Source: Desulfobacterales bacterium | GTDB lineage: Bacteria > Desulfobacterota > Desulfobacteria > Desulfobacterales > JAFDDL01 | DNA length: 64,000 nucleotides | Assembly (NCBI GenBank): GCA_963677545.2 | Contig: CAXXKH010000045.1 | Coordinates: forward strand, 167,864 to 231,863 | Direction of reading: 5' to 3' | Part shown: positions 1 through 64,000 of the stretch, in pieces | How positions within the stretch are numbered: position 1 is the first letter of the stretch | Layout of the letters: each line of letters starts with the position of its first letter | The notes under the pieces: generated by a model | What the model saw: the letters and a program-made list of their open reading frames with translations, nothing else | Databases searched by the model: none | Told to the model about the DNA's origin: nothing | Translations under genes and position numbers: made by a program

Positions 1-62
1 ATTTTATAATTTTAATAGGTCCCATATGTCTTATAGGACTTATACGACCTATCTTTTTCTCT

Positions 63-830
63 CTACTCCTCGGCGGCTATTGCCGCCTTGATAAATTCCC
101 GGTTCATTCTTGCGATGTTGGTAATTGAAATCTCCTTGGGGCATTCGGCCTCGCATTCTCTTTCATTCGAACAGTTCCCGAAACCCATTTCATCCATGGT
201 TTCAAGCATCCGGATTGCCCGACGGGCCGCCTCCGGCTTTCCCTGCGGCAGCAGGGCAAGGTGCGATATCTTAGCGGCAGTAAACAACATGGCGGATGCA
301 TTCGGACATGCCGCGACACAGGCGCCGCAACCGATACAGGCAGCAGCGTCCATGGCTTTTTCCGAATCCGAAACCGGTATCGGAATCGCATTGGCATCCG
401 GTGTGCCGCCGGTATTGACGGAGATATAGCCACCGGCCTGAATGATTTTATCGAGGGGACTTCTGTCCACCACAAGGTCCTTGATCACCTTGAAAGCCTT
501 GGCACGCCAGGGTTCGATAAAAATAGTGTCGCCATTCACAAAATGCCGCATATGGAGCTGACAGAGTGTCGTTCCTTTTTCGGGCCCATGGGGGCGGCCG
601 TTCACCACGGCGCCGCACATACCACAGATGCCTTCCCTGCAATCATGATCGAAAGCGATGGGATCATCTCCATTAAGGGTGAGTCTTTCGTTGACCACAT
701 CGAGCATTTCCAGAAACGACATCTCCGGCGAGATCCCGTCGGCCGGGTAGGTCACAAGGCGACCGCGTTTATCTTCTCCCTCCTGCCGCCAGACTTTCAG
801 CGTCAGGTTCAGGGGCTGTTTGCTGCTCAT
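63..830 (-). CDS. sdhB: succinate dehydrogenase/fumarate reductase iron-sulfur subunit
   Basis: 255-aa ORF with three Cys clusters ([10 protein letters not shown]; [12 protein letters not shown]; [12 protein letters not shown]) typical of the Fe-S subunit. It overlaps the flavoprotein gene by 4 nt. Confidence 0.9.
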
Positions 831-2740
831 TTGTAGCTCCTTTGAGTTAGGGGTACGTGTTCGAATGTCAGCGGTTCCTTATTGAGTACAGGATCGGCTT
901 CAGGCCCCTTAAATTCCCAGGCGGATGCATGGCAGAAGTTCTCGTCGTCCCGCAGGGCCTCGTTTTCATCGGTCTGGAAGGCTTCATTGAAGTGCCCGCC
1001 GCAAGATTCCTGCCGGGTCCTGGCATCGATCAGGAGAAGTTCGGCAAATTCGAGAAAATCCGCCACCCGTCCTGCACGTTCCAGGCTCTGGTTCAATTTC
1101 TCACGGGTGCCCGGCACGTTCACGTTTTCCCAGAATTCGGCCCGAAGGGCACGAACCATTTCCCGGGCTTTTTCAAGCCCTTCATTGTTCCGGCTCATGC
1201 CGCAGTGTTCCCACAAAATGTTTCCGAGGGCTTTGTGAAAATCGTCCACGGTCCGCTTTCCCTGAACCGCCAGAAGTCGGCTTACCCGCTCATCGGATTC
1301 AGTCACGGCATCTTTGAATGCAGGATGTTCGGCGGAGATTTGGGGAAGGGAGGTGCCGGCGAGATATCCGCCGATGGTATAGGGCAATACAAAGTATCCG
1401 TCGGCAAGGCCCTGCATGAGAGCGCTGGCGCCCAGCCGGTTTGCCCCGTGGTCGGAGAAGTTGGCCTCCCCGAGCACAAACAGCCCGTCGATGGTGCTCA
1501 TCAGATTGTAATCCACCCACAAGCCGCCCATGGTATAATGTACCGCGGGGTAAATCATCATGGGTGTCTCGTAAGGATTTTCCGCTGTAATTTTTTCATA
1601 CATCTGAAACAGGTTGCCGTATTTCTTTTCGATAACGTCCTTGCCACTTCGCTCGATGGCGTCCGCGAAATCGAGATAAACCGCATACCCCGTATCGCCG
1701 ACCCCTTTTCCGGCATCACACTGGGCCTTTGAGTTCCGGGAAGCCACATCCCGGGGAACGAGGTTTCCGAAGCTCGGGTATTTGGTCTCCAGAAAATAGT
1801 CTCGATCCGATTCTGGAATGTCTCGTGGCGGGCGTTTGTCCTCCGGGTTTTTGGGCACCCATACCCTGCCGTCATTTCGAAGACTTTCACTCATAAGGGT
1901 CAACTTCGACTGGTAGTCGCCATGGACCGGAATACAGGTGGGATGTATCTGGGTAAAGCAGGGATTGGCAAAAAACGCCCCTTTGCGATATGCCCGGTAA
2001 GTAGCTGTCACATTACAGGCCATCGCGTTAGTGGAGAGAAAAAACACATTGCCGTATCCCCCGGTGCAAAGCACTACGGCATCCCCCACATGGGTTTCGG
2101 TCTCGCCCGTGATCAGGTTACGCGTGACGATCCCCCGTGCTTTTCCATCCGCCACCACAAGTTCCAGCATCTCCCGCCGGGGAAACATCTCGACATTTCC
2201 CGCGCCGATCTGGCGCGACAGGGCGCTGTAGGCCCCGAGAAGAAGTTGCTGCCCCGTCTGACCTCTTGCGTAAAAGGTCCGGGACACCTGGGCGCCGCCA
2301 AAGGATCGGTTGGCCAGCAGGCCGCCGTATTCCCGGGCGAAGGGAACGCCCTGGGCGACGCATTGGTCGATAATCTCAGTGCTGATCTGGGAAAGACGAT
2401 ACACATTGGCTTCCCGGGCACGAAAATCCCCCCCCTTCACCGTATCGTAGAAAAGCCGCCGGATACTGTCGCCGTCGTTCTGGTAATTTTTGGCCGCGTT
2501 GATGCCGCCCTGAGCCGCAATGCTGTGAGCCCGGCGGGGACTGTCCTGAATACAGAAACTCTTTACGCGGTAACCGAGCTCCGCAAGCGTCGCGGCCGCG
2601 GATCCGCCGGCAAGGCCGGTACCCACCACGATCACGGTGAATTTGCGCTTGTTCGCGGGATTTACGAGTTTGAGATCAAACCGGTGCCGGTCCCATTTTT
2701 CCGAGATCGGGCCGCCGGGTATTTTAGCATCCAATGCCAT
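827..2740 (-). CDS. sdhA: succinate dehydrogenase/fumarate reductase flavoprotein subunit
   Basis: 637-aa ORF with an N-terminal FAD fold ([12 protein letters not shown]), [14 protein letters not shown] (covalent-FAD His region) and [10 protein letters not shown]. It lies between the cytochrome b and Fe-S subunit genes. Confidence 0.92.
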
Positions 2741-2756
2741 ATTCCTACCCCTTTTC

Positions 2757-3398
2757 CTAAACGGTCAGTGACAGATAGACGGGCAGACTTCCAAAGCCGG
2801 CGGCAACCACGATGGCCAGCAAAAGTCCAAGTCCCTTGATCAGCGGCGTGTATTTCCGGTGATTCAGCCCAAAGCTCTGAAAAGCGCTCCAGAAGCCGTG
2901 GCTGACATGTACCCCCGCAACCACAACAGCAGCTATATACAGGGCGATGTACACCGGGCTCTGAAACGCCGCGGAGACAATCTCATAAATCGACGTCCCG
3001 GTCTTATCCACAAATGTGAATTGAAACAGGTGAAACAGGACAAAACATAGGAGCAACACCCCGGTGTACGGCATTGTGATAGAGCCAAGGGTTCGTCCGC
3101 CGGCCCGTTTGTTCACCCGGTACCGGACCGGGCGGGCTGCGAGATTCTGAAAAAATAGAAAAAGCCCTGTACCGATATGTACCAGGGCGAAACAGATAAG
3201 ACCCGCCTCCACTACCCTGAGAACAATGCCCAGGGATTGGATGTGTTCCGCATAGCTGTTAAACAGATCACGGCCTCCGTAAATCGTGAAATTACCCAAC
3301 AGATGCCCCGCCAGAAAACCGCAGAAACAGAGCCCGGTAACAGCCATCAACAGCTTTTTCCCCACTGATGTGGAGACCTTTGCTTTCCATCCGTTCAT
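2757..3398 (-). CDS. sdhC: succinate dehydrogenase/fumarate reductase cytochrome b membrane anchor (single large subunit, B-type)
   Basis: 213-aa hydrophobic ORF with about five TM segments and conserved His residues. It is the first gene of the sdhC-A-B ordered operon. Confidence 0.75.
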
Positions 3399-3732
3399 TT
3401 AACTGTTCTCCTGAAAAATCTGTTTGAAATCTCCAATATACCAATATTGTTACGACTATAATTGCGAAAATTAAATGTCAACAACAATTCCGTGAACACG
3501 GCACGGGACATCGATACCCGGCTGGAAGAAGTGTGTGTTCTCCTCTTGATACGTTAATGAAAACATGAGAAACATGGCGGGTAAATGAGTGGATGATCAA
3601 GTAACGACATCCAACTTGAGCCAATTTTAAAATGCCCTTTTGAGCAAATCTCCGCACCGGTAGATCCCGCGTGCAGTGAAAAAATGTTTAAATTGGTTCA
3701 ACTCATCTTCCGCATTTTCAAGAGGGACCGGA

Positions 3733-4611
3733 ATGACCGTTCACTTAATTGAAATCCCCCAGGATTCACCCGGGTTCAATCAATTTATCGGCGCCTGGGC
3801 ACATATTGGGAAAACAAATTTCCTCGTCGACGTGGGGCCTGCCAACACCGCATACCGTTTGATTGATGCACTTGGATCACTCGGCATAGGCCGGCTCGAC
3901 TACATTCTTTTGACGCACATTCATATCGACCACGCCGGCGCCCTGGCGGATGTGCTTGAACACTACCCCATGGCCAGGGTGATCTGCCATGAAAAAGCGA
4001 TTCCGTTTTTGGTGAACCCGTCAAAGCTCTGGACCGGAAGCCTTTCGGTCCTGGGAGAAACGGCGCGGATGTACGGGATGCCCGGGCCTGTGGAAGGGAA
4101 ACGATTGATATCGCACGGCCAATGCAATATCGAAGGCCTCACTATCGTGGAAACCCCGGGTCATGCGGCCCATCATCTCAGCTTCAGCTATGAAGGCCGC
4201 CTCTTTGCGGGAGAAGCCGCGGGTAACTACCTGTCACTGAACAAAGGAACCTATCTCCGGCCGGCGACACCGCCCCGGTTTTTCATGGCGGCCTACACCG
4301 ACAGCCTGGAACGGCTTCTCGCCCTCGAAAATCAGGTTCTTTGCTACGGCCATTTCGGAGAAGCCCCGGATTCCCATGAAATGATCGGCCGATTTCATGA
4401 CCAACTCCACAGGTGGGAAGACATCATCATGGAAGAATTTCCTAAAAAAGAAGAAGATCCCATCCCCGGGTGCATGACGGCACTCCTCGAAAAGGATCCT
4501 GAATTGAAGCTATTCGGGGAATTACCCCCGTCGATTCAAGACCGGGAGAAATTCTTTCTCTCCAATTCCATCAACGGGTACATCGGATTCATGCGGGATA
4601 GACAAGGATAA
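3733..4611 (+). CDS. MBL-fold metallo-hydrolase
   Basis: The HIHIDHAG motif (HxHxDH) and downstream His residues are typical of the metallo-beta-lactamase fold. The ORF opens at a GTG at 3676, but the ATG at 3733 (MTVHLIEIP) follows a purine-rich RBS. Confidence 0.8.
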   Translation: MTVHLIEIPQDSPGFNQFIGAWAHIGKTNFLVDVGPANTAYRLIDALGSLGIGRLDYILLTHIHIDHAGALADVLEHYPMARVICHEKAIPFLVNPSKLWTGSLSVLGETARMYGMPGPVEGKRLISHGQCNIEGLTIVETPGHAAHHLSFSYEGRLFAGEAAGNYLSLNKGTYLRPATPPRFFMAAYTDSLERLLALENQVLCYGHFGEAPDSHEMIGRFHDQLHRWEDIIMEEFPKKEEDPIPGCMTALLEKDPELKLFGELPPSIQDREKFFLSNSINGYIGFMRDRQG

Positions 4612-4621
4612 CAACACTTCT

Positions 4622-7090
4622 TTATCGCCGCTTGAGATGGGCAAGAACCAGTTTGATGTCGCCATAGGAATACTCACTGCCGAGAGCCGTTTTCAGCTCC
4701 TTTAAGGATTTCCCCGGCATATCGACGATTTTTTGTTCGATAATTCGCCGGGACTCGTCCTTCACGACCCGGTCGATCTCAAGCTCGCCCGTCGACACGA
4801 AATGGGCCAGATGGCCTTCGATAGTGGCGAGTGCCAGCCCCCGTTCGGCGGCGATTCCAGGGATTGAAAGCCCCTGCTGGAACAGATCGAAAGAGAATTT
4901 TTTGGTATCTTTTTTCTCTTTCGGCGTTTTCGGTTCGGCATTTCGTTTTTCCGGAGGGTGGCCGGCAGGAGGGTCTGGAAGTGTCACATGTTCAATTCCG
5001 TGCTCCCGGCGATAGTCGGTCACCATCTGGACAAGTTCTTCACCGTATCGTTCGGCCAGGCGCTTTCCAATACCCCGGATTGCTTTCAGGGCGGAAATGG
5101 AATCGGGTAGACGAATTGCGATTTCGACGAGAGTCTTTTGATGAAGGACCTGAAAATGAGGGACACCTTCTTCGTCAGCCTTTTGTTTCCGCCATCCCCG
5201 GAGAATTTCAAACAGGTCCGTATGATCCACATCCGCTTCGGAATAGACGACGGTTGGGGCTTTGGGTTTGGCCGATCCCAGATCCATGGTCGCAAGGGAA
5301 ACGGCTCGAAGATAAGCTTCCGGTGTGAACCCGTCTCCGCAGGACCGCACCCCGGCCAATTTGGCGGCGGTCTCTTCCTTCAGCAGTTTGACGGCGTTGC
5401 TGATTTTCTTTCGGATCTCTTTGTTGTCCGTGTCCACGGCAAGATTCCCAATGTAGGGCAGAAGGATTAAATCGAATTTTTCCTGAAAATAGACAGCCGC
5501 TTTTCCAAGCCTCTCCAGAATAGCGGGGTCCCGGACCGGTTCGACGTCATTTTTGAACATCCCCCGAAGCTGACGTCTGAATTTTTCGCCGACGGTACGG
5601 ATTTCCGTCCCGGCACGCTCATGAATAACAGAAATATCACCGCCGCCCGAAATCCGGATCACACGGTCATTGCTCCGGAGGAGTCCCTGGAGACGTCCGA
5701 GACATCCGTCAAGCCGCTCGAAGCTGAAGCACTCCAGGAGCAGCCGTTGCTGGTACCGGCTTTTTTCTGCCGTCACTTTTTCCGGCGTCAACGCATAAGC
5801 GGCGGCTTCCCCGGCAAACTGTCTGACGGTGTTGTCAACCCTGATGGATTGTTGGGTAAGGGGCGAACTCAACACCATCCCCTCGAAACTCCGGCAGCGG
5901 CTCAGGGCCACATATACCTGGCCATGTGCAAAAGAGGCCTGTGCGTCGATGACCGCTTTGTCGAAAGTAAGCCCCTGACTTTTATGAATCGTGATGGCCC
6001 AGGCCAGTTTCAGCGGGTACTGGTTGAAGGTTCCGATCACCTTCTGGGTTATCTCGGCCGTTTCCGGGTCGATGCCGTATTCGATATTTTCCCATGTGCT
6101 CTTCTCTACCGTGATCGTTTCGGAGTCCTCCGGGCAGCGCACCCTGATCGAACCATTCCCTACCCCGGTAACCGTGCCAATTTTTCCGTTAAAGTAACGT
6201 TTTTCGGGCGACACGTCATTTCTGACGAACATCACCTGTGCGCCCTCTTTTACTTCCAGCCGAGGGGCGGTCGGGTATGCATACTCGGGGAAATCGCCCT
6301 CCAACTCAGCATTATAATAATGGCCCGGCCCGGCCAGGGCATTGAGTTTGGCCTCATTGATGGCATCGGCATTACGGTTATGGGTGCACAAGGTGATGTA
6401 GCCATCTTCGTCCGGCGGAGAAAAATCCGGGAAATAGCGGGAATTGAGTTTCTTGAGAGTCGAACCATCGAGGCTATTGTTCCGGACACGGCCAAGAAGC
6501 TCGATAAAGTGATGGTCCGACTGTCGGTAGACATGTTTTAATTCGACGGGAATCAGCTCAGTGCGGCGAAGCGCGTTACTATCGAAAAAATAGGGGGATT
6601 TGTAGTATGTTCCCAGAAGCTCCCATTCATCGCTCTTGACCACCGGAGACAACTGCTGCAAATCGCCGATCATGAGCAGTTGCACCCCGCCGAATGGCAG
6701 ATCGCTTTTTCGATAACGCCTCAGTACAGTATCCACTCCGTCGAGCAGATCGGCACGGACCATGCTGATTTCGTCGATAACCAGCAGGTCGAGACTCCGC
6801 ATAATGTTCTTTTTTTCACGCCTGACCCGGTGTTTTTCAAGAAATACTTCACCGCCGGGAACAAACGGGCCAAACGGCATCTGGAAAAAGGAGTGGAGGG
6901 TAACACCGCCCGCATTGATGGCGGCGACACCCGTTGGCGCCGTGACAACCATCCGCTTGTGGGTCTCTTTTTGAATGGCATGCAAAAAGGTGGTTTTACC
7001 GGTTCCGGCCTTCCCGGTCAGAAATATATTGCAGTCGGTATGCCGGACCAGCTCTTCGGCTTGTTGTAGTTCTATATTGGATGTGCTCAT
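4622..7090 (-). CDS. PIF1/RecD-family (SF1B) helicase with C-terminal HRDC/HTH-like region
   Basis: 822 aa. Walker A FLTGKAGTGKTT, Walker B LLVIDEISMV, and the late motif ITIHKSQGLTF typical of PIF1/RecD-type helicases. A C-terminal region of about 250 aa resembles HRDC plus an HTH. Confidence 0.8.
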   Translation of the reverse strand: MSTSNIELQQAEELVRHTDCNIFLTGKAGTGKTTFLHAIQKETHKRMVVTAPTGVAAINAGGVTLHSFFQMPFGPFVPGGEVFLEKHRVRREKKNIMRSLDLLVIDEISMVRADLLDGVDTVLRRYRKSDLPFGGVQLLMIGDLQQLSPVVKSDEWELLGTYYKSPYFFDSNALRRTELIPVELKHVYRQSDHHFIELLGRVRNNSLDGSTLKKLNSRYFPDFSPPDEDGYITLCTHNRNADAINEAKLNALAGPGHYYNAELEGDFPEYAYPTAPRLEVKEGAQVMFVRNDVSPEKRYFNGKIGTVTGVGNGSIRVRCPEDSETITVEKSTWENIEYGIDPETAEITQKVIGTFNQYPLKLAWAITIHKSQGLTFDKAVIDAQASFAHGQVYVALSRCRSFEGMVLSSPLTQQSIRVDNTVRQFAGEAAAYALTPEKVTAEKSRYQQRLLLECFSFERLDGCLGRLQGLLRSNDRVIRISGGGDISVIHERAGTEIRTVGEKFRRQLRGMFKNDVEPVRDPAILERLGKAAVYFQEKFDLILLPYIGNLAVDTDNKEIRKKISNAVKLLKEETAAKLAGVRSCGDGFTPEAYLRAVSLATMDLGSAKPKAPTVVYSEADVDHTDLFEILRGWRKQKADEEGVPHFQVLHQKTLVEIAIRLPDSISALKAIRGIGKRLAERYGEELVQMVTDYRREHGIEHVTLPDPPAGHPPEKRNAEPKTPKEKKDTKKFSFDLFQQGLSIPGIAAERGLALATIEGHLAHFVSTGELEIDRVVKDESRRIIEQKIVDMPGKSLKELKTALGSEYSYGDIKLVLAHLKRR

Positions 7091-7101
7091 CTATCGTTTC
7101 C

Positions 7102-8067
7102 TCACAACGCAATTCGCCAGCATCGATGAATGGGGTTCCGTTTTCTCACATAGTCCTCTGGAATGGTTGCCTCCGTGATTTCCTTTATATCGGTACACTT
7201 CAGTTGCGCCGCCTGGAGTTCGAAATCCTGGTGATTGGTGGAAAAAAAGAGGGTTCCTCCCGGTTTCATCACCGCTATCGTTTCCTGGAGGAGTCTCGGG
7301 TGATCCCGGGAGATATCGAACTCTTCATTTCGTACCATCGTGGTGGAATAGGAGGGCGGGTCCACGACGGCAAGGTCGAAGCGTTCCCCGGTCCGCTTCG
7401 CTTTTTTCAGGAAGTCAAACGTATGGGCCTGGGCCAGACGGTTGTTTTCTTCCGGAAGGCCGTTGATTTTCATGTTCTCCCGTGCCCAGGTAATGGCCGT
7501 TTCGGAACGATCCACGGAGAGGGTGCTGCGTGCACCGCCCCTGGCGGCATAACAGGAAAAAGAGGCCGTATAGCAATAGAGGTTCAGGAAATCTTTTCCG
7601 GAAGCCATGTCTCTTATCATTCCGCGGGTGTTCCTGTGGTCCGAAAAGAGTCCGGTGTCGACAAAGTCATATGGATTGACCAAAAATTTCAGATCCCTCT
7701 CGGAGACAACGACCGTTCTGTCCGTGTGATCGAGTCGTTCATATCTTTTACCATCCTGCTTGCCCACACGTCTCACTTTCAAATGCAACTTTTCCGGGGG
7801 CACATCCATTGCTTTTGCAACAGCCTCGCCCATCATGGGGAGCCATTCAGGCACGGATTGGGTTCTCGAGTACTCTCCAAACACCAGGTGCCCGGCATAC
7901 CAGTCGACAACGGCACGGATTTCAGGAATATCCCAGTCATAGAGTCTGAAAACCTCGATGTTCTCTCTCGCGAACCGCTTCCTGAGATGTTTGAAGCGCT
8001 TTTTGACACGGTTCGCCAGCATTTCCGACTGATGCTGGAATTTATTCAATACTTCTTGGTCAAGCAT
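7102..8067 (-). CDS. class I SAM-dependent methyltransferase (RlmI/RlmK-like rRNA methyltransferase fold)
   Basis: 321 aa. FLNLYCYTASFS (SAM-binding motif I-like) and VVDPPSYS (DPPxF/Y motif IV) are typical of this rRNA m5C/m2G methyltransferase group. Confidence 0.65.
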   Translation of the reverse strand: MLDQEVLNKFQHQSEMLANRVKKRFKHLRKRFARENIEVFRLYDWDIPEIRAVVDWYAGHLVFGEYSRTQSVPEWLPMMGEAVAKAMDVPPEKLHLKVRRVGKQDGKRYERLDHTDRTVVVSERDLKFLVNPYDFVDTGLFSDHRNTRGMIRDMASGKDFLNLYCYTASFSCYAARGGARSTLSVDRSETAITWARENMKINGLPEENNRLAQAHTFDFLKKAKRTGERFDLAVVDPPSYSTTMVRNEEFDISRDHPRLLQETIAVMKPGGTLFFSTNHQDFELQAAQLKCTDIKEITEATIPEDYVRKRNPIHRCWRIAL

Positions 8068-8141
8068 TAGGCCCTTTCCTTATAATCAGTGAACTTTGGA
8101 AATGTTGATCTCCGGCTGATTCAGTATGACACGCGTTCCTG

Positions 8142-9161
8142 TCAATCCCGGGGAGATTTTTCGGTAGCCGATTTCTGCCAGGTCTTTGTGTGGAAATCGA
8201 ATCCTTTTTCGTTCAAAAGATAGAGGCAGGCATCCACCACCTGCGGATCGTAAAGAATACCTTTTTGATCCTCAATCTCCGATTTGGCCTCTTCCAGCCC
8301 CACGGAGGGCCGGTAAGGTCGGAAAAAGGTCATGGATTCCACGACATCCGCCACACCAAGGATCCGGGCCTCCATCAGGATCTCATCCCCCTTGAGTCCA
8401 CGGGGGTATCCACTTCCATCGAGACGTTCGTGATGCTGATAAATGGTTTCAGCCAGCGGCCAGGGGAAATCGATATTTTTAAGAATGTCATGCGCCGTTC
8501 CGGGATGCATTCTGATGATGGCCATCTCCGGTTCAGACATTGGACCGGATTTATTTAGTATCGCATAAGGGATGACGATTTTCCCCAAATCATGCACAGC
8601 GGCGGCCATCCGCAAGCCCTGTATTCGATCCCAGGAAAATTCGAGTTCCGTTGCAATGGCCCGGCACAGTTTGGCCACCCGTCGCTGATGACCCGCCGTA
8701 TAGGGGTCCCGTTTTTCAATGGTCGTGGACATTGCCTGGATAAGCGATCCCATGTTTTTCCGCATGCGCTCCTGGTTGAGATGGAGTTCACTCTGACATT
8801 TGTGGAGAACCTCGGCATCCGATACTTTCTCGACCAGACCGGCGAATTGACCTTCAGAATCTTTAAGCGCAATGGCAGTTACCACCCATGGCAAATGTTT
8901 TTCGACCTTACAGTGCTGCCGACCGTTATAAAGCTTTGAACTCTTATTGACTTGAATATTCGCCAGTGGACAATCCGTAGTACCGCAAAGAGTGCCTGGA
9001 AACGCCTCATAACACTTCCTTCCGACAGTTTCCGAAGCATCCTTCCCGATCAGATGCAAAAATGCCGAATTGGCGAACTGAATGGTGTAATCGCGGTCCG
9101 TCACCATCAAACCGTCCGGAAAAACCTGGAATATCTGTTCCCAGTCCATTTGATCAGTCAT
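8142..9161 (-). CDS. PAS domain / HD-GYP domain phosphodiesterase-type signalling protein
   Basis: 339 aa with an N-terminal PAS-like region. The HD motif (AAAVHDLGK) and HHERLDGSGYPRG are diagnostic of HD-GYP. Confidence 0.85.
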   Translation of the reverse strand: MTDQMDWEQIFQVFPDGLMVTDRDYTIQFANSAFLHLIGKDASETVGRKCYEAFPGTLCGTTDCPLANIQVNKSSKLYNGRQHCKVEKHLPWVVTAIALKDSEGQFAGLVEKVSDAEVLHKCQSELHLNQERMRKNMGSLIQAMSTTIEKRDPYTAGHQRRVAKLCRAIATELEFSWDRIQGLRMAAAVHDLGKIVIPYAILNKSGPMSEPEMAIIRMHPGTAHDILKNIDFPWPLAETIYQHHERLDGSGYPRGLKGDEILMEARILGVADVVESMTFFRPYRPSVGLEEAKSEIEDQKGILYDPQVVDACLYLLNEKGFDFHTKTWQKSATEKSPRD

Positions 9162-9432
9162 ATGCAGGTCGCTCGCTCAACAATCTTTGAGGTTTTCTCC
9201 AGCTTTCTTCTCATAGCCTTTGTCGATAATCCCGTCAACAAGGAGCGGTTTTTCGATTCATCCCGAGTTACATTTTTTCCTGTTTCCGGCACGTCGTATA
9301 TGTACTTTTCCATTCCGGATAATTTCATCAAATTTGATGCAATTTTCCCTTGACTTCCCATCCATTCTCTATTAGAAACGCTTTCACATTCGATGCTCCG
9401 CGCTCGTAAGCGGAGTTTAGCTACGGTAATAT

Positions 9433-9508
9433 TCCCCAGTAGCTCAGTCGGCAGAGCAAGTGGCTGTTAACCACTGTGTCCGCGGTTCAAGTCCGTGCTG
9501 GGGAGCCA
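9433..9508 (+). tRNA. tRNA-Asn (anticodon GTT), intact, with encoded CCA
   Basis: Manual cloverleaf: acceptor TCCCCAG/CTGGGGA, D arm GCTC-AGTCGGCA-GAGC, anticodon arm AGTGG-CTGTTAA-CCACT, T arm CGCGG-TTCAAGT-CCGTG, discriminator G plus CCA. Confidence 0.9.
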
Positions 9509-9515
9509 AATATAG

Positions 9516-9548
9516 AGCCCGATCAATTCTGGTCGGGCTTTTTCTTTT
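9516..9548 (+). terminator. rho-independent terminator after tRNA-Asn, repeated at 9883-9915
   Basis: Stem agcccga/tcgggct followed by the T-rich tract ttttcttttc. An identical copy sits 367 bp downstream. Confidence 0.65.
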
Positions 9549-9561
9549 CACCGAGCATGCC

Positions 9562-9837
9562 ATGTCATTTTGCGTTTACATTCTCCAAAGTCAATCCAAC
9601 GGCCGTTTCTATTGTGGGTATTCTGATGATCCTGTACGTCGTCTCCGGCAACACAATGACCCCGAGTATCGACTATCCAGAACAACGAAAGTGATCCAAG
9701 GCCCATGGAAAATTGTTCATACAATTCAATGTGAAACCAGAAGCCAAGCCATGAATTTGGAAAAGCGCGTTAAAAAGCGTGGCATTAAAAGATTCCTTGA
9801 AACAGCATCGGCAGAGTCCCGCTTAAAGCGGGATTAA
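9562..9837 (+). CDS. small GIY-YIG nuclease family protein (copy 1, Cys at codon 4)
   Basis: 91 aa: FCVYILQSQSNGRFYCGYSDDPVRRLRQHN ... E..VKKRG, the pattern of small GIY-YIG (COG2827-like) proteins. The TAA stop lies in the following tRNA-fragment copy. Confidence 0.8.
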   Translation: MSFCVYILQSQSNGRFYCGYSDDPVRRLRQHNDPEYRLSRTTKVIQGPWKIVHTIQCETRSQAMNLEKRVKKRGIKRFLETASAESRLKRD

Positions 9838-9928
9838 CCACTGTGTCCGCGGTTCAAGTCCGTGCTGGGGAGCCAAATATAGAGCCCGATCAATTCTGGT
9901 CGGGCTTTTTCTTTTCACCGAGCATGCC

Positions 9929-10204
9929 ATGTCATTTTACGTTTACATTCTCCAAAGTCAATCCAACGGCCGTTTCTATTGTGGGTATTCTGATGATCCT
10001 GTACGTCGTCTCCGGCAACACAATGACCCCGAGTATCGACTATCCAGAACAACGAAAGTGATCCAAGGCCCATGGAAAATTGTTCATACAATTCAATGTG
10101 AAACCAGAAGCCAAGCCATGAATTTGGAAAAGCGCGTTAAAAAGCGTGGCATTAAAAGATTCCTTGAAACAGCATCGGCAGAGTCCCGCTTAAAGCGGGA
10201 TTAA
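9929..10204 (+). CDS. small GIY-YIG nuclease family protein (copy 2, canonical FYVYIL)
   Basis: Identical to copy 1 except Tyr at codon 4. It has the same position within the 367-bp unit. Confidence 0.8.
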   Translation: MSFYVYILQSQSNGRFYCGYSDDPVRRLRQHNDPEYRLSRTTKVIQGPWKIVHTIQCETRSQAMNLEKRVKKRGIKRFLETASAESRLKRD

Positions 10205-10242
10205 CCACTGTGTCCGCGGTTCAAGTCCGTACTGGGGAGCCA
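10201..10242 (+). pseudogene. displaced tRNA-Asn 3-prime half, probably the original one
   Basis: The 42 nt are identical to 9467-9508 except G to A at 10231 (T-stem position). It has no matching 5-prime half and is followed by a different terminator. Confidence 0.8.
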
Positions 10243-10252
10243 ATATATTAAA

Positions 10253-10288
10253 GGGTTTACAAGGAATTAATCTTGTAAGCCCTTTTTT
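10253..10288 (+). terminator. rho-independent terminator, likely the ancestral tRNA-Asn terminator
   Basis: Stem gggtttacaag/cttgtaagccc followed by tttttt. Confidence 0.6.
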
Positions 10289-10420
10289 CATGAGATTTTA
10301 AAACGGCAATCCCTTGTAAATTGAATACAGACAAGGCTTTTTAGGAACATAGTTTTTAGAGCCCAATTTATACCCAACACTATACCCAACAGGTCGATCA
10401 CTCGTAGACAACTCTATAAC

Positions 10421-10606
10421 AAAGGTAAAAATCGCTCCGGGAACGGGTGCGGTCTGATTTCTTTAATTCGTGCTAAGGTCTTCACTCGCCCTAGGCGATT
10501 TTTGTCTGTTCAGGATCGTCACTTCAGAGCGCAGAATGATCCCAATCTAATCTTATTGCCGCGCTGCGACGGTGACGCCCTGGGATTGATCCGCCTGTTT
10601 CGCGGA
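10421..10606 (+). repeat. 185-bp intergenic repeat, copy 1
   Basis: Near-identical to 14805-14989. Its 3-prime ~85 nt also recur at 31964-32047. Confidence 0.9.
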
Positions 10607-10632
10607 GGGCTTCCATTATTTTTGAAATCAGC

Positions 10633-10667
10633 TTGACAATTCGAAAACTTATCGTATGATATATCAT
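10633..10667 (+). promoter_or_regulatory. sigma70-like promoter with an overlapping palindromic operator
   Basis: TTGACA (10633-10638), 16-nt spacer, TATGAT (10655-10660). A perfect 12-bp palindrome ATGATATATCAT (10656-10667) overlaps the -10 box. Confidence 0.55.
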
Positions 10668-10733
10668 CTGATAAATCGCGTGATGTAAACCCTAATCCAT
10701 CAGGCGCTCCCATTCACTAAAAGGATAATTGCC

Positions 10734-10961
10734 TTGAATACTGAAACCGATATTTCCCTATTGATCCGTGAGCTTCGGGGACGAACAGGGCTAACCCAAG
10801 AGAAATTCGCTGCTAAGCTAGGGGTCACATTCCCCACAATCAACCGCTGGGAAAACGGCCGGGCCAAACCCTCGCCCCTTGCCATGCAGCGTATAAAAGA
10901 ATTGTTACGAAGTATGGGTGACGGCGGTGTCGATTTGTTGAAACGTGTATTTAATAGTTGA
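10734..10961 (+). CDS. XRE-family helix-turn-helix transcriptional regulator
   Basis: 75 aa, TTG start preceded by AAGGA. LTQEKFAAKLGVTFPTINRWENGRAKP is a classic HTH_3 signature. Confidence 0.85.
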   Translation: MNTETDISLLIRELRGRTGLTQEKFAAKLGVTFPTINRWENGRAKPSPLAMQRIKELLRSMGDGGVDLLKRVFNS

Positions 10962-10975
10962 GGTAAGGGGGATCA

Positions 10976-13627
10976 ATGGCCGAGAATTCAAAAAGACCTG
11001 ATCTATTCAAGAATGGCAGCAGTTGGGTACGCGCCGATTTCCATTTACATACCAAGGCCGACAAAGAATTCACTTTTACAGGTGACGAGAGCTATTATTT
11101 CTCGGACTATATTGATGGCTTAAACAAAGCCGATATACGGGTCGGGATTATTGCAAATCACAATAAATTTGATTTTGATGAGTTTAAGGCACTTAAAAAG
11201 ATAGCTAAGAAGCAGGACATTTTTCTGATCCCGGGCGTTGAACTTTCGGTGAACGATGGGAAAAATGGTATCCACACACTTGTGGCTTTTGGTGATCGAT
11301 GGCTGGAAAATGGAAAGGACTATATTAATCAGTTCCTGAATATCGCCTTCGAGGGAAAAACTCAAAGTGAGTATGAAAATGAAAATGGTCGCAGCTCGCA
11401 GGGTTTGATTGAAACGATTAAGCGGCTTGAAGGCTATCATAGAGATTTTTTTATTATTTACGCCCATGTGGAAGATAGAAGCGGATTATGGAATGAATTA
11501 GAAGGCGGCAGAATTCAAGAGTTGGGCAAAAATGAATTTTTTATCAGGCGGACATTGGCCTTTCAGAAAGTCAGAACACATGACGTGCCAGATAAAAAAT
11601 GCCGTGTAAAAGTCAAGAATTGGCTTGGGGATACATATCCGGCGGAAGTGGAAGGCTCGGACTGCAAATCAGTCGCTGAGATTGGCAAGGGCGGAGCCTG
11701 TTTTCTTAAAATTGGAGATTTCACATTCGAAGCGATAAAATACGCCCTCTCGGATCACCCGAACCGTGTTTCCATTCAACCACAAAAGCACGAACGTTCA
11801 AGGGTTGTCAGCGCAACTTTTGAAGGTGGCGTGCTTGGCAATCAGACAGTTAATTTTTCATCGGAGTTAAATACCCTGATCGGCATTCGCGGTAGTGGCA
11901 AGTCGTCTATTCTGGAAGCGCTTCGGTATGCACTGGATATTCCCTTCGGTGAAAAGGCGGAGGATTTGACATATAAAAAAGAACTCCCTGGCCATATGCT
12001 TGGCAGTGGCGGTAAAATAACGGTTCATGCCGTTGATCGACGCGGGCAACCATATGAGATCCGGCGAATTCTGAATGAACTCCCGGAAGTCTATATTGAC
12101 GGTGTTTTAAAGCCAGGTATTTCGATTCGCGAAACCATCGTCCACAAGCCCATCTATTTCGGTCAGAAGGATCTGTCCAGCACCGGGGAAGGCTTTGAAA
12201 AAGATTTGGTTGAAAAAGTCCTTGGGGGAAAGCTAACCGGTATTCGCGGGCGTATCGATTCCCAGCGTCAGAAGGTAATCGAATCCATTAGGCAACTCAC
12301 AAAACTGGCGCATACGGATGAGAAAAAGAAGGAGTATGAAGCAAAAAAGCAGGATGCCGAATTCCGTCTTAAACAATATAAAAAGCATGGTGTTGAAAAG
12401 AAGCTGGAAAAACAGGTCGATTTTGAAGTCGATTCCAGAAAATGTCGCCAGGTTATCGACCATGTGAATTCCTATTTGTCTGATCTGGACGATTTTATTT
12501 CCCGACATGAGGACGATTTACAAAATGAAAGCGTTTATCGTTCCAAACAGAATGACGCCTTTTTCACTGATTTTTTTACGATCTACACCAAACTGATAAG
12601 TGCCTTTGGAGAGATCAAAAGCGTCTATCAAAAAAGTCGGACAATTCTGGAAGAGATCCAATTAAAAGTCCAGGCGTTCGAGAAACTCAGGGACGGTCTC
12701 AAAGAGGAGTTCGCCGAAATCGAACGAAAATTGGCAGCCGAGCTGAAGGAGAGCGGCGTCAAAGCGATTAAACCGGACGAATTCCGTCAGCTCCGGAAAA
12801 CCGTTGATCAGTCCACCCAGATGATTTCCGCTTTGAATAAGCAAGAAAGTCAGAGACTATTGATGACCCAGATCCTTTGGCAGGAACTTGCCAAACTAAA
12901 TGAGCTTTGGCATGAGGAATTTAAAACCATCCAGGCGGAGTTGGAAAAGGTCAATCAGCGTCACGCATCTTTGGCCATTCAAGTTGACTATAAAGGCAAC
13001 AAAGAGGCATTTATAGCATTTATGAAGGATATGTTCAGGGGCAGCCGCGTCCGCGAAACTACTTTCGAAACTTTGGCCAACACTTTTTCCGACTTCGGTG
13101 ATATGTTCAAAGCATTCGATGCGACTAAATCCGTCGTTGGTTCGACAGCAGAAGCCTTTGAAAAATATTTTGAGAAAAATCTTCCGGCATTATTGACTTG
13201 GCAAGTACCCAATCGTTTCGTCATTACCTATCGAGAAAAAGAGCTGAAGCACCATTCCCTTGGGCAGCGGTCGTCAGCCTTGATCCTCTTTGTCCTCAGC
13301 CAGCAGGAAAACGATGTTATTATTATCGATCAACCCGAGGACGACCTGGACAATCAAACAATCTATGAAGATGTGATCAAACTGATTCGCAACCTGAAAC
13401 CTAAAACCCAGTTTATTTTTGCAACCCACAATGCCAATATTCCTGTCCTGGGCGATGCTGAACAAATTTTTGCCTGTACTTATTCAGATGACAAGATCGG
13501 TTTGGACACCGGCAGCATCGACGATCCGAATATGCAAAATAAGATTGTGACGATTATGGAGGGTGGCGAAGAAGCATTCAAATTGCGTAAAAGGATATAT
13601 GAAATATGGAAACCGCAGAGCTTCTAG
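10976..13627 (+). CDS. PHP-domain phosphoesterase fused to a coiled-coil ABC/SMC-like ATPase (Ppl-like candidate defence protein)
   Basis: 883 aa. N-terminal PHP-like motifs (RADFHLHTKAD, ANHNKF, PGVELS, YAHVED). Walker A GIRGSGKSS, then a long K/E/Q-rich coiled-coil. Signature-like SLGQRSS, Walker B IIIIDQPEDDLD, and ATHNANI. Confidence 0.75.
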   Translation: MAENSKRPDLFKNGSSWVRADFHLHTKADKEFTFTGDESYYFSDYIDGLNKADIRVGIIANHNKFDFDEFKALKKIAKKQDIFLIPGVELSVNDGKNGIHTLVAFGDRWLENGKDYINQFLNIAFEGKTQSEYENENGRSSQGLIETIKRLEGYHRDFFIIYAHVEDRSGLWNELEGGRIQELGKNEFFIRRTLAFQKVRTHDVPDKKCRVKVKNWLGDTYPAEVEGSDCKSVAEIGKGGACFLKIGDFTFEAIKYALSDHPNRVSIQPQKHERSRVVSATFEGGVLGNQTVNFSSELNTLIGIRGSGKSSILEALRYALDIPFGEKAEDLTYKKELPGHMLGSGGKITVHAVDRRGQPYEIRRILNELPEVYIDGVLKPGISIRETIVHKPIYFGQKDLSSTGEGFEKDLVEKVLGGKLTGIRGRIDSQRQKVIESIRQLTKLAHTDEKKKEYEAKKQDAEFRLKQYKKHGVEKKLEKQVDFEVDSRKCRQVIDHVNSYLSDLDDFISRHEDDLQNESVYRSKQNDAFFTDFFTIYTKLISAFGEIKSVYQKSRTILEEIQLKVQAFEKLRDGLKEEFAEIERKLAAELKESGVKAIKPDEFRQLRKTVDQSTQMISALNKQESQRLLMTQILWQELAKLNELWHEEFKTIQAELEKVNQRHASLAIQVDYKGNKEAFIAFMKDMFRGSRVRETTFETLANTFSDFGDMFKAFDATKSVVGSTAEAFEKYFEKNLPALLTWQVPNRFVITYREKELKHHSLGQRSSALILFVLSQQENDVIIIDQPEDDLDNQTIYEDVIKLIRNLKPKTQFIFATHNANIPVLGDAEQIFACTYSDDKIGLDTGSIDDPNMQNKIVTIMEGGEEAFKLRKRIYEIWKPQSF

Positions 13628-14769
13628 AGATAATTGCCCGAGATGAGGACAGCAAGCATCAGTTAAAGGCCGATTTCGCCAACGCCAAGGCACTGGCCGC
13701 CGAGTTGGTGGCCTTCAGTAACTCAGGCGGCGGCATCCTGATTGTCGGGGTAAATAAAGATGGTGCGTTTTCGGGTCTCACAAGGGACGATATGGGCCGA
13801 TTGAACCAGTTGATTTCCAATACCGCCTCCCAGATTGTCCGCCCGGCGATCAATCCTGAAACCGAAAATATCACCATGCCCGAAGGCTTGGTGATGGTTG
13901 TTCATGTCTCCGATGGCATCAGCAAACCTTATATGGACAAGGACGGAACCATATGGGTTAAAAGCGGCGCCGATAAAAGGAAAGCGACGTCGCGTGAAGA
14001 AATCCAGCGAATGTTCCAAAGCGCTAACCTCATCCATGGCGATGAGATTCATGCAGCCGGATTGACCGTAGCTGATTTAGATAGTGATTACTTTTGGGAT
14101 TTTTTTAGTAAACAGCATGGCCGGTCCGCGGATGATCTTGATATCGACCTGCCTCAGCTACTCACCAATATGAATCTGATGAAGGATGGGAGGTTGAATG
14201 TCAGCGGCGCGTTGCTATTTTCAAAAACTCCCAGCGTCAGATTGCCGGCATTCATTGTGAAAGCAATATCGTATCCGGGAACCGAAATCGATGTGGAGAA
14301 TTACATCGAAAGTCTGGATATTCCGGGAAAGCTTGAAGAAATCTACGATCAATGCATGAGCTTTGTACTGAGAAATATTAAGCATATTCAAATGGGCCAA
14401 GGGGTGAACACTACTGGAAATCCTGAAATCCCACGGATTGTTTTCGAAGAACTGATCGCCAATGCACTAATTCACCGGGACTATTTTATCTCTGCACCAG
14501 TAAAGATTTTTATCTTTCAGGATCGAGTGGAAATCATCAGCCCCGGGCACCTGCCAAATAACTTGACCATTGAAAACATCAAACTCGGCAATTCAAATAT
14601 TCGAAATCCGATTCTGGCTTCCTATGCAACCCGGATTTTGCCCTACCGCGGCATTGGAAGCGGCATCATCAGAGCGCTTAAGGTATTTCCGGATATTCAT
14701 TTCGAGGATGACCGAGATGGGAACCAGTTCAAAGTCTTTATTAAAAGAGTTTCCTTTGAGCAGGAATAA
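13606..14769 (+). CDS. Schlafen/AlbA_2-type (divergent AAA) domain protein with HATPase_c_4-like C-terminal domain
   Basis: 387 aa. ELVAFSNSGGGILIVGVNKDG and ISKPYMDKDG..WVKSG (AlbA_2 pattern); ELIANALIHRDY (HATPase_c_4 pattern). It overlaps the upstream gene by 22 nt. Confidence 0.7.
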   Translation: METAELLEIIARDEDSKHQLKADFANAKALAAELVAFSNSGGGILIVGVNKDGAFSGLTRDDMGRLNQLISNTASQIVRPAINPETENITMPEGLVMVVHVSDGISKPYMDKDGTIWVKSGADKRKATSREEIQRMFQSANLIHGDEIHAAGLTVADLDSDYFWDFFSKQHGRSADDLDIDLPQLLTNMNLMKDGRLNVSGALLFSKTPSVRLPAFIVKAISYPGTEIDVENYIESLDIPGKLEEIYDQCMSFVLRNIKHIQMGQGVNTTGNPEIPRIVFEELIANALIHRDYFISAPVKIFIFQDRVEIISPGHLPNNLTIENIKLGNSNIRNPILASYATRILPYRGIGSGIIRALKVFPDIHFEDDRDGNQFKVFIKRVSFEQE

Positions 14770-14804
14770 ATTACCATCTCGAACTGCTGGTAATCAAAAG
14801 CCGA

Positions 14805-14989
14805 AAAGGTAAAAATCGCTCCGGGAACGGGTGCGGTCTGATTTTTCTAATACGCGCCAGGGTCTTCACTCGCCCTACGCGATTTTTGTCTGTCCAGGGC
14901 GTCACTTCAGAGCGCAGAATGATCCCAATCTAATCTTATTGCCGCGCTGCGACGGTGACGCCTTGGGATTGATCCGCCTGGTTTGCGGA
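14805..14989 (+). repeat. 185-bp intergenic repeat, copy 2
   Basis: Direct repeat of 10421-10606, 4384 bp downstream, with scattered substitutions. Confidence 0.9.
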
Positions 14990-15236
14990 TTTTTCGGAAA
15001 ACGCTGCTAATGGTGCTCGCTAAAATTTTTGAAAAATTAGCGCTTCGAGGGTGAGATTATTCTCATTTCACCGGTTTTAGGGAAGCTGTGGTTGCTTAAA
15101 AATGTCTCAAAGCTGGTGATGTTCGATGGGTTCAGACCAGCTGCCCAATCTTCTTTTTTGTATAAAACCGATGGGCCTGGCAAATCGCGGCCCTGTAGTA
15201 GGTGGCGGCGGAGGTTTGGCTCCCGACCTCATTTTT

Positions 15237-15824
15237 TCAGCTGTGAGTTATTCCCCCCACCCACGGCTGCCGTTTCATCAGGTAGAGCGTCCGGGGGCCG
15301 ATATTCCCGTCTTCGGGATTCATCTGAAAACAGCTGCCCCCCGCATTTTCCAGCCACCGGGAGGATACGGGGTCCGGGCTATCCAGGTTGCAGAGCCGGA
15401 TGGCCGCGGCCGGGCAGGTGGATGCGCAGGCCGGTTGATCGGCCTCCAGTCCGACGCCCAAGCAGCAGTCGCACGATTCAGCAATGGCGCGCTGGGGATT
15501 GACATATCTCGCCTGGAAAGGGCAGGCCCCGACACACTCTCCGCAACCGTTGCAGTCATCCGCTTCAATCAGGACCAGGTTGTCTTCGTTTTTATAAACA
15601 GCGTCGTTGGGACAGGCCTCCAGGCAGGGCGGATTTTCGCAGTGCTGGCACATGACCGGAAGGTAATACATGGAAAGCTCCGGGAAGGTGCCGGACGGGC
15701 CGACCCGGTGAACATCCATTCGCCGGGTTTCGGCAGATGCCCCGTGCACCACCTGACATGCGACTGTGCATGAAAAACAGCCGATGCACCGGTCGAGATC
15801 GACAATTAATGTTGGCCTGCTCAT
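15237..15824 (-). CDS. 4Fe-4S dicluster protein, electron-transfer (beta) subunit of a molybdopterin oxidoreductase
   Basis: Real start at MSRPTLIVDLDRCIGCFSC (ATGA overlap with the upstream gene's stop). It has four Cys clusters (CIGCFSCTVAC, CQHCENPPCLEACP, CNGCGECVGACP, CDCC...C). Confidence 0.85.
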   Translation of the reverse strand: MSRPTLIVDLDRCIGCFSCTVACQVVHGASAETRRMDVHRVGPSGTFPELSMYYLPVMCQHCENPPCLEACPNDAVYKNEDNLVLIEADDCNGCGECVGACPFQARYVNPQRAIAESCDCCLGVGLEADQPACASTCPAAAIRLCNLDSPDPVSSRWLENAGGSCFQMNPEDGNIGPRTLYLMKRQPWVGGITHS

Positions 15825-18451
15825 CACTTGTCCTCCGAGAGTGGTTGGACGGTTTCCGTTTCCTGCCCGCCACACTCTTCCGGAATGCCGCTTCCGTAAA
15901 ACGGCGGTTCCCACGAGTATGGTTCCGCATCGGCCGGGGTGACCCGGCACAGCTGGGACCTGACGCCCGGCACCCCCAGGGCGGGATCGTACACGTCTCC
16001 GGCGCAGAGAATGTTGGCATTGGCCCCGTCCCAGCTATACCCCGGCAGTCCCAGTGAAGGGCAGCCCTGCCACCAGCCGTGCTTCATGGAAACCACGCCC
16101 GGCAGGATACCCGGTGTGAGGATCGCCTTCATGCGAATCCGGCCGGTTTTGGTCTCGATCCACGCCCATTTCTCAGGCTCGATCCCGAAGGTTTTGGCCG
16201 TGTCGGGATGAATCTCGAACTGCGGGTGCGGAAACAGCGCCCGCTGATAGGGGCTGGAGCGGTGTTCGGAGTGATAGTAAACGGGCAGTCTGGCCCCGGT
16301 CGTCAGCACCAGGGGGAACCGGTTTTTCAACTCATCCGGACCCACCGGGGTTTGATGCGGTTCGATGTAGCAGGCAATGGGCGCAATCCCGCGCTCCCGG
16401 GCAATCTGGCTGAAAATCTCCACCTTTCCGGTGGGGGTGGGGAATCCGACGGGGGCACCGGTCCGTTCGTCCATCTCCTCGAAGTAGTTCAAAGGGGGCG
16501 CCGGCACTCCCCGTTCGATGGTAAACCCGGCCGCCGCCGCATTCCCGCACTCCTTTTGGGCCATCTCCCCGCGCCATTTCCAGTAGGCCGCCTCGTTCGG
16601 CCAGGGCCACCACTCGGGCGAGAGCCGCTTCCCCAGTTCGATATAAAACCATTCGTCGCTCCGACGCTCGTACAGCGGCTCGATGACGGGGTGCTCGCCC
16701 CGCTCGAAGGGGCCCAGTCCCGCGGGAAGGACGATGTCCGCCAGATGCCCGGTGGGTGTCAGGTGTAGGTCCATGTCCACCATGAACTCCAGCGCAAGAA
16801 GGCCCTCCCGAACCGTTGTCTGATCCTCGCACCAGCCCCCCAGCGGATTCCCCTGGACCTTTACGTAGGCCTTGATGGGATAGGGCTTTCCGCTCTTCAT
16901 GGCTCTGAAACAGCCGGTCATGGAGGGCAGCCCCGGCTGCAGGGGATATTCGCCCAGCGCCGGCTCGTCCGGACAGGGGCCCTCCAGTTTCACCGAGAGA
17001 TCGTCGTCCGGCGCTCCCCATGGGGTCATGGTGCGGGGGCCGCCTTCACGCTTCCAGTCGCCGGTGATCCACCGCCAGTGGGGCAGGCCGCAATCCCCCC
17101 CCGGCCGGTTGATATTGCCGGTAACGGCATCCAGGCAGAGACAGGCCCGAAGAATCTGAAATGTGTTGGTGTGTCCCCCTTCCAGGCCCTGTATTCCGAA
17201 GCTGCCGGCGTCCAGGCAGGCGCTGGAACTTTCCGCGAACATTCGGGCCGCTTGCCGAATTTTTTCGGCAGACCCGGTCCAGCAGATCCGGGCAGCCTTT
17301 TCCGGCGGATATTTCGCCGCCTCCCGTCGAAGTAGTTCCAGGGCGGTACGGCATCTGATGCCGTTCACCGTGTAGGTGCCGAAGAGTTCGGGATTCACGC
17401 CGTCGGCGCCGACGGGCCTGGCCGAATGGGTGAGGCGGTCCCACACCATGCAGACCGGCCGGTTTCGGCGATCCTCGATGCAGGCGGGAAACGGGAGGAA
17501 GGCTTTTTTTCCTTCCGTAGGGCCGAGATCGCCCTCCAACAGAAGATTCCCGGTATCTTCCCGAACCAGAAAGGGGCCGTTCGTGTGGTTTTTCAAGAAG
17601 GTGCCGTCGAACAGGGACTCTTCCAGAATTACATGAATCCAGCTGAGCATCAGCGCGCCGTCGGTACCGGGTCTAACCGGCAGAAAGATATCCGCCTTGT
17701 GGGCGAGGGGATGCTCGAAGCGGGGATCCACCACGATAAGCTTTGCGCCCCTGTCCATGATGTTCTCGATGATGTGGGGCCCGTTGAAGGCGGGGTGCGC
17801 CCAGACCTCGTTTCGCCCCCAGAAAACCATGCATTTGGAGCTGTCGAAATCCGCCCGCAGGTGGTGGCCCACCGTGAGGCAGGTGGTGGCCGCCATGGGC
17901 CCCCGGCACATATGTCCGGGGTGAATCGTGTTGGGGGACCCGATGCAGTTTTTCAGACGCGCGGAGAGTTCCACCGAAAACCGCCCGGTGCCCTGACCCG
18001 AGGCAATGGCATGCGCGCCGTACGTTTCCTGAATTTTTTTTAGCTTGTCGGCGATGGTATCCAGCGCCTCTTCCCAGGAGATGCGAACCCAGCCCGGATC
18101 CCGGTCTCCTTTGGGCCGTGTCCGCTTCATCGGGTAATTGAGCCGGTCGGCTGCATGGAGTTTCTGGACGCTCGCAAGACCTTTGGGACACAGGGCGCCC
18201 CTGTTTCTGAAAAACGGCTCTCCCGTCACCCCGACCACCTTTCCATCCTTCAGGTGGGCCCGCAGGCCGCACTGGGTGTGGCAGCCGTAGCACCGTCCCC
18301 CCACGACACCGTCGGTGACGAGATCCTTCGGGGGCTTCATAAAGAGGGGGAGATTACCGGGGGGAGGACCTGAAACATCCGTACTGTGCTGGCGGCCTCC
18401 TTTATCGGAACTCCGGTTTGTTGCCGCTTTTTCGGTAGGGGTGGTCATCAT
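15824..18451 (-). CDS. molybdopterin (Mo/W-bisPGD) oxidoreductase catalytic subunit, no Tat signal
   Basis: About 875 aa from the ATG at 18451 (GAGGTG RBS). N-terminal CX2CX3C...C(PKG) FS0 motif (CYGCHTQCG ... GALCPKG). Length and order are typical of the DMSO reductase superfamily. Confidence 0.8.
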   Translation of the reverse strand: MMTTPTEKAATNRSSDKGGRQHSTDVSGPPPGNLPLFMKPPKDLVTDGVVGGRCYGCHTQCGLRAHLKDGKVVGVTGEPFFRNRGALCPKGLASVQKLHAADRLNYPMKRTRPKGDRDPGWVRISWEEALDTIADKLKKIQETYGAHAIASGQGTGRFSVELSARLKNCIGSPNTIHPGHMCRGPMAATTCLTVGHHLRADFDSSKCMVFWGRNEVWAHPAFNGPHIIENIMDRGAKLIVVDPRFEHPLAHKADIFLPVRPGTDGALMLSWIHVILEESLFDGTFLKNHTNGPFLVREDTGNLLLEGDLGPTEGKKAFLPFPACIEDRRNRPVCMVWDRLTHSARPVGADGVNPELFGTYTVNGIRCRTALELLRREAAKYPPEKAARICWTGSAEKIRQAARMFAESSSACLDAGSFGIQGLEGGHTNTFQILRACLCLDAVTGNINRPGGDCGLPHWRWITGDWKREGGPRTMTPWGAPDDDLSVKLEGPCPDEPALGEYPLQPGLPSMTGCFRAMKSGKPYPIKAYVKVQGNPLGGWCEDQTTVREGLLALEFMVDMDLHLTPTGHLADIVLPAGLGPFERGEHPVIEPLYERRSDEWFYIELGKRLSPEWWPWPNEAAYWKWRGEMAQKECGNAAAAGFTIERGVPAPPLNYFEEMDERTGAPVGFPTPTGKVEIFSQIARERGIAPIACYIEPHQTPVGPDELKNRFPLVLTTGARLPVYYHSEHRSSPYQRALFPHPQFEIHPDTAKTFGIEPEKWAWIETKTGRIRMKAILTPGILPGVVSMKHGWWQGCPSLGLPGYSWDGANANILCAGDVYDPALGVPGVRSQLCRVTPADAEPYSWEPPFYGSGIPEECGGQETETVQPLSEDK

Positions 18452-18609
18452 AACACCTCGTAAAGGTTTATCGAAATGCATGTGGCTTATTATCACTATA
18501 CCGCCGAGGCCTTTTTGCATCAAGTGCATTTCGCATATCCAATCTACTGGGATATTATCAAGAAGAAAACCGTTGATGAGGTCATTTTCAGGACATTAAA
18601 GCCCAAAAA

Positions 18610-18780
18610 AACATCTAATGCTTGAACTGATGGCACGGTCTGGCATGAGAATCAGCGAAGTTCTGGAGCTGACCCCTCAGGTATCAATGACCGAAGATTA
18701 ATCCACAAGGTTCCTAAAAGTAGCTGTGAGCAGAAGCTCATCTTCATATTCCAGCAAATCGCCGACAGACTGAAAGACTA
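18610..18780 (+). pseudogene. tyrosine recombinase (phage-type integrase) remnant, frameshifted
   Basis: The translated fragments LELMARSGMRISEVLELTPQ and GINDRRLIHKVPKSS.EQKLIFI..QIADRLKD lie in two different frames. They match the conserved R..G.RisE.l.L...Di core of integrases. Confidence 0.55.
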
Positions 18781-19022
18781 ATCTTTGATATATCTGTTAG
18801 CACACCAAAAAGAATTATTCTCATCTCTCAGGTTTTGCTTAACCTGCGATACTGGAGAGATATACAGCAGTTCGGCAGCTTTTTTGCCCGTGGCATACTC
18901 TGATCGTATTTGCACGTAACGCCTCCCGAATAAAAAAGATGGCAACTACCAGAATTGAGGGTGGCCTTTTCGTTCATTTGGTACACTTACATAGCAGTTG
19001 TATATGAGATGTTTCAGATAAA

Positions 19023-20276
19023 TTAAAAATCACTAAAATCCTCGTTATCCATTGTTATGATCTTTTGAGGGGATATCTCATTTCCCGACTGTGTGTCCTT
19101 TCGAACATCAGAAAGCCTTTTTACCCTGTCAGCCACCTTCTTTTCAGCTTTTTCCGCGGATAGTCCGCTGGCTTCAAGCATCGTGCCTTCGATGTGCCGG
19201 ATCGCCTGATTAAGTTGTTCAATTCCCATGGCCTGTTCCTGTGAGGCATTCTTAATATCGCCGAACATTTTGGCAACACGTCCAATTTTTTCGGACATTC
19301 CATCGAATTCGGCATTATTTGTTTCCACCAGTGTGTGTCCTGACTTGATTTTATTAACCGTTCCCTCAATTAGCACTGCAGTGTTTTTAGCTGCTTCCGC
19401 TGCACGCATAGCCAAATTTCTCACTTCATCTGCCACCACGGCAAACCCGGCACCTGCTTCTCCCGCGCGAGCGGCTTCTACCGCGGCATTCAAGGCAAGC
19501 AAATTTGTTTGGAAGGCGATTTCATCAATAGTCTTTATTATTTTGGATGTTTCCTCGCTTGATTTTGAAATATCCTCCATGGAATCGGTAAGGGCTTCCA
19601 TGTTTGCTTGGGATTTATCCACGCTCCTATTCGTCTCGGACATCAGACCATCCGCACTTGCCGCCAGATTCGCTGTATTTTTAGTGACGGCAGATAGCTC
19701 TTCAAGTGATGCTGAGGATTCTTCAAGAGATGCCGCCACATTACCTATCATGTCTTGCAGTCGATGCTCAGCGTCTATGTCGGTCACCATCTCAACATGC
19801 CCGATCGGTTTGCCCTTGTCATCATGGATATAAGCGGTATCCACCTGCATGTACGTACTCGGTTTGTCGGGATATTCCTGGTTGTAATTTGTTCTAGGCT
19901 GTCCCTTGCGAAGGCTAGCAATGCCACAATTTTCAGTACCACAGATATCTGCCTTCCAATTCGAGCAATGCTTGCCCAGGCAGCTTTTTTTATCAAGATT
20001 ATGCATGGCAAGCAGGCTTTCGGTCACCTTGTTTATAAAGACCCAGTTCATATCCATGTCTGTCACGGTAATGGGTAAATGTACGGCATCGAGCGAGCCT
20101 TCAAGGTAGAACATCCGTTTACGATGTTTTGCAGCTGTTCGATATGAAACAATCCCCAAAACAATGGTCAACAACAACACTGCCAACAAATAAATATTCC
20201 AGTCATTAAAGAGTGTTAATGAAATAGCTATGGCAATGACAAGGTAATTCGCCCCGATTTTTTTTTGAATAGACAT
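19023..20276 (-). CDS. methyl-accepting chemotaxis protein
   Basis: 417 aa with an N-terminal TM region and a Cys-rich sensor segment. The highly conserved signalling hairpin [38 protein letters not shown] is present. Confidence 0.9.
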
Positions 20277-21173
20277 AGTGGTTTCCTTTAAATTAGGAAG
20301 GTTTTGTCGTTATCTCACCTTTCGGGTTTATCCATTAATAGTGCCTTTATACCCCATTTTAACTGGAAACTGTTGTGCCTGACAATAACAAAATTGGTAT
20401 CAACCCAATTGGAAGTATCCTAATGGATGTCAAACTCTAAAATGCTTATATCATTTTCTTGAATATCACTATGAAATGGTCTTGGTAGATCAGAGTGCAT
20501 CACACGGTTTTGAGGCATCCAAACCTTGGACTACCTTGTGCCACACGTGCAAGCAGACAACTCTTTCTCACACCACTACATATTGTGGCCAGTTCATCGG
20601 CTCTTTGATTGTGATATCAAAAAGCCCGAATTCGCCTTTTCGGGCTTTTCTGTCCTTTGGCAATGTCATAATGCCAAAAGCCGAACAAGGATTTTTCTTT
20701 GGGAATTATATGGGAATGAAAGGAATAAAAAGATTATCAATCACAACATAAAGTGAGATAATCACAGAATGACAGATTAAATAGAAATCTTCGAATATTT
20801 GGCTGAATTTTCATTTGTGTTTTTTAAAGGCTGCATGCATTCCACCCATAATTCCATTGGTCTTGTTAAAATTCAGCTCCACCAAACGCGTCAAAATGCC
20901 ATGTTGTACATTATTTCGCTAAGTTTGATCTTGGTTATGTGACACAAACTAATGAATAGGATAATTATCATTGAATTCCTTTGCATGGGATTTTTTAACA
21001 GGGGCTATTCTAAGAAACTCAGCTTGCCTGTTTTTTCCAGACATATCATCGGATTTCATGGCATGCAAAAATCCAATCACATGATTTTTACATTATTTGC
21101 TATTTTTTTGTGATAAAATATCTTAAAGATTTCGGCTAATAAATATATTCATGACATACAGGAGGTTAACCTT

Positions 21174-22988
21174 TTGTCAAAAAAGCCAACATATCAAGAA
21201 TTGCTAAATCGGATTAAAAATTTAGAACAAAATCAGGCCGAACTTGAAAAATCAGACAATTACCTGACGAAATTATTTTCTATGCTGTTCGACATGGTTT
21301 TCATCATAGATTTGAAAACAGACTGTTTTATCAAGGCAAATAACACCGTCAACAAAACACTCGGTTATTCGGCGAACGAACTCGTTGGAAAATCAGTTCA
21401 TTATTTCATCCATCCCGATGACTTACAGGCCACTATTGCAGTATTAGAAAACAAACTAAAAAAAGGCATCGAGATAATAAATCTTGAAACCCGATATTTA
21501 TGTAAAAACGGCGAGTATCGATGGCTAAGTTGGACGGCACACCCAAATATAGAAGAGGAAATTGCTTATACTGTTGCCAGAGATATTACTGAATTAAAAG
21601 ATATAAAAAATAAAATCCAGATTAGTGAAAAAAAATATAGGGGGCTTTTCAATTCGTCAAATGAGGGGATCTGTCTTCACGAATTGATATACAAAGACAA
21701 CCATCCTGTTGATTATCGTATTCTTGATGCCAATCCAAAATACGAAAAGATGACTGAGATTAAAAGGGAGGATGCAATAGGTGCTCTTGCATCTGATCTC
21801 TACAAAACCGGAAAGGCTCCTTATTTGGATCAATACGCTGAAGTAGTCAAGACAGGGGAACCATCTTCCTTTGAAAACTATTTCCCACCTATGGATAAAC
21901 ACTTTCTGATATCTATTTTTTCACCCGCCCCACATCAATTTGCCACTGTTTTCCAAGACATAAGTAATCGGAAACATATCGAAAGAGCATTGATGGAAAG
22001 TGAAAATCGGTACAAAAGCCTCTTTCAAAACAACCATGCTGTGATGCTACTCATTGATCCTGAAAATGGGGAAATAATAGATGCCAATCCCGCTGCTCTC
22101 ACTTATTATGGATATCGGTTCAATGAGCTAATCGGAAAAAAAATATATGATATCAACACACTGACAGAAGCTGAAATATATATAGAAATGAATAGGGCCA
22201 GGAAAGAGGTCCGAAATATTTCTTATTATCGTCATCGCCTTGCAGATGGAGATATCCGCGATGTTGAAATATATAGCGGGCCGATTCTCATCCATAGTAA
22301 ACAATTATTATTTTCCATAATCCACGATATCACCGAGCGCAAAAAGGTTGAAGATGCGCTGAAGGATGAAATCTGGCAGCGACGGATTTTGGTGGCACAA
22401 TCCAGAGATGGAATCGTAGTCATCGACAATAACGGAGGCGTTGTGGAGGCCAACCAAAAATACGCAGACATGCTTGGATATTCTCTGAGTGATCTTTTTC
22501 ATCTTCATATCTGGGACTGGGATAGTCAATATACAAAGGAAGAACTGCTTCAAAAAATATGCACCATAGGCGAAGCAGGAGACCACCATAAAACACGTCA
22601 CCGCCGTAAGGACGGGAGTATGATTGAGGTGGAAATCAGTTCCAACGCGGCCTTCTTCGGGGAGAAAAAACTCATATTCTGTGTGTGCCGGGATATCACC
22701 GAACGGAAGCATGCCGAAGAAGAGCGGGAAAAACTGATAAAGGAACTGCAAAATGCCCTGGCAGAAATCAACACTCTGCGCGGGATTCTCCCAATATGTT
22801 CTTCCTGCAAAAAGATCCGGGACGATAAGGGATACTGGAATCAGATCGAGACATACATACACAAGCATTCCTTGGCGCAATTCAGCCATGGGATTTGTCC
22901 CGACTGCGCGAAAAAACTTTATGGAGACCTGTACGAAGAGATTCCCCCATTGCAGAACGCAAATAACACTGAGGAGGATGGATCTTGA
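21174..22988 (+). CDS. multi-PAS domain protein with a C-terminal Cys/His-rich module
   Basis: 604 aa, TTG start 8 nt after AGGAGG. It has several PAS repeats and a C-terminus ILPICSSCKKIRDDKGYW....HGICPDC. No kinase or cyclase domain is present. Confidence 0.8.
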   Translation: MSKKPTYQELLNRIKNLEQNQAELEKSDNYLTKLFSMLFDMVFIIDLKTDCFIKANNTVNKTLGYSANELVGKSVHYFIHPDDLQATIAVLENKLKKGIEIINLETRYLCKNGEYRWLSWTAHPNIEEEIAYTVARDITELKDIKNKIQISEKKYRGLFNSSNEGICLHELIYKDNHPVDYRILDANPKYEKMTEIKREDAIGALASDLYKTGKAPYLDQYAEVVKTGEPSSFENYFPPMDKHFLISIFSPAPHQFATVFQDISNRKHIERALMESENRYKSLFQNNHAVMLLIDPENGEIIDANPAALTYYGYRFNELIGKKIYDINTLTEAEIYIEMNRARKEVRNISYYRHRLADGDIRDVEIYSGPILIHSKQLLFSIIHDITERKKVEDALKDEIWQRRILVAQSRDGIVVIDNNGGVVEANQKYADMLGYSLSDLFHLHIWDWDSQYTKEELLQKICTIGEAGDHHKTRHRRKDGSMIEVEISSNAAFFGEKKLIFCVCRDITERKHAEEEREKLIKELQNALAEINTLRGILPICSSCKKIRDDKGYWNQIETYIHKHSLAQFSHGICPDCAKKLYGDLYEEIPPLQNANNTEEDGS

Positions 22989-23583
22989 TGGTCATTAATA
23001 GTTTTATTAGTATTAACTAATAGTTAATTAAGGATATAAATCAATATCAAGGATTTTTACTGAAAAAATGCGCTTTTTTTTAGACAGAAAATTTTTCATG
23101 ATTTGATTTTTGCTTAAATTAGTCAAGCGGCCCATACTGTATCATCACAATATTCTGTTTTAGCATGCAAAACAGCAAATCAAAGTGTCTTATATTTGGT
23201 GGCCAAATCCCATCTCAATAGATTACACACACTGAAATCCTTTTAACTTATTTACTGCCGTGGCTATGAAATGAATGTAATAGGGCTTATGAAATTGATT
23301 TCCCATATCTATCCAAATCATATAATATCTCCATGAAAGGAAATGCAATAACAAACTGTATTTATTCATGTATTACACCTATGCTCTAAACTTGCATGAT
23401 ATTTGCTTTTAATTACTAAATTGGAATTCGCCTTTCATTGTTTTTCCTGAAAAAAACAACTGAATACATCTGATTAATTTAAAAAAAAGGCCGTTGCCTC
23501 TCCGATTGAACCGGTGCAATGATTTGTTTTTCTTGCGGTAATATTTATGGATTGTTCTCTCTGCTGTTCAGAGGTGTTCCCAG

Positions 23584-25743
23584 ATGAAGAAATACGCTTT
23601 CCTGTTTTGTTCAGTACCAATTGGAATCACTTTTTTTGGTATAATGTTTACTCTTATTCGAACATTCTATTACACGGCATTTCCATTATTACAGGAATAT
23701 ATTTTCCCATTGTTATTAGGTACTTTCTTTGGAGCAGGTATAGGATTGTGGCGAATCCAGACTAATGAAAAAAATGAAAGGCTTGAAATAACTGCCTTTG
23801 AATTGAGCATTGCTAACACAGAGCTTAAAAGAAAGAATCAAAAGCTGGAAAAGGTCCAGGTTAAACTGCACAGCCTTCTTGACAATATCATCGATTTTGT
23901 GTGGCTTAAGGATGTCGATGGCGTTTATCTGTCATGCAATCCCAGGGTTATACAATTTTTCGGAGCAAAAGAATCAGAAATTGTCGGACGAACCGATTAT
24001 GATTTTGTTCCCAGAGAATTGGCAGATTTCTTCCGCCAAATGGATAAAGAAGCCATAGATGCTGATATACCGCAAAAAAATAAGGAATGGATTACGATGG
24101 CATCTGATGGCAGCCGTATCTTGCTTGAAACTGTAATAAAACCTATTAAGGACAAAAATGGAAAGATTATAGGAATTCTTGGAATTGGACGCGACATCAC
24201 TGCCCTATACAACGCCGAAACAACATCGCACGATGCAAAAGAAAATTTCCAGGCTATCTTCGAGAACATGGCTTTGGGGTGCTGTATAGATGAAATTATC
24301 TATGATGAAACTGGATGTGCAATTGATTATCGGGTTCTTGATGTAAATCCAGCCTATGAGAAATTGATAGGAATAAGCAGGACTCAAGCAGCCGGGTCAC
24401 TTGCTTCTGCTCTTTACGGCTATGGCACAGCACCCAATATTGATATTTACGGCAAAATTGATGAAACCGGAGAGCCTGTTACATTTAAAGCCTTTTTCCC
24501 ACCAACAAAAAAGCATCTGCTTATTACAGCTTCTCGAGTTACAAAAGGCAGATTCTGTACATTATTCTCGGACATCACAGAACAGATCAACTTAGAGGGG
24601 CAGTTGCAGCAGGCCCAAAAGATGGAATCTGTCGGGCGATTAGCAGGAGGTGTTGCACATGATTTTAATAATATGCTTGGAGTTATTCTCGGTCATGCTG
24701 AATTAGCCACGAATAAAATAGATCCTGATGATAAGCTCTATTCTCATCTGGAGGTAATAATTGACGCCTCCCAACGCTCTTCTGAAATCATTAAGCAATT
24801 GCTTGCTTTTGCCAGAAAGCAGACCATTAATCCGAAGATCATCAATATTAATTATAATGTGAAAAAGATGCTTAAAATGCTCCAACGCCTTATCGGAGAG
24901 AATATAGTTCTATTATACGAACCAAGAAAAGAACTGCACTCTGTCAAGATAGACCCTTCGCAGCTTGACCAAATTCTAGCCAATCTTTGTGTTAATGCAA
25001 AGGACGCTATTTCCGGCACGGGCAGAATAACTATCAAGACTGATAATGTTGTCCTTGATGAAACATTCTGTTCCAATAACCTTGGTTCAGTGCCAGGTAA
25101 ATACGTGCTTCTTGAAGTCTGTGATGACGGTTGTGGCATTGACAGTGAAACCATCAGCAAGATTTTTGAACCTTTTTATACAACAAAAGAAGCAGCGAAA
25201 GGTACAGGCCTTGGACTTTCTACTGTGTATGGCATTGTCAAACAGAATAATGGCTTTATATATGTTCAGAGCAAAATAGGGCAAGGGACAGCTTTCAATA
25301 TTTACTTCCCACAAAATATAGGAAAAACCACAAAATCAGAATCCACGAAAACAAATAAAATCCGATACAGTAGTGGAGAGACTGTACTGCTGGTTGAAGA
25401 CGAGCGGATTAATCTTGAAATGTATAGAGCAATTTTAGAAGAATTGGGGTATAATGTATTAACAGCCCGCAAACCGACTGATGCCCTGAAGATAGCTAAT
25501 AGCCATAGAGGAGATATTGACTTACTGATTACTGATGTCATTATGCCGGAAATGAACGGCAATGAATTATGTGCCCAACTTAACAATATATTTCCAAATA
25601 TAAAAACACTTTTTATGTCCGGTTACACAGACAATATAATTGCACATCAGGGCGTGCTTGAAGAAGGTGTAAATTTTATCCAAAAACCTTTTTTAACACA
25701 TGAATTCTCAATTAAAATCAGAGATGTCTTGGATAAAGGATAG
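23584..25743 (+). CDS. hybrid sensor histidine kinase / response regulator with PAS domains
   Basis: 719 aa: N-terminal TM segments, two PAS regions, H-box VAHDFNNML, HATPase (GTGLGLS), and a C-terminal receiver (LLITDVIMPEMNG). Confidence 0.9.
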   Translation: MKKYAFLFCSVPIGITFFGIMFTLIRTFYYTAFPLLQEYIFPLLLGTFFGAGIGLWRIQTNEKNERLEITAFELSIANTELKRKNQKLEKVQVKLHSLLDNIIDFVWLKDVDGVYLSCNPRVIQFFGAKESEIVGRTDYDFVPRELADFFRQMDKEAIDADIPQKNKEWITMASDGSRILLETVIKPIKDKNGKIIGILGIGRDITALYNAETTSHDAKENFQAIFENMALGCCIDEIIYDETGCAIDYRVLDVNPAYEKLIGISRTQAAGSLASALYGYGTAPNIDIYGKIDETGEPVTFKAFFPPTKKHLLITASRVTKGRFCTLFSDITEQINLEGQLQQAQKMESVGRLAGGVAHDFNNMLGVILGHAELATNKIDPDDKLYSHLEVIIDASQRSSEIIKQLLAFARKQTINPKIININYNVKKMLKMLQRLIGENIVLLYEPRKELHSVKIDPSQLDQILANLCVNAKDAISGTGRITIKTDNVVLDETFCSNNLGSVPGKYVLLEVCDDGCGIDSETISKIFEPFYTTKEAAKGTGLGLSTVYGIVKQNNGFIYVQSKIGQGTAFNIYFPQNIGKTTKSESTKTNKIRYSSGETVLLVEDERINLEMYRAILEELGYNVLTARKPTDALKIANSHRGDIDLLITDVIMPEMNGNELCAQLNNIFPNIKTLFMSGYTDNIIAHQGVLEEGVNFIQKPFLTHEFSIKIRDVLDKG

Positions 25744-26087
25744 GATTTTTCAAGATAAATTTAATGTGTAGATTAAAATATTGACAATTCTGCCAATAAT
25801 TACATGAACATGATGTATAAGCGGCAGTCTTATCTTGAAAAAAGGATGTATACGAAAAAATCGATTTAAAATGTGACACCCATATTTCTCAAAAACAAAA
25901 AACGTATAGAAGCTGTGATGTTACTATATTTTGTTGCTCTTATGATAGTTTCTCTTATTGAAAGATCCATTCGAATGAAAATGGAGAAAAAAAGGGTGTA
26001 GAAACTATCAATTCTTCCCCAAGGGATGAACACTGAAAAGCCAACATGGAATAACATAAGATACTTTTCGAAACATCCACTTGGCAG

Positions 26088-27564
26088 TCAATGTCATAAA
26101 GTTAACGGCAAGGCTTGTAATTCATGTAGTGCTCACGTTTACTAACTTTGTGTTTCCGTTTGAATTTTCGTCCTGGCCGAACGGGTTCGGTTGCCGCTGA
26201 AAATAATTCATGAAGGCCTTGGATTATTTTTACTACAATTTTGCGGGGCCTTTCAAAAAGCAAAAAGAGCGTATCTTTGGATTTTGAAAACACCTGCGTC
26301 ATGTTTAATTGATATTCATACTTTTTTTCTTTGCTTTCGCACTCTACAGACACCTGTGCTGGAGAAGAGAGAACAACAGCAAGATTTTTTGCAAGCACCT
26401 TTGAATGAAAATCCTGATAAACGGACAACTCGGATTGGCCCGAGAAATTGCCGACTTCGACACGCTCTTTCATGAAAAGGTAATCAACTTCTACCGGCCA
26501 ACGCTTGTGATATAGGTCTTTGAAAATTTCTTTTGGATATTTCTTTTTATCGGTAAGCGAAGTGATTAGAACTTCAATTTCGCCTGAATCGAGTTCAACC
26601 CGTATTAAGCGCAAGTGTAGTGGCGCAACATCCAAGCCCATCTCATTGCATTCTTTGATGGATTGATATGATGCATCAATATCAACAAAATCTTGATCAA
26701 GGCCGGATTCGATGAAGGTTTGAACAATCTTCCATTTATTGGAGATTCTGGCACAAAAATTACCGCCTTGAGATATAATGAGGTTGAAAACCCAGTAAGC
26801 CGGATAACCACGGTCCAATAAAAGAAGGTCGTTTGGGAGCAAGTTGAGCATATGATCTCGCAATAGTTCTCTTTCGCCGACATTGTATGGCTTTATGAAT
26901 GCCTCGATTGTGACTTTATTCAAAACATCAAATAATTGTGAAACACGAGCCATTGGGCATGCAGGTCCGTTCTTGGGTTTCATTACGCCAAAATGTTCTC
27001 GTATTTCTTGGTATTTAAAAAGTTTTAAAGTTGATCCATCTATTGCCAGTAAATTAAATCCATGCCATTTTTTGACGGTTTTGTAGTTGTTATAGAAAAA
27101 CTCAAGCAAGTGGCGGTTGAACTCTATAAATGCGGAATACTTGAGTTTCCTGCGTGCCAGTGAAAGAGCCATTTTGGTAACCAAGGCGACAGGGACATCT
27201 AATCGGAATGAAGCTTTAAAAAAGTGATCCAATTCGTCTTGGTATGATCCTTTAATGAAGTTTATGAAAAAGAGGAAAAGTGTTTGAAACGGCAGAGTTC
27301 GGTTTCGTGTAAAATCTTTTTCAGATTTTTTGTGCCGATTGACAAAGTCTTTTGAGTGAAGAATCTTCTTGAGATAATCAACAGTTTTGGCACATATCTT
27401 GGAAAGCAGGCTCCGTGCCAACATTGCTTTGCTTTTGAAGCGTTTCGGACATTTATTTCTCCTTTACGAAATGAATAATGCACGGTTAAAACTGGTGTCA
27501 GTATAGCATAATAAGCTAAAATATCAATAAAATTTAACTACTGCCGTTAACTTTATGACATTGA
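26088..27564 (-). mobile_element. IS4-family insertion sequence (1477 bp)
   Basis: Perfect 23-bp terminal inverted repeats (26088-26110 tcaatgtcataaagttaacggca; 27542-27564). It is flanked by an 8-bp target duplication cttggcag (26080-26087 and 27565-27572). Confidence 0.9.
26102..27424 (-). CDS. IS4-family DDE transposase
   Basis: 440 aa. LLAIDGSTLKL, LLLLDRGYPAYW and YHKRWPVEVDYLFMK (Y-R-E-K type motif). Confidence 0.85.
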   Translation of the reverse strand: MLARSLLSKICAKTVDYLKKILHSKDFVNRHKKSEKDFTRNRTLPFQTLFLFFINFIKGSYQDELDHFFKASFRLDVPVALVTKMALSLARRKLKYSAFIEFNRHLLEFFYNNYKTVKKWHGFNLLAIDGSTLKLFKYQEIREHFGVMKPKNGPACPMARVSQLFDVLNKVTIEAFIKPYNVGERELLRDHMLNLLPNDLLLLDRGYPAYWVFNLIISQGGNFCARISNKWKIVQTFIESGLDQDFVDIDASYQSIKECNEMGLDVAPLHLRLIRVELDSGEIEVLITSLTDKKKYPKEIFKDLYHKRWPVEVDYLFMKERVEVGNFSGQSELSVYQDFHSKVLAKNLAVVLSSPAQVSVECESKEKKYEYQLNMTQVFSKSKDTLFLLFERPRKIVVKIIQGLHELFSAATEPVRPGRKFKRKHKVSKREHYMNYKPCR

Positions 27565-27708
27565 CTTGGCAGTTGTTTTAAAAGACAACAAGGTTCCGAT
27601 ACAAGCTACGGTACAAGGGCTTTCCGACATACATAAAAAGATGTGTGACTTGATAGAAGTGCCAATGTCAACATATCAGAACCTTAAAGACATGTGGTAG
27701 TTGTTCGT

Positions 27709-27760
27709 GGGTTTTGGGACGTTGTTGACTAATTGGACTTATGCTGGTTTCTCTTAATTA
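27709..27760 (+). repeat. solo end of the HUH-transposase element (IR plus last ~30 nt of its ORF)
   Basis: gggttttgggacgttgttgactaattggacttatgctggtttctcttaatta matches 44384-44430, 42499-42550 and 28343-28393. Confidence 0.85.
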
Positions 27761-27835
27761 TGTATGTTTGACACCCCTCGGATTCGTGAGATAGATAGGA
27801 GATAGTTGCTTATTCTTCTCCGTCTCGCCCCAATT

Positions 27836-28228
27836 TTACCAAACGGTTTTTACATGGGAATATTTTAGGATTTTTTCATCTTTTGTAATAAGAGTTAAAT
27901 TGTTTACCCTAGCCGTTGCAACTATCAGCCTATCTACCGGATCTTTATGAAAATCTCCTGGCAAATTGCATACATCAATGGCTATTTGGGGGTTAATTTC
28001 AAGCACCCTTATGCCTGTTTTATCCAGCGCATATGAAAGCCACTCATCCGACGTGATCTTCATCTCAATTTTTTTTCTGCAAGCCATCATTGCAAATTCC
28101 CAAATTGAAATAGATGCAATGGCTCGTTGATCCGGAGTGGTTTTTTTAATTAATCGCGTTGCTCCCCTGGATAATTTTTCTGGTTCGCTCAAGCTCCACC
28201 ACCAGACATGCGTATCCAATAATATCAT
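27836..28228 (-). CDS. vapC: PIN-domain toxin (VapC-like), copy 1
   Basis: 130 aa from MILLDTHVWWW (TGATG overlap with the antitoxin stop). Acidic residues follow the PIN pattern (LLDTH, ..E.., ..D.., DPVDRLIVATA). Confidence 0.85.
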   Translation of the reverse strand: MILLDTHVWWWSLSEPEKLSRGATRLIKKTTPDQRAIASISIWEFAMMACRKKIEMKITSDEWLSYALDKTGIRVLEINPQIAIDVCNLPGDFHKDPVDRLIVATARVNNLTLITKDEKILKYSHVKTVW

Positions 28229-28340
28229 CAGACATTCTCCCAATCATCGCTATCAACAACAGGCTCAGTCAAATCCCCAACCGTGCGGCCTACACCGACA
28301 AGAGCCCCGATCAACGGATCTTTTGAGTTATCGGAATCGC
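28228..28340 (-). pseudogene. 5-prime-truncated Phd/YefM-type antitoxin gene (duplication junction)
   Basis: It encodes only the C-terminal ...DSDNSKDPLIGALVGVGRTVGDLTEPVVDSDDWENV. Homology to the full copy (31570-31751) stops at 28340, where the solo-end repeat begins. Confidence 0.75.
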
Positions 28341-28342
28341 AT

Positions 28343-28393
28343 GGGTTTTGGGACGTTGTTGACTAATTGGACTTATGCTGGTTTCTCTTAATT
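28343..28393 (+). repeat. solo end of the HUH-transposase element, second copy
   Basis: Same ~51-bp sequence as 27709-27760. Confidence 0.85.
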
Positions 28394-28522
28394 ATGTATG
28401 TTCAGGGTGATTTCGTTCTGTCATAAAAACAATAACAAATCGGAAAATTAGAGAAACTAATGGACAAAAGCCTTCGGATCGGCTATATGATTCACTATTG
28501 ATCATCTTATTCGGAGGTTGCA

Positions 28523-29593
28523 GTGTTCAATCTATTGGAAATCGATGTTCGTCCAGTTGTTACGAGTGAAGACCGCCTTTTTCAAAAATTGATGCAGGCG
28601 CATCACTATCTGGGCGCTCTGCCAAAAATCAGCGAAACCATTCGATATGTTGCTACGTTCGACAGCAATTGGATCGCCCTTCTTAGTTTCAGTGCTGCAG
28701 CTTTAAAATGCTCGGTTCGGGACCGTTGGATCGGATGGAAATCTCGCCATCAATATGATCGGCTCAAGCTGATTGCAAACAATAGTCGATTTTTGATCCT
28801 GCCTGAATGGCATTTACCGAACCTGGCCTCCCGTGTTTTGTCATTGTGCAGGAAGAGATTGCAAAGTGATTGGCAACGCACCTTTGGCCACCCTCTATTA
28901 CTGCTGGAGACATTTGTCGATCCCTTGCGCTTTCGAGGCACTATCTACAAAGCGGACAATTGGATCTACTTAGGCGATACCAAGGGTTTCCGGAGAACCC
29001 GGTATGGTTACAGCGCTACACCAAATTCTCCGAAAATGGTTTTCGTCAAATCCTTGATGCCTCGTGCCGCCATGTTGTTGTCTCAATCCGTGCTTAACCC
29101 ATCTTATCAAACCGGAGGCTCTAAAATTATGCTTACAGCTGACCAGATGCAGTCTTTACCTTACTTTTTTGAAAACATTCCCGATCCACGCCGAGCCCAG
29201 GGAAGACGTCATAAACTGCCTACGGTTTTGGCCATCGCCGCCGCGGCAACATTGTGCGGAATGCACGGATACCGGGCCATCTCGGATTGGGCTAAAAACC
29301 TTAGCCAAAGGGCCCGTCGGCGATTTGGCTGTCGCTATTACAAAGGCCGATTTGTTGTCCCCAGCCTGAGTATTATCCGTGACGTACTCATCCGTGTCGA
29401 TCCAACACATCTTGATGGTGCACTACAGCGTTGGAATAAGACGTATGCAAAACAGGACGAAAGCTTGGCAATTGACGGCAAAACAATGTGTAACGCCATT
29501 GATGACGAGGGACGTCAAATCCATATCATGAGCGCAATCGGTCATCAGAGCAAAACCTGCCACACCCAAAAAAAGTGGGTTTCCTCAATGTAG
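28523..29593 (+). CDS. ISAs1-like transposase, upstream frame (DUF4338-like N-domain plus N-terminal part of the DDE domain)
   Basis: 356 aa. HYLG...RYVA...WIALLSFSAAAL...RDRWIGW...NNSRFLILP...ETFVD (DUF4338-like), then FENIPDPRRAQGRRHKLPTVLAIAAAATLCG and LAIDGKT (ISAs1 pattern). Confidence 0.75.
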   Translation: MFNLLEIDVRPVVTSEDRLFQKLMQAHHYLGALPKISETIRYVATFDSNWIALLSFSAAALKCSVRDRWIGWKSRHQYDRLKLIANNSRFLILPEWHLPNLASRVLSLCRKRLQSDWQRTFGHPLLLLETFVDPLRFRGTIYKADNWIYLGDTKGFRRTRYGYSATPNSPKMVFVKSLMPRAAMLLSQSVLNPSYQTGGSKIMLTADQMQSLPYFFENIPDPRRAQGRRHKLPTVLAIAAAATLCGMHGYRAISDWAKNLSQRARRRFGCRYYKGRFVVPSLSIIRDVLIRVDPTHLDGALQRWNKTYAKQDESLAIDGKTMCNAIDDEGRQIHIMSAIGHQSKTCHTQKKWVSSM

Positions 29594-30303
29594 GCGACGA
29601 TGGCCTAAAGCGAACAAATGAAATCAATACCGCCATTCCAATGTTGGATGCCATCGACATTACGGGGAAAACCATTACAACCGATGCCCTGTTGACCCAA
29701 CGAAAAATCGCTTCTTATTTATTCGAACAGCGCCAAGCCCATTATCACTTCACCGTTAAAAACAATCACCCCGGACTTTATCAAGACATCGCATTGTACT
29801 TTGAAAACCGCCGGGAACCGGATTTTACACTCTGCGATCCTCCCGTCCATGGCCGCATCGAAGTTCGTAAAATCTGGACAACAACGGAACTCAACAACTT
29901 CCTTAACTTCCCTCACGTCGGTCAGGCTTTTGTCATCCAACGCGAGTCAACAAATAAAAAGACCGGAAAATATTCTTGCGAAGTTGCGTACGGCATTACA
30001 GACAAAACCCCGATGCAAGCTGATCCTCGGAACATCCTTGAAACAAATCGCGGTCACTGGTGTATTGAAAACTCATGCCATTATATTATCGATTGGAATT
30101 ACAATGAAGATCGAAGCCGTATACGCATCGGCCATGGCCCCGAAAACGTCACCCGCTTACGTCGTTTTGCCGTCGGTCTAATTAAATCCAAAGGCGTCCG
30201 CTCCGTTCCCCAAAAAATGGAACAGCTAAACCGCAATGTTCGTCTTGTTTTCGACTATCTGAGGATGACTAAAAATTCTGCTGTTTCTACTTGGCGTCTT
30301 TAG
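29575..30303 (+). CDS. ISAs1-like transposase, downstream (-1) frame, C-terminal part of the DDE domain
   Basis: 242 aa. TNEINTAIPMLDAIDITGKTITTDALLTQRKIA and HWCIENSCHYIIDWNYNEDRSRIR are typical of the ISAs1 family. It is reached from the upstream frame by a -1 shift at A_AAA_AAG (29569-29575). Confidence 0.75.
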   Translation: MGFLNVGDDGLKRTNEINTAIPMLDAIDITGKTITTDALLTQRKIASYLFEQRQAHYHFTVKNNHPGLYQDIALYFENRREPDFTLCDPPVHGRIEVRKIWTTTELNNFLNFPHVGQAFVIQRESTNKKTGKYSCEVAYGITDKTPMQADPRNILETNRGHWCIENSCHYIIDWNYNEDRSRIRIGHGPENVTRLRRFAVGLIKSKGVRSVPQKMEQLNRNVRLVFDYLRMTKNSAVSTWRL

Positions 30304-30394
30304 AACAAATTTACCGTGATGTATGTTTGACACCCCTCGGATTCGTGAGATAGATAGGAGATAGTTGCTTATTCTTCTCCGTCTCGCCCCAATT

Positions 30395-30787
30395 TTACCA
30401 AACGGTTTTTACATGGGAATATTTTAGGATTTTTTCATCTTTTGTAATAAGAGTTAAATTGTTTACCCTAGCCGTTGCAACTATCAGCCTATCTACCGGA
30501 TCTTTATGAAAATCTCCTGGCAAATTGCACACATCAATGGCTATTTTGGAGTTAATTTCAAACACCCTTATGCCTGTTTTATCCAGCGCATATGAAAGCC
30601 ACTCATCCGGTGTGATCTTCATCTCAATTTTTTTTCTGCAAGCCATCATTGCAAATTCCCAAATTGAAATAGATGCAATGGCTCGTTGATCCGGAGTGGT
30701 TTTTTTAATTATTCGCATTGCTCCCTTGGATAACTTTTCTGGTTCGCTCAAGCTCCACCACCAGACATGCGTATCCAATAATATCAT
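30395..30787 (-). CDS. vapC: PIN-domain toxin (VapC-like), copy 2
   Basis: Near-identical paralog of 27836-28228, with a few substitutions. Confidence 0.85.
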   Translation of the reverse strand: MILLDTHVWWWSLSEPEKLSKGAMRIIKKTTPDQRAIASISIWEFAMMACRKKIEMKITPDEWLSYALDKTGIRVFEINSKIAIDVCNLPGDFHKDPVDRLIVATARVNNLTLITKDEKILKYSHVKTVW

Positions 30788-31751
30788 CAGACATTCCCCC
30801 AATCATCGCTATCAACAACAGGCTCAGTCAAATCCCCAATAGGGATAGGGACACCTCTCACGGGGTGCCCCTCCCACACCACCGGACATACGGGGCCGTA
30901 TCCGGCGGTTCGGCTGGTCAGAGCAGACATGACTAATACTACTGCCTGCCGGGCTTTATCCAAGCTGAACGCTACCGACATTTCAGCTACCGCTGCAATA
31001 TGCCGGTAAGAACATGCTCTTTGATAGCCATGACCATTTACCCAAGCCATTCGGCCCAGGTACCGTTCGGGCCTTCATCGGGGTGAGGCCTCCGGGTCTA
31101 CTTCTCCCATTTCGGCAGGCCCGGCTCGTTTCCACCGACTAATATGCCCCCTGCTGACTTCTGCCACGTGATCGCCTCCCCTTACGGTTCGGTCAGTCCG
31201 TTAGTGGACATCGTGGCAGATCTCCCGGGGTAAACACATGTCTTTCGGTACACGAATGCCGAGTTTACGGACACACCTTGAGATGGATAGAGGACTTTGC
31301 CTTGAGGTGCAGGCTCGTCCCGGCGTGTGCGCCTCATACTCGGTGGGCGCTTGCGTCACGCCAAAGGCGTGATTCGTCATCCTGTACTTTCGCGGTACCT
31401 CGCCTCGGCAAGGCAGCTTCTTTCCGAAGCATCCCGCTTCTGGCGGGATACTCCGTTGCCATACCGCTACGCCCTTCGCCTCCATCGGGCTGGGCCTAAG
31501 ACTTGCCAAATGCTTGAATATAAGATACATTTGGCGCACTTTTAAGAACATGTGCCGTGCCCGGCACACACCGTGCGGCCTACACCGACAAGAGCCCCAA
31601 TCAACGGATCTTTTGAGTTATCAGAATCGAAATGGGTCAGTTTCGCTACAGGCTTCCCCCGTTTAGTTATTACGATTTCGATATGGCTTTCCTCTATTTG
31701 GTTCAACAATTTAAAGCACTTTGAACGAAATTCAACAGATGATATTCGCAT
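30787..31751 (-). CDS. Phd/YefM-type antitoxin, split gene (exon 1 31570-31751, exon 2 30787-30838)
   Basis: The exons sum to 234 nt, giving 77 aa plus a stop. The spliced product MRISSVEFRSKCFKLLNQIEESHIEIVITKRGKPVAKL...GRTV|GDLTEPVVDSDDWGNV matches the paralog at 28228-28340. Its stop overlaps the vapC start. Confidence 0.7.
30839..31569 (-). mobile_element. ORF-less group II intron (731 nt) inserted in the antitoxin gene, same orientation as the gene
   Basis: The minus strand starts GUGUGCC and ends ...CCCUAU. There is a domain V-like hairpin (ACCGCCGGAUACGG..CCGUAUGUCCGGUGGU with a 2-nt bulge) and a domain VI-like stem with a bulged A 7 nt from the 3-prime end. Several GNRA-type loops are present and no RT ORF. 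Boundaries are defined by the uninterrupted paralog. Confidence 0.7.
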
Positions 31752-31963
31752 GATTTATACCTCCTATTAAGTGTACACATTAACACGTACACATAAAGGA
31801 TTCAACAAATTTCTGAATTATCTTGGACCCGGATTTCTGCAACTGATCATTTTATTTCATCCAGGTCCGAAATCGGGGTGACCGTGATGCTTGCCTTTTC
31901 ACGACAACGATTCATCGAAAACCGGTTGGAGAAGTTAGACCGTCATTAAAACCACTAAAGTCT

Positions 31964-32047
31964 CTTCAGAGCACATAATGATCCCAGTCTGATTTTATTG
32001 CCGCGCTGCGACGGTGACGTCCCGGGATTGATCCGCCTGTTTCGCGG
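31964..32047 (+). repeat. third, partial or diverged copy of the 185-bp repeat (3-prime ~85 nt)
   Basis: cttcagagcacataatgatcccagtctgattttattgccgcgctgcgacggtgacgtcccgggattgatccgcctgtttcgcgg aligns with 10522-10605 and 14906-14988. Confidence 0.8.
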
Positions 32048-32371
32048 TTCGTTTTTCTAAACCCTAAATTTGACCATTTGGAGGGAAAATACCGACATAT
32101 CAGTGGGGTTGAAAAACCTCGAATATCTACGAATAATCAACGGATAGCGGTGCATGAACGTGGCTCGGAATGATTCCTTATAACGCACTTTTCGGTCCCA
32201 AAAACATCGGTTTAAGGCCGAAGAACACCCCTTTTTTAATCTAAACCCGGGCCAGTTGGGCATCTTGCTTGGTCCGGCCCAATTTCACGGTTTCAGACCA
32301 GCTTCCGGAATATTGATTTCCCATCGGGCTACGTCCATCAACACGCTGTCAACCACTTTCGAAAAACCTTC

Positions 32372-32421
32372 TTGACAGTCGGTCATTTGTTTCGTACAAT
32401 TGTTCGTAACAAATGACCGAC
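32372..32421 (+). promoter_or_regulatory. sigma70 promoter with a perfect inverted-repeat operator (probable TetR site)
   Basis: TTGACA (32372-32377), 17-nt spacer, TACAAT (32395-32400). The 14-bp arms gtcggtcatttgtt (32378-32391) and aacaaatgaccgac (32408-32421) bracket the -10 box. Confidence 0.65.
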
Positions 32422-32440
32422 TCGTGTCGAGAGGTGAAAC

Positions 32441-33067
32441 ATGCAAGTGAAATATATAGACCATTTGCCCGTCGGGATGGAGCTTTCCGCGGTGCGTCTC
32501 TATTTAGATGCCCTACGGGATAAGCTCATGCCCATCTTTGGAGATGCCAAACGGGCACTAAATATCCTCTCCCAAAATCTCGCACCGGATCGTTGTCTGA
32601 CGGCCCTGTGTGATCAGAGGCTCGTCGGTGTCTTGGGAATCCAGACAGCCAGGGGCGGATTCCTGAATCCGGCACTCAAATCGCTGACCGCTGAATACGG
32701 ATTGACAGGCGGCTTGCTCAGGCTTGGGCAGTTGCATCTTCTGCACCACAGAACAGGGAACGACGAGTGGTATGTCGATGGGATTGCCGTGGTGGAGGAG
32801 ATGAGAGGTGTGAGTATCGGAACGGGATTGCTCGGTTTTTTTGAAGACATCGCCAGAAAGAAGGGTATCCATAAGCTCTCACTCGAGGTTATGAATACGA
32901 ACCAGAAGGCCAGGGCGCTCTACGAGCGTTTGGGTTTCACCGCAACCAAACAAACCTACCTCTGGCCGTTCAACCGCTTGTGCGGATTCCCTTCCGAATC
33001 AGCTATCGAGATGGTGAAGATGCTTCCATCGCCAGGAGCTTCACTCCCGATCCCGCAGAACACATAG
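32441..33067 (+). CDS. GNAT-family N-acetyltransferase
   Basis: 208 aa. IAVVEEMRGVSIGTGLL...ARALYERLGF is the acetyl-CoA binding motif A pattern. Confidence 0.75.
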   Translation: MQVKYIDHLPVGMELSAVRLYLDALRDKLMPIFGDAKRALNILSQNLAPDRCLTALCDQRLVGVLGIQTARGGFLNPALKSLTAEYGLTGGLLRLGQLHLLHHRTGNDEWYVDGIAVVEEMRGVSIGTGLLGFFEDIARKKGIHKLSLEVMNTNQKARALYERLGFTATKQTYLWPFNRLCGFPSESAIEMVKMLPSPGASLPIPQNT

Positions 33068-33105
33068 GCGTGGAACAACACATATCAAATATCGGAGGAT
33101 TGAAA

Positions 33106-33738
33106 ATGGGAACCCCAAAGGATTCGGAAAAAACACGGGCCAAACTCATTGAAGCCGCTGGTCAACTTTTTGCGGAAAAAGGATTCAACGGGGTCACGGT
33201 CCGGGATATCGCCAAAGCAGCCGATACCCACTTGAGTGCATTGAACTATCATTTCAGAACCAAAGAGGCATTGTATCACGAGGTGCTCATTGAGGCATGC
33301 AAAGCAGACTCTGTTTCCGCTGAAGACAAGGAGTTCTTGTTAAAGTCCGATCCAGGTGAGGCGCTTTTTCTGTTTGTAAAGGAATCCCTGTTGGAATATC
33401 GAAAGCAGACGGCCTCAAATTGGCGACTTGTTTTAGTAGCAAGGGAATGTAGAGAGCCAAGTCATGAGTTTGGTGAAGTATCGAAAGTGTATTTCGAACC
33501 TGAGACAAACTTTTTGGCTAAACTAATAGGCAGGGTCGTAAGAAAGCCATCCGTTGATCATCATGTCCGTTTTGCCGTTATGAGTTTAATTGCCTTGCTT
33601 GAAACGTTTGGGCTTTATAGGCATTTGATCGATGTCGTTTCGCCGGGTCTTGATGATTATTTCAAGAAGAGAAACGCTCTTGCCAAGCATATTGTTCATC
33701 TTGTGATTGAAGCCGCCAATCCATCAACAAGCGAGTAG
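33106..33738 (+). CDS. TetR/AcrR-family transcriptional regulator
   Basis: 210 aa from the ATG at 33106 (GGAGGA RBS). TRAKLIEAAGQLFAEKGFNGVTVRDIAKAADTHLSALNYHF is the TetR N-terminal HTH signature. Confidence 0.9.
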   Translation: MGTPKDSEKTRAKLIEAAGQLFAEKGFNGVTVRDIAKAADTHLSALNYHFRTKEALYHEVLIEACKADSVSAEDKEFLLKSDPGEALFLFVKESLLEYRKQTASNWRLVLVARECREPSHEFGEVSKVYFEPETNFLAKLIGRVVRKPSVDHHVRFAVMSLIALLETFGLYRHLIDVVSPGLDDYFKKRNALAKHIVHLVIEAANPSTSE

Positions 33739-33741
33739 CTA

Positions 33742-35205
33742 ATGGTTACAAAACGGAGCAAAATACAATCTTCTCAAAACACACGATTGGCACTGCTTGC
33801 TGTTATGTTTTTTTGCACGTGTGCTTTCTGTATTTCAGGCTGTACAGCTTTTAGAAAGCCAGTCCCGGCCAAGCTGCCGGAGAATATGCCTTTGTCATGG
33901 ACAGCGGATGTCGACATCGAAAAACTTCCGATTACGGCAAGTTTGGTTGATCTAATAGGCGAGCAACGAGTGTTGCGCCAGCTCGTTGACGAAGCGCCGA
34001 AAAACAATCCGAACCTTAACGCGACAGCTCTTCGCCTGAAATCGGCTGGATACATGCTGACCGGTTCGCGCTCAAAACTGCTGCCACAGGTCAATGCCGA
34101 GTTTTCCAAAGGACGAGACAATCAACAAATTGACACTGAAACAGGTAAGCAAAAGACGTCTGACTCTAATCGACTATCGCTTGGTGTGAGCTGGGAATTG
34201 GATATATGGGGGCGGCTGGCAAATGAACATAAGGCATCGCAACAAACTGTTCTTGCACAGGCATATGATTATCTGCATATCCGTGACGCTCTGGTCGTGC
34301 GTGTGATTCAAGCATGGATAGAACAGATTGCAATTCGACGTTCCCTCGACATTGAAAAAGAACGCGTGGCGGTTTTACAGAGCATCGAAACAGTCCTGAT
34401 CGAACGTTACAAAAGTGGTATCGGAAACCTGGATGAACTGTCTGTGGCCAAAAGCAGGAAAGAAATCGCCAAAGCGGATCTTAGTGCACGCAACGCGGCG
34501 CTGCTAAGATCAATTCGAAAACTGGAAGTTCTGCTTGGTCGGTATCCAAAAGGAGATGTTGTGTCTGGTATTGACCTGCCGGAGGTAAAGTCTCCACCGG
34601 TCTATATTCCCTCCACCGTACTTCTTAATCGTCCGGATATTCAAGCCGCTCTTGCGCGGGTTGAATCGGCAAGCAACACATCGCGTGCGGCCGATAAAGC
34701 GATCCTTCCCGAATTGCGGATTTCAGGACAGGTCTTTCGGCAAGCTACCAATTTAAATAACCTTGGTGAAACAACATCCTATTGGAGTCTATTGGGGTCA
34801 CTGTTTCAACCTTTGTTTGAGGGTGGAAGAATCGTCAGTGAATCAAAAGCAATGCGCGTAGAGGCAGAGGCATCATTGATGGATTTGTGCGGTGTGGTTT
34901 TGCAGGCCCTGAAGGAAGTCGAAGACGCCTTTGATACCGAGCGTGATTTGGCTGTGCAGAGCCTGGCGCTTGAAATCGCAGTCACTGAATCAGAGACAAG
35001 CAGCCACTACTACGAAGATCGATATCAACAAGGACTGGACACCATCCAGAGTCTGTTAATCGCAAGAGAACAAGAAATGTCCGTTCGAATTCGGCTAAAC
35101 GAGGTCGTAGCTGAGCGTTGGAGCAATCGAATTGATCTGGCCTTAGCATTGGGCGTGGGAATTGATGAACGCCCGGCTATGCCTTTGGGAGATAAGAAGC
35201 CATGA
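33742..35205 (+). CDS. efflux transporter outer-membrane factor (NodT/TolC family lipoprotein)
   Basis: 487 aa with a lipobox-like signal (FCISGC) and two-repeat OMF architecture. It is the first of three efflux genes. Confidence 0.8.
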   Translation: MVTKRSKIQSSQNTRLALLAVMFFCTCAFCISGCTAFRKPVPAKLPENMPLSWTADVDIEKLPITASLVDLIGEQRVLRQLVDEAPKNNPNLNATALRLKSAGYMLTGSRSKLLPQVNAEFSKGRDNQQIDTETGKQKTSDSNRLSLGVSWELDIWGRLANEHKASQQTVLAQAYDYLHIRDALVVRVIQAWIEQIAIRRSLDIEKERVAVLQSIETVLIERYKSGIGNLDELSVAKSRKEIAKADLSARNAALLRSIRKLEVLLGRYPKGDVVSGIDLPEVKSPPVYIPSTVLLNRPDIQAALARVESASNTSRAADKAILPELRISGQVFRQATNLNNLGETTSYWSLLGSLFQPLFEGGRIVSESKAMRVEAEASLMDLCGVVLQALKEVEDAFDTERDLAVQSLALEIAVTESETSSHYYEDRYQQGLDTIQSLLIAREQEMSVRIRLNEVVAERWSNRIDLALALGVGIDERPAMPLGDKKP

Positions 35206-36404
35206 ATTCTCATGATGATAAAATGAACTACCTGAAACGATTTTGTAAAAAATGGAAAAGGCCATTGGTTTTTCTCTGCGTTGCCACGCTGTGCGGCTTA
35301 GTAATATTTGTCGTCCTGTCGTCAGAGCCGGATGAATCCATAACTATCCAAAAGGATGTTATACAGACAAGCGGCATGCCGGTCTCTGTTCGCGTGGTGG
35401 AACCAAAGAGCTATCCAGCAGTTGTCAAATCATTTGGAGAGGTCGTTCCGTTATGGCAAACAATAATAAAGGCCCAGGTGGACGGTCAACTCATCTACCT
35501 ATCTGACAAATTACGGGTTGGCAGCATTGTCAAACAGGGCGAATTGCTTGTCCAGATAGAAAAAAGCGAATTTGAGATGCAGGTGGCTGAAGCAAGAAAT
35601 CGTTTGTCTGCTGCAAAAGTTGTTCTATTGAAGGAACAGCGAGAAGCTGATCAGGCTCGAAAGGATTGGGAACGTTCCAATAATGGAAGCAAACCGGATT
35701 CTCCTCTAGTGTTGCGTACTCCTCAACTCGAAGCGGCTAAAACCGAAGTTGAAGCTGCGCAAACCGCACTCAATCGAGCAGAGGTTCTTTTGCAATACAC
35801 GGATGTCCGTTCTCCCTTCGACGGAGTGATCATGCAAAGCATGGTAAGCCTGAGAGAGACTCTGTTTACTGGAGGGGAAATCGCCACGATTTATGGTTTG
35901 GATACCGTGGAAGTCGGTATTCATCTGGATGAAAAGCAATGGGCCTTGTTGCCTGAGCCGATTGTGGAGGCGAATGTCCGGTTATACACGCCCGGCAGGA
36001 CGTCGAAATCAAATTGGAATGCACAAATTGCGAGGGAAAGCCGCCACCTGGACAGGGAATCACGCCTGCGAACCTTGTTTCTTCAGGTGAAACAACCTTT
36101 GGAGCAAATACCTCCATTGTTACCAGGGTCTTTTGTTCAGGCTGAAATCATCGGCCGCAATATACCGGAACTTGTAAAAATCCCCGAACCGGCACTGACA
36201 AAACAGGGGCTGGTCTGGTTTGTGGATCATAACAATAGTTTGCAGCCAAGGCGTGTTGATCCAGTCTTTTATGGAGAAGGCATCGTCTATATTCGTGTGC
36301 CCGCAGACACAGAAATGCCAATACGCATAGCCGAATCACCCAACACCAGCTTTGTCAGCGGATTAAAAATTAATCCAATCGCGGCAAAGGGGGGTGAGGA
36401 ATAA
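35202..36404 (+). CDS. efflux RND periplasmic adaptor (membrane fusion protein)
   Basis: 400 aa with an N-terminal TM segment, a coiled-coil hairpin (AEARNRLSAAK...LEAAKTEVEAAQTALNRAE) and the YTDVRSPFDGVI lipoyl-like motif. It overlaps its neighbours by 4 nt and 1 nt. Confidence 0.85.
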   Translation: MNSHDDKMNYLKRFCKKWKRPLVFLCVATLCGLVIFVVLSSEPDESITIQKDVIQTSGMPVSVRVVEPKSYPAVVKSFGEVVPLWQTIIKAQVDGQLIYLSDKLRVGSIVKQGELLVQIEKSEFEMQVAEARNRLSAAKVVLLKEQREADQARKDWERSNNGSKPDSPLVLRTPQLEAAKTEVEAAQTALNRAEVLLQYTDVRSPFDGVIMQSMVSLRETLFTGGEIATIYGLDTVEVGIHLDEKQWALLPEPIVEANVRLYTPGRTSKSNWNAQIARESRHLDRESRLRTLFLQVKQPLEQIPPLLPGSFVQAEIIGRNIPELVKIPEPALTKQGLVWFVDHNNSLQPRRVDPVFYGEGIVYIRVPADTEMPIRIAESPNTSFVSGLKINPIAAKGGEE

Positions 36405-39400
36405 TGCATACCTTATCCGCATGGTTTACGCGAAACCCGGTTGCCGCCAACCTCCTCATGCTGCTGGCCCTGATTGCAGGCTTGTTCAGTATTCAATCCA
36501 TTCGTATTGAAGGATTTCCGGCATTGCCGCCCAGTTCAGTTACGATTACAACCTTGTACCCGGGAGCAAGCGCGGAACAGGTGGATCGAGGGATTTCCCG
36601 TAAAATCGAAAAGACGCTTGAGGACATGCCCGGGGTGAAAAAAATATCCTCGTTCTCTGAAGAAGGAACTTCGTCGGTCTGGGTTCAGAAAGTGTCAGGG
36701 TTTGACATGGATCGGTTTCAGAACGAGATCGAATCCCGTGTTAATGCCGTCCCCAGCCTGCCACAGCTTGCTGAGCGCCCCATCATCGCTCGTGATGAGT
36801 TCAATGTGGAAGCCCTTTTGGTGCAGGTTTACGGCGATGTCGATAACCTTACGCCCCAAAAAGTCGCGCGTAATCTCAAGGAAGAGTTACTGGCGAATCC
36901 CAAAATCACCAAGATTACCCCCTTTGGCCTGTTGAATCACGAGATTCGTATCGAGGTCGATGATGCCATGCTTCGTGCCTATGGACTATCGCTCAACGAT
37001 GTTGCCGATGCGATTGAATCGGCTTCTTTGGATTACCGTACCGGAAGCATTGATAGTCGGGCCGGAAAAGTGGTTATTCGGGCAGATCAGAAATCATTCA
37101 GTTACGAAGAATTCGCCTCTATTCCGATGCGCACCCCTGCTGGAGGCACCCGCCTGACAATCAGGGATGTTGCTGAAGTTATTGACGGATTTGAAGAGGA
37201 ACATCGGTTTGCCCGTTTCCAGGGACTGCCTTCTATAGGGATGCTTATCTATACCAGCAAGAAAGGGCATCTCTTCGAGGTCAGCGAAGCGGCGCATGCC
37301 GTTGCTGACGAAATGAGGCCCCAGCTTCCTCAGGGAATGAAGATCGATGTATGGGGGGAAACCAGCATTTACATGAAAGCAAGATTATCTCTGCTGGCGA
37401 CAAACGCCTGCCAGGGGCTTCTGATCGTTTTCGTCCTGCTGGCTCTTTTTCTCAATTTCAGACTGGCCTTCTGGGTGGCCATGGGCATTCCAATATCGCT
37501 GGCCGGAACCCTGGTGCTGATGGGAGATCGTTTTCTCGGATACTCACTCAACGACATCACCACATTTGGCATGATTGTTGTTTTAGGTATTCTGGTCGAT
37601 GATGCGATTGTGGTCGGTGAAAGTGTTTTCGAGGCCAGGGGACAGATTAAAGACCCCATTGAAGGGACCATTCAGGGGGTTCATCGTGTGATAACGGCTA
37701 CCGTATTCGGATGCTTTACTACGGTCGCGGCATTCTTCCCACTGCTGCTTATCAAGAATGACATTGGTAAGATCTTTGCCAGTTTTTCAGTGGTTGTAAT
37801 TGTTTCATTAATAATGTCATTAATAGAAAGCAAGCTGATTCTGCCAGCGCACTTGGCAGCTGTTAGAATAGACACTCGTCCACCTAAAAGATGGTTCTCA
37901 ATATTGTGGCATAAAATACAATCCATTGTCACTCGCGGGCTCACTTCTGTAAACCAAAGCCTCTATCAACCCTTGCTCGGAAAAGCCCTGCGTCATCGCT
38001 ACGCAACATTGATGATTATTTTAACCATCGCTGTTAGCGGATTATCCATGATTTTCAATGGATGGATTCGAACCGTTTTCTTTCCTGAGGTGCCCGGGCA
38101 AATCATTACCGTAAAACTTCAAATGAGAAGCGGTAGCCCACTGAATCTGACCATGGACAACATAAAGGCCATTGAAGAAGCGGCCGAAGCCGTGAACGTC
38201 GAAGCCATGGCTGAATTCCAGAGCGATGAACCACCCATCGCCCGAATCATGATCGCCCTTACAGACCCGTTTAACGCCGAGATTTACGCCGAACTCCAAC
38301 CGGAAGAGCATCGGAAACTTGAAACCATGGAGACCTTGCATCGCTGGCGTGAAAAAGTCGGCACATTGGAAGGCTCCGAAGAACTGAGCTTCAGCGGATC
38401 ATTTGAAACCGGGGGAGGTTTTGTCATCGAACTGGGCGCCCGGGACGATGCCGTTTTACAGGACGCTGTTGGGCGTTTTTCATCTGCTTTAAGTCGACTG
38501 GATGGTATTCACGACATTCGGGATGATCTCAGACAGGGCAGTCCCCAAATCAGGTTGCGCCTGAAGCCTGATGCACAGCATTTGGGGTTGAGCGCTTCCG
38601 ATTTGGCCAGCCAGATTGGTGATGCATTTGGGGGGCTTGAAGTACAGCGCGTTCAACGAGACGCCGACGAGGTGAAAGTGGTTGTCAAATACAAAGAAGA
38701 GAGGCGACGTTATATGCGTGATATCCTCGACACCTACATTCAGACCGCACAGGGAGAGTGGCTGCCACTATCTCTGGTTGCGAGTATTAAGGCTGGATAT
38801 GTTCCCTCCTCCCTGAATCGGCAAAACGGACGGCGGGTGGTACAGGTGCGCGCTTCGTTGGACAAAGAACGTATCAGTCCCAGTGAAGCATTTGAATGGA
38901 TTCAAAAAAACGTATCGCCGGAACTCAGGTCCCTTTACCCGGAACTGACCATTAAAGGAGCTGGAGAACTGGAGGAAGTCGGCGAGATAAAAGGAGGTAT
39001 GATCCGGGCATTAGTCATGATTTTAATCCTGATATACGCTCTTCTGGCCGTTCCTTTGAAATCGTACTGGCAACCGCTGGTGATTATGTCTGTCATCCCC
39101 TTTGGTTTTGTTGGGGCAGTAATAGGCCATTGGATCAACGGACTTCCGCTCAGCATTTTGTCGTTTTTTGGTATGTTGGCGGTAACCGGTGTTGTGGTTA
39201 ATGACAGCCTTGTCATGATGACCCGATTCAACGAGCTTCGTGAAGGAGGCCACGATTTGTGGGAATCATTAGTCATGGCTGGCGGTAGCCGTTTTCGAGC
39301 CATCATTCTCACAACGGTGACAACCGTCTGCGGATTGATGCCTCTGCTTCTGGAAACAAGCGAGCAAGCGCAGTATTTGATACCTGCCGCAGTCTCTCTG

Positions 39401-39511
39401 GCATGGGGTGAATTGTTCGCAACACCTGTCACTCTTTTTATCATTCCGTCGCTAACGAACGTTCTTTTTGATGTGGGTGGTCTATTTGGACTGAAAAAAT
39501 GCAACAATTAA
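36404..39511 (+). CDS. RND-family efflux permease (AcrB-like)
   Basis: 1035 aa with 12-TM RND topology and two large periplasmic loops. It shows the conserved pattern NPVAANLLML...GIxVDDAIVV. Confidence 0.9.
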   Translation: MHTLSAWFTRNPVAANLLMLLALIAGLFSIQSIRIEGFPALPPSSVTITTLYPGASAEQVDRGISRKIEKTLEDMPGVKKISSFSEEGTSSVWVQKVSGFDMDRFQNEIESRVNAVPSLPQLAERPIIARDEFNVEALLVQVYGDVDNLTPQKVARNLKEELLANPKITKITPFGLLNHEIRIEVDDAMLRAYGLSLNDVADAIESASLDYRTGSIDSRAGKVVIRADQKSFSYEEFASIPMRTPAGGTRLTIRDVAEVIDGFEEEHRFARFQGLPSIGMLIYTSKKGHLFEVSEAAHAVADEMRPQLPQGMKIDVWGETSIYMKARLSLLATNACQGLLIVFVLLALFLNFRLAFWVAMGIPISLAGTLVLMGDRFLGYSLNDITTFGMIVVLGILVDDAIVVGESVFEARGQIKDPIEGTIQGVHRVITATVFGCFTTVAAFFPLLLIKNDIGKIFASFSVVVIVSLIMSLIESKLILPAHLAAVRIDTRPPKRWFSILWHKIQSIVTRGLTSVNQSLYQPLLGKALRHRYATLMIILTIAVSGLSMIFNGWIRTVFFPEVPGQIITVKLQMRSGSPLNLTMDNIKAIEEAAEAVNVEAMAEFQSDEPPIARIMIALTDPFNAEIYAELQPEEHRKLETMETLHRWREKVGTLEGSEELSFSGSFETGGGFVIELGARDDAVLQDAVGRFSSALSRLDGIHDIRDDLRQGSPQIRLRLKPDAQHLGLSASDLASQIGDAFGGLEVQRVQRDADEVKVVVKYKEERRRYMRDILDTYIQTAQGEWLPLSLVASIKAGYVPSSLNRQNGRRVVQVRASLDKERISPSEAFEWIQKNVSPELRSLYPELTIKGAGELEEVGEIKGGMIRALVMILILIYALLAVPLKSYWQPLVIMSVIPFGFVGAVIGHWINGLPLSILSFFGMLAVTGVVVNDSLVMMTRFNELREGGHDLWESLVMAGGSRFRAIILTTVTTVCGLMPLLLETSEQAQYLIPAAVSLAWGELFATPVTLFIIPSLTNVLFDVGGLFGLKKCNN

Positions 39512-39530
39512 TAATAAAAGGAAGGATTGT

Positions 39531-40445
39531 ATGATTGTAAACAACTATCTTGGTCAGCTGTCGTGTTGGTCATGGCGAAAGCAAACCTCGTGCATAGTTA
39601 TGACCTGTTTCCTGATTGCTGCTTATTCGACTCCACTCAGCGCCGAGAAGAATACACCTGTTACAACTGGGACTGTTGCTACTTTTTATGATCTTATTTC
39701 TAATGGTGATGACATAGGAGATATCTCTATTATTAGATCGCAGCATGGCGATGTCGAAGACGGTCTATATCTAATAGAGGAAAATATTTTCGCCAAAGTT
39801 TCCAGTTTTTGGGGACTATGGGAAATGACATTAACAGGGAAAACTGTGATAAAATACGAGGGTGTTGTCAGCTTTGATTACAAAATCAAAGAAAACAAGG
39901 AAAACTGGCGTGTATTTGGTGATCGACATGATCTGGAATTGTGGTGCAGCGCTCGAAAGGTTTTGACAAAAAATGAAAAAGACGAAGAAGATATCCTTGC
40001 GATCTCCTCTATGGTGGCAGCGAAAACAATACCTTACGCCGGAGAGGCGCTCACTGTTCTCGGCATACTGAATGCTAATGGAGACCGAGAAGGAGAAATT
40101 CGAATACCGTTGGATTCATTCAATACCACATCCGGTCAGCTTGTATCAGTTCTGATGAAGAAATCCAAAGGATTGAAAAAAGAAAAGGTAAAGGTACTGG
40201 ACACTTCAGAGTTGAAGATAGAGACACACATATTCGAAGAAGCAGATCAGGAACAAATTGAAATAGCAGGCGAGACATTCAAGTGTCGAGTTTTCAAAGT
40301 AACAAAACCTAAAGGGGAATCAACCTATTGGGTGGCCAAAGATGGTTTGGGTGCCTTTCTCGTAAAGGAATCCGGAAAGGATGATGATGGCCCATACGAA
40401 ATCATACTGAGGAAAATTGATATCAAGAAGAAGGAGGAAAGGTAG
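39531..40445 (+). CDS. hypothetical exported protein (AT-rich gene appended to the efflux operon)
   Basis: 304-aa ORF with a hydrophobic N-terminus and good coding periodicity. I recognise no motif. Confidence 0.5.
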   Translation: MIVNNYLGQLSCWSWRKQTSCIVMTCFLIAAYSTPLSAEKNTPVTTGTVATFYDLISNGDDIGDISIIRSQHGDVEDGLYLIEENIFAKVSSFWGLWEMTLTGKTVIKYEGVVSFDYKIKENKENWRVFGDRHDLELWCSARKVLTKNEKDEEDILAISSMVAAKTIPYAGEALTVLGILNANGDREGEIRIPLDSFNTTSGQLVSVLMKKSKGLKKEKVKVLDTSELKIETHIFEEADQEQIEIAGETFKCRVFKVTKPKGESTYWVAKDGLGAFLVKESGKDDDGPYEIILRKIDIKKKEER

Positions 40446-40826
40446 ATGGCAGCATACAACCTCAAGCGATTCGCCCACGCCGACAGCCTCAAGGCTATCG
40501 CGCGTAAGCACCTACTGGCTCTCTTGAAGCCCCATAAATCCTATTTCGACAGCCGAGGGTTGACTCTGCCATCACCATCCACATCCGACAGTCTGGATTA
40601 TGATCAGCTTGTCAAAGTGCTCATGAATCCTGGCACGGATACACCGAAAACATTGCTCGACGCACTTTTCTTCGTACACGAGATGGCCACTCCCGAGGGC
40701 ATGGACCCCCTTCTTCAGGAGGCGGAGAACAACGGCATTTCGCTTGACGGGAAGCCAGACCCCACGGCAGCGGACGTGGCCGTCCAGATCTATGGTGTGA
40801 AGCACCTTTCCAGAGGTCCTTTTTAA
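40446..40826 (+). CDS. hypothetical protein, possibly an N-terminal fragment of a longer gene
   Basis: 126-aa ORF starting immediately after the previous stop. Composition is visibly more GC-rich than its neighbour. No recognised motifs. Confidence 0.35.
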   Translation: MAAYNLKRFAHADSLKAIARKHLLALLKPHKSYFDSRGLTLPSPSTSDSLDYDQLVKVLMNPGTDTPKTLLDALFFVHEMATPEGMDPLLQEAENNGISLDGKPDPTAADVAVQIYGVKHLSRGPF

Positions 40827-41010
40827 TCTATTGTTTATCATTCCTTTTCGTTACCTTGGCCCGGCCCTCATTGCTCCTCCCTCATTGCTCCTGGATAAGA
40901 CACAGAAATACGATACAGTTCCGTGGAAACAAATCATCCCGGAGCCTGTAATATTGGAGAGGTATAGAGGTCCTATGGTGTTAATCCGCCATTGTGCTGC
41001 TTTGACCTAA

Positions 41011-41574
41011 TCAGCACACAGCATCCATCTTAAATGCCTTCATCAGGGTATTTGTGCTGACCATCACTGTACCCTGCATCACTGCATCTAAAATATCGGA
41101 GTCGTTCCACCCCTCCCTACGAAGTGATTCCATATCTTCCTGGGTAACCGACTCTGGTGTTTTGATCGCCTTCATAACAAAGGCAACCAGGAGCCTCTCC
41201 CGGTCTTCCAGAGGAGCCTGCATGGGGTCATTTGAAATGGCAGAAATTTGTTCATCCGTAAGCCCCTGCCGTTTCAGGAACTCCCGATTTAGATGGGTGC
41301 AAAACACATAATCATAGGCTTCTGCCACCAGATACCGGATGGTGGATAAAACCGCAAAATTCAGAGTGGGGTGTTTCATGAAATATTTCAATGAGCGCCA
41401 TTGAAGGTTGAATTGGGCTGGGCTGGCGCTGAGTAGCTTCATGGGAGCTGGAATCATTCCCATATTCTTTACAAAAAAATCGTATACCTCTTTCACATCA
41501 TTCTGTGCTTTTTCCGGAGTCTGAATTTTCAAAAGGGTCATGTTCACCGCCTTACTGAATTTGAGAGATACCAT
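41011..41574 (-). CDS. AhpD-like / carboxymuconolactone decarboxylase family protein
   Basis: 187 aa. The overall pattern (MGMIPAPMKLLSASP...; two-helical-repeat AhpD-like fold) is recognised by similarity from memory only. The start may be the internal ATG at 41541. Confidence 0.5.
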   Translation of the reverse strand: MVSLKFSKAVNMTLLKIQTPEKAQNDVKEVYDFFVKNMGMIPAPMKLLSASPAQFNLQWRSLKYFMKHPTLNFAVLSTIRYLVAEAYDYVFCTHLNREFLKRQGLTDEQISAISNDPMQAPLEDRERLLVAFVMKAIKTPESVTQEDMESLRREGWNDSDILDAVMQGTVMVSTNTLMKAFKMDAVC

Positions 41575-41597
41575 TTCAATATCTTATATTACTACAC

Positions 41598-42140
41598 TTA
41601 ACCCAATGCAAGGGGCAATCCGGAATCAGCCTCGGCCTCATCAAATAAGCTATCTTTTTTCTTTTCGTCTTCGAGATGCCTCAGTACAGATTCTCTTACT
41701 TCTTCAGGAAGATCCTTCAATGCTTTATTTAACCGGGACATGGCTTCACCAACTGACCTGGGTAATTTGTCGGCGAAGCTTTTTTCAATGTTCTCCAGAT
41801 CTTTTTCCCATTCCGGAAAATCGTCCTTTGCTTTTGCCAGTGCGTTTTCGATTTGCTTAACCGTTTTCATTATGATTCGATACTTTTCAAAACCGACTTC
41901 TTTAAAAAGAGCAATCGCACTGTCTAAATCCTTGTTCTTTCCGTCAACAATATTTGAATCATAGCCGGAATCTTCATCGGCCCCGTTCTTTTGGAATAAC
42001 GCCATGGCTTCCTCTGAAATATTTACCGTGTCGGATTTATTCGTTTGTCCAACCGTCGATCCTTTGCTATCAGTCGCGTTCGTATCATTAAAAAAAATAC
42101 TATCAACTCCCTGATTGCACTGGATGCCTGAAAGATTCAT
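41598..42140 (-). CDS. hypothetical acidic protein
   Basis: 180-aa ORF in an AT-rich region. No recognised motif. Confidence 0.4.
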   Translation of the reverse strand: MNLSGIQCNQGVDSIFFNDTNATDSKGSTVGQTNKSDTVNISEEAMALFQKNGADEDSGYDSNIVDGKNKDLDSAIALFKEVGFEKYRIIMKTVKQIENALAKAKDDFPEWEKDLENIEKSFADKLPRSVGEAMSRLNKALKDLPEEVRESVLRHLEDEKKKDSLFDEAEADSGLPLALG

Positions 42141-42518
42141 GGTAATGTCTCCCGGAGTTTTCGTTCATGGGGAAAAAATAAATACCTGCCATATAATAGC
42201 AAAGAATATACCATTAATAAATTTGGAATAAAAATAATAGGTTGTTGGAATTGGCCCCTAAAAAGCGTTTATTGTGCGGCAATATTTTCTGTATTTCACC
42301 CTGAGGGCGTTATCTGATGTGGTAAATATTTCCTTGATTCCCTGGCTGTCAATCAATCTTAGATGTCTACATGATTCAAGGGTGTTTAATAGGGTGAGGA
42401 TATAATACAAAGTTCGGATGTTTCGACGCGTGTGGTATCATTCAGTATGGTTGAACTGTTTAAAATAGGACACCGCTTCGGTCTTTAATTGATTCGCGGT
42501 TTTGGGGGACGTTGTTGA

Positions 42519-43320
42519 CTAATTGGACTTATGCTGGTTTCTCTTAATTATTTTCGCTGAGGTAGTCGCTTCGCTCCATCGTTTAAAAGATCAAATTTTG
42601 AGATCAGTTACATATTCCGCAAAGCAAGGTTTTATAAATCTTAAAACGGCAGCATGCCTTATTCGACGTTCGATGTTGGACGTTCGATGTTCGACGTTCA
42701 TTCGTCTTTGTTTCAGCCCCCTTCGAGAGGGCTTCCTGAGGCCTCCCGCTATGCGGGAGGTGACTCACTTATTTTCGCTATTGCTGAAGTACATACCCCT
42801 AATTGCCGGGCACTCTCAGAATAAGTCAATCCACATTCTTTTACAAATTCTAAAGCAAGCTCGCAACGTACTTTTGACACCTCGCCTGTTCGACTGCCGC
42901 CTTTCAACGCTTCCTCTGAAACAGAGCTTTCTTCACATTTTTCCATTATCAGCATTTTGGCCTTTTCCACCCTGTTATCACTTATTAAACGATATTTTCT
43001 CTTCAAATCTATTTCCGGAGTGATCTGTTCGACAAAATCCCCAGTGCCCAATATTCTCTCATCAGAAACCTGACGGTCACCAATTCTTCTGAGGGCCTTC
43101 ACCTCCGACCATCCTCCGGCGGAACGAATCAACCCTCCCCCTGTCAGATTGGATTGTTTCCCGAGCGCCACTCCTTTTTTAACAAAATTTCGATAATTCG
43201 ATACGGCTTCTTTCCTCTTTTCGCCGAACCACTTCAGGACATAATCCCTTTCCTGCCATGGTTTCTTTCGTCGACCGACAATAACGGAATGACCGCACCA
43301 GCGATACCAATCGAGCTTTG
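42519..43320 (-). pseudogene. 5-prime-truncated copy of the HUH (Y1) transposase gene (C-terminal ~190 codons only, also interrupted near its 3-prime end)
   Basis: Nearly identical to 44399-44985 at the nucleotide level. Homology ends at 43320, and the HUH and catalytic-Tyr regions are missing. Confidence 0.85.
42559..42768. mobile_element. 210-bp non-coding insertion (MITE-like) with an 11-bp target duplication
   Basis: ttattttcgct is present at 42548-42558 and 42769-42779. The empty site is visible in the intact paralog (44426-44440). The insert contains 14-nt and 7-nt periodic tracts and an 8-bp hairpin cctcccgc/gcgggagg. Confidence 0.7.
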
Positions 43321-43448
43321 AAGGACAACGGGGTCTCGTCTTCATACCTATTTGTTCTCCGGTGGCAAAAGTTCACCTTAGTTTGCACGATTGTGGAGCG
43401 CATGGCTATTGTCCTATGCATCGCGTTATCGCCATTAAGCTGAAGTAG

Positions 43449-44336
43449 CTACTGCCACCCTCCATTGCGCTTCTCAAACGGCAGGATTCTCATAAACGCC
43501 TCCACTGCGTGGATTTTGCCGTCGTAGACCTTGAACGCCTCCCACACCGTGAGTTGGTCGCCGCCGCGCTCGCGCGCGCCCCAAGCCATGCGCAGCCAGA
43601 CGATTCCCATTCGCTCATCGACGGCGACTACGCGAGTTTGCACGTCACCGAGACGATTAAAGAGCGCGAGCGATTGCGTCGAGATGTTCTGGCATCCTGG
43701 TGCAAACTTGCAGTCGGGACCGGCCATCACCTGACCGTTTTCGTAGCGATAGGCCTCCGGAGTAAAGGGCGCGTTCACGTCGGCGAAAGTCTTCGCGGCG
43801 TTGAGCCCCTCCGGATAGTGCAGCGCCGCTTTGACGGCCTCGTCGCGTGTCGAAAGCTGATCCGGGCGCGGTGCGTAGTTCATCATTTCGCTTGGCGCGT
43901 ACAGGCCATCGATGTTGAAGATAAGCCCTTCTGCGCTGCTGCGTGTGGCCACGAGCTCAATCTCTGTCAGCTCGTCCGCAACGACCTTCAGCCGCACTAC
44001 AAGCAGCACGGGTGCTCCTCTCTCCTCCACCACGACATGGGCGCCAGCCACGCCGGCGCGTACGTCGATGATGTCCTGGCGAAAGCCGTGCAGGCGCGTC
44101 AACGTGTTGACTAGGCTGACTCTCGCTAACGGCTTCTCGACGGCGTCTTCGGTCACCCGCAGCGTGCTGGCGACGGGAAGTTTACTCACGTCGTGCTTCA
44201 GGAAGGCATACAGCAGCTGCGTAACCTTGCTGCGCAGACATTCGCGGTCACAGGTCGTGGCGGATTGTTGCGCGTTCGCGGTGACGGCCCATACGCAAAC
44301 TACCAGTAGCAATCCAAGGATCGTTTTGTTCTTCAT
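43449..44336 (-). CDS. hypothetical secreted protein on a GC-rich foreign patch
   Basis: 295-aa ORF with a signal peptide (MKNKTILGLLLVVCVWAVTANA). GC content and codon usage are conspicuously higher than the flanks. Confidence 0.6.
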   Translation of the reverse strand: MKNKTILGLLLVVCVWAVTANAQQSATTCDRECLRSKVTQLLYAFLKHDVSKLPVASTLRVTEDAVEKPLARVSLVNTLTRLHGFRQDIIDVRAGVAGAHVVVEERGAPVLLVVRLKVVADELTEIELVATRSSAEGLIFNIDGLYAPSEMMNYAPRPDQLSTRDEAVKAALHYPEGLNAAKTFADVNAPFTPEAYRYENGQVMAGPDCKFAPGCQNISTQSLALFNRLGDVQTRVVAVDERMGIVWLRMAWGARERGGDQLTVWEAFKVYDGKIHAVEAFMRILPFEKRNGGWQ

Positions 44337-44385
44337 TGTCTTCCCTTCTATTGAGTTATTGGTTTTGGGACGTTGTCGTGGTTTT

Positions 44386-45446
44386 GGGACGTTGTTGACT
44401 AATTGGACTTATGCTGGTTTCTATTAATTATTTTCGCTATTGCTGAAGTACATACCCCTAATTGCCGGGCACTCTCAGAATAAGTCAATCCACATTCTTT
44501 TACCAATTCTAAAGCAAGCTCGCAACGTACTTTTGACACCTCGCCTGTTCGACCGCCGCCTTTCAACGCTTCCTCTGAAACAGAGCTTTTTTCACATTTT
44601 TCTTTTATCAGCGTTTTGGCCTTTTCCACCCTGTTATCACTTATTAAACGATATTTTCTCTCCAAATCTATTTGCTGTGTGATCTGTTCGACAAAATCCC
44701 CAGTGCCCAATATTCTCTCATCAGAAGCCTGACGGTCACCAATTCTTCTGAGGGCCTTCACCTCCGACCATCCTCCGGCAGAACGAATCAACCCACCCCC
44801 TGTCAGATTGGGTTGTTTACCGAGCGCCACCCCTTTTTTAACAAAATTCCTATAATTCGATACGGCTTCTTTCCTCTTTTCGCCGAACCACTTCAGAACA
44901 TAATCCCTTTCCTGCCATGGTTTTTCTCGTCGACCGACAACAACGGAATGACCGCACCAGCGATACCAATCGAGCTTTTGCATCGACTCGACCAAGCCGG
45001 CCCTGAGCGGATTTAGATGAATGTAACGGACCAATTCTTTAAAATAAGCGTCTTCCTCACATACAATGGATTTATATCTATTCTGAAAAAGATGGCCATA
45101 ACGATGGTGCCGTCGATTATAGTGGATTGCGTATCCGGTCAGAAACTTACGCATAAAAGAAGGCAATCCTTCAGGCCCGCTTCGAATCAATAAATGAGCG
45201 TGGTTTGTCATCAGAGCCCAGGCATAGACAGGTGTCTTCAGATCAATAGAAAGCTGCCCGAACCGATCAACAAAGACCTGGCGGTCATCGTCATCATCAA
45301 CTATCCGGCGTCTCTCCATTCCTCGAATAATGACATGATGCAGGGTTCCGGGAGCATCCAGACGTGCTGAGCGTGGCATATGGGCTCCTATTTATTGAAT
45401 GATAGTTGACATTATCAGAATTTGTCCATTTAGTCAACAACGTCCC
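44386..45446 (-). mobile_element. 1061-bp element bounded by perfect 16-bp inverted repeats, encoding an HUH (Y1) transposase
   Basis: gggacgttgttgacta at 44386-44401 and its reverse complement at 45431-45446. A single ORF fills the interval. Confidence 0.75.
44399..45379 (-). CDS. IS200/RAYT-like HUH (Y1) transposase with a C-terminal HTH (DnaA_C-like) domain
   Basis: 326 aa. LHHVIIRG, HUH motif MTNHAHLLI, and the catalytic-Tyr region ELVRYIHLNPLRAGLV. The C-terminal GLTYSESARQLGVCTSAIAKI is an HTH. Confidence 0.8.
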   Translation of the reverse strand: MPRSARLDAPGTLHHVIIRGMERRRIVDDDDDRQVFVDRFGQLSIDLKTPVYAWALMTNHAHLLIRSGPEGLPSFMRKFLTGYAIHYNRRHHRYGHLFQNRYKSIVCEEDAYFKELVRYIHLNPLRAGLVESMQKLDWYRWCGHSVVVGRREKPWQERDYVLKWFGEKRKEAVSNYRNFVKKGVALGKQPNLTGGGLIRSAGGWSEVKALRRIGDRQASDERILGTGDFVEQITQQIDLERKYRLISDNRVEKAKTLIKEKCEKSSVSEEALKGGGRTGEVSKVRCELALELVKECGLTYSESARQLGVCTSAIAKIINRNQHKSN

Positions 45447-45486
45447 TTATGTTGCGCAAGCGAAAATGAGGTCTGTTTCCCCTGTT

Positions 45487-45858
45487 TTATTTTCCAAAAA
45501 ATCCTTTTGGATACCCAAGCAGTATTTCAACGGTTCTTGTTATTTGAATGAGTTTGTGGAAATTATGTTGTGTCGGCTCCACATATTGTTTCGAGAGTTT
45601 TATACCGTGGGCAATAAAGAAAGCCCCGGAAGCGAGAGAATTGGCTTCCCGATATAGACCAAGCATAAGTAGATTCTTGGTGTCCGGGACAGAGCTATTG
45701 TATGTTTCCAACGCCGCATCCGCAATCCTTCTGGACCGTTTTTCAATCATCATAATATCGGGATATAGTCGGGGATTCCCGTCTTTATCAACAGCAGGGC
45801 TTAAACGAGGCTCTCCATCTCCCTGGCCCCCGCCCTTAATTAATCGAAGTTTTACCAT
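45487..45858 (-). CDS. hypothetical protein
   Basis: 123-aa ORF. No recognised motif. Confidence 0.35.
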   Translation of the reverse strand: MVKLRLIKGGGQGDGEPRLSPAVDKDGNPRLYPDIMMIEKRSRRIADAALETYNSSVPDTKNLLMLGLYREANSLASGAFFIAHGIKLSKQYVEPTQHNFHKLIQITRTVEILLGYPKGFFGK

Positions 45859-46332
45859 GTGACGCTCACAACAAAAATCCCGTGGCGGCTCTTACGGGCT
45901 CAAGCAATCGTTCTGGTGCTAACGAATACCGGTCCCACGGGAAGACAAGTATCAAATAATAGAAACAAAATGCAAGTCCCCCGTTTTGAGGACTTAAGGA
46001 TACACAACATATCAAATCATTCTAAAAAAACAAGTTATTAGAACACACTACACAACACCGTTAATATCTATAACTCAATTTTTTCCCTGCCTGTAAACAT
46101 CTACCGAACAAAATCCAATCAGAAAACCTTTAAAAGCCCTATCACCTGTATTATAATAATAGTTATGAACACATTCCACTAAGACGTATTGAATCCTATA
46201 ATAGTGATCTGCCTCGAAAAGCGGCTCCAGTTTCAAACATATTTGAGTTTCGCTGCCGATCTTGACGATATTTATCAATAATTTTTAATACGCTGTAATA
46301 TTAACACAATAACACAACAGGGAATTATATAG

Positions 46333-46596
46333 GTGAACGCCATGGTACTTTCCTTCAAACAAGAATCCTTCGTTTGTCCGGAGTGCAACTATGAGGGGCA
46401 ACCCACACTAAAAAAATCGGAATTTGGATTTTGGGCCATATTTCTCGTTCTGCTGGCGGTCTCTTTTTTCTGGTTGTTCTGGCCACTGTTTATCGTCGCA
46501 CTGATTGTTCTGTCCTGGCTCCTGATCAAGCGGGCTAATAAAGTATGCCCGAGATGCAGATTTGAGATCCCGGACCTGAAACGATCGCGGCAATAA
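46333..46596 (+). CDS. small zinc-ribbon membrane protein
   Basis: 87 aa. CPECN ... two TM helices ... CPRCRF (a split CxxC pair). Confidence 0.45.
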   Translation: MNAMVLSFKQESFVCPECNYEGQPTLKKSEFGFWAIFLVLLAVSFFWLFWPLFIVALIVLSWLLIKRANKVCPRCRFEIPDLKRSRQ

Positions 46597-46750
46597 ATTC
46601 TCTGAAGCGACACCGTTCACAAACGATATTTTGTGTATTAGATTAAAGTTAAACAGCGTTAGAGAGAAATGCAAAGGTGGAAGGGCTTTCATTTCGGAAA
46701 TAATTTAAAAAGGCTAAGATAGCGACTTTTTAGTGTTATGGCGCATGGCC

Positions 46751-48103
46751 TTATTTCTGTATGGATTTCAATCTGTTGCTGAGTTCAACCGGGAATGCTT
46801 CCGGTGAGGTGATACGTCTATAGCTCTCACCGAGAAGACTTAGGTTCTTCTCTGCTCTGATTCTGATATCCTTAAGTGAGGTTGCAGGGGAGGTCATGCG
46901 CCGTCCGCCCTTCATTGCAGCCTCAAGCAGTGGATGTGCATCCGGAATTCGCTCCTCCCTCGCAGCGATAATATCTTGCAGATAATCACCATCCGGCGAT
47001 ACCTTTCTGAATACCTGCTTCCTGCCGCCAAGGGTCTCTTTGCCTGAACTCATTTTTCGAACGTTCCGATCGCCCAACCGGACCATTTTATAGACGATTT
47101 CGAGCGAAGGCGCATCGGCCGATACTCCCATCCGTGTTCCAACGCCGAAAGCATCTATTTTCGCGCCCTGTAATATAATATCCTGAATTCTATATTCATC
47201 GAGATCTCCGCTGGCGAAAATCTTAACGTCCGCTTGTCCCCCTTCATCGAGAATACATCGCACTTTGCGGCTCAGATCGACCAGATCACCGCTGTCAAGC
47301 CGCACCCCCAGAAGTTTCCGCCCGGCCTGTCTCATTGTCCTCGAGACCTCGACGGCGGTTTGAGCACCTTTCAGAGTATCATAGGTATCGATCAGAAAAA
47401 TGGACTGGTCCGGGAAAGTATGCGCAAATGCGGCAAATGCATCCGACTCCCTGCCGAATGCCGTGACAAAAGAGTGGGCCATGGTCCCGGATAAGGGGAT
47501 GTTGTATTTCTCCCCCGCCAGGACGTTACTGGTCCCCGCGAATCCCGCCAGATAAGAGTTACGGGCCACCTTCATACCACTGTCAAAGCCATGGGTACGG
47601 CGAAGGGAAAAATCCATCAGTGAACGCCCCTGCGCGGCCAGAACACATCTGGCGGCCTTGGTGGCGATCATGGTCTGAAAACCGATAGTGTTCAGAATGA
47701 AAGTTTCGAGAAGTTGGGCCGCCATGACCGGTGCTGTTACCTCGAGAATCGGCTCATTTGCGAAAAAAACAGTCCCCTCCGGCATGGCATCGACATCTCC
47801 CGAGAACCGAAACTTCGAAAGACATGTGAGGAAATCACCGGAAAACAGTCCCGTGCTTTCGAGATAGGCGATGTCCGTCTCTGAAAACCGATATTGTTCC
47901 AGTGCCCGAAGAACGTCTTCAAGCCCTGCGGCGATATAAAAGGGCCGCTGGTTTTTTCCTCCCGGCCGGATAAAAACGGAAAATGTAGCCTCTTCCGTCA
48001 TGCCGTGGTCGAAATAGCCGGCCGCCATGGTAAGTTCGTAAAGATCGGTAAACAGGGGGCCGATAGACTGAAAAGATGTCATGAGATATTGGTTCCATAA
48101 CAA
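46751..48103 (-). CDS. pncB: nicotinate phosphoribosyltransferase
   Basis: 450 aa. LFTDLYELTMAAGYF at the N-terminus and GTSN / GVRLDSGD motifs typical of NAPRTase. It is adjacent to a nicotinamidase-like gene. Confidence 0.85.
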   Translation of the reverse strand: MLWNQYLMTSFQSIGPLFTDLYELTMAAGYFDHGMTEEATFSVFIRPGGKNQRPFYIAAGLEDVLRALEQYRFSETDIAYLESTGLFSGDFLTCLSKFRFSGDVDAMPEGTVFFANEPILEVTAPVMAAQLLETFILNTIGFQTMIATKAARCVLAAQGRSLMDFSLRRTHGFDSGMKVARNSYLAGFAGTSNVLAGEKYNIPLSGTMAHSFVTAFGRESDAFAAFAHTFPDQSIFLIDTYDTLKGAQTAVEVSRTMRQAGRKLLGVRLDSGDLVDLSRKVRCILDEGGQADVKIFASGDLDEYRIQDIILQGAKIDAFGVGTRMGVSADAPSLEIVYKMVRLGDRNVRKMSSGKETLGGRKQVFRKVSPDGDYLQDIIAAREERIPDAHPLLEAAMKGGRRMTSPATSLKDIRIRAEKNLSLLGESYRRITSPEAFPVELSNRLKSIQK

Positions 48104-48134
48104 CTGAAAAGTGGTTTGATATGTTCAAAAGGAA

Positions 48135-48656
48135 TCATAGGATCTCAGCTCCGTAGATAGTCTTCATGCGCTTGAGGGAAAATTCATGCATTTCCGGGTC
48201 GAAATCCGCAACCTCCTGCGTACTAACCGTTATTCGATAGTCTCGATTTGCCAGCCCACCCACGGTATCCATTACACAGATGGAGGTGCATACGCCGGCA
48301 ACCCGAACGGCATCGACACCGGTCCCGGCCAGCAAGTTTTCGAGGTCGGTTCCGTAAAAACCGCTGTAGCGCTTTTTGGGTAGAACAATTTCGTCCGGCT
48401 TTGGCGTCATCTCGGGAATAATCTCACTTCCCCAAGTCCCCGTTACACAATGCCGTTGGAATCGATTGAATTCCAGGTCATCTTCATCATGAGAGTCCCG
48501 CAGGAAAAAAATCGGGCATGAATTCCTTCGACTTTCCGCCAGCGTCTTTTCAACCGGCCCGATAATATCCCTTGCAGCCGGGCCGCAATAGAGGGAACCA
48601 TTGGGATCTATAAAATCATTTAACATGTCTATAATGATAAAAGCTGTGTTTTCCAT
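48135..48656 (-). CDS. pncA: isochorismatase-family hydrolase, probable nicotinamidase
   Basis: 173 aa. AFIIIDMLNDF (catalytic Asp), K in the PKKRYSGF region and CTSICV (catalytic Cys). It lies in an operon with pncB. Confidence 0.75.
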   Translation of the reverse strand: MENTAFIIIDMLNDFIDPNGSLYCGPAARDIIGPVEKTLAESRRNSCPIFFLRDSHDEDDLEFNRFQRHCVTGTWGSEIIPEMTPKPDEIVLPKKRYSGFYGTDLENLLAGTGVDAVRVAGVCTSICVMDTVGGLANRDYRITVSTQEVADFDPEMHEFSLKRMKTIYGAEIL

Positions 48657-48844
48657 TCCGGTACCTTTTTCGTGAAAAAGTTGAAAGGCGGATCGATATT
48701 GCCGATATCATTATTGTATACACAAAAGACAATAATTCAAGCCGCAAATAATACGTCATAGCTGATCTTGCAAAACAGTACAGTCTCGGGTATCTGTTGA
48801 TAATTGACAAGCTTCGACAGTTTTGCCATCCATTCGGAATAAAA

Positions 48845-51337
48845 ATGCTTTCAACCAAGGATACAAATAGTGACCGCGCCTGCGATCTCTGCGGGCTTCC
48901 CCTTCGGGGTGGCGCAGTGGAATCCGAGGAATCGGGGAAAACCTGGTATTTCTGCTGCACGGGATGCCTGCATGTATTCCGAATGCTGTCCCAGACAGAG
49001 GGTCTGGGCCCCGAAGATTTTAAAACTTCGGAGCTTTTCAAAAAGTGCCGGGAAATGGGCATCATTCCGGGTTCCGAAGAGGATCTGAAGGAAACAAACC
49101 CTGATTCTGCAATTCCATCGGCAAAGGAGACTGACGGAGAGACACTGAGGCTTTCTCTGGCGGTGGGGGGGATGTGGTGTCCCTCCTGTGCGTGGGTGAT
49201 TGACACCTCCCTGGCGGGTATGCCGGGGATTTTTCAGCCGGCCTGCCGGTTTGCCACCGACACTTTCCAGTGCAACTATGATCCGGTACTCACCTCCCCC
49301 AAAGAGATCGTTCAGAAAATCGAGCAGCTCGGATACTCGGCCCATGCGGCGGATCAAAACGCGGATCGGCTGGAAGACCGCCGGGAATTCATCCGTCTCG
49401 CCGTATCCGCATTCCTGACCATGAATGTCATGATGCTTTCCGTGGCGCTTTATGGTGGTTTTTTCAGCGACCTGGGCGTTTCCGGAATTCGTTTTCTCTC
49501 CATCCCGATCTTTCTCATGGCAGCCGTGGTGTTTTTCTATGGCGGCAGTAAAATACATTCCAAAGGCTGGCGTAATTTGGCCTTTGGCGCTTACGGCATG
49601 GAAACACTGATTACTCTCGGGGCGTCCATTGTATTTCTCTACAGCATGTGGGGTCTGTTGAAGGGAAGCCTGCATCTCTATTTCGATACATCGAGCATGC
49701 TCATTACCCTTGTCCTGCTGGGAAAAACCCTGGAACGGCGGGCCAAGCGGTCCGCCCAGAAAGATCTCGCAAACTTTCTCTCCATGGCTCCCCGGAAAGC
49801 ACGAATCTGTACGGAAGAGAACATGACGGGCCGATATGCAACCATCGAACATCTGCAATCCGGGGATCTTTTCCGACTCGTCGAGGGGGAAATAGCCCCC
49901 GCCGACGGCATCGTGGTTTCCGGACGGGGAACCGGCGACGAATCGGCCCTCACCGGGGAGTCGAAACCGAAACGGAAAGCCCCGGGAGACGCTTTGGTGA
50001 GCGGCACACGAATAGCAAGCGGCGACCTGATCGTCAGGACGCTTCATGTGGGTGATGACAGCACCCTGGGACAGATGATTCACCTGATGGAGACGGCCCT
50101 GGGAGAAAAGACCCCGGTGGAAGCCCAGATGGACCGTTTACTGCGGTGGTTCGTCCCGGGAGTTATTTTTATAGCCCTGGCTACCGCCGTGGTTCTGGTC
50201 GCATCGGGCGCCACGATCGAAACGGCCCTGCTTCGCATGATTACCGTGCTGGTGGTCTCCTGCCCCTGCGCCCTGGGAATTGCGATCCCCCTGACCCGGT
50301 CCGTGGGTATCGCCGCCGCCGGACAAAAGGGACTTCTGATCCGGGATGCGGAAGCCTTTGACAGGACGCAGAATATCGGCAGCATCATTTTCGATAAAAC
50401 CGGTACCATTACCACCGGCAACTGGCAACTCCTGAATATCAACCCCACCCCGCCCTACAGCGATAAGGAAATTCTCGGGCTTGCAGCGGGCCTTGAGAAA
50501 GGCTCAAGCAATGCCGCCGCCCTGGCCATCCTCCGCGCTGCTGAAGAGAAAGGTATCCCGCAGGCATCGGTCTCCGCCATCCAGGATACCGAAAACGGCC
50601 GTTCCGGAACTTTTGACGGAAAAGAACTTCGAATCGGCTCCGCGGCCTTCGTTGGCGAAACAGCACCCGCCGTTCCCCCTGCCCCACCATCAGCCGATAG
50701 CAACCAGCCGGCCTCCAGGGTGTACCTGAGTCTTTCCGGTGATTGTATCGCCACTTTTGCTTTCGGGGATGACATTCAATCTGATGCGGACAAGACCATC
50801 AAAACCATTCGGCAACAGGGATTACGAATCGGACTGATATCCGGTGACGGGAAACAGGCTACCCGTAAGGTGGCCGAAACCCTGGGAATTTCCGAGTGGT
50901 GGGGCGAGATGTTGCCTGGAGATAAGTTGACCGTTGTCCGTGACTGGCAAAACACTTCATCGACGGGAGTCGCCATGGTGGGGGATGGTGTCAACGACGC
51001 GCCCGCCCTCGCCCAGTCGGACCTGGGCATAGCCGTCAAAGCCGGCAGCCCCCTGGGAAAAGAAACCGCCCACGTCACACTCATGCGGGGCGAGCTTGCC
51101 CAGGTCATCGATTTTTTGAACCTCGCAAAAACCGTTCGAAAAAAAGTCCGCCAGAATCTAATCCTCACAGTTCTCTACAATACTGTCTGCATCCCCATCG
51201 CCATGGCAGGAGTCCTCTCCCCCCCGCTGGCCGTCTGTGCCATGCTCCTGAGCAGCCTGAGCGTTATCGGAAACACGCTGTTGCTGGTCAGAACAACCAG
51301 GAGAAACAGATTACCGAGAAAACGACAATCACCGTGA
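48845..51337 (+). CDS. ccoI: heavy-metal (Cu) translocating P1B-type ATPase, CcoI/FixI-like
   Basis: Motifs CPC (VSCPCALG), DKTGTIT and GDGVNDAP. The N-terminal CDLCGLPL...FCCTGCLHVF resembles FixI. It sits next to cbb3 maturation genes. The ORF opens at a TTG at 48797, but the ATG at 48845 is more likely. Confidence 0.85.
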   Translation: MLSTKDTNSDRACDLCGLPLRGGAVESEESGKTWYFCCTGCLHVFRMLSQTEGLGPEDFKTSELFKKCREMGIIPGSEEDLKETNPDSAIPSAKETDGETLRLSLAVGGMWCPSCAWVIDTSLAGMPGIFQPACRFATDTFQCNYDPVLTSPKEIVQKIEQLGYSAHAADQNADRLEDRREFIRLAVSAFLTMNVMMLSVALYGGFFSDLGVSGIRFLSIPIFLMAAVVFFYGGSKIHSKGWRNLAFGAYGMETLITLGASIVFLYSMWGLLKGSLHLYFDTSSMLITLVLLGKTLERRAKRSAQKDLANFLSMAPRKARICTEENMTGRYATIEHLQSGDLFRLVEGEIAPADGIVVSGRGTGDESALTGESKPKRKAPGDALVSGTRIASGDLIVRTLHVGDDSTLGQMIHLMETALGEKTPVEAQMDRLLRWFVPGVIFIALATAVVLVASGATIETALLRMITVLVVSCPCALGIAIPLTRSVGIAAAGQKGLLIRDAEAFDRTQNIGSIIFDKTGTITTGNWQLLNINPTPPYSDKEILGLAAGLEKGSSNAAALAILRAAEEKGIPQASVSAIQDTENGRSGTFDGKELRIGSAAFVGETAPAVPPAPPSADSNQPASRVYLSLSGDCIATFAFGDDIQSDADKTIKTIRQQGLRIGLISGDGKQATRKVAETLGISEWWGEMLPGDKLTVVRDWQNTSSTGVAMVGDGVNDAPALAQSDLGIAVKAGSPLGKETAHVTLMRGELAQVIDFLNLAKTVRKKVRQNLILTVLYNTVCIPIAMAGVLSPPLAVCAMLLSSLSVIGNTLLLVRTTRRNRLPRKRQSP

Positions 51338-51430
51338 AAACAAACGTTACCGGGACCATCAAGGCGTACCGTCCAAAACCCAAGTGATTCTTTTGTGATT
51401 TGGAACCGGGGCGTTCAAGAGTTGCTGTTG

Positions 51431-52123
51431 TCAATACTTAATCCCTTTTACGAAGAAATAGATTCCCACAACAATCATCATGATACCGCCAATACGGTAG
51501 ATGATATCCCGGTTCTTGAGCCACTTCATGTCCGAAAGACCGGCGATAAGAAGCAGGGCCGGGATAGTCCCCACGCCAAAGGCGAACATTACCAGGGCCC
51601 CGGACAAAGCGCCCTGCCAGGGACCGGCGGCTTCCATACCAACCCGGGCGGAGGAAAGGAGAGCCGTGTAGACGGGACCGCAGGGCAGCAGGCCCAGAAG
51701 AAGCCCCAGGGCGAAAAAACCGCCTATTCCGGAAGACTTCGAGAGTTTCTGAAAGGTATTGAAAAATTTCTGGAAAGGAGAATATCCGGAAGAGAATATT
51801 CGGGGGATAGCCACCCAGCCGGTCATGGCAAGACCCATCAATGCAATCAGAATACCCGCGAAGATCATGACGCCCTTCTGGAAGCCCTGCATGGGAATTA
51901 CCACCCCGGTAAAAGATCCGCCGGCCCCCAGAATGCCGCCCAGGATCGTATAGGTAACGGTCCTTCCGATATTGTAGAAGAGATTCGGGACGAAACGGTT
52001 CCGGTCCTTCAGCCCCAGGCAGAAGGAGACCACGATGGGGCCGCACATGCCGATGCAGTGGCCAAACCCCACAGTGAATCCTGCTACCAGGAAAACGAGA
52101 TAGATGGAATCAGTAGACGACAT
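51431..52123 (-). CDS. DsbD_2/TauE-like membrane protein associated with cbb3 oxidase maturation
   Basis: About 230 aa from MSSTDSIYLVFLV. It has the GFGHCIGMCGP motif and multiple TM helices. Confidence 0.6.
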   Translation of the reverse strand: MSSTDSIYLVFLVAGFTVGFGHCIGMCGPIVVSFCLGLKDRNRFVPNLFYNIGRTVTYTILGGILGAGGSFTGVVIPMQGFQKGVMIFAGILIALMGLAMTGWVAIPRIFSSGYSPFQKFFNTFQKLSKSSGIGGFFALGLLLGLLPCGPVYTALLSSARVGMEAAGPWQGALSGALVMFAFGVGTIPALLLIAGLSDMKWLKNRDIIYRIGGIMMIVVGIYFFVKGIKY

Positions 52124-52556
52124 CGAAACGAAACGCCTTGGTGCCGATACCGGGGATGGTGACGTCGGCCTGCCAGAGAGTCCTGCCGCTGGGGCAACGA
52201 ACGACAACGCCTGTGCCCGAATAAGCGCTGTCGGATATTTTCTCCATTGTTACATGGTTGGGGCCCATGCTCATCCCGGGCATATCAAGATCGATTCCGG
52301 GATTCCCATCCGGAGAAACCCCCTCCACGGTCACTTGAAAGGTCAGGTCCGCCATGGCCTTTACGGGCCGGGGCAGAATCTCCAGCGTAACACTCCCCTC
52401 CCCCAACGCCTGTACACACGCCCCCGCCTGGATGTCACAGTTCGCTTTTGCGTCGGTTTTCTTTTTCGATGACGCTGAAGCTGTACTTACCACCAAGATC
52501 ATTGACGAAAGTAACAGCACACATACCACATACCAACGACAACAATTCGCTTTCAT
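52110..52556 (-). CDS. FixH-like (YtkA-like domain) exported protein
   Basis: About 148 aa from MKANCCRWYVV (GGAGA RBS), with a signal peptide followed by a beta-rich domain. The call rests on position beside ccoI-like and ccoS-like genes. Confidence 0.45.
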   Translation of the reverse strand: MKANCCRWYVVCVLLLSSMILVVSTASASSKKKTDAKANCDIQAGACVQALGEGSVTLEILPRPVKAMADLTFQVTVEGVSPDGNPGIDLDMPGMSMGPNHVTMEKISDSAYSGTGVVVRCPSGRTLWQADVTIPGIGTKAFRFDVVY

Positions 52557-52769
52557 TAGTATCTCCATTATCTTTTGAACTGCATTTCTATACCACAAAG
52601 GTACCCCGACGCCGGGGTAAACTACGGTCACAAAGGAGAAAAATAAAAAACCAAAAGACATCGAAAGGTCAGAAAAAGTATTTGCAAAGAGTTTTTATTA
52701 AAAAAATCCTTTTTTGCTTTTCTTTGTGAACTTTGTGTCTTTGTGGTGAATACGCTTTTGCCTTTACAA

Positions 52770-53288
52770 TTACATGGTATCAAGTGATTGAATGAATGCA
52801 ATGATCAACCACCGGTCCTCCACAGCGATGGTGCTGGCCAATGCCGGTTGGCGACCGCCGGGAATACCGTAACTGATTTCCTGGAAGATGACGCCGTCGT
52901 CCAAAGACTGGACCCTCTCGGATCGCAGATCACCGGGAAGGGGCGCAAAGCTCTGTCCTACGGCCCCGCGACCGTTATGGTGCCTTCCGTGGCACTGCAT
53001 GCAATAGGTTCCATAGAGCACCCGACCCTGTTCCACCACTTCCGGATCATCCGCCGATACCGGTGACACCAACGATTCGCCGGGAACATATCGGTACTCC
53101 GCCTCTCCTCCCTCCCAGGGTATCCGGTCTGTGGCCATGTAGGCGTGGACGGGCTCTTCGTGGGCTCTGATTCCCGGTGTTTCCCACATCCTTCCGAAGG
53201 GAAAGCGGTTGTCATATGTTGTAAACAGAATCCACCCGCCTGCCGCAACACAGGCCAGTATCACAAGGATGAGAAGCCTTACTTTCAT
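52770..53288 (-). CDS. monoheme c-type cytochrome, membrane-anchored
   Basis: 172 aa with an N-terminal TM helix and a single CMQCHG heme-binding site. Confidence 0.75.
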   Translation of the reverse strand: MKVRLLILVILACVAAGGWILFTTYDNRFPFGRMWETPGIRAHEEPVHAYMATDRIPWEGGEAEYRYVPGESLVSPVSADDPEVVEQGRVLYGTYCMQCHGRHHNGRGAVGQSFAPLPGDLRSERVQSLDDGVIFQEISYGIPGGRQPALASTIAVEDRWLIIAFIQSLDTM

Positions 53289-53516
53289 CTATTCCCCTTT
53301 TTCCCCCTCGACGTGCTGCGGGTAGGGCAGCGGTTCATAGATACCATGGGGCGACTCCGCCGGAACATCGCTCACCGGGCGATAGTCCCAGGTTGGCTGC
53401 CCTTTGTCCCCCACCACCAGGTAGGAGTAAATACCCTTGGCCAGGATGAGGAGCACCAGCAGTACAATGATCACCCAACCCGGAACACCCCATTTACGTT
53501 TCTGTTCCAGTTCCAT
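53289..53516 (-). CDS. small membrane protein
   Basis: 75 aa with one TM helix, tightly packed in the operon. Confidence 0.4.
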   Translation of the reverse strand: MELEQKRKWGVPGWVIIVLLVLLILAKGIYSYLVVGDKGQPTWDYRPVSDVPAESPHGIYEPLPYPQHVEGEKGE

Positions 53517-53517
53517 C

Positions 53518-53793
53518 CTATATCCTTACCCCCAGAAACCCGTGTAGCAGAATGTAGAAAAACGCCCAGCCAATAACTCCTGCGATGATCAATATCATCA
53601 CCAGCGGAAAGGGGGCATTCCTGTCTTCGATTTCCTCGGGATACCGATAGATAATCCGCTGTTTTCGCTCTTCGGAGTCCGGATGTTTGAAATGGGAATG
53701 CCCCAAGGCCAGGGCCAGAAGAACAATAAAAATAAGAGTGGGAAACACCGCCAGCATTAAATGCTGAAAATTAAGAAGTTGAAAAAAACGCAT
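53518..53793 (-). CDS. small membrane protein (two TM)
   Basis: 91 aa with two hydrophobic helices, tightly packed in the operon. Confidence 0.4.
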   Translation of the reverse strand: MRFFQLLNFQHLMLAVFPTLIFIVLLALALGHSHFKHPDSEERKQRIIYRYPEEIEDRNAPFPLVMILIIAGVIGWAFFYILLHGFLGVRI

Positions 53794-53807
53794 GGCGCTC
53801 CTTTCCC

Positions 53808-54071
53808 TTACCTGCCGCCGTAAAGCAGTGCAAAAATCAATACTGCCCCGCTGGACATGAGCCCTGCACCAGCCAGAAAGAACAGGAGATAAATCTCATA
53901 GCGCTTCCACCGGGAAGCTTTGATTCCCCCATCCTCCCCTTCGGGTTCCAGGGGAAGAAATCTGGCCCGATCCTGATCCTGGAACTGACCGTTTCGAAGT
54001 GCCCAGAAAAACACGGTCACCGCCAGAAGCAGCCCGATGGTGATGTATGCGATGAAATACGGAAAATACAT
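53808..54071 (-). CDS. ccoS: CcoS/FixS-like cbb3 oxidase maturation protein (extended)
   Basis: 87 aa. The N-terminal TM helix followed by FFWALRNGQFQDQD matches the CcoS W....GQ..D motif. An extra C-terminal TM helix is present. Confidence 0.5.
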   Translation of the reverse strand: MYFPYFIAYITIGLLLAVTVFFWALRNGQFQDQDRARFLPLEPEGEDGGIKASRWKRYEIYLLFFLAGAGLMSSGAVLIFALLYGGR

Positions 54072-54321
54072 GTCAAAAACCCCGAGTGCCTAAAGTGAAC
54101 TAAAGTGCACTAAAATGCCTAAAGTTAAGGGATTCTGTCGATCTGATCATACAAAGTTTCGTCCCCCCTGCCGTTTCCTATCAGCTATCAGCCATGAGCT
54201 ATCAGTTTAACACCCCTCAACCCTACGCCGTCCGCCCTTTGCCCCATGCCCCATCTCAGCCCTACGCCCTTCCGCTCCTCGTTTTTTCAGACCTCAGGCC
54301 TCCGATCTCCGAACTCTGCCC

Positions 54322-55251
54322 TTACTCATACGCCGCATCGATCCCCTTCGGCTCCGTATCGGCATCGGTCTGGTTGATAAAGTAGACCGCCACGTAGTTA
54401 CCCACATCCCAGATCTTTTCCGATTCCAGTTCCCGCTTGAAATACGGCATGGCGGTGCCGGTAATACCGTTCATGATCTGGTAATAAAGAATACCACCGG
54501 AAATCTCTCTGTTTTTAAGCAGCGTGAAGTTGAATGGCGGCGGATAGATATACGGCTGGGCCGGCCCCATGCCGTCGCCGATGGGGCTGTGACATCCCAG
54601 ACAATTGTCCTGGTATATTTTATGGCCCCGGGCGAGCCCCGCTTCGGTGGTGGGATACGGGTTCGGAACATCCCGCCACCCCTGGGGAACGACCTCATTC
54701 AACCAGGCCACGTTGGCCTCCGGCCCCGCCTCATAGGCTTCGATGGATCTTTTCTTCCACAGTTCCTGGCGCGCCATTCGCTTGTCCGCATCCTTGAATC
54801 CCAGACTCTGCACATACCGGATCAGAAGTTCAATATTATCCTCCCCCAGGAAGGCAAACGCCGGCATGATGGAAATGGGCCGGGTGTACCTGGGATTGAT
54901 AAAGTGCGCCATATGCCAGTCGTCCGGATGCTCACCGCCGGCCTGACTCAAGTCCGGGCCGGTCCGGGCCGACCCCAGAAGAATCGGGTTGTCGTCCACA
55001 TAATCTCCGGCCTGGGCGATACGCTCGGCCCCCAACCCCCAATCGATGGTCCGAATGGACTGACTGTGACAGTAGACACAACCGTTGGCGATGTAGAGTT
55101 TTCTTCCCGCGGCTTCTTGATCCGTGCGTGTCCGAAAAATCTCCGAAGGCACCTCGCTCCGGGTAAGGTACGGCGCCAGCACCATCACCACGACCACCGC
55201 CGCCAGAATCGACAGGCTTCCGAGAACAACCGTTTTAGGGCCCATCTTCAT
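54322..55251 (-). CDS. ccoO: cbb3-type cytochrome c oxidase subunit II (CcoO) fused to a second monoheme (CcoP-like) domain
   Basis: 309 aa. GRKLYIANGCVYCHSQSIR...GPDLSQAG...WHMAHFINPR...SIMPAF (CcoO pattern), then a second site CLGCHS...MPYF. Confidence 0.8.
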   Translation of the reverse strand: MKMGPKTVVLGSLSILAAVVVVMVLAPYLTRSEVPSEIFRTRTDQEAAGRKLYIANGCVYCHSQSIRTIDWGLGAERIAQAGDYVDDNPILLGSARTGPDLSQAGGEHPDDWHMAHFINPRYTRPISIMPAFAFLGEDNIELLIRYVQSLGFKDADKRMARQELWKKRSIEAYEAGPEANVAWLNEVVPQGWRDVPNPYPTTEAGLARGHKIYQDNCLGCHSPIGDGMGPAQPYIYPPPFNFTLLKNREISGGILYYQIMNGITGTAMPYFKRELESEKIWDVGNYVAVYFINQTDADTEPKGIDAAYE

Positions 55252-56621
55252 GACGGCCCTCCCGTTTTTCCCATCAGGCTCATGCCGATATTAAAGCATC
55301 CGATAATGGCGCTGGAAAAAAGCATCAATCCGAGTGATGCCCTGAGAACATAGTACATATGAATTTCCGGAAGCACCCGGTAAACCGTCTCGCCGTTGAG
55401 CCAGGCATTCCCCTGAATCAACCCCGCGATGGTAAGCACCACCGTAAACCCCACCACACCGATCAGGACCAGCCAGTACTGCAGATCGGCCAGCAGTCGG
55501 CTGTAGATGGGTCGCCCGGTGATCTTCGGCAACACGTAGTAAATCCCCCCCAGGGCAATCATCCCTGCAAACCCCAGAACTCCGATATGGGCGTGGCCCA
55601 CCACCCAGTTGTTGAAGTGGGTAACCCGCTGGACCTGTGGCAGGGACATCATGGACCCCTGGATGCTGACGAAAAAATACATGATGGTTCCGGTGAAAAC
55701 GAATTTGGCGCCGATATCCGCGTGGATTTCCCCCAGCTTTCCCTTGGCCGTGAACCAGATATTGATCAGAAACGCCATCACCGGAATCACCATTGCCACG
55801 GAATCGACAATAGCGATCACCTTCAACCAGGTGGGCACCGGTACCTGAAGCAGGTGATGGGTCCCGATGTGGGTGTAGACCACGATAAGGGCCCAGAAAC
55901 CGAGAAGTGACAGGGTATGACTGTAGAGCGGCGCCCGGCAGGCCCGGGGGATCACGTAATAGGCGACCCCGGCGGCCAGGGGCGTCAACAGCAACCCGAA
56001 TATGTTGTGGCCGTAAAACCAGAGCAGGATAGCATCCGGAATTCCCAAAAGCGCCCCCGTGTCCGGCTGCCAGATCACATTACCGAGCACATAGGTGGCG
56101 GCCGTAAGAATACATCCGGCCAGTACGTACCAGACAGATACATAAAGCAGCGGCTCAGTCCGCTGTTTTACCGTCATCAGGAAGTTATAGAAAACCAGAA
56201 GGAAGGCAACCACCACCAGGATATCCAGGGGCCAGATCAGTTCGGCGTATTCCCGGCCCTGGGTATATCCCGCGCAAAGACTCACCACCCCCCCCACCAA
56301 CAGCGCATTCCAGGCAACCACGGAGATCTTTCCAAGTCCCTCGCTGTAAAGGGATGTTCGAAGCAGCCGGGGCATAAAATAGAATGCCGCTCCCAGGAGC
56401 CCCGGCGTCACGAAACCGAAAAGAACGATATTGACATGAACGGCCCGGATTCTTCCGAACACCAGCCACCCGATATTCTCCGTCAGGTCCGGTGCCATCA
56501 GCTCCACCGCCCCTAAGAACCCCATAAAGGTCCCCACGATCATCCACACCGCGGAAGTGATGAGGAAGGCCCGGGCTGTGGGGTATGTTCCGGGTATGTC
56601 GTTTACGGTGTTGTTCAACAA
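55248..56621 (-). CDS. ccoN: cbb3-type cytochrome c oxidase subunit I
   Basis: 457 aa, 12-TM heme-copper oxidase. WVVGHAHIGVLGF and HHLLQ/His ligands. It overlaps ccoO by 4 nt. Confidence 0.85.
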   Translation of the reverse strand: MLNNTVNDIPGTYPTARAFLITSAVWMIVGTFMGFLGAVELMAPDLTENIGWLVFGRIRAVHVNIVLFGFVTPGLLGAAFYFMPRLLRTSLYSEGLGKISVVAWNALLVGGVVSLCAGYTQGREYAELIWPLDILVVVAFLLVFYNFLMTVKQRTEPLLYVSVWYVLAGCILTAATYVLGNVIWQPDTGALLGIPDAILLWFYGHNIFGLLLTPLAAGVAYYVIPRACRAPLYSHTLSLLGFWALIVVYTHIGTHHLLQVPVPTWLKVIAIVDSVAMVIPVMAFLINIWFTAKGKLGEIHADIGAKFVFTGTIMYFFVSIQGSMMSLPQVQRVTHFNNWVVGHAHIGVLGFAGMIALGGIYYVLPKITGRPIYSRLLADLQYWLVLIGVVGFTVVLTIAGLIQGNAWLNGETVYRVLPEIHMYYVLRASLGLMLFSSAIIGCFNIGMSLMGKTGGPS

Positions 56622-56916
56622 TTGCTCCCTTGTTTTAGATCCGATGGACGAGGGACGATCGCTTCGCTAGGACGATGGACGCAATAACAACGTAGTCCTC
56701 GTCTCCGCCATGCGTTTGCCCCTCATTCATTTTAGGCACCATATTATGTTGCTTGTCCTTTGAGCTATCACCCATGACTTAAAGGCTTTCATAGCCTTCT
56801 TCTTGTCTTTTTTTTCGTCCATCGTCCCTCTTCATAGCAAAGCGGTCTTCCCTCGGGCTTTTCCGCTTACAGCTCTCTTTCCCTGACACCTGACACCCGA
56901 CACCTGAAACCTGCCC

Positions 56917-57471
56917 CTACGAATGACACGCCAGCCAGCAATCCACATTGGCTTCCCTCTCCCGGTGGCACTGAATGCAGAATCCCATCTGAAACCGTGT
57001 GGTTTTGAGGCGGTCCATGGTCTCCACCTCGCCATGGCAACTGATGCATTCGATATCCTTTCTGATATGCCGTTCATGGTTGAACAGCACATGTTCCGGC
57101 AAGTAAAACACCTTCCGCCAGGGGGTCGGCGTCCCTGTGTTATAGTATTCATGCTCCTTCTGAATTTCCGGATGATTCGCAATGATATAATTATGGCAGA
57201 AAAGACATTTTCCCACCGGCGGTACTCCCGGATTGATGGACCGGCCCACATAGGGGTGGCAGAACCGGCATTGGATCCGCTTCACGCCGGCATGCACCCG
57301 GTGGCTGAAGCTGATGGGCTGCTTCGGACCGATGGAGGTTGCCGGGGATGCGTAAAAAAAGTAGAGAAATCCCAAAGTCAGAATCACGCAGAGGCCTGAA
57401 AGCAGCAACAGCCGCATGTTGTCCGTTACGAATCGGTGCAGGTTCCTATAAGCGAACACAACGCCCATCAC
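56917..57471 (-). CDS. actA: multiheme cytochrome c (ActA-like, c3/NrfB-type)
   Basis: 184 aa with an N-terminal TM anchor. It has four CxxCH sites (CRFCH, CLFCH, CISCH, CIQCH) plus one CWLACH (CX3CH). Confidence 0.7.
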   Translation of the reverse strand: MMGVVFAYRNLHRFVTDNMRLLLLSGLCVILTLGFLYFFYASPATSIGPKQPISFSHRVHAGVKRIQCRFCHPYVGRSINPGVPPVGKCLFCHNYIIANHPEIQKEHEYYNTGTPTPWRKVFYLPEHVLFNHERHIRKDIECISCHGEVETMDRLKTTRFQMGFCIQCHREREANVDCWLACHS

Positions 57472-58642
57472 TGGGCCTCCTTTTCATCCGCCAGCGGCCC
57501 GGCAGCGGTGACGCTTTCCGGATGCCGGTCCAGAAACCGGACCAGAACCCATGTCATAATCCCCAGAAAACCCAGGGACATCCCCACGTCCCATATGCCA
57601 ACAGGGAGGCCTTCTCCATGGCCGCTCAACGCCGGGCCGATCAGGAGCAAATGCTCCAGCCAGATTCCTGCCATTACAATACTACAGAGCATGATCATGG
57701 CCCGAGGCATGGTTTTGATCTTCCGATTGAGCAATATCAGAAACGGCAGAATGAAGCAGACGGTAAAAACGCCCCACGCAAGCATTCTGTAAGGCGCCCG
57801 CATGGTTCGCTCGATAACGTATACCGTCTCCTCCGGTATGTTCCCGTACCAGATCACCACGAACTGGCAGTAGAAAAAGTCGGCCCAGAGCAGGCAGAAG
57901 GCCAGAAAAAGCTTTCCGATATCGAGGAACTGTTTTTTTTCAAAGGGAGAGTGTTCGCCATTTCTCAGGTGAACAGCCGCGGCCAGGATAATAACTCCCC
58001 CCAGGCCAATGTAAAAAGCTTTCACAAAGGTGTAGCCCCCGAACAGGGTTGAGTACCAGTGAGGATCCATGGCCATGACCAGATCGTAGCCGAGAAGGGA
58101 GAGAACAAAGGTAAAAGCCAAAACATATAGAACAGCCAGGACCGTCCGACGCTGCGGCCCGCCGGCATCTGCATCCTTCACCGACCTGGCGCCAGTGGCG
58201 CTTCGGACATAGACAAAGCCGATCATGTAGAGAATAATCAATCCCAGTCCATCCGGGTAAAAAGGAACGGCAGATTCAGCCAGACCTCCTTGCCGTGAAG
58301 GTCCATTTCCAGCCAGGGAAACAGATACGATCTGCCGGCAAAAAGACCCAGGAAAAGGAGCAAAGAGATCGGGAAAAAGGCCGTAAACGATTCCGCCACC
58401 CCGGCCAGGGGACGGCTCCACCGGGCTCGGGTCAAATGCATGACCGCTGAAAAAACCAGGGCGCCCTGGGAAATGGCGGACCAGAAGAGAAAATTGATGA
58501 GATATGCCTGCCAGGCCCGTTCCGGATGCCCCCCCGAAAGAAGGATGGCGAACGACGCAATTCCGATCACGGCCAGGATGCCGCACACAATCCCCATGGC
58601 TTTTCCCGAAAAGGGCCGTATGTTCCCGGTATCAGGCATCAT
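57468..58642 (-). pseudogene. actF: ActF-like NrfD-family membrane subunit with an interrupted reading frame
   Basis: The N-terminal 130 aa (58238-58642, AWQAYLINFLFWSAISQGALVFSAV) and the C-terminal ~265 aa (57468-58260) are in different frames. The junction lies near 58252-58256 (ccggg run). Confidence 0.65.
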
Positions 58643-59138
58643 GCACCGTCACCTCTCCGCCATGGGCCGTAAGCAGGCCCGCAAGGTTCTTCTCCTCGCC
58701 TTCCGGGCAGGAAGCCAGCACCCCGAAATGCTCTCCGGAGCACCGTTCGTCATAAAACCGGTCTCTCTTCCAGTTCGGAAGCCGGGCCTGGGTCAACATG
58801 CCGATGATGTTGCCGAACACTGCAAAGAGAATCGTAAACTCGAACCCGACAATGAAAAACGGCACCAAAGCCACTATCGGCTTGCCGCTGACAATCAGGT
58901 CCCACCGGGTGGCGGTAAAACCCGCCAGGACAAACCCGAAGAAAAAGCCGAAGATCCCGCCGGCGAGGGTAAAGTACCCCACCCTGCTCTTTTTGAGTTT
59001 GAGGGCTTCGGCGAGGGCGCTGCTCGGAATCGGGCTGTGGGTCTTCTCCACGTTCCAGGCCTTTTCTGTCACCGCCGCGACCGCCGCGACTGCCGCATTT
59101 TCATTCTCAAAAAGCCCCATGACAAATCGTTTACCCAT
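58632..59138 (-). CDS. actD: ActD-like (DUF3341) alternative complex III subunit
   Basis: 168 aa. GLFENENAAVAAV... followed by two TM helices. It sits between the two NrfD-like genes. Confidence 0.65.
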   Translation of the reverse strand: MGKRFVMGLFENENAAVAAVAAVTEKAWNVEKTHSPIPSSALAEALKLKKSRVGYFTLAGGIFGFFFGFVLAGFTATRWDLIVSGKPIVALVPFFIVGFEFTILFAVFGNIIGMLTQARLPNWKRDRFYDERCSGEHFGVLASCPEGEEKNLAGLLTAHGGEVTVHDA

Positions 59139-60459
59139 GCCCTTGCCCTCCGGGATGCATCAGTTCCTTCATCTCGGTCATGGAGACGGAGGGCATATGT
59201 TTGACGAACAGGATGAAGAGCAGAAAGAAGAGCGAAAAGCTCCCCACCATGATACCGAACTCGACAAGGGTGGGTGCATAGTTCCCCCAGGCATAGGGAA
59301 TAAAATCGTGGGCGACGCTGGTGATGATAATTACAAAACGCTCGAACCACATGCCGATATTCACCAGAATCGAGATACCGAAAAGCCAGCCGAGGCTGGT
59401 CCGAATCTTGCGGAAGAAAAACAGCAGCGGGACAAGCGTGTTGCACACCACCATAATCCAGAATCCGATTCGGTAGTCGCCGGTGGGCCGCCATTTAAAG
59501 ATGGCCGCTTCGGCAGCATTGTGACTGTACCAGGCGATAAAAAACTCGGTGCCGTAGGCAAAGGCCACGATAAGCCCGGTGAAAATGATGGTCTTGGCCA
59601 CATTCTCCAGCACCGTCACGGTGATGATCCTCTCGTAATTGAAAATTCTTCGAAGCGGAATCATGAGAGTAAGCACCATGGCCAGGCCAGAATGAATAGC
59701 ACCGGCAACGAAATAGGGCGCGAAGATGGTGGTATGCCAGCCCGGCACCACTCCCAGGGCAAAGTCCCAACTGACCACGGAGTGAACCGATATCACCAAG
59801 GGAGTTGCCAGGGCCGCAAAAAAAAGATAGGTCCGGGCGTAGTGCCGCCACTGCTCATGGGCCCCGGTCCAGCCCAGGGCGAGAATCGTGAAAATTTTCT
59901 TCCGGATGCTCCCCTCCGGCGCCCGGTCCCGAATGATAGCCAGATCGGGCAGCATGCCGGTATACCAGAACAGGGAACTCACGGTCAGGTATGTACTGAT
60001 GGCCACCACATCGAACATGAGGGGTGACTGGAAGTTGGGCCACAGCGTACGCTGGGTAGGCACGGGGATCATGTAGTAAACCATCCAGGGCCGCCCCAGA
60101 TGGATAAAGGGAAACAGTCCGGCCGTGCAGACGGCAAACACGGTCATGGTCTCCGCAGCCCGGGCGATGGGGTTTCGCCATCCGGCCCGGAACAAGTGCA
60201 GAATGGCGGAGATCAGTGTCCCCGAGTGGGCGATCCCGACCCAGAACACGAAGTTTATCAGGTAAGTACCCCAGGCCACCGGGTTATTCTGCCCCCCCAC
60301 GCCGATGCCCGTGGCGATCTGATACGCCCAGCATGCGGCCCCCAGCATCACCCCGCCGGCCAGCAGCACTATGGCTGCCCAATACCGCCGGGTCGCCGGT
60401 TCCAATGTGGACAGAACCGTACGGTCAATTTCTTTAAAGGACAAATAGCTATCAGCCAT
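59131..60459 (-). CDS. actC: ActC, NrfD/PsrC-family quinol-interacting membrane subunit
   Basis: 442 aa, polytopic. The WGxxxxxFxFxxGxxxG pattern (VAWGTYLINFVFWVGIAHSG) is typical of the NrfD family. Confidence 0.8.
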   Translation of the reverse strand: MADSYLSFKEIDRTVLSTLEPATRRYWAAIVLLAGGVMLGAACWAYQIATGIGVGGQNNPVAWGTYLINFVFWVGIAHSGTLISAILHLFRAGWRNPIARAAETMTVFAVCTAGLFPFIHLGRPWMVYYMIPVPTQRTLWPNFQSPLMFDVVAISTYLTVSSLFWYTGMLPDLAIIRDRAPEGSIRKKIFTILALGWTGAHEQWRHYARTYLFFAALATPLVISVHSVVSWDFALGVVPGWHTTIFAPYFVAGAIHSGLAMVLTLMIPLRRIFNYERIITVTVLENVAKTIIFTGLIVAFAYGTEFFIAWYSHNAAEAAIFKWRPTGDYRIGFWIMVVCNTLVPLLFFFRKIRTSLGWLFGISILVNIGMWFERFVIIITSVAHDFIPYAWGNYAPTLVEFGIMVGSFSLFFLLFILFVKHMPSVSMTEMKELMHPGGQGHG

Positions 60460-60818
60460 CAGCTTTCAGCCCTCAGCTTTTTTAACAGCGAAGAAAGCAT
60501 CCTTTTAATTTCTGTCACTTCATTGTTAAACTGTTCATAATAAGTTTTGTGAATAAGCTTTAAATCGTGTGAAAGCAGTAGATGATATTCCAGTTCACTG
60601 GCCGAACCCGCTGCAATTTGAACATAGCGTGCGAAATCTGCATCTCCTTCCTTTCCGCACCCTTCCGCGATATTTGCCGGTATGGAAGCTGCAGACCGTC
60701 TTATCTGGCTCGTCAAACCAAACCGTTCACTTTTCGGAAAGCTTTCAGTTTCTTTATAAATCGAAAGCACCAGTCGATGCGCTTTTTCCCATACTTTCAG
60801 CTGTCTGAAATCTTTCAT
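60459..60818 (-). CDS. four-helix-bundle protein (23S rRNA intervening-sequence protein / Avd-like family)
   Basis: 119 aa. FRQLKVWEKAHRLVLSIYKETESFPKSERFGLTSQIRRSAASIPANIAEGCGK...Y..IA.GSASELEYHLLLS is the characteristic pattern of this family. Confidence 0.85.
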   Translation of the reverse strand: MKDFRQLKVWEKAHRLVLSIYKETESFPKSERFGLTSQIRRSAASIPANIAEGCGKEGDADFARYVQIAAGSASELEYHLLLSHDLKLIHKTYYEQFNNEVTEIKRMLSSLLKKLRAES

Positions 60819-60982
60819 GGTTTAATTATCAGCCGTCAGCTATCAGCCATCAGCTTTAAAACTTGAAAGTCCTTTAAAAGAAGGCTGTCAGCAATAAGCT
60901 TTCAGCTTTCAACCAAAAATGTTGTTGTCGTTTTTGTAGTAAGCTGATCGCTGAATGCTGACAGCTGACAGCCCGAAAGTCC

Positions 60983-63949
60983 TCAGACTTTCGCAAGAAC
61001 TTTCTTCAAATAAATCACCGCCGGTTTCGTGTTCAGATACCCCATCACCTGATAAGCCCTCGGGTCTTCGGCCAGTTTCCGCACCCGGCTCTCCGGGTCC
61101 ATGAGGTTGCCGAAGACCAGGGCGTCCGTAGGACACGTCTGGACACAGGCCGGTACTACCTCACCGTCCCGAATGCCGCGGTTTTCGTTTTTGGCGATGC
61201 CATGGGCCTCCTTAATCCGCTGAATACAGAAAGAGCATTTTTCCATCACCCCTTTGGACCGGACGGTCACATCGGGGTTGAGCTGCCGGTTCAGCGGTTC
61301 CGGCCATTCCCAGTCAAACCAGTTGAACCGCCGCACCTTGTAGGGACAGTTCTGCGAACAAAATCGGGTGCCGATGCACCGGTTGTAAACCTGATTATTG
61401 AGCCCCTCCTTGGAGTGGTGGGGCGCATAAACCGGGCAGACCGATTCGCAAGGCGCGTTGTCGCAGTGCTGGCACATCATGGGAAGAAAGGTGATGCGCT
61501 TCGCATCCGCCATGTCATGGTACCGCTCCACCCGCAGCCAGGCCATCTCCCTTCCTGCAATGATCTGCTCTTCACCCACCATCCCCACATTGTTCTCCGC
61601 ATAACAGGCTACGGCGCAGGCACCACAGCCGACACACCGGTCCAAATCCACGGCCATGGCCCATCGGTAACCCGTATGATCGTGGGGCGGGTAGATATCC
61701 CTTTTGGGGTCGTACCCTTCCGGCAACGGCAGGATCAGGGGAAAATCATTCATCCCCAGCCCTTCTTTATGGGCATCTCCGTGGTGCTTTTCCGCTTCCG
61801 TCAGTTCCTCAAGGGAAACGGACAGCGCAATCTTTCGGCCATGCTGAATACGACTGCCGTCCGTATTGGCCAGAGAAGCTCCGGATTTGAGTTTTCGTAT
61901 CGTCACCGGTGCCCCTCCGGGGGAATATTCAACCGGCGGCAGCAATGTCAGGGGATTGATTCCCTGCCCCTTCGCATACCGTCCTCCGCCGGAATGTCCC
62001 TGGCCCATGGACATGACCGCCGCCTGGGGGTGAACGCCCTCGGTTTCATAGGCGATGGCCGATACCGCTCCCCATTCGGTTTCCAGTCGGATCGCATCTT
62101 CATGCTCGAGCCCCAGCCGTTTCAGGGTCTTGGGATGCAGGAGAACGGGTGTCTGCCAGGCGACGCATGTCAGGGGGTCCGGAACTTCGGACAGCCAGGG
62201 TGCATACCCGCTCCGCCCGTCGAAAAACCGGATGGAAGGCGCCGCCAGCAACCCAAGCTCATTTTCTTCCCTGCTTTTGTTGACGGAAATATCCGGGTAT
62301 TTAAAGATTTCCGTTACCCGCCGGCCGGCATCATCCCGGATAGCCGGGGAGGCAGCCGGGTCCGGCGACATCGCTTTCATCTCCTGGAAAAAGCCGCCAT
62401 TTCGCACCGCCTGCATCCATTCCCTTTCGCTTTCGGCGGGGCTGCACTTCATCAAACGGTTCGTCATAAAGGATTTGTAATCCTCAGCGGGTCTGTCTTC
62501 CTTGAAAGCGGTTTGAAGAATCACATCCCCGGCCTGAAAGACATTGTCAAGGGGTGCCATGGTCGGCTGAAGCAGGGAGACAACTCCTTCCCTTGAAGAA
62601 AAATCGTCCCAGGATTCCAGGGGATGGCAAATGGGTATCACCAGGTCCGCCAGCCGTGCGGTGTCATCCAGGATATCGGTAAGACACACCACAAAGAGGC
62701 CGTCATCAGTCAGGGCATTTTGAACGGAAACAGCCGTCGGAAAGGCGTAAACGGGATTGACCCGATGAAGGATCAACACCTCAGCCGGTTCCGATTGTAT
62801 CCCGTCGAAAAAAGCACTGCCCGCTTCCCGGCCGGAGGCGCTGACGAGGCGGTAGCCCGATTTAAAATCGAGAAGGCCCAGTGACGAGTCTGCTACGAAA
62901 TTCAGAAGCAATGCCCCGAGATCGGTGGGAAGCCCCTCTTTTCCCGTAGCGGCGCCGGAGCCCAGCACCAGCGGACGTTTCGAGGCTTTGAAAAGCGAAA
63001 ACAGACTGTCCAGTTCGGAAGTATCGATACCGGTTTTTTCAGAAACCACGGCACGGGTATACCCCGAGACAAGGGGAGCCAGCCAGGAAGCCATCTCCGA
63101 CGGAGCCTTCCGGCCGCCTGCCATCAATTCCCGGACCAGCCACAACGTCACGAAATGCTCGCTGCCCGGCCGGCAGCACAGCCAGCGGTCCGCGTTAGCG
63201 GCCGTCAGGGATTGGTGGGGGGAGACATGAAAAAAGAGGCCTTTTCCCCCATTTAACAGCGCGTGCATCTCCTTGAACCTTCTCGCATAGGAGACCGGAG
63301 AGAGCCATGTCTCCACAAAATCGGCGCCAAAGGAAAGCAGGAAATCCGAATCTTCAATAGCATAATCGGGAAGAGCGGGACGTTCGAAAAGAACCTCCCC
63401 GGCAGCCTTCAGAGATTCACATGACAGGGGTTCAAAAATGACGGGTGGATCGGATTTCCACTGATCGGCAGCTGATTCAAGCAGATCCTGAAGGCTCTCC
63501 CCGGGAAGATCCGTCAGCATTCGGACACGGTTTTTGCCGTGGCCGGCGGCAACGGCCGTTTTATCCCGGAGTGCCGCCAGGGCCCTGTCCATGTCGATTT
63601 CCCGGAGTTTGCCATTTTCCTTCAGGAGGGGCTTTTTCAGACGGTCAGGATGATAGGCCCCCTGAAGGGCCGCCTGGCCCCGCATGCAGACTTTCCCACG
63701 GTTAACGGGATGCAGGGGATTTCCCTCAAGCTTGATGGCCCTTTCTTCACGGGTTTTCACAAGGATGCCGCAACCAGCCGGACACTCGCGGCAAGTGGAT
63801 GCATAGTGCCGACTTTTTCCCGTCACCGTATCGTCGGGTGCCTTTACGAAGGGATAGAGAGTCTTGTCCACATCGGATTTGCACCCGAGCATTGTCCCGA
63901 CACCACTGACGGCTGAAATCTGTAGAAAGGTCCGGCGTTTTATATTCAT
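60983..63949 (-). CDS. actB: ActB, fused molybdopterin-like / 4Fe-4S subunit of alternative complex III
   Basis: 988 aa with a Tat signal (KRRTFLQISAV) and a molybdopterin-oxidoreductase-like N-domain. The C-terminal part has four Cys clusters (CVGCGACAVACYAEN, CQHCDNAPCESVCP, CIGTRFCSQNCP, CSFC...C). Confidence 0.85.
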   Translation of the reverse strand: MNIKRRTFLQISAVSGVGTMLGCKSDVDKTLYPFVKAPDDTVTGKSRHYASTCRECPAGCGILVKTREERAIKLEGNPLHPVNRGKVCMRGQAALQGAYHPDRLKKPLLKENGKLREIDMDRALAALRDKTAVAAGHGKNRVRMLTDLPGESLQDLLESAADQWKSDPPVIFEPLSCESLKAAGEVLFERPALPDYAIEDSDFLLSFGADFVETWLSPVSYARRFKEMHALLNGGKGLFFHVSPHQSLTAANADRWLCCRPGSEHFVTLWLVRELMAGGRKAPSEMASWLAPLVSGYTRAVVSEKTGIDTSELDSLFSLFKASKRPLVLGSGAATGKEGLPTDLGALLLNFVADSSLGLLDFKSGYRLVSASGREAGSAFFDGIQSEPAEVLILHRVNPVYAFPTAVSVQNALTDDGLFVVCLTDILDDTARLADLVIPICHPLESWDDFSSREGVVSLLQPTMAPLDNVFQAGDVILQTAFKEDRPAEDYKSFMTNRLMKCSPAESEREWMQAVRNGGFFQEMKAMSPDPAASPAIRDDAGRRVTEIFKYPDISVNKSREENELGLLAAPSIRFFDGRSGYAPWLSEVPDPLTCVAWQTPVLLHPKTLKRLGLEHEDAIRLETEWGAVSAIAYETEGVHPQAAVMSMGQGHSGGGRYAKGQGINPLTLLPPVEYSPGGAPVTIRKLKSGASLANTDGSRIQHGRKIALSVSLEELTEAEKHHGDAHKEGLGMNDFPLILPLPEGYDPKRDIYPPHDHTGYRWAMAVDLDRCVGCGACAVACYAENNVGMVGEEQIIAGREMAWLRVERYHDMADAKRITFLPMMCQHCDNAPCESVCPVYAPHHSKEGLNNQVYNRCIGTRFCSQNCPYKVRRFNWFDWEWPEPLNRQLNPDVTVRSKGVMEKCSFCIQRIKEAHGIAKNENRGIRDGEVVPACVQTCPTDALVFGNLMDPESRVRKLAEDPRAYQVMGYLNTKPAVIYLKKVLAKV

Positions 63950-64000
63950 CCGCTTTCGCCTGTTTGCTTCTCAAGTCCGGGAACAATATTAACGATTTGA

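Follow-up and report, generated by a model that had tools for sequence, protein, structure and literature searches.

Organisation of the locus

The window, i.e. the whole 64-kb stretch of Desulfobacterales DNA analysed here, contains an operon of three open reading frames, which was confirmed to be real. The three frames, the overlap of 22 nt between genes 2 and 3, a promoter-like site found by direct sequence reading 73 nt upstream of gene 1, and flanking repeats of about 185 bp are all present, as an earlier note on this DNA had described. The features are as follows:

10421–10606, + strand: left direct repeat, 186 bp, with a long hairpin and then a T-run (terminator-like, 10486–10498)
10633–10660, + strand: sigma-70-like promoter TTGACA-16 nt-TATGAT, a consensus match only (11/12 positions)
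10649–10674, no strand: 26-bp imperfect palindrome TTATCGTATGATA/TATCATCTGATAA, overlapping the −10 box
10734–10961, + strand: gene 1, 75-aa XRE-type HTH protein with a TTG start, in the regulator slot
10976–13627, + strand: gene 2, TrlF-family protein, 883 aa
13606–14769, + strand: gene 3, TrlG-type 'Schlatpase', 387 aa
within gene 2, + strand: ribosome-binding site AAAGGA of gene 3
14805–14989, + strand: right direct repeat, 185 bp, 93% identical to the left copy, with hairpin and T-run

The candidate promoter agrees with the claim that the operon has a promoter of its own. The palindrome is a candidate operator for the HTH protein, and three loci that are otherwise diverged share its 20-nt core, which lies over the −10 box, without a single difference. 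The hairpin and T-run of the right repeat would serve as the operon terminator. The 3′ portion of each flanking repeat (~88 nt) belongs to a dispersed element, of which a third copy lies at 31960–32047, so these repeats are not a duplication specific to an insertion. The GC content of the operon is 0.43–0.47, compared with 0.50–0.55 upstream and 0.58–0.65 downstream, and a tRNA-Asn is located at 9433–9508, followed by the GIY-YIG array. Neither an integrase nor an adjacent defence gene was found around the operon in the window. The evidence for the proposed island context in this window is thin: the tRNA, the GC shift and the repeats are there, but there is no integrase or defence neighbour and the repeat is partly a dispersed element. 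Further low-GC stretches are present elsewhere in the window.

Identity of the gene products

The product of gene 2 matched the NCBIfam model NF045780, 'TrlF family AAA-like ATPase', from end to end with 564 bits (cutoff 350). In gene 3, profile search located SLFN_AlbA_2 at residues 14–127 (6.8e-19) and HATPase_c_4 at residues 297–360 (6.7e-14), coordinates that coincide with the published layout of Photorhabdus TrlG (14–128 and 298–365; PMC7554251). Since gene 2 passes the TrlF model and gene 3 has the TrlG layout, this locus of HTH, PHP-ATPase and Schlafen-GHKL genes is a Desulfobacterales member of the Photorhabdus laumondii TRL operon and adds a member to a family known before as TrlR/TrlF/TrlG, the 'temperature restriction locus'. 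The domain reading of the earlier note was upheld; its statement that such a gene set belongs to no characterised system was wrong, the set being trlR-trlF-trlG (TRL; PMC7554251), which is characterised genetically and has an NCBIfam family of its own. Gene 1 matched HTH_3 (E = 1.4e-13), does not resemble the ORF upstream in pYR3 that PMC7554251 takes as a TrlR homologue, and is, by its regulator slot, an analogue of TrlR. A recognisable HTH abuts TrlF in only 6 of 75 loci; the dedicated HTH is therefore present here but is not conserved as a component of such operons.

The domains and motifs of the two larger proteins are as follows:

Gene 2, about residues 17–265: N-terminal PHP phosphoesterase domain
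Gene 2, H23/H25, H62, E89, H100, H164 and D229: PHP motif residues
Gene 2, Walker A 303–310 (G303–S310), Q-loop Q397, signature S761–R765, Walker B D785–E788 and H-loop H818: ATPase head
Gene 3, E14-x4-Q19-x-K21, plus a VAFSN box: Schlafen motif
Gene 3, N-box 281–293 and G-rich boxes 312–353: GHKL ATPase-like domain

The PHP and ABC motifs of gene 2 are at least 97% conserved among 84 homologues, and its ATPase is of the ABC/SMC type according to profile search (AAA_21, 1.2e-11; SMC_N, 1.9e-7). No Pfam PHP model matched gene 2, the PHP call being based on the motifs, a weak CehA/McbA match (2.3e-4) and PHP-enzyme fold matches. Confidence is low for the structure models of both proteins (pLDDT 62 and 66), and the fold matches of the gene 2 model comprise Rad50, SMC, MukB and RecF heads together with PHP nucleases. 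In this AF2 model (pLDDT 62) a coiled-coil insertion splits the ATPase head, with long helices at 404–662 and more to about 740; the helical insertion described earlier is present, but at 260–340 aa it is slightly shorter than the ~350 aa suggested. Identification of gene 2 as Ppl was rejected, the NCBIfam Ppl model giving 158 bits (E = 2.5e-46) against a curated cutoff of 1000. The resemblance to Ppl itself was borne out, as this match and that to PADLOC Ppl (E = 1.9e-33) run collinearly and reach their greatest strength in the C-terminal ATPase half. Weak profile matches to AriA, GajA, PtuA and LmuB, none at family level, covered the P-loop and signature regions.

The motif E-x4-Q-x-K was found in 72/72 TrlG sequences and in 80/94 of the nearest cluster representatives, and TrlG lies within a large clade with this reading, compared with E-x4-(E/D)-x-K in Schlafens. 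Among published prokaryotic Schlafens, nuclease activity is lost in RorSlfn5 with the double substitution E15A/D20A and in RzAgo with D32A. Because the second Schlafen catalytic acid is an invariant glutamine, the chemistry of TrlG may differ from that of the published tRNases, or the protein may bind without cutting. Q19 replaces the acid mutated in nuclease-dead RorSlfn5 and RzAgo, which counts against the defence explanation given below. TrlG is annotated as 'RecG-like' in sources.

The only phenotype on record for TRL is temperature-dependent growth arrest in P. laumondii (Hapeshi 2020; PMC7554251), which is induced by temperature with an up-shift of the promoter and is lifted at 36 °C by trlG mutations. 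All stable temperature-tolerant mutants had lesions in trlG and none in trlF, though trlF is 2.3 times longer; deletion of the TRL operon had the same effect, and the arrest returned on complementation (PMC7554251). According to that work, TrlG is a component needed for growth arrest. Since no trlF mutants arose, TrlF is not needed for TrlG-mediated arrest, and this weakens the order in which TrlF senses and TrlG executes. For 10 of the 11 published TrlG missense substitutions the residue letter matches the window TrlG at offset 0 or −1; the substituted positions fall in the Schlafen and GHKL domains alike, and five of them (A36, P317, S330, N334 and G353) are invariant in 75/75 sequences.

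Distribution and genomic context of the TrlF-TrlG pair

The neighbourhood sample consisted of 80 TrlF loci from many phyla, 79 of which had room for a downstream gene. In 77 of these 79 loci, covering more than 10 phyla, TrlF was followed by a full-length TrlG and the overlap was conserved, and one further copy was truncated; it is clear that genes 2 and 3 are coupled, as had been proposed. In the reverse test, TrlG homologues with at least 55% identity had an upstream TrlF in 25/32 loci and those below 55% in 1/37. Plasmid records with TrlF numbered 238 and those with a TrlG-like gene 102, and TrlF without TrlG also occurs on IncF and Listeria plasmids. Around the plasmid copies lie genes for MazEF, VapB and partition. 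Stand-alone copies, some with their own regulator, are those of the window, loci L004 and L083, Photorhabdus and Pseudomonas plasmids.

Genes of R-M or BREX systems were located within 6 kb in at least 32 of the 80 TrlF loci (BREX genes in 11), and with the probes used none was detected in 48; for housekeeping genes, 0.13–0.19 defence genes within 10 kb have been reported (PMC13056530). The pair is often spliced into R-M/BREX operons, including type I R-M/PrrC, as in the IncC plasmid pNDM102337, with the order hsdR-TrlF-TrlG-hsdS-PrrC-hsdM and 4-nt overlaps, and in locus L082, with the order BrxC-PglX-TrlF-TrlG-BrxHI. It was found in 38 of 5,426 complete E. coli genomes (0.7%), and the hsdR/TrlF/TrlG/hsdS context is annotated in all E. 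coli matches listed. The type of system hosting TrlFG varies (I, IIG, III and BREX). Because the core pair sits within R-M/BREX loci in many bacteria, it probably acts in defence, and the earlier guess in this direction is supported by the context in other genomes. PADLOC v2 recognised no complete system at the window operon, and the searchable literature contains no test of TrlFG against phage and no demonstrated protection from phage or plasmid.

Functional interpretation and comparison with known systems

The operon is best explained, with a probability of roughly 0.55, as a self-contained TrlF-TrlG module that moves horizontally and is repressed by its local XRE protein, serving as an anti-phage/anti-plasmid or abortive-growth system. 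By binding to the palindrome at the −10 box, the HTH protein would keep expression low. TrlF would be Ppl-like, i.e. a metal-dependent PHP exonuclease joined to a Rad50/SMC-like coiled-coil ABC ATPase, and may sense or act on DNA that is foreign or abnormal, free 3′ ends for example. Ppl itself degrades ssDNA as an NTP-gated 3′-5′ exonuclease and senses 3′-OH ends (review PMC12904381). [quoted passage not shown]

A stress-responsive growth-control or addiction module, in which heat or another stress would induce the operon and raise TrlG to the point of arrest, as in Photorhabdus, and TrlF would restrain or balance TrlG like an antitoxin, is unlikely; in its favour, the sole experimental phenotype is the temperature-induced arrest with its promoter up-shift (PMC7554251). 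The pair would persist on plasmids and islands because its loss or imbalance is costly, and the absence of trlF mutants would fit a harmful loss of trlF in the presence of trlG; the MazEF, VapB and partition genes around plasmid copies and the stand-alone window copy with its own repressor point the same way. Such a role, however, leaves unexplained the splicing with 4-nt overlaps into type I R-M/BREX operons of many lineages, and an 883-aa antitoxin whose PHP and ABC catalytic motifs are intact and conserved in 84/84 sequences would be unusual. This alternative overlaps the defence module, because many toxin-antitoxin-like modules are defence systems themselves.

The slot between hsdR and hsdS/hsdM, embedded like that of PrrC, the position between PglX and BrxHI, and the Schlatpases, stand-alone or HsdS-fused, reported in type I R-M operons suggest a non-autonomous R-M/BREX accessory, a latent back-up that would watch over the host's restriction complex and fire once a phage disables it, like PrrC with EcoprrI. 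The window copy would then be a remnant or the partner of an R-M system encoded elsewhere. We consider this rather improbable in view of the 48/80 loci without a detected R-M/BREX gene within 6 kb, the stand-alone copies named above, and the varied host type, which speaks against any one system as the physical partner. Housekeeping DNA repair, with TrlF as an SbcCD/Rad50-Mre11-like end-processing enzyme and TrlG as a nucleic-acid-binding helper, would suit the fold matches of TrlF and the 'RecG-like' annotation, but is largely refuted by the patchy and mobile distribution (0.7% of complete E. coli genomes, many conjugative plasmids), and also faces the atypical GC of the operon for its flanking DNA, the viability of the whole-operon deletion in Photorhabdus, with improved growth at 36 °C, and the fact that 'RecG' is a known misnomer (PMC7554251).

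Among known systems, TRL (Hapeshi et al. 2020, Front Microbiol, PMC7554251) has the same order of a small regulator, a ~880-aa PHP-ATPase and an overlapping ~385-aa protein with AlbA_2 and HATPase_c_4, and residue letters of its loss-of-function substitutions, mostly at conserved positions, are those of the window TrlG. Identity to enterobacterial copies is about 53–56% for TrlF and about 60% for TrlG; pYR3, the syntenic example of that paper, matches at 53% in TrlF, with TrlG overlapping. The host is a member of Desulfobacterales here and an enterobacterium there, the regulator is a 75-aa XRE HTH unlike the pYR3 upstream ORF, and the window locus lies beside tRNA-Asn whereas TRL lies between polA and dsbA.

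Ppl (Gao et al. 2020; NCBIfam NF042955, PADLOC PDLC02208), a single-gene PHP and ABC ATPase defence protein, shares with gene 2 the two-part architecture, length, PHP metal ligands and ABC motifs. Ppl works alone, whereas TrlF forms a family of its own and, in this clade, has an obligate partner to which it is translationally coupled. TrlG combines PF04326 and PF13749 like the Schlatpases (the SLFN-GHKL supradomain of SLFN-pAgo; Kuzmenko et al. 2026 preprint), and shares with these and the prokaryotic Schlafen defence nucleases (Perez Taboada et al. 2026) a SAFAN-like box, VAFSN, invariant GHKL N- and G-boxes and the association with R-M/BREX. It differs from them in its glutamine-containing motif and in having a separate partner, TrlF, in place of a fused sensor (Ago, Ig-like or DUF262). 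Single-gene Slfn-HisKinase constructs, which have the architecture of TrlG and may be TrlG-like or may have lost a partner, gave no protection in E. coli (PMC13056530), a point against the defence explanation. Finally, PARIS AriAB, Gabija GajAB, Septu, Lamassu, OLD and PrrC, the last of which TrlFG adjoins in type I R-M operons, similarly join a sensing ABC ATPase bearing an insertion to a nuclease; in TrlF, however, the ATPase is fused to a PHP instead of a TOPRIM nuclease, and its partner is a Schlafen-GHKL protein instead of a helicase or TOPRIM protein.

Operon layout and setting in the window

The operon consists of three genes on the forward strand, whose coordinates and 22-nt overlap are exactly as the earlier note had claimed. 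The features of the operon, its flanks and a more distant low-GC stretch are as follows.

Features of the operon and its surroundings (window positions)
9433–9508: tRNA-Asn, with a tandem GIY-YIG array downstream
9562–9837 and 9929–10204: GIY-YIG ORFs of 91 aa each, within two 367-bp units
10421–10606 and 14805–14989: direct repeats, 93% mutual identity
10517–10606, 14900–14989 and 31960–32047: dispersed intergenic repeat of ~88 nt, three copies, 88–97% identical
10633–10660: sigma-70-like site TTGACA-16-TATGAT (sequence match)
10734–10961, plus strand: gene 1, 75 aa, TTG start, AAAGGA upstream
10976–13627, plus strand: gene 2, 883 aa, AAGGGGGA upstream, starting 14 nt past gene 1
13606–14769, plus strand: gene 3, 387 aa, 22-nt overlap with gene 2, AAAGGA within gene 2
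19023–20276, minus strand: MCP gene
23584–25743: hybrid histidine kinase
26102–27424, minus strand: DDE transposase
28523–29593: ORF with DruA-like N-terminus and DDE_Tnp_1_assoc

The GC content of the operon is 0.43–0.47, as against 0.50–0.55 upstream and 0.58–0.65 downstream, which agrees with its earlier description as an AT-richer unit near tRNA-Asn and the GIY-YIG array with a promoter of its own. In the tRNA-Asn region (9433–10243) two 367-bp units, identical and in tandem, come after the tRNA. Each unit combines 43 nt copied from the tRNA 3′ end with a terminator hairpin and a GIY-YIG ORF of 91 aa, and the copied 3′ end occurs a third time at 10201–10243. [quoted passage not shown]

The 185-bp direct repeats that had been proposed to bracket the operon are present, but their value as marks of insertion is diminished, since the ~88 nt at their 3′ side are a dispersed element. 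Because the third copy is partial and occurs at a distance within the window, the repeats alone do not mark an insertion event. Neither the repeats nor the ~88-nt element matched Rfam or gave a significant predicted fold (z = −0.3 to −1.8 for the repeats); together with the third copy, this led to the rejection of att sites and of structured RNA as explanations, and the repeats are treated here as a dispersed intergenic repeat. In a search for an empty site of the island, the nearest genomes with the flanking helicase (68–71% identity) were not syntenic. The neighbours of the operon in the window are an HD-GYP/PAS protein, the tRNA/GIY-YIG array and a molybdopterin oxidoreductase, and this neighbourhood holds no defence genes and no integrase. 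A core gene in the flanks points to a Desulfobacterales host. A separate low-GC stretch (0.33–0.45) at 19500–29600 contains the MCP gene, the hybrid histidine kinase, the transposase and the DruA-like ORF listed here, as well as PAS-domain proteins.

Assignment to the TrlF/TrlG family

Gene 2 matched the NCBIfam model NF045780, 'TrlF family AAA-like ATPase', with 564 bits (E = 1e-168; curated cutoff 350 bits), its residues 13–875 aligning end to end with profile positions 1–943 of 944, and Pfam placed AAA_21/SMC_N in the same protein. The PHP ligands H23/H25, H62, E89, H100, H164 and D229, as well as the Walker A, Q-loop, signature, Walker B and H-loop motifs, are at least 97% conserved in 84 TrlF sequences, solo copies included. 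Searching the PDB with the gene 2 sequence returned no match. The AF2 models of genes 2 and 3 reached pLDDT values of 62 and 66, a low confidence due to the presence of only close homologues in the input, and fold searches with them support domain classes only. At that level, the gene 2 model resembles the SMC, MukB, Rad50 and JetC heads with coiled coils and also PHP enzymes, namely RNase AM, the PHP domain of Pol III alpha and 3o0f. The proposed reading of gene 2 as a PHP domain joined to an SMC/Rad50-type ABC ATPase is thus borne out by its conserved motifs and, within the low confidence of the model, by fold matches. The coiled coil of about 350 aa is recovered as a helical insertion in the ATPase, modelled with low confidence at approximately residues 404–662 and hence slightly shorter.

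The same gene order is found in the temperature restriction locus (TRL), trlR-trlF-trlG, of Photorhabdus laumondii, a three-gene operon that limits growth at 36 °C (Hapeshi et al. 2020, PMC7554251). There trlR encodes a 79-aa putative regulator, trlF is annotated as 'histidinol phosphatase', and trlG, for which 'RecG' is a mis-annotation, carries AlbA_2 at 14–128 and HATPase_c_4 at 298–365 (PMC7554251). The corresponding Pfam domains of gene 3 lie in one polypeptide at residues 14–127 (SLFN_AlbA_2, PF04326; E = 6.8e-19, 69 bits, cutoff 25.3) and 297–360 (HATPase_c_4), so that both domains recognised by the earlier note were matched. Yersinia ruckeri pYR3, the syntenic example of the TRL paper, encodes a TrlF with 53% identity and an overlapping TrlG. 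The direct comparison with Photorhabdus rests on the residue letters of published substitutions (S16, V35, A36, A74, R79, R125, P317, S330, N334 and G353): 10 of 11 published missense residue letters equal gene 3 residues at an offset of 0 or −1, and five of those ten matching positions are invariant in 75/75 family members. By curated threshold and architecture, the operon belongs to the TrlF/TrlG (TRL) family. It adds a further copy to a family that already has a name and opens no new category; the opinion that an HTH, a PHP-ATPase and a Schlafen protein form no characterised system does not stand, since this architecture is that of the Photorhabdus TRL and the TrlF threshold was passed.

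TrlF relatives are encoded in at least 501 places in a scan of one genome per species, and the 80 best of these, used as the comparison set, span Desulfobacterota, Nitrospirota, Gamma- and Betaproteobacteria, Acidobacteriota, Planctomycetota, Bacillota, Bacteroidota, Chloroflexota and other phyla. Among these 80, 79 leave room for a gene downstream of TrlF, and 77 of them have a full-length TrlG there, with the short overlap conserved; the co-occurrence of genes 2 and 3 that had been put forward for checking is therefore found well beyond the window. The exceptions are a Pseudogulbenkiania locus (L036) with a truncated TrlG at 8802–9038 and locus L066, which lacks TrlG and whose TrlF adjoins a RhuM/PDC-S05 gene and type I R-M genes. 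For TrlG-like genes of metagenomes, TrlF is located upstream in 25/32 cases at ≥55% identity and in 1/37 below 55%. Solo TrlF copies without TrlG occur at ~48% identity on many IncF plasmids of E. coli and at 38% on plasmids of Listeria; this solo clade is set amid toxin-antitoxin and recombinase genes. Of the plasmid records, 118 are from E. coli. Carriage by phages is rare: seven phage records matched TrlF, weakly or in part, and two viral contigs had TrlG-like genes and no TrlF.

TrlF loci in other replicons (positions within each locus)
L001, IncC plasmid pNDM102337, 1134–12181: HTH-hsdR-TrlF-TrlG-hsdS-PrrC-hsdM, a type I R-M operon
L082, 27–12851: TrlF-TrlG within BREX, between PglX and BrxHI, with BrxC upstream
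L085, E. coli pJJ1887-5, 4992–7613: solo TrlF, catalytic motifs all intact
L086, Listeria pCFSAN022990, 5001–7589: solo TrlF, catalytic motifs all intact

Gene 1 was assigned to HTH_3 (Pfam, 1.4e-13) and occupies the TRL regulator slot; it has no similarity to the upstream ORF of pYR3, which the TRL paper regards as the TrlR homologue. In iterative HMM searches an XRE HTH was recognisable next to TrlF in 6/75 loci; a TrlR conserved across the family was accordingly rejected, and the dedicated HTH is no conserved part of the system. In a few loci an RHH protein takes the place of the HTH, the other small upstream ORFs being unassignable, and in several the HTH sits upstream of hsdR. Since these proteins vary while TrlG is conserved, the core of the family is TrlF plus TrlG, with differing proteins in the regulator slot of each lineage. 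Two close relatives of the operon, L004 and L083, retain the 75-aa HTH, and a 20-nt block, TATCGTATGATATATCATCT, is identical in all three, the surrounding non-coding DNA having diverged.

Positions of the conserved block
Window, 10649–10674: overlapping the −10 box
L004: ~2932–2962
L083: ~1845–1865

The block holds a perfect 12-bp palindrome inside a 26-bp imperfect palindrome, and by its sequence this palindrome over the −10 box is a good candidate operator for the HTH protein.

The TrlG Schlafen site and the company of the pair

The Schlafen motif of TrlG reads E14-x4-Q19-x-K21, where the published catalytic motif of the prokaryotic Schlafen tRNases (pSlfn) is E-x4-(E/D)-x-K. The glutamine is invariant in 72/72 TrlG sequences and is also kept in TrlG relatives without TrlF. 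Of the 94 nearest 50%-cluster representatives in which the motif can be recognised, 80 have it, and glutamate returns only at greater distance; E-x4-Q-x-K thus marks a large clade of Schlafen-GHKL proteins. Published nuclease-dead Schlafen mutants cover the equivalent acid (the E15A/D20A double mutant of RorSlfn5 and D32A of RzAgo), and the change from E to Q at a catalytic position raises the question of whether such Schlafens cut RNA. The Photorhabdus substitution S16N causes loss of function (PMC7554251), and as S16 falls within this motif in gene 3, the Schlafen pocket matters for function. In the GHKL domain, the N- and G-box residues E282, N286, H290–Y293, G314, G328, G349, G351 and G353 are invariant in TrlG. 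The only match of the gene 3 sequence in the PDB was the uncharacterised 3lmm.

Outside the window, the pair is frequently embedded in defence operons. In pNDM102337 the successive genes from hsdR through hsdM overlap by 4 nt, three genes being embedded, and the cluster adjoins Tn7-like genes including TnsD. Of 5,426 complete E. coli genomes, 38 carry the IncC-type TrlF-TrlG pair, and the hsdR/TrlF/TrlG/hsdS context is annotated for every match listed among them. BREX genes are present in 11/80 loci (L082, L006, L007, L009, L011, L024, L025, L029, L057, L067 and L078), the pair lying between PglX and BrxHI in L082 and related loci; other TrlF-TrlG loci include enzymes of type III or of the MmeI type, as well as RhuM, integrases or resolvases. 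A small set of probes detected R-M or BREX genes within 6 kb in at least 32/80 loci; for scale, housekeeping genes have 0.13–0.19 defence genes within 10 kb (PMC13056530). The anti-phage or anti-plasmid module suggested earlier therefore gains R-M and BREX neighbours in other genomes, although none adjoins the operon in the window. The defence hypothesis is reasonable, and the context now supports it better.

PADLOC-DB v2.0.0 gave no full-length family-level match for the components and no complete system; in part, gene 2 matched Ppl and PDC-M49A, gene 3 the SLFN-GHKL portion of a pAgo model, and gene 1 generic HTH models. In open-access papers and bioRxiv, no link of TRL, TrlF or TrlG to phage defence and no system of a PHP-ATPase with a Schlafen-GHKL protein was found, and the papers on embedded genes, DefensePredictor and component modularity do not name the pair. 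What is new relative to this searchable literature is that the TRL pair, known so far only for limiting growth of Photorhabdus at 36 °C, is the same pair that resides within operons of R-M and BREX systems and on IncC plasmids of clinical importance.

Working model and comparison with known systems

Taken together, the analysis favours the TrlFG operon as a mobile defence or abortive-growth module, with a probability of roughly 0.55. The HTH protein would repress the operon at the palindrome, TrlF would act on or sense abnormal DNA in a manner similar to Ppl, and TrlG would be an ATP-switched component that arrests growth. The last step is the best-supported one because of the Photorhabdus genetics, with mutations in both TrlG domains: every stable temperature-tolerant mutant had a lesion in trlG, deletion of the operon gave the same phenotype and complementation restored the arrest (PMC7554251). 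No trlF mutant was recovered despite trlF being the larger target (PMC7554251), and TrlF is therefore not required for the TrlG-dependent arrest upon operon induction. TrlF may restrain TrlG or act in parallel, and the order of events is uncertain.

The trl promoter is induced by a temperature up-shift (PMC7554251), and the pair could serve in stress response or addiction and have no part in immunity, which is unlikely when set beside its R-M and BREX neighbours. Slightly less probable is an accessory of R-M or BREX that would fire once restriction is disabled, similar to PrrC, the protein encoded alongside TrlFG in pNDM102337; the operon in the window stands apart from such genes. A housekeeping repair pair is largely excluded by the patchy, plasmid-borne distribution.

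Within the defence or abortive-growth reading, a more specific and still tentative proposal is that TrlFG is a widespread, so far unrecognised two-protein immune system with a non-canonical 'Q-type' Schlafen-GHKL, occurring in species-representative genomes, on IncC and other conjugative plasmids and in R-M and BREX operons. It would partner a Ppl-like PHP exonuclease/Rad50-like ATPase with the Q-type protein, whose site would make TrlG a nucleic-acid sensor or switch, or a nuclease of new chemistry, and not a canonical tRNase. If TrlFG is an immune system, the 'temperature restriction' of Photorhabdus would be autoimmunity. The likely immune role of the family, the Photorhabdus link and the Q-type Schlafen site are testable questions.

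Among known proteins, gene 3 belongs with the pairs of SLFN and PF13749 GHKL domains named the 'Schlatpase' supradomain in a 2026 preprint, having both domains and the conserved ATP-binding N-box and G-boxes. With the pSlfn tRNases it shares the PF04326 domain, but not their catalytic motif. No bacterial Schlafen architecture is commoner than that of the Slfn-HisKinase class, whose single-gene constructs, where tested, gave no phage protection; if TrlFG defends, part of this largest and hitherto phenotype-less class (Slfn-GHKL) would acquire a function. For gene 2, the closest characterised relative is Ppl, a ssDNA 3′–5′ exonuclease that NTPs inhibit by binding to both domains and that nucleotide depletion together with 3′-OH ends activates (review, PMC12904381). 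The resemblance to Ppl noted from the beginning is real (PADLOC Ppl model, E = 1.9e-33, best stretch residues 715–871), but gene 2 itself is ruled out as a Ppl, as it scored 158 bits in three stretches against the Ppl equivalog model with its cutoff of 1000 bits. Furthermore, Ppl is a single-gene system, whereas the TrlF clade described here has a conserved overlapping partner gene, TrlG, and if TrlFG is a defence system, Ppl would gain a partnered relative.

Follow-up and report, generated by a model that had tools for sequence, protein, structure and literature searches.

A predicted ORF-less group IIC intron divides a vapB antitoxin gene at a frame-restoring position

Does a group II intron lying inside an antitoxin gene simply destroy that gene, or can its removal give the antitoxin back? 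The question is raised by a vapBC toxin-antitoxin module on the minus strand of the window, the 64-kb stretch of DNA analysed here, which belongs to a contig of 285,910 bp. The antitoxin gene vapB (Phd/YefM) is split into a 182-nt exon 1 (31570-31751, minus strand; codons 1-60 plus 2 nt of codon 61) and a 52-nt exon 2 that includes the stop codon (30787-30838, minus strand). It is followed by vapC2 (30395-30787, minus strand), which encodes a PIN-domain toxin of 130 aa (PF01850, 1.2e-13). An AGGAGG ribosome-binding site is located 8 nt upstream of the vapB ATG, the vapB stop codon and the vapC2 ATG overlap by 1 base, and the interruption follows the second base of codon 61, with GT on one side and T on the other. 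A sequence-only reading of this DNA had proposed both exon lengths, a 77-aa product and an exact frame as in a paralog within the window, and all of this was confirmed when the exons were joined. The resulting 77-aa ORF reads GVGRTV up to the junction and continues with GDLTEPVVDSDDWGNV. It scored 31.5 bits against PF02604 (cut-off 29.8) and also matched TIGR01552, placing it in the Phd/YefM family. Uninterrupted homologues of 77 aa, up to 96% identical, aligned without gaps over the exon junction, and intact pairs of 77-aa and 130-aa vapBC genes were present at three further loci (L001, L241 and L244). Judged by these matches, the predicted spliced product is a Phd/YefM antitoxin coupled to its toxin gene.

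The empty site was recovered in three ways. The truncated paralog in the window, compared over 28228-28346, is free of the intron. In L001, an unrelated metagenome contig, an intact vapBC matches 31959-31570 and continues without interruption at 30839-30355. L244, a 25-kb contig from a sister strain with 99.8% identity to 19209-27760 and 99.4% to 31570-43038, carries at the same position one intact vapBC without intron, IS or second vapC. The paralog had been put forward as the empty-site reference, and it does lack the intron; comparison with the sister strain showed, however, that it is not a simple duplicate but the ancestral vapC together with a 3'-terminal piece of vapB. This ancestral, intron-free segment consists of vapC1 (27836-28228) and 113 nt of vapB (28228-28340), both on the minus strand, and is 99.2% identical to the sister-strain vapBC. 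The vapB fragment is broken off at 28340/28341 by an ISAs1-like element (28341-30318, plus strand), whose transposase has a DruA-like N-terminal domain and occupies two overlapping ORFs. This element lies between the two vapC copies, and L244 lacks it. An IS4-type transposase is also found near the locus.

Three-way alignment delimited a strain-specific block of ~3.2 kb, from 28341 to ~31631, which contains the ISAs1-like element and vapC2 together with exon 2, the intron and the terminal ~60 nt of exon 1. Within this block, the vapC2/exon 2 part was 97.9% identical to L244 at the DNA level, whereas neighbouring sequence reached 99.2-99.8%. The intron could have inserted directly at this site or, since this block is more divergent than its flanks, it may have come with imported or recombined DNA. 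Its presence is strain-specific, and the event is recent. The only full-length vapB at the locus is the interrupted one; vapC1 has no antitoxin of its own, and the vapC copies are 2.5 kb apart. Counts of substitutions in vapB and vapC relative to L001 and L244 gave too few differences to speak on selection.

The insert itself covers 731 nt (30839-31569, minus strand), in the sense orientation relative to the antitoxin gene, and the extent, orientation, GUGUG start and AU end first read from the letters all held. The termini GUGUG (31569-31565) and CCCUAU (ending at 30839) were invariant in nine aligned family members. When scanned against Rfam, the check that had been suggested for a group II intron, it gave two minus-strand matches above threshold: RF02001 (group-II-D1D4-3; 62.5 bits, GA 32, E 4e-10, 31412-31234) and RF01998 (36.1 bits, GA 35, 31195-31070). 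The domain V/VI model RF00029 fell just under its gathering score of 40, at 37 bits (E 2.5e-5 in a local search), and its match terminated exactly at 30839, the intron 3' splice site. An RNAalifold consensus of the window intron and eight ORF-less relatives contained 206 pairs, 68 of them with compensatory changes. This nine-member fold gave a six-domain structure in which domain I is closed, J2/3 reads AGCAG, domain V is present and domain VI bears a bulged UA.

The domain V hairpin and the domain VI stem with its bulged A had been noticed from the sequence alone, and both RF00029 and the consensus fold recovered them. Domain V (30879-30912, minus strand) has a bulge in its 3' strand, and its pairs are conserved or covarying; the Rfam alignment places a CGC triad at intron nt 663-665 (window 30905-30907). 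Domain VI (30842-30876, minus strand) has a basal helix of 4 bp, the bulged UA and a GNRA-type loop, and the candidate branch A, which is bulged, is intron nt 724 (window 30846), the eighth base from the 3' end. Domain IV is reduced to a remnant of about 160 nt (30920-31065, minus strand), the 5' part of which is homologous to ORF-bearing relatives. Consistent with the earlier finding of no reverse transcriptase or maturase in the insert, tblastn and Pfam searches detected no reverse transcriptase there or elsewhere within the 64-kb window. A 10-mer, GTGTGCCGGG, at 22683 was considered as an intron fragment and ruled out as a chance match.

The initial assignment as a group II intron could be refined to class IIC, which changes what is to be expected of splicing. 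In this class the triad in the domain V basal stem is CGC instead of AGC, and the EBS1-IBS1 pairing comprises only 3-4 bp (PMC1702495). In the window domain V, the Rfam consensus GAGCCGUAU aligned to CCGCCGGAU, with CGC as the triad. EBS1 was identified by covariation between loop and exon, read on those 41 of 64 distinct family 5' junctions that had a readable loop. It corresponds to intron nt 262-265 (31305-31308, minus strand; ACCU), in the terminal loop GC-ACCU-CA, and tracks the exon end across the family: AACA occurs with GUU, ACAA with UUGU and the window type ACCU with GGU. Pairs form between its bases A, C and C and exon positions -1 to -3 (IBS1, the final GGU of exon 1), only 3 of the 4 that would be possible. 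The 3' exon is read by an EBS3-IBS3 pairing in IIC as in IIB introns. The column covarying best with the +1 base was intron nt 305 (31265, minus strand), which was complementary in 13 of 16 introns, the window included, where A pairs with the U that opens exon 2 (IBS3). No EBS2 was found: the ~345-nt domain I holds no unpaired-loop complement to exon positions -7 to -20, and comparison of near-identical introns at different sites revealed no second target-linked variable loop in that domain. Two kinds of candidate were discarded. As a candidate EBS1, intron nt 382-386 (ACCGU) match the exon end perfectly over 5 bp, but they belong to a GNRA hairpin of domain II that is conserved and fails to covary with the target, and possible EBS2 sequences such as CACCGA at nt 225 fall in a conserved stem.

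Class IIC introns also have an 11-nt epsilon-prime bulge with a conserved AGGAA (PMC1702495). The corresponding region is GUACCGCGAAAGUAC (GCGAAAG) in the window and GCGAAGG in some relatives, as compared with UCUGAAGGAAG in the consensus, and the variant is family-wide. The intron-encoded proteins (IEPs) of relatives are 436-446 aa long and contain only RT and GIIM (maturase) domains, without an endonuclease domain. Over their full length they matched the GsI-IIC RT (6AR1) best (E 3.6e-141 for L223 and 3.7e-148 for P0196), whereas LtrA (IIA; about 1e-41) and the T. elongatus RT (IIB) gave only about 1e-38 to 1e-42. The CGC triad, the 3-bp EBS1-IBS1 and 1-bp EBS3-IBS3 pairings, the lack of a detectable EBS2 and the affinity of the relatives' IEPs to the GsI-IIC RT together place the intron in class IIC, and the feature set fits the published definition (PMC1702495, PMC8643678). 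We consider it nearly certain that the insert is an ORF-less, non-autonomous group IIC intron; it is a IIC ribozyme at a site that offers both short exon contacts. From this class, one would expect very short exon pairing, a 5'-exon hairpin that aids ligation (absent here) and, for protein-free self-splicing, mostly hydrolysis with poor ligation.

A metagenome scan with the first 21 nt of the intron returned more than 120 loci. Relatives were 68-78% identical to the window intron by BLAST, and some were ~700 nt and others ~1.9 kb in length, the latter being IEP-encoding members. The first ~103 nt of the window domain IV are homologous to the 5' region of domain IV and the IEP start of ORF-bearing relatives, with identities of 72% to L218 (103 nt) and 79-84% to L210, L134 and L223 (43 nt). 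Other ORF-less members share this type of deletion, in which the rest of the ORF is gone, whereas a second type (L167 and L154) retains the 3' end of the ORF. As one type keeps the 5' part and the other the 3' end, the ORF was lost at least twice. Domain IV could be measured at 17 loci, 12 of them ORF-less and 5 IEP-sized. The lineage is common in Desulfobacterales-type bacteria and sediment metagenomes. The window intron has extra peripheral hairpins in domains I and III and ~14 private changes at positions invariant in 15 relatives, which are ambiguous because it is also the most divergent member. A domain V pattern searched in genome contigs turned out to be class-wide, with Bradyrhizobium, Inquilinus, Thermotalea and others among the matches listed.

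IIC introns, the standard example of group II introns that keep out of genes, usually insert downstream of hairpins or terminators in intergenic DNA. Accordingly, relatives sit 4-13 nt past strong DNA hairpins, as in L246 (-18.4 kcal/mol, z -4.3), L167 (z -5.3), L218 (z -4.4) and L200 (z -3.2); most family targets have such a hairpin, with z from -3.2 to -5.3. In contrast, folding of the window 5' exon against 200 shuffles revealed no significant hairpin (-4.9 kcal/mol, z -0.03), 94 of the 200 shuffles folding equally well. The location within a coding sequence, already described as unusual, is atypical for the class as well, and the lack of a hairpin marks the insertion as ectopic. It does not exclude class IIC, since the hairpin belongs to the target site and not to the ribozyme. 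The window copy thus departs from typical IIC introns in three respects: it is ORF-less, it is sense within a coding sequence and its site is hairpin-free. We also considered homing into a conserved protein motif, as several 5' exons share GUG.A (V-K/R-W-N/S-D). After intron removal a convincing long ORF was restored in 0/15 relatives, and the shared motif more likely reflects recurring structured DNA targets.

Because the insert encodes no protein, a trans-acting maturase had been thought necessary if the intron does not self-splice, and this appears plausible. A profile search with family IEPs identified P0196, a 436-aa family IEP present in at least two copies, on a conspecific contig of 7,364,975 bp that also encodes the NAPRTase of the window at 100% identity. 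The host species is Desulfobacterales-like, with assemblies of 7.4 Mb. Over nt 1-535, the ribozyme around P0196 shares 83.5% identity with the window intron, making it the closest ORF-bearing relative found. Also in that genome, behind a strong hairpin, is another copy of the window's ORF-less subtype (85% identity), which has in common with the window intron the extra, window-specific hairpins and the domain IV remnant. Full-length, IEP-bearing copies were located in a conspecific genome rather than on the window's own 285,910-bp contig, and the 64-kb window itself contains no RT. Bacterial ORF-less introns are known to coexist with related IEP-encoding introns (PMC4424553, PMC2882425). Given the family IEP in the species and the retained 5' part of domain IV, it is plausible that a family maturase serves the window intron in trans.

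We then consider what splicing would mean for the toxins. The sequence-only reading had concluded that antitoxin supply, and hence VapC activity, depends on splicing. This goes too far, as the species has at least one further, paralogous vapBC and the interrupted copy carries an E75G exchange where 14 of 15 aligned full-length homologues have E. In the paralogous pair, P0150 in the conspecific genome, the toxin-binding C-terminal tail of the antitoxin, GDLTEPVADSDDWENA, is nearly identical to that of the interrupted copy, and this VapB could cross-neutralise VapC. With such a paralog in the species, dependence of the antitoxin on splicing is unproven, and we regard it as unlikely that the cell's VapB supply truly hinges on this intron.

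The explanation we favour, at a probability of roughly 0.7, is ectopic retrotransposition of an ORF-less IIC intron that is assisted in trans and whose splicing would restore vapB. An IEP-encoding IIC intron would have lost most of its domain IV ORF by deletion, giving rise to a non-autonomous derivative. Most likely this derivative reverse-spliced with the help of the maturase/RT of full-length relatives in the same genome, and by ectopic retrotransposition rather than homing. It would have entered codon 61 of vapB in the sense orientation, at a site with the minimal IIC pairings (IBS1 GGU and IBS3 U) and no upstream hairpin. The vapBC message would then carry the intron and, if a maturase acting in trans binds the retained domain IV region and promotes splicing, the exact 77-aa antitoxin frame would return. 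Mobilisation in trans, splicing in vivo and control of VapC via splicing are the parts of this scheme that we infer.

Whether the exons are ligated is the point on which the main competing explanation turns. Here the insertion, or the recombination that delivered it, would be a dead end: the exons are not joined, vapB is a pseudogene that yields only a 69-aa product, and both VapC toxins are neutralised by a paralogous VapB, poorly expressed or decaying, as might be expected where IS elements abound. Without its 5' stem-loop, the IIC intron B.h.I1 still carried out the first step in vitro but no longer ligated its exons (PMC1702495), and IIC self-splicing in vitro is largely hydrolytic with little exon ligation (PMC4748821). 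As the window site lacks such a hairpin, productive splicing is doubtful here, and the incomplete EBS1 pairing adds to the doubt. The E75G exchange at a nearly invariant residue, the paralogous P0150 module and the heavy rearrangement of the locus (ISAs1-like element, IS4-type transposase and an already orphaned vapC1) point the same way. Several features speak against decay: the core motifs of the ribozyme are intact, as are both exon pairings, the frame, ribosome-binding site and vapB-vapC overlap are untouched, and both vapC genes encode full-length PIN domains. Moreover, this arrangement is the main haplotype of the 286-kb contig, so cells with two vapC genes and a single full-length vapB are viable. 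On balance, productive splicing in vivo appears to us evenly poised, and a dead end is a substantial possibility that we nevertheless place behind trans-assisted retrotransposition.

Splicing in vivo without any maturase is very improbable. The core is intact, and the ORF-less bacterial intron C.te.I1 is thought to function without an IEP (PMC4424553), but protein-free splicing of IIC introns in vitro is mainly hydrolytic, takes place at high Mg2+ and 45-55 C and gives low ligation (PMC1702495, PMC4748821), and the stabilising 5'-exon hairpin is missing. In addition, the 5' region of domain IV is kept across the ORF-less lineage, which suggests continued use of a protein partner. Still less credible is a chimeric join of strain variants during assembly that produced the duplicated vapC, the IS and the intron. 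Several co-assembled strains were present in the sample set, L244 being a 25-kb alternative haplotype, and the intron-bearing block differs from its flanks in divergence. A mis-join, however, would not give a base-exact insertion at a site that pairs with both EBS1 and EBS3 and whose frame is restored on removal, and both exon junctions are continuous sequence with homology on either side.

How does a putatively trans-assisted IIC copy in an antitoxin gene compare with known systems? In function it comes closest, by analogy, to ORF-less IIB introns that are served in trans, those of T. elongatus and Trichodesmium. In the T. elongatus IIB1 family and the Trichodesmium dnaN introns (RIR intron maturase), ORF-less and ORF-bearing relatives likewise share one genome. 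Related IEPs splice ORF-less introns in trans and, in T. elongatus, also support their mobility (PMC2882425, PMC8643678, PMC12584367), and in Trichodesmium ORF-less introns interrupt genes whose expression then needs a shared maturase. Those introns differ in being chloroplast-like IIB introns of cyanobacteria with long EBS1/EBS2 pairings, whereas the window intron is of class IIC, has a Desulfobacterales-type host, interrupts a toxin-antitoxin gene and may be served in trans.

With the bacterial IIC introns B.h.I1, O.i.I1 and GsI-IIC it has in common the CGC triad, a terminal-loop EBS1 that forms 3-4 bp with IBS1, an EBS3-IBS3 contact of one base, no EBS2 and a compact ribozyme. The full-length members of the family also have an endonuclease-free IEP nearest to the GsI-IIC RT, and most relatives lie a few bases past a DNA hairpin. 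The window copy is set apart by its three departures from the class, by its extra hairpins in domains I and III, and by epsilon-prime GCGAAAG in place of AGGAA. The group IIC-attC introns (S.ma.I2) offer a precedent for a IIC sub-lineage with a structured, non-terminator DNA target, and several relatives have junctions of the form TTGTT followed by A or GGTT followed by AGGC; junctions of the GTT|AGGC type raised attC membership as a possibility for the target sites. Introns of that group lie antisense to cassette genes, in the attC bottom strand (PMC3001079), unlike the window copy, which is sense and in a coding sequence, with no attC or integrase identified. Compared with other VapBC modules with a Phd/YefM antitoxin, of which uninterrupted copies are widespread, the 77-aa antitoxin and its stop codon overlapping the start of a 130-aa PIN toxin are usual, whereas the intron-split antitoxin gene and the second, orphaned vapC 2.5 kb away are not.

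A full-text literature search, whose incomplete coverage makes it weak evidence of absence, returned neither a group II intron reported to interrupt an antitoxin gene nor a natural ORF-less IIC lineage described as proliferating. Among the sampled metagenome loci, the ORF-less lineage and its ORF-bearing relatives are equally common. Gating of the antitoxin by splicing is possible without being the likeliest outcome, and a true toxin-antitoxin switch, in which antitoxin synthesis is conditional on the maturase of mobile IIC introns elsewhere in the genome, seems to us a long shot. If it existed, the toxins of vapC1 and vapC2 would be restrained only while the IEP of the intron family is expressed, and the host would be addicted to a retroelement family, or VapC activation would be coupled to conditions that lower splicing. 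If the intron does not splice, what remains is the ordinary knock-out of a gene in a region rich in IS elements; if it does, the antitoxin of a toxin-antitoxin module would depend on a protein from a retroelement. A IIC copy at a frame-restoring position within a coding sequence also provides a natural test of whether splicing can be productive without a 5'-exon hairpin when helped in trans. The 69-aa read-through or truncated product is represented by a single public record, and public annotation at the locus simply calls this truncated protein, so that, should the intron splice, interruption of genes by IIC introns may be under-counted.

The 731-nt ORF-less group IIC intron that splits the antitoxin gene vapB is evidently absent from public annotation. 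At 31542–31751 on the minus strand, a 69-aa product of exon 1 and intron read-through is on public record as protein P0149 (NCBI, ENA). Gene interruptions by introns of such kind could be missed systematically in annotation. A further ORF of 87 aa (30787–31050, minus strand) opens within domain IV, crosses domains V and VI in frame and continues to the end of exon 2, where it closes at the vapB stop codon, which overlaps the start of the downstream toxin gene vapC2. On unspliced RNA this ORF could in principle serve to couple translation to that of vapC2, but it is probably fortuitous.

Relatives of the intron were found at other loci. A metagenome contig (Ga0209947_1004586, 3134–4311) carries a head-to-tail pair of ORF-less introns of the family, the second of which follows directly on the terminal CCCUAU of its neighbour; it looks as though the first copy's domain VI had been the hairpin target of the second. 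The window's ORF-less subtype, preceded by a strong hairpin, is also present in a 7.36-Mb conspecific genome (locus L246, 203–813). This copy is a mosaic that differs from the window intron in domain II, and the match ends at ∼813, shortly before an IS200-like Y1 transposase gene. An ORF-less relative at another metagenome locus (L200, 2852–3583) is probably inactive because of a 22-nt internal duplication within domain V.

The ISAs1-like element (28341–30318) that cuts the upstream vapB copy is missing from the sister-strain contig L244. Its first ORF (28523–29593) encodes a DruA-like domain (PF14236, 5e-27) together with DDE_Tnp_1_assoc, and the DDE part lies in a separate second ORF (29575–30303). 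The 19-nt overlap of the two ORFs indicates a frameshift. An N-terminal 43-aa piece of the same antitoxin, 98% identical and followed by unrelated DNA, occurs on ENA ERZ27283987 (79–210); the break falls at approximately the codon (∼42) at which the element interrupts the upstream copy in the window.

A 55–61-bp repeat occurs at 27708–27768, 28342–28402, 42486–42551 and 44372–44438. One copy makes up the left terminus of the ISAs1-like element, another is solitary downstream of vapC1, and in the sister strain the repeat is a tandem pair (L244, 8495–8618). It probably marks recombination points of local rearrangement. A second, imperfectly palindromic structured repeat of ∼90 bp is found at 10518–10605, 14901–14988 and 31960–32047, with 88–91% identity among copies. 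Two copies bracket a defence-like looking two-gene block encoding an AAA_21/AbiEii-like ATPase and a Schlafen/AlbA_2 protein, and the third (31960–32047) lies immediately upstream of vapB.
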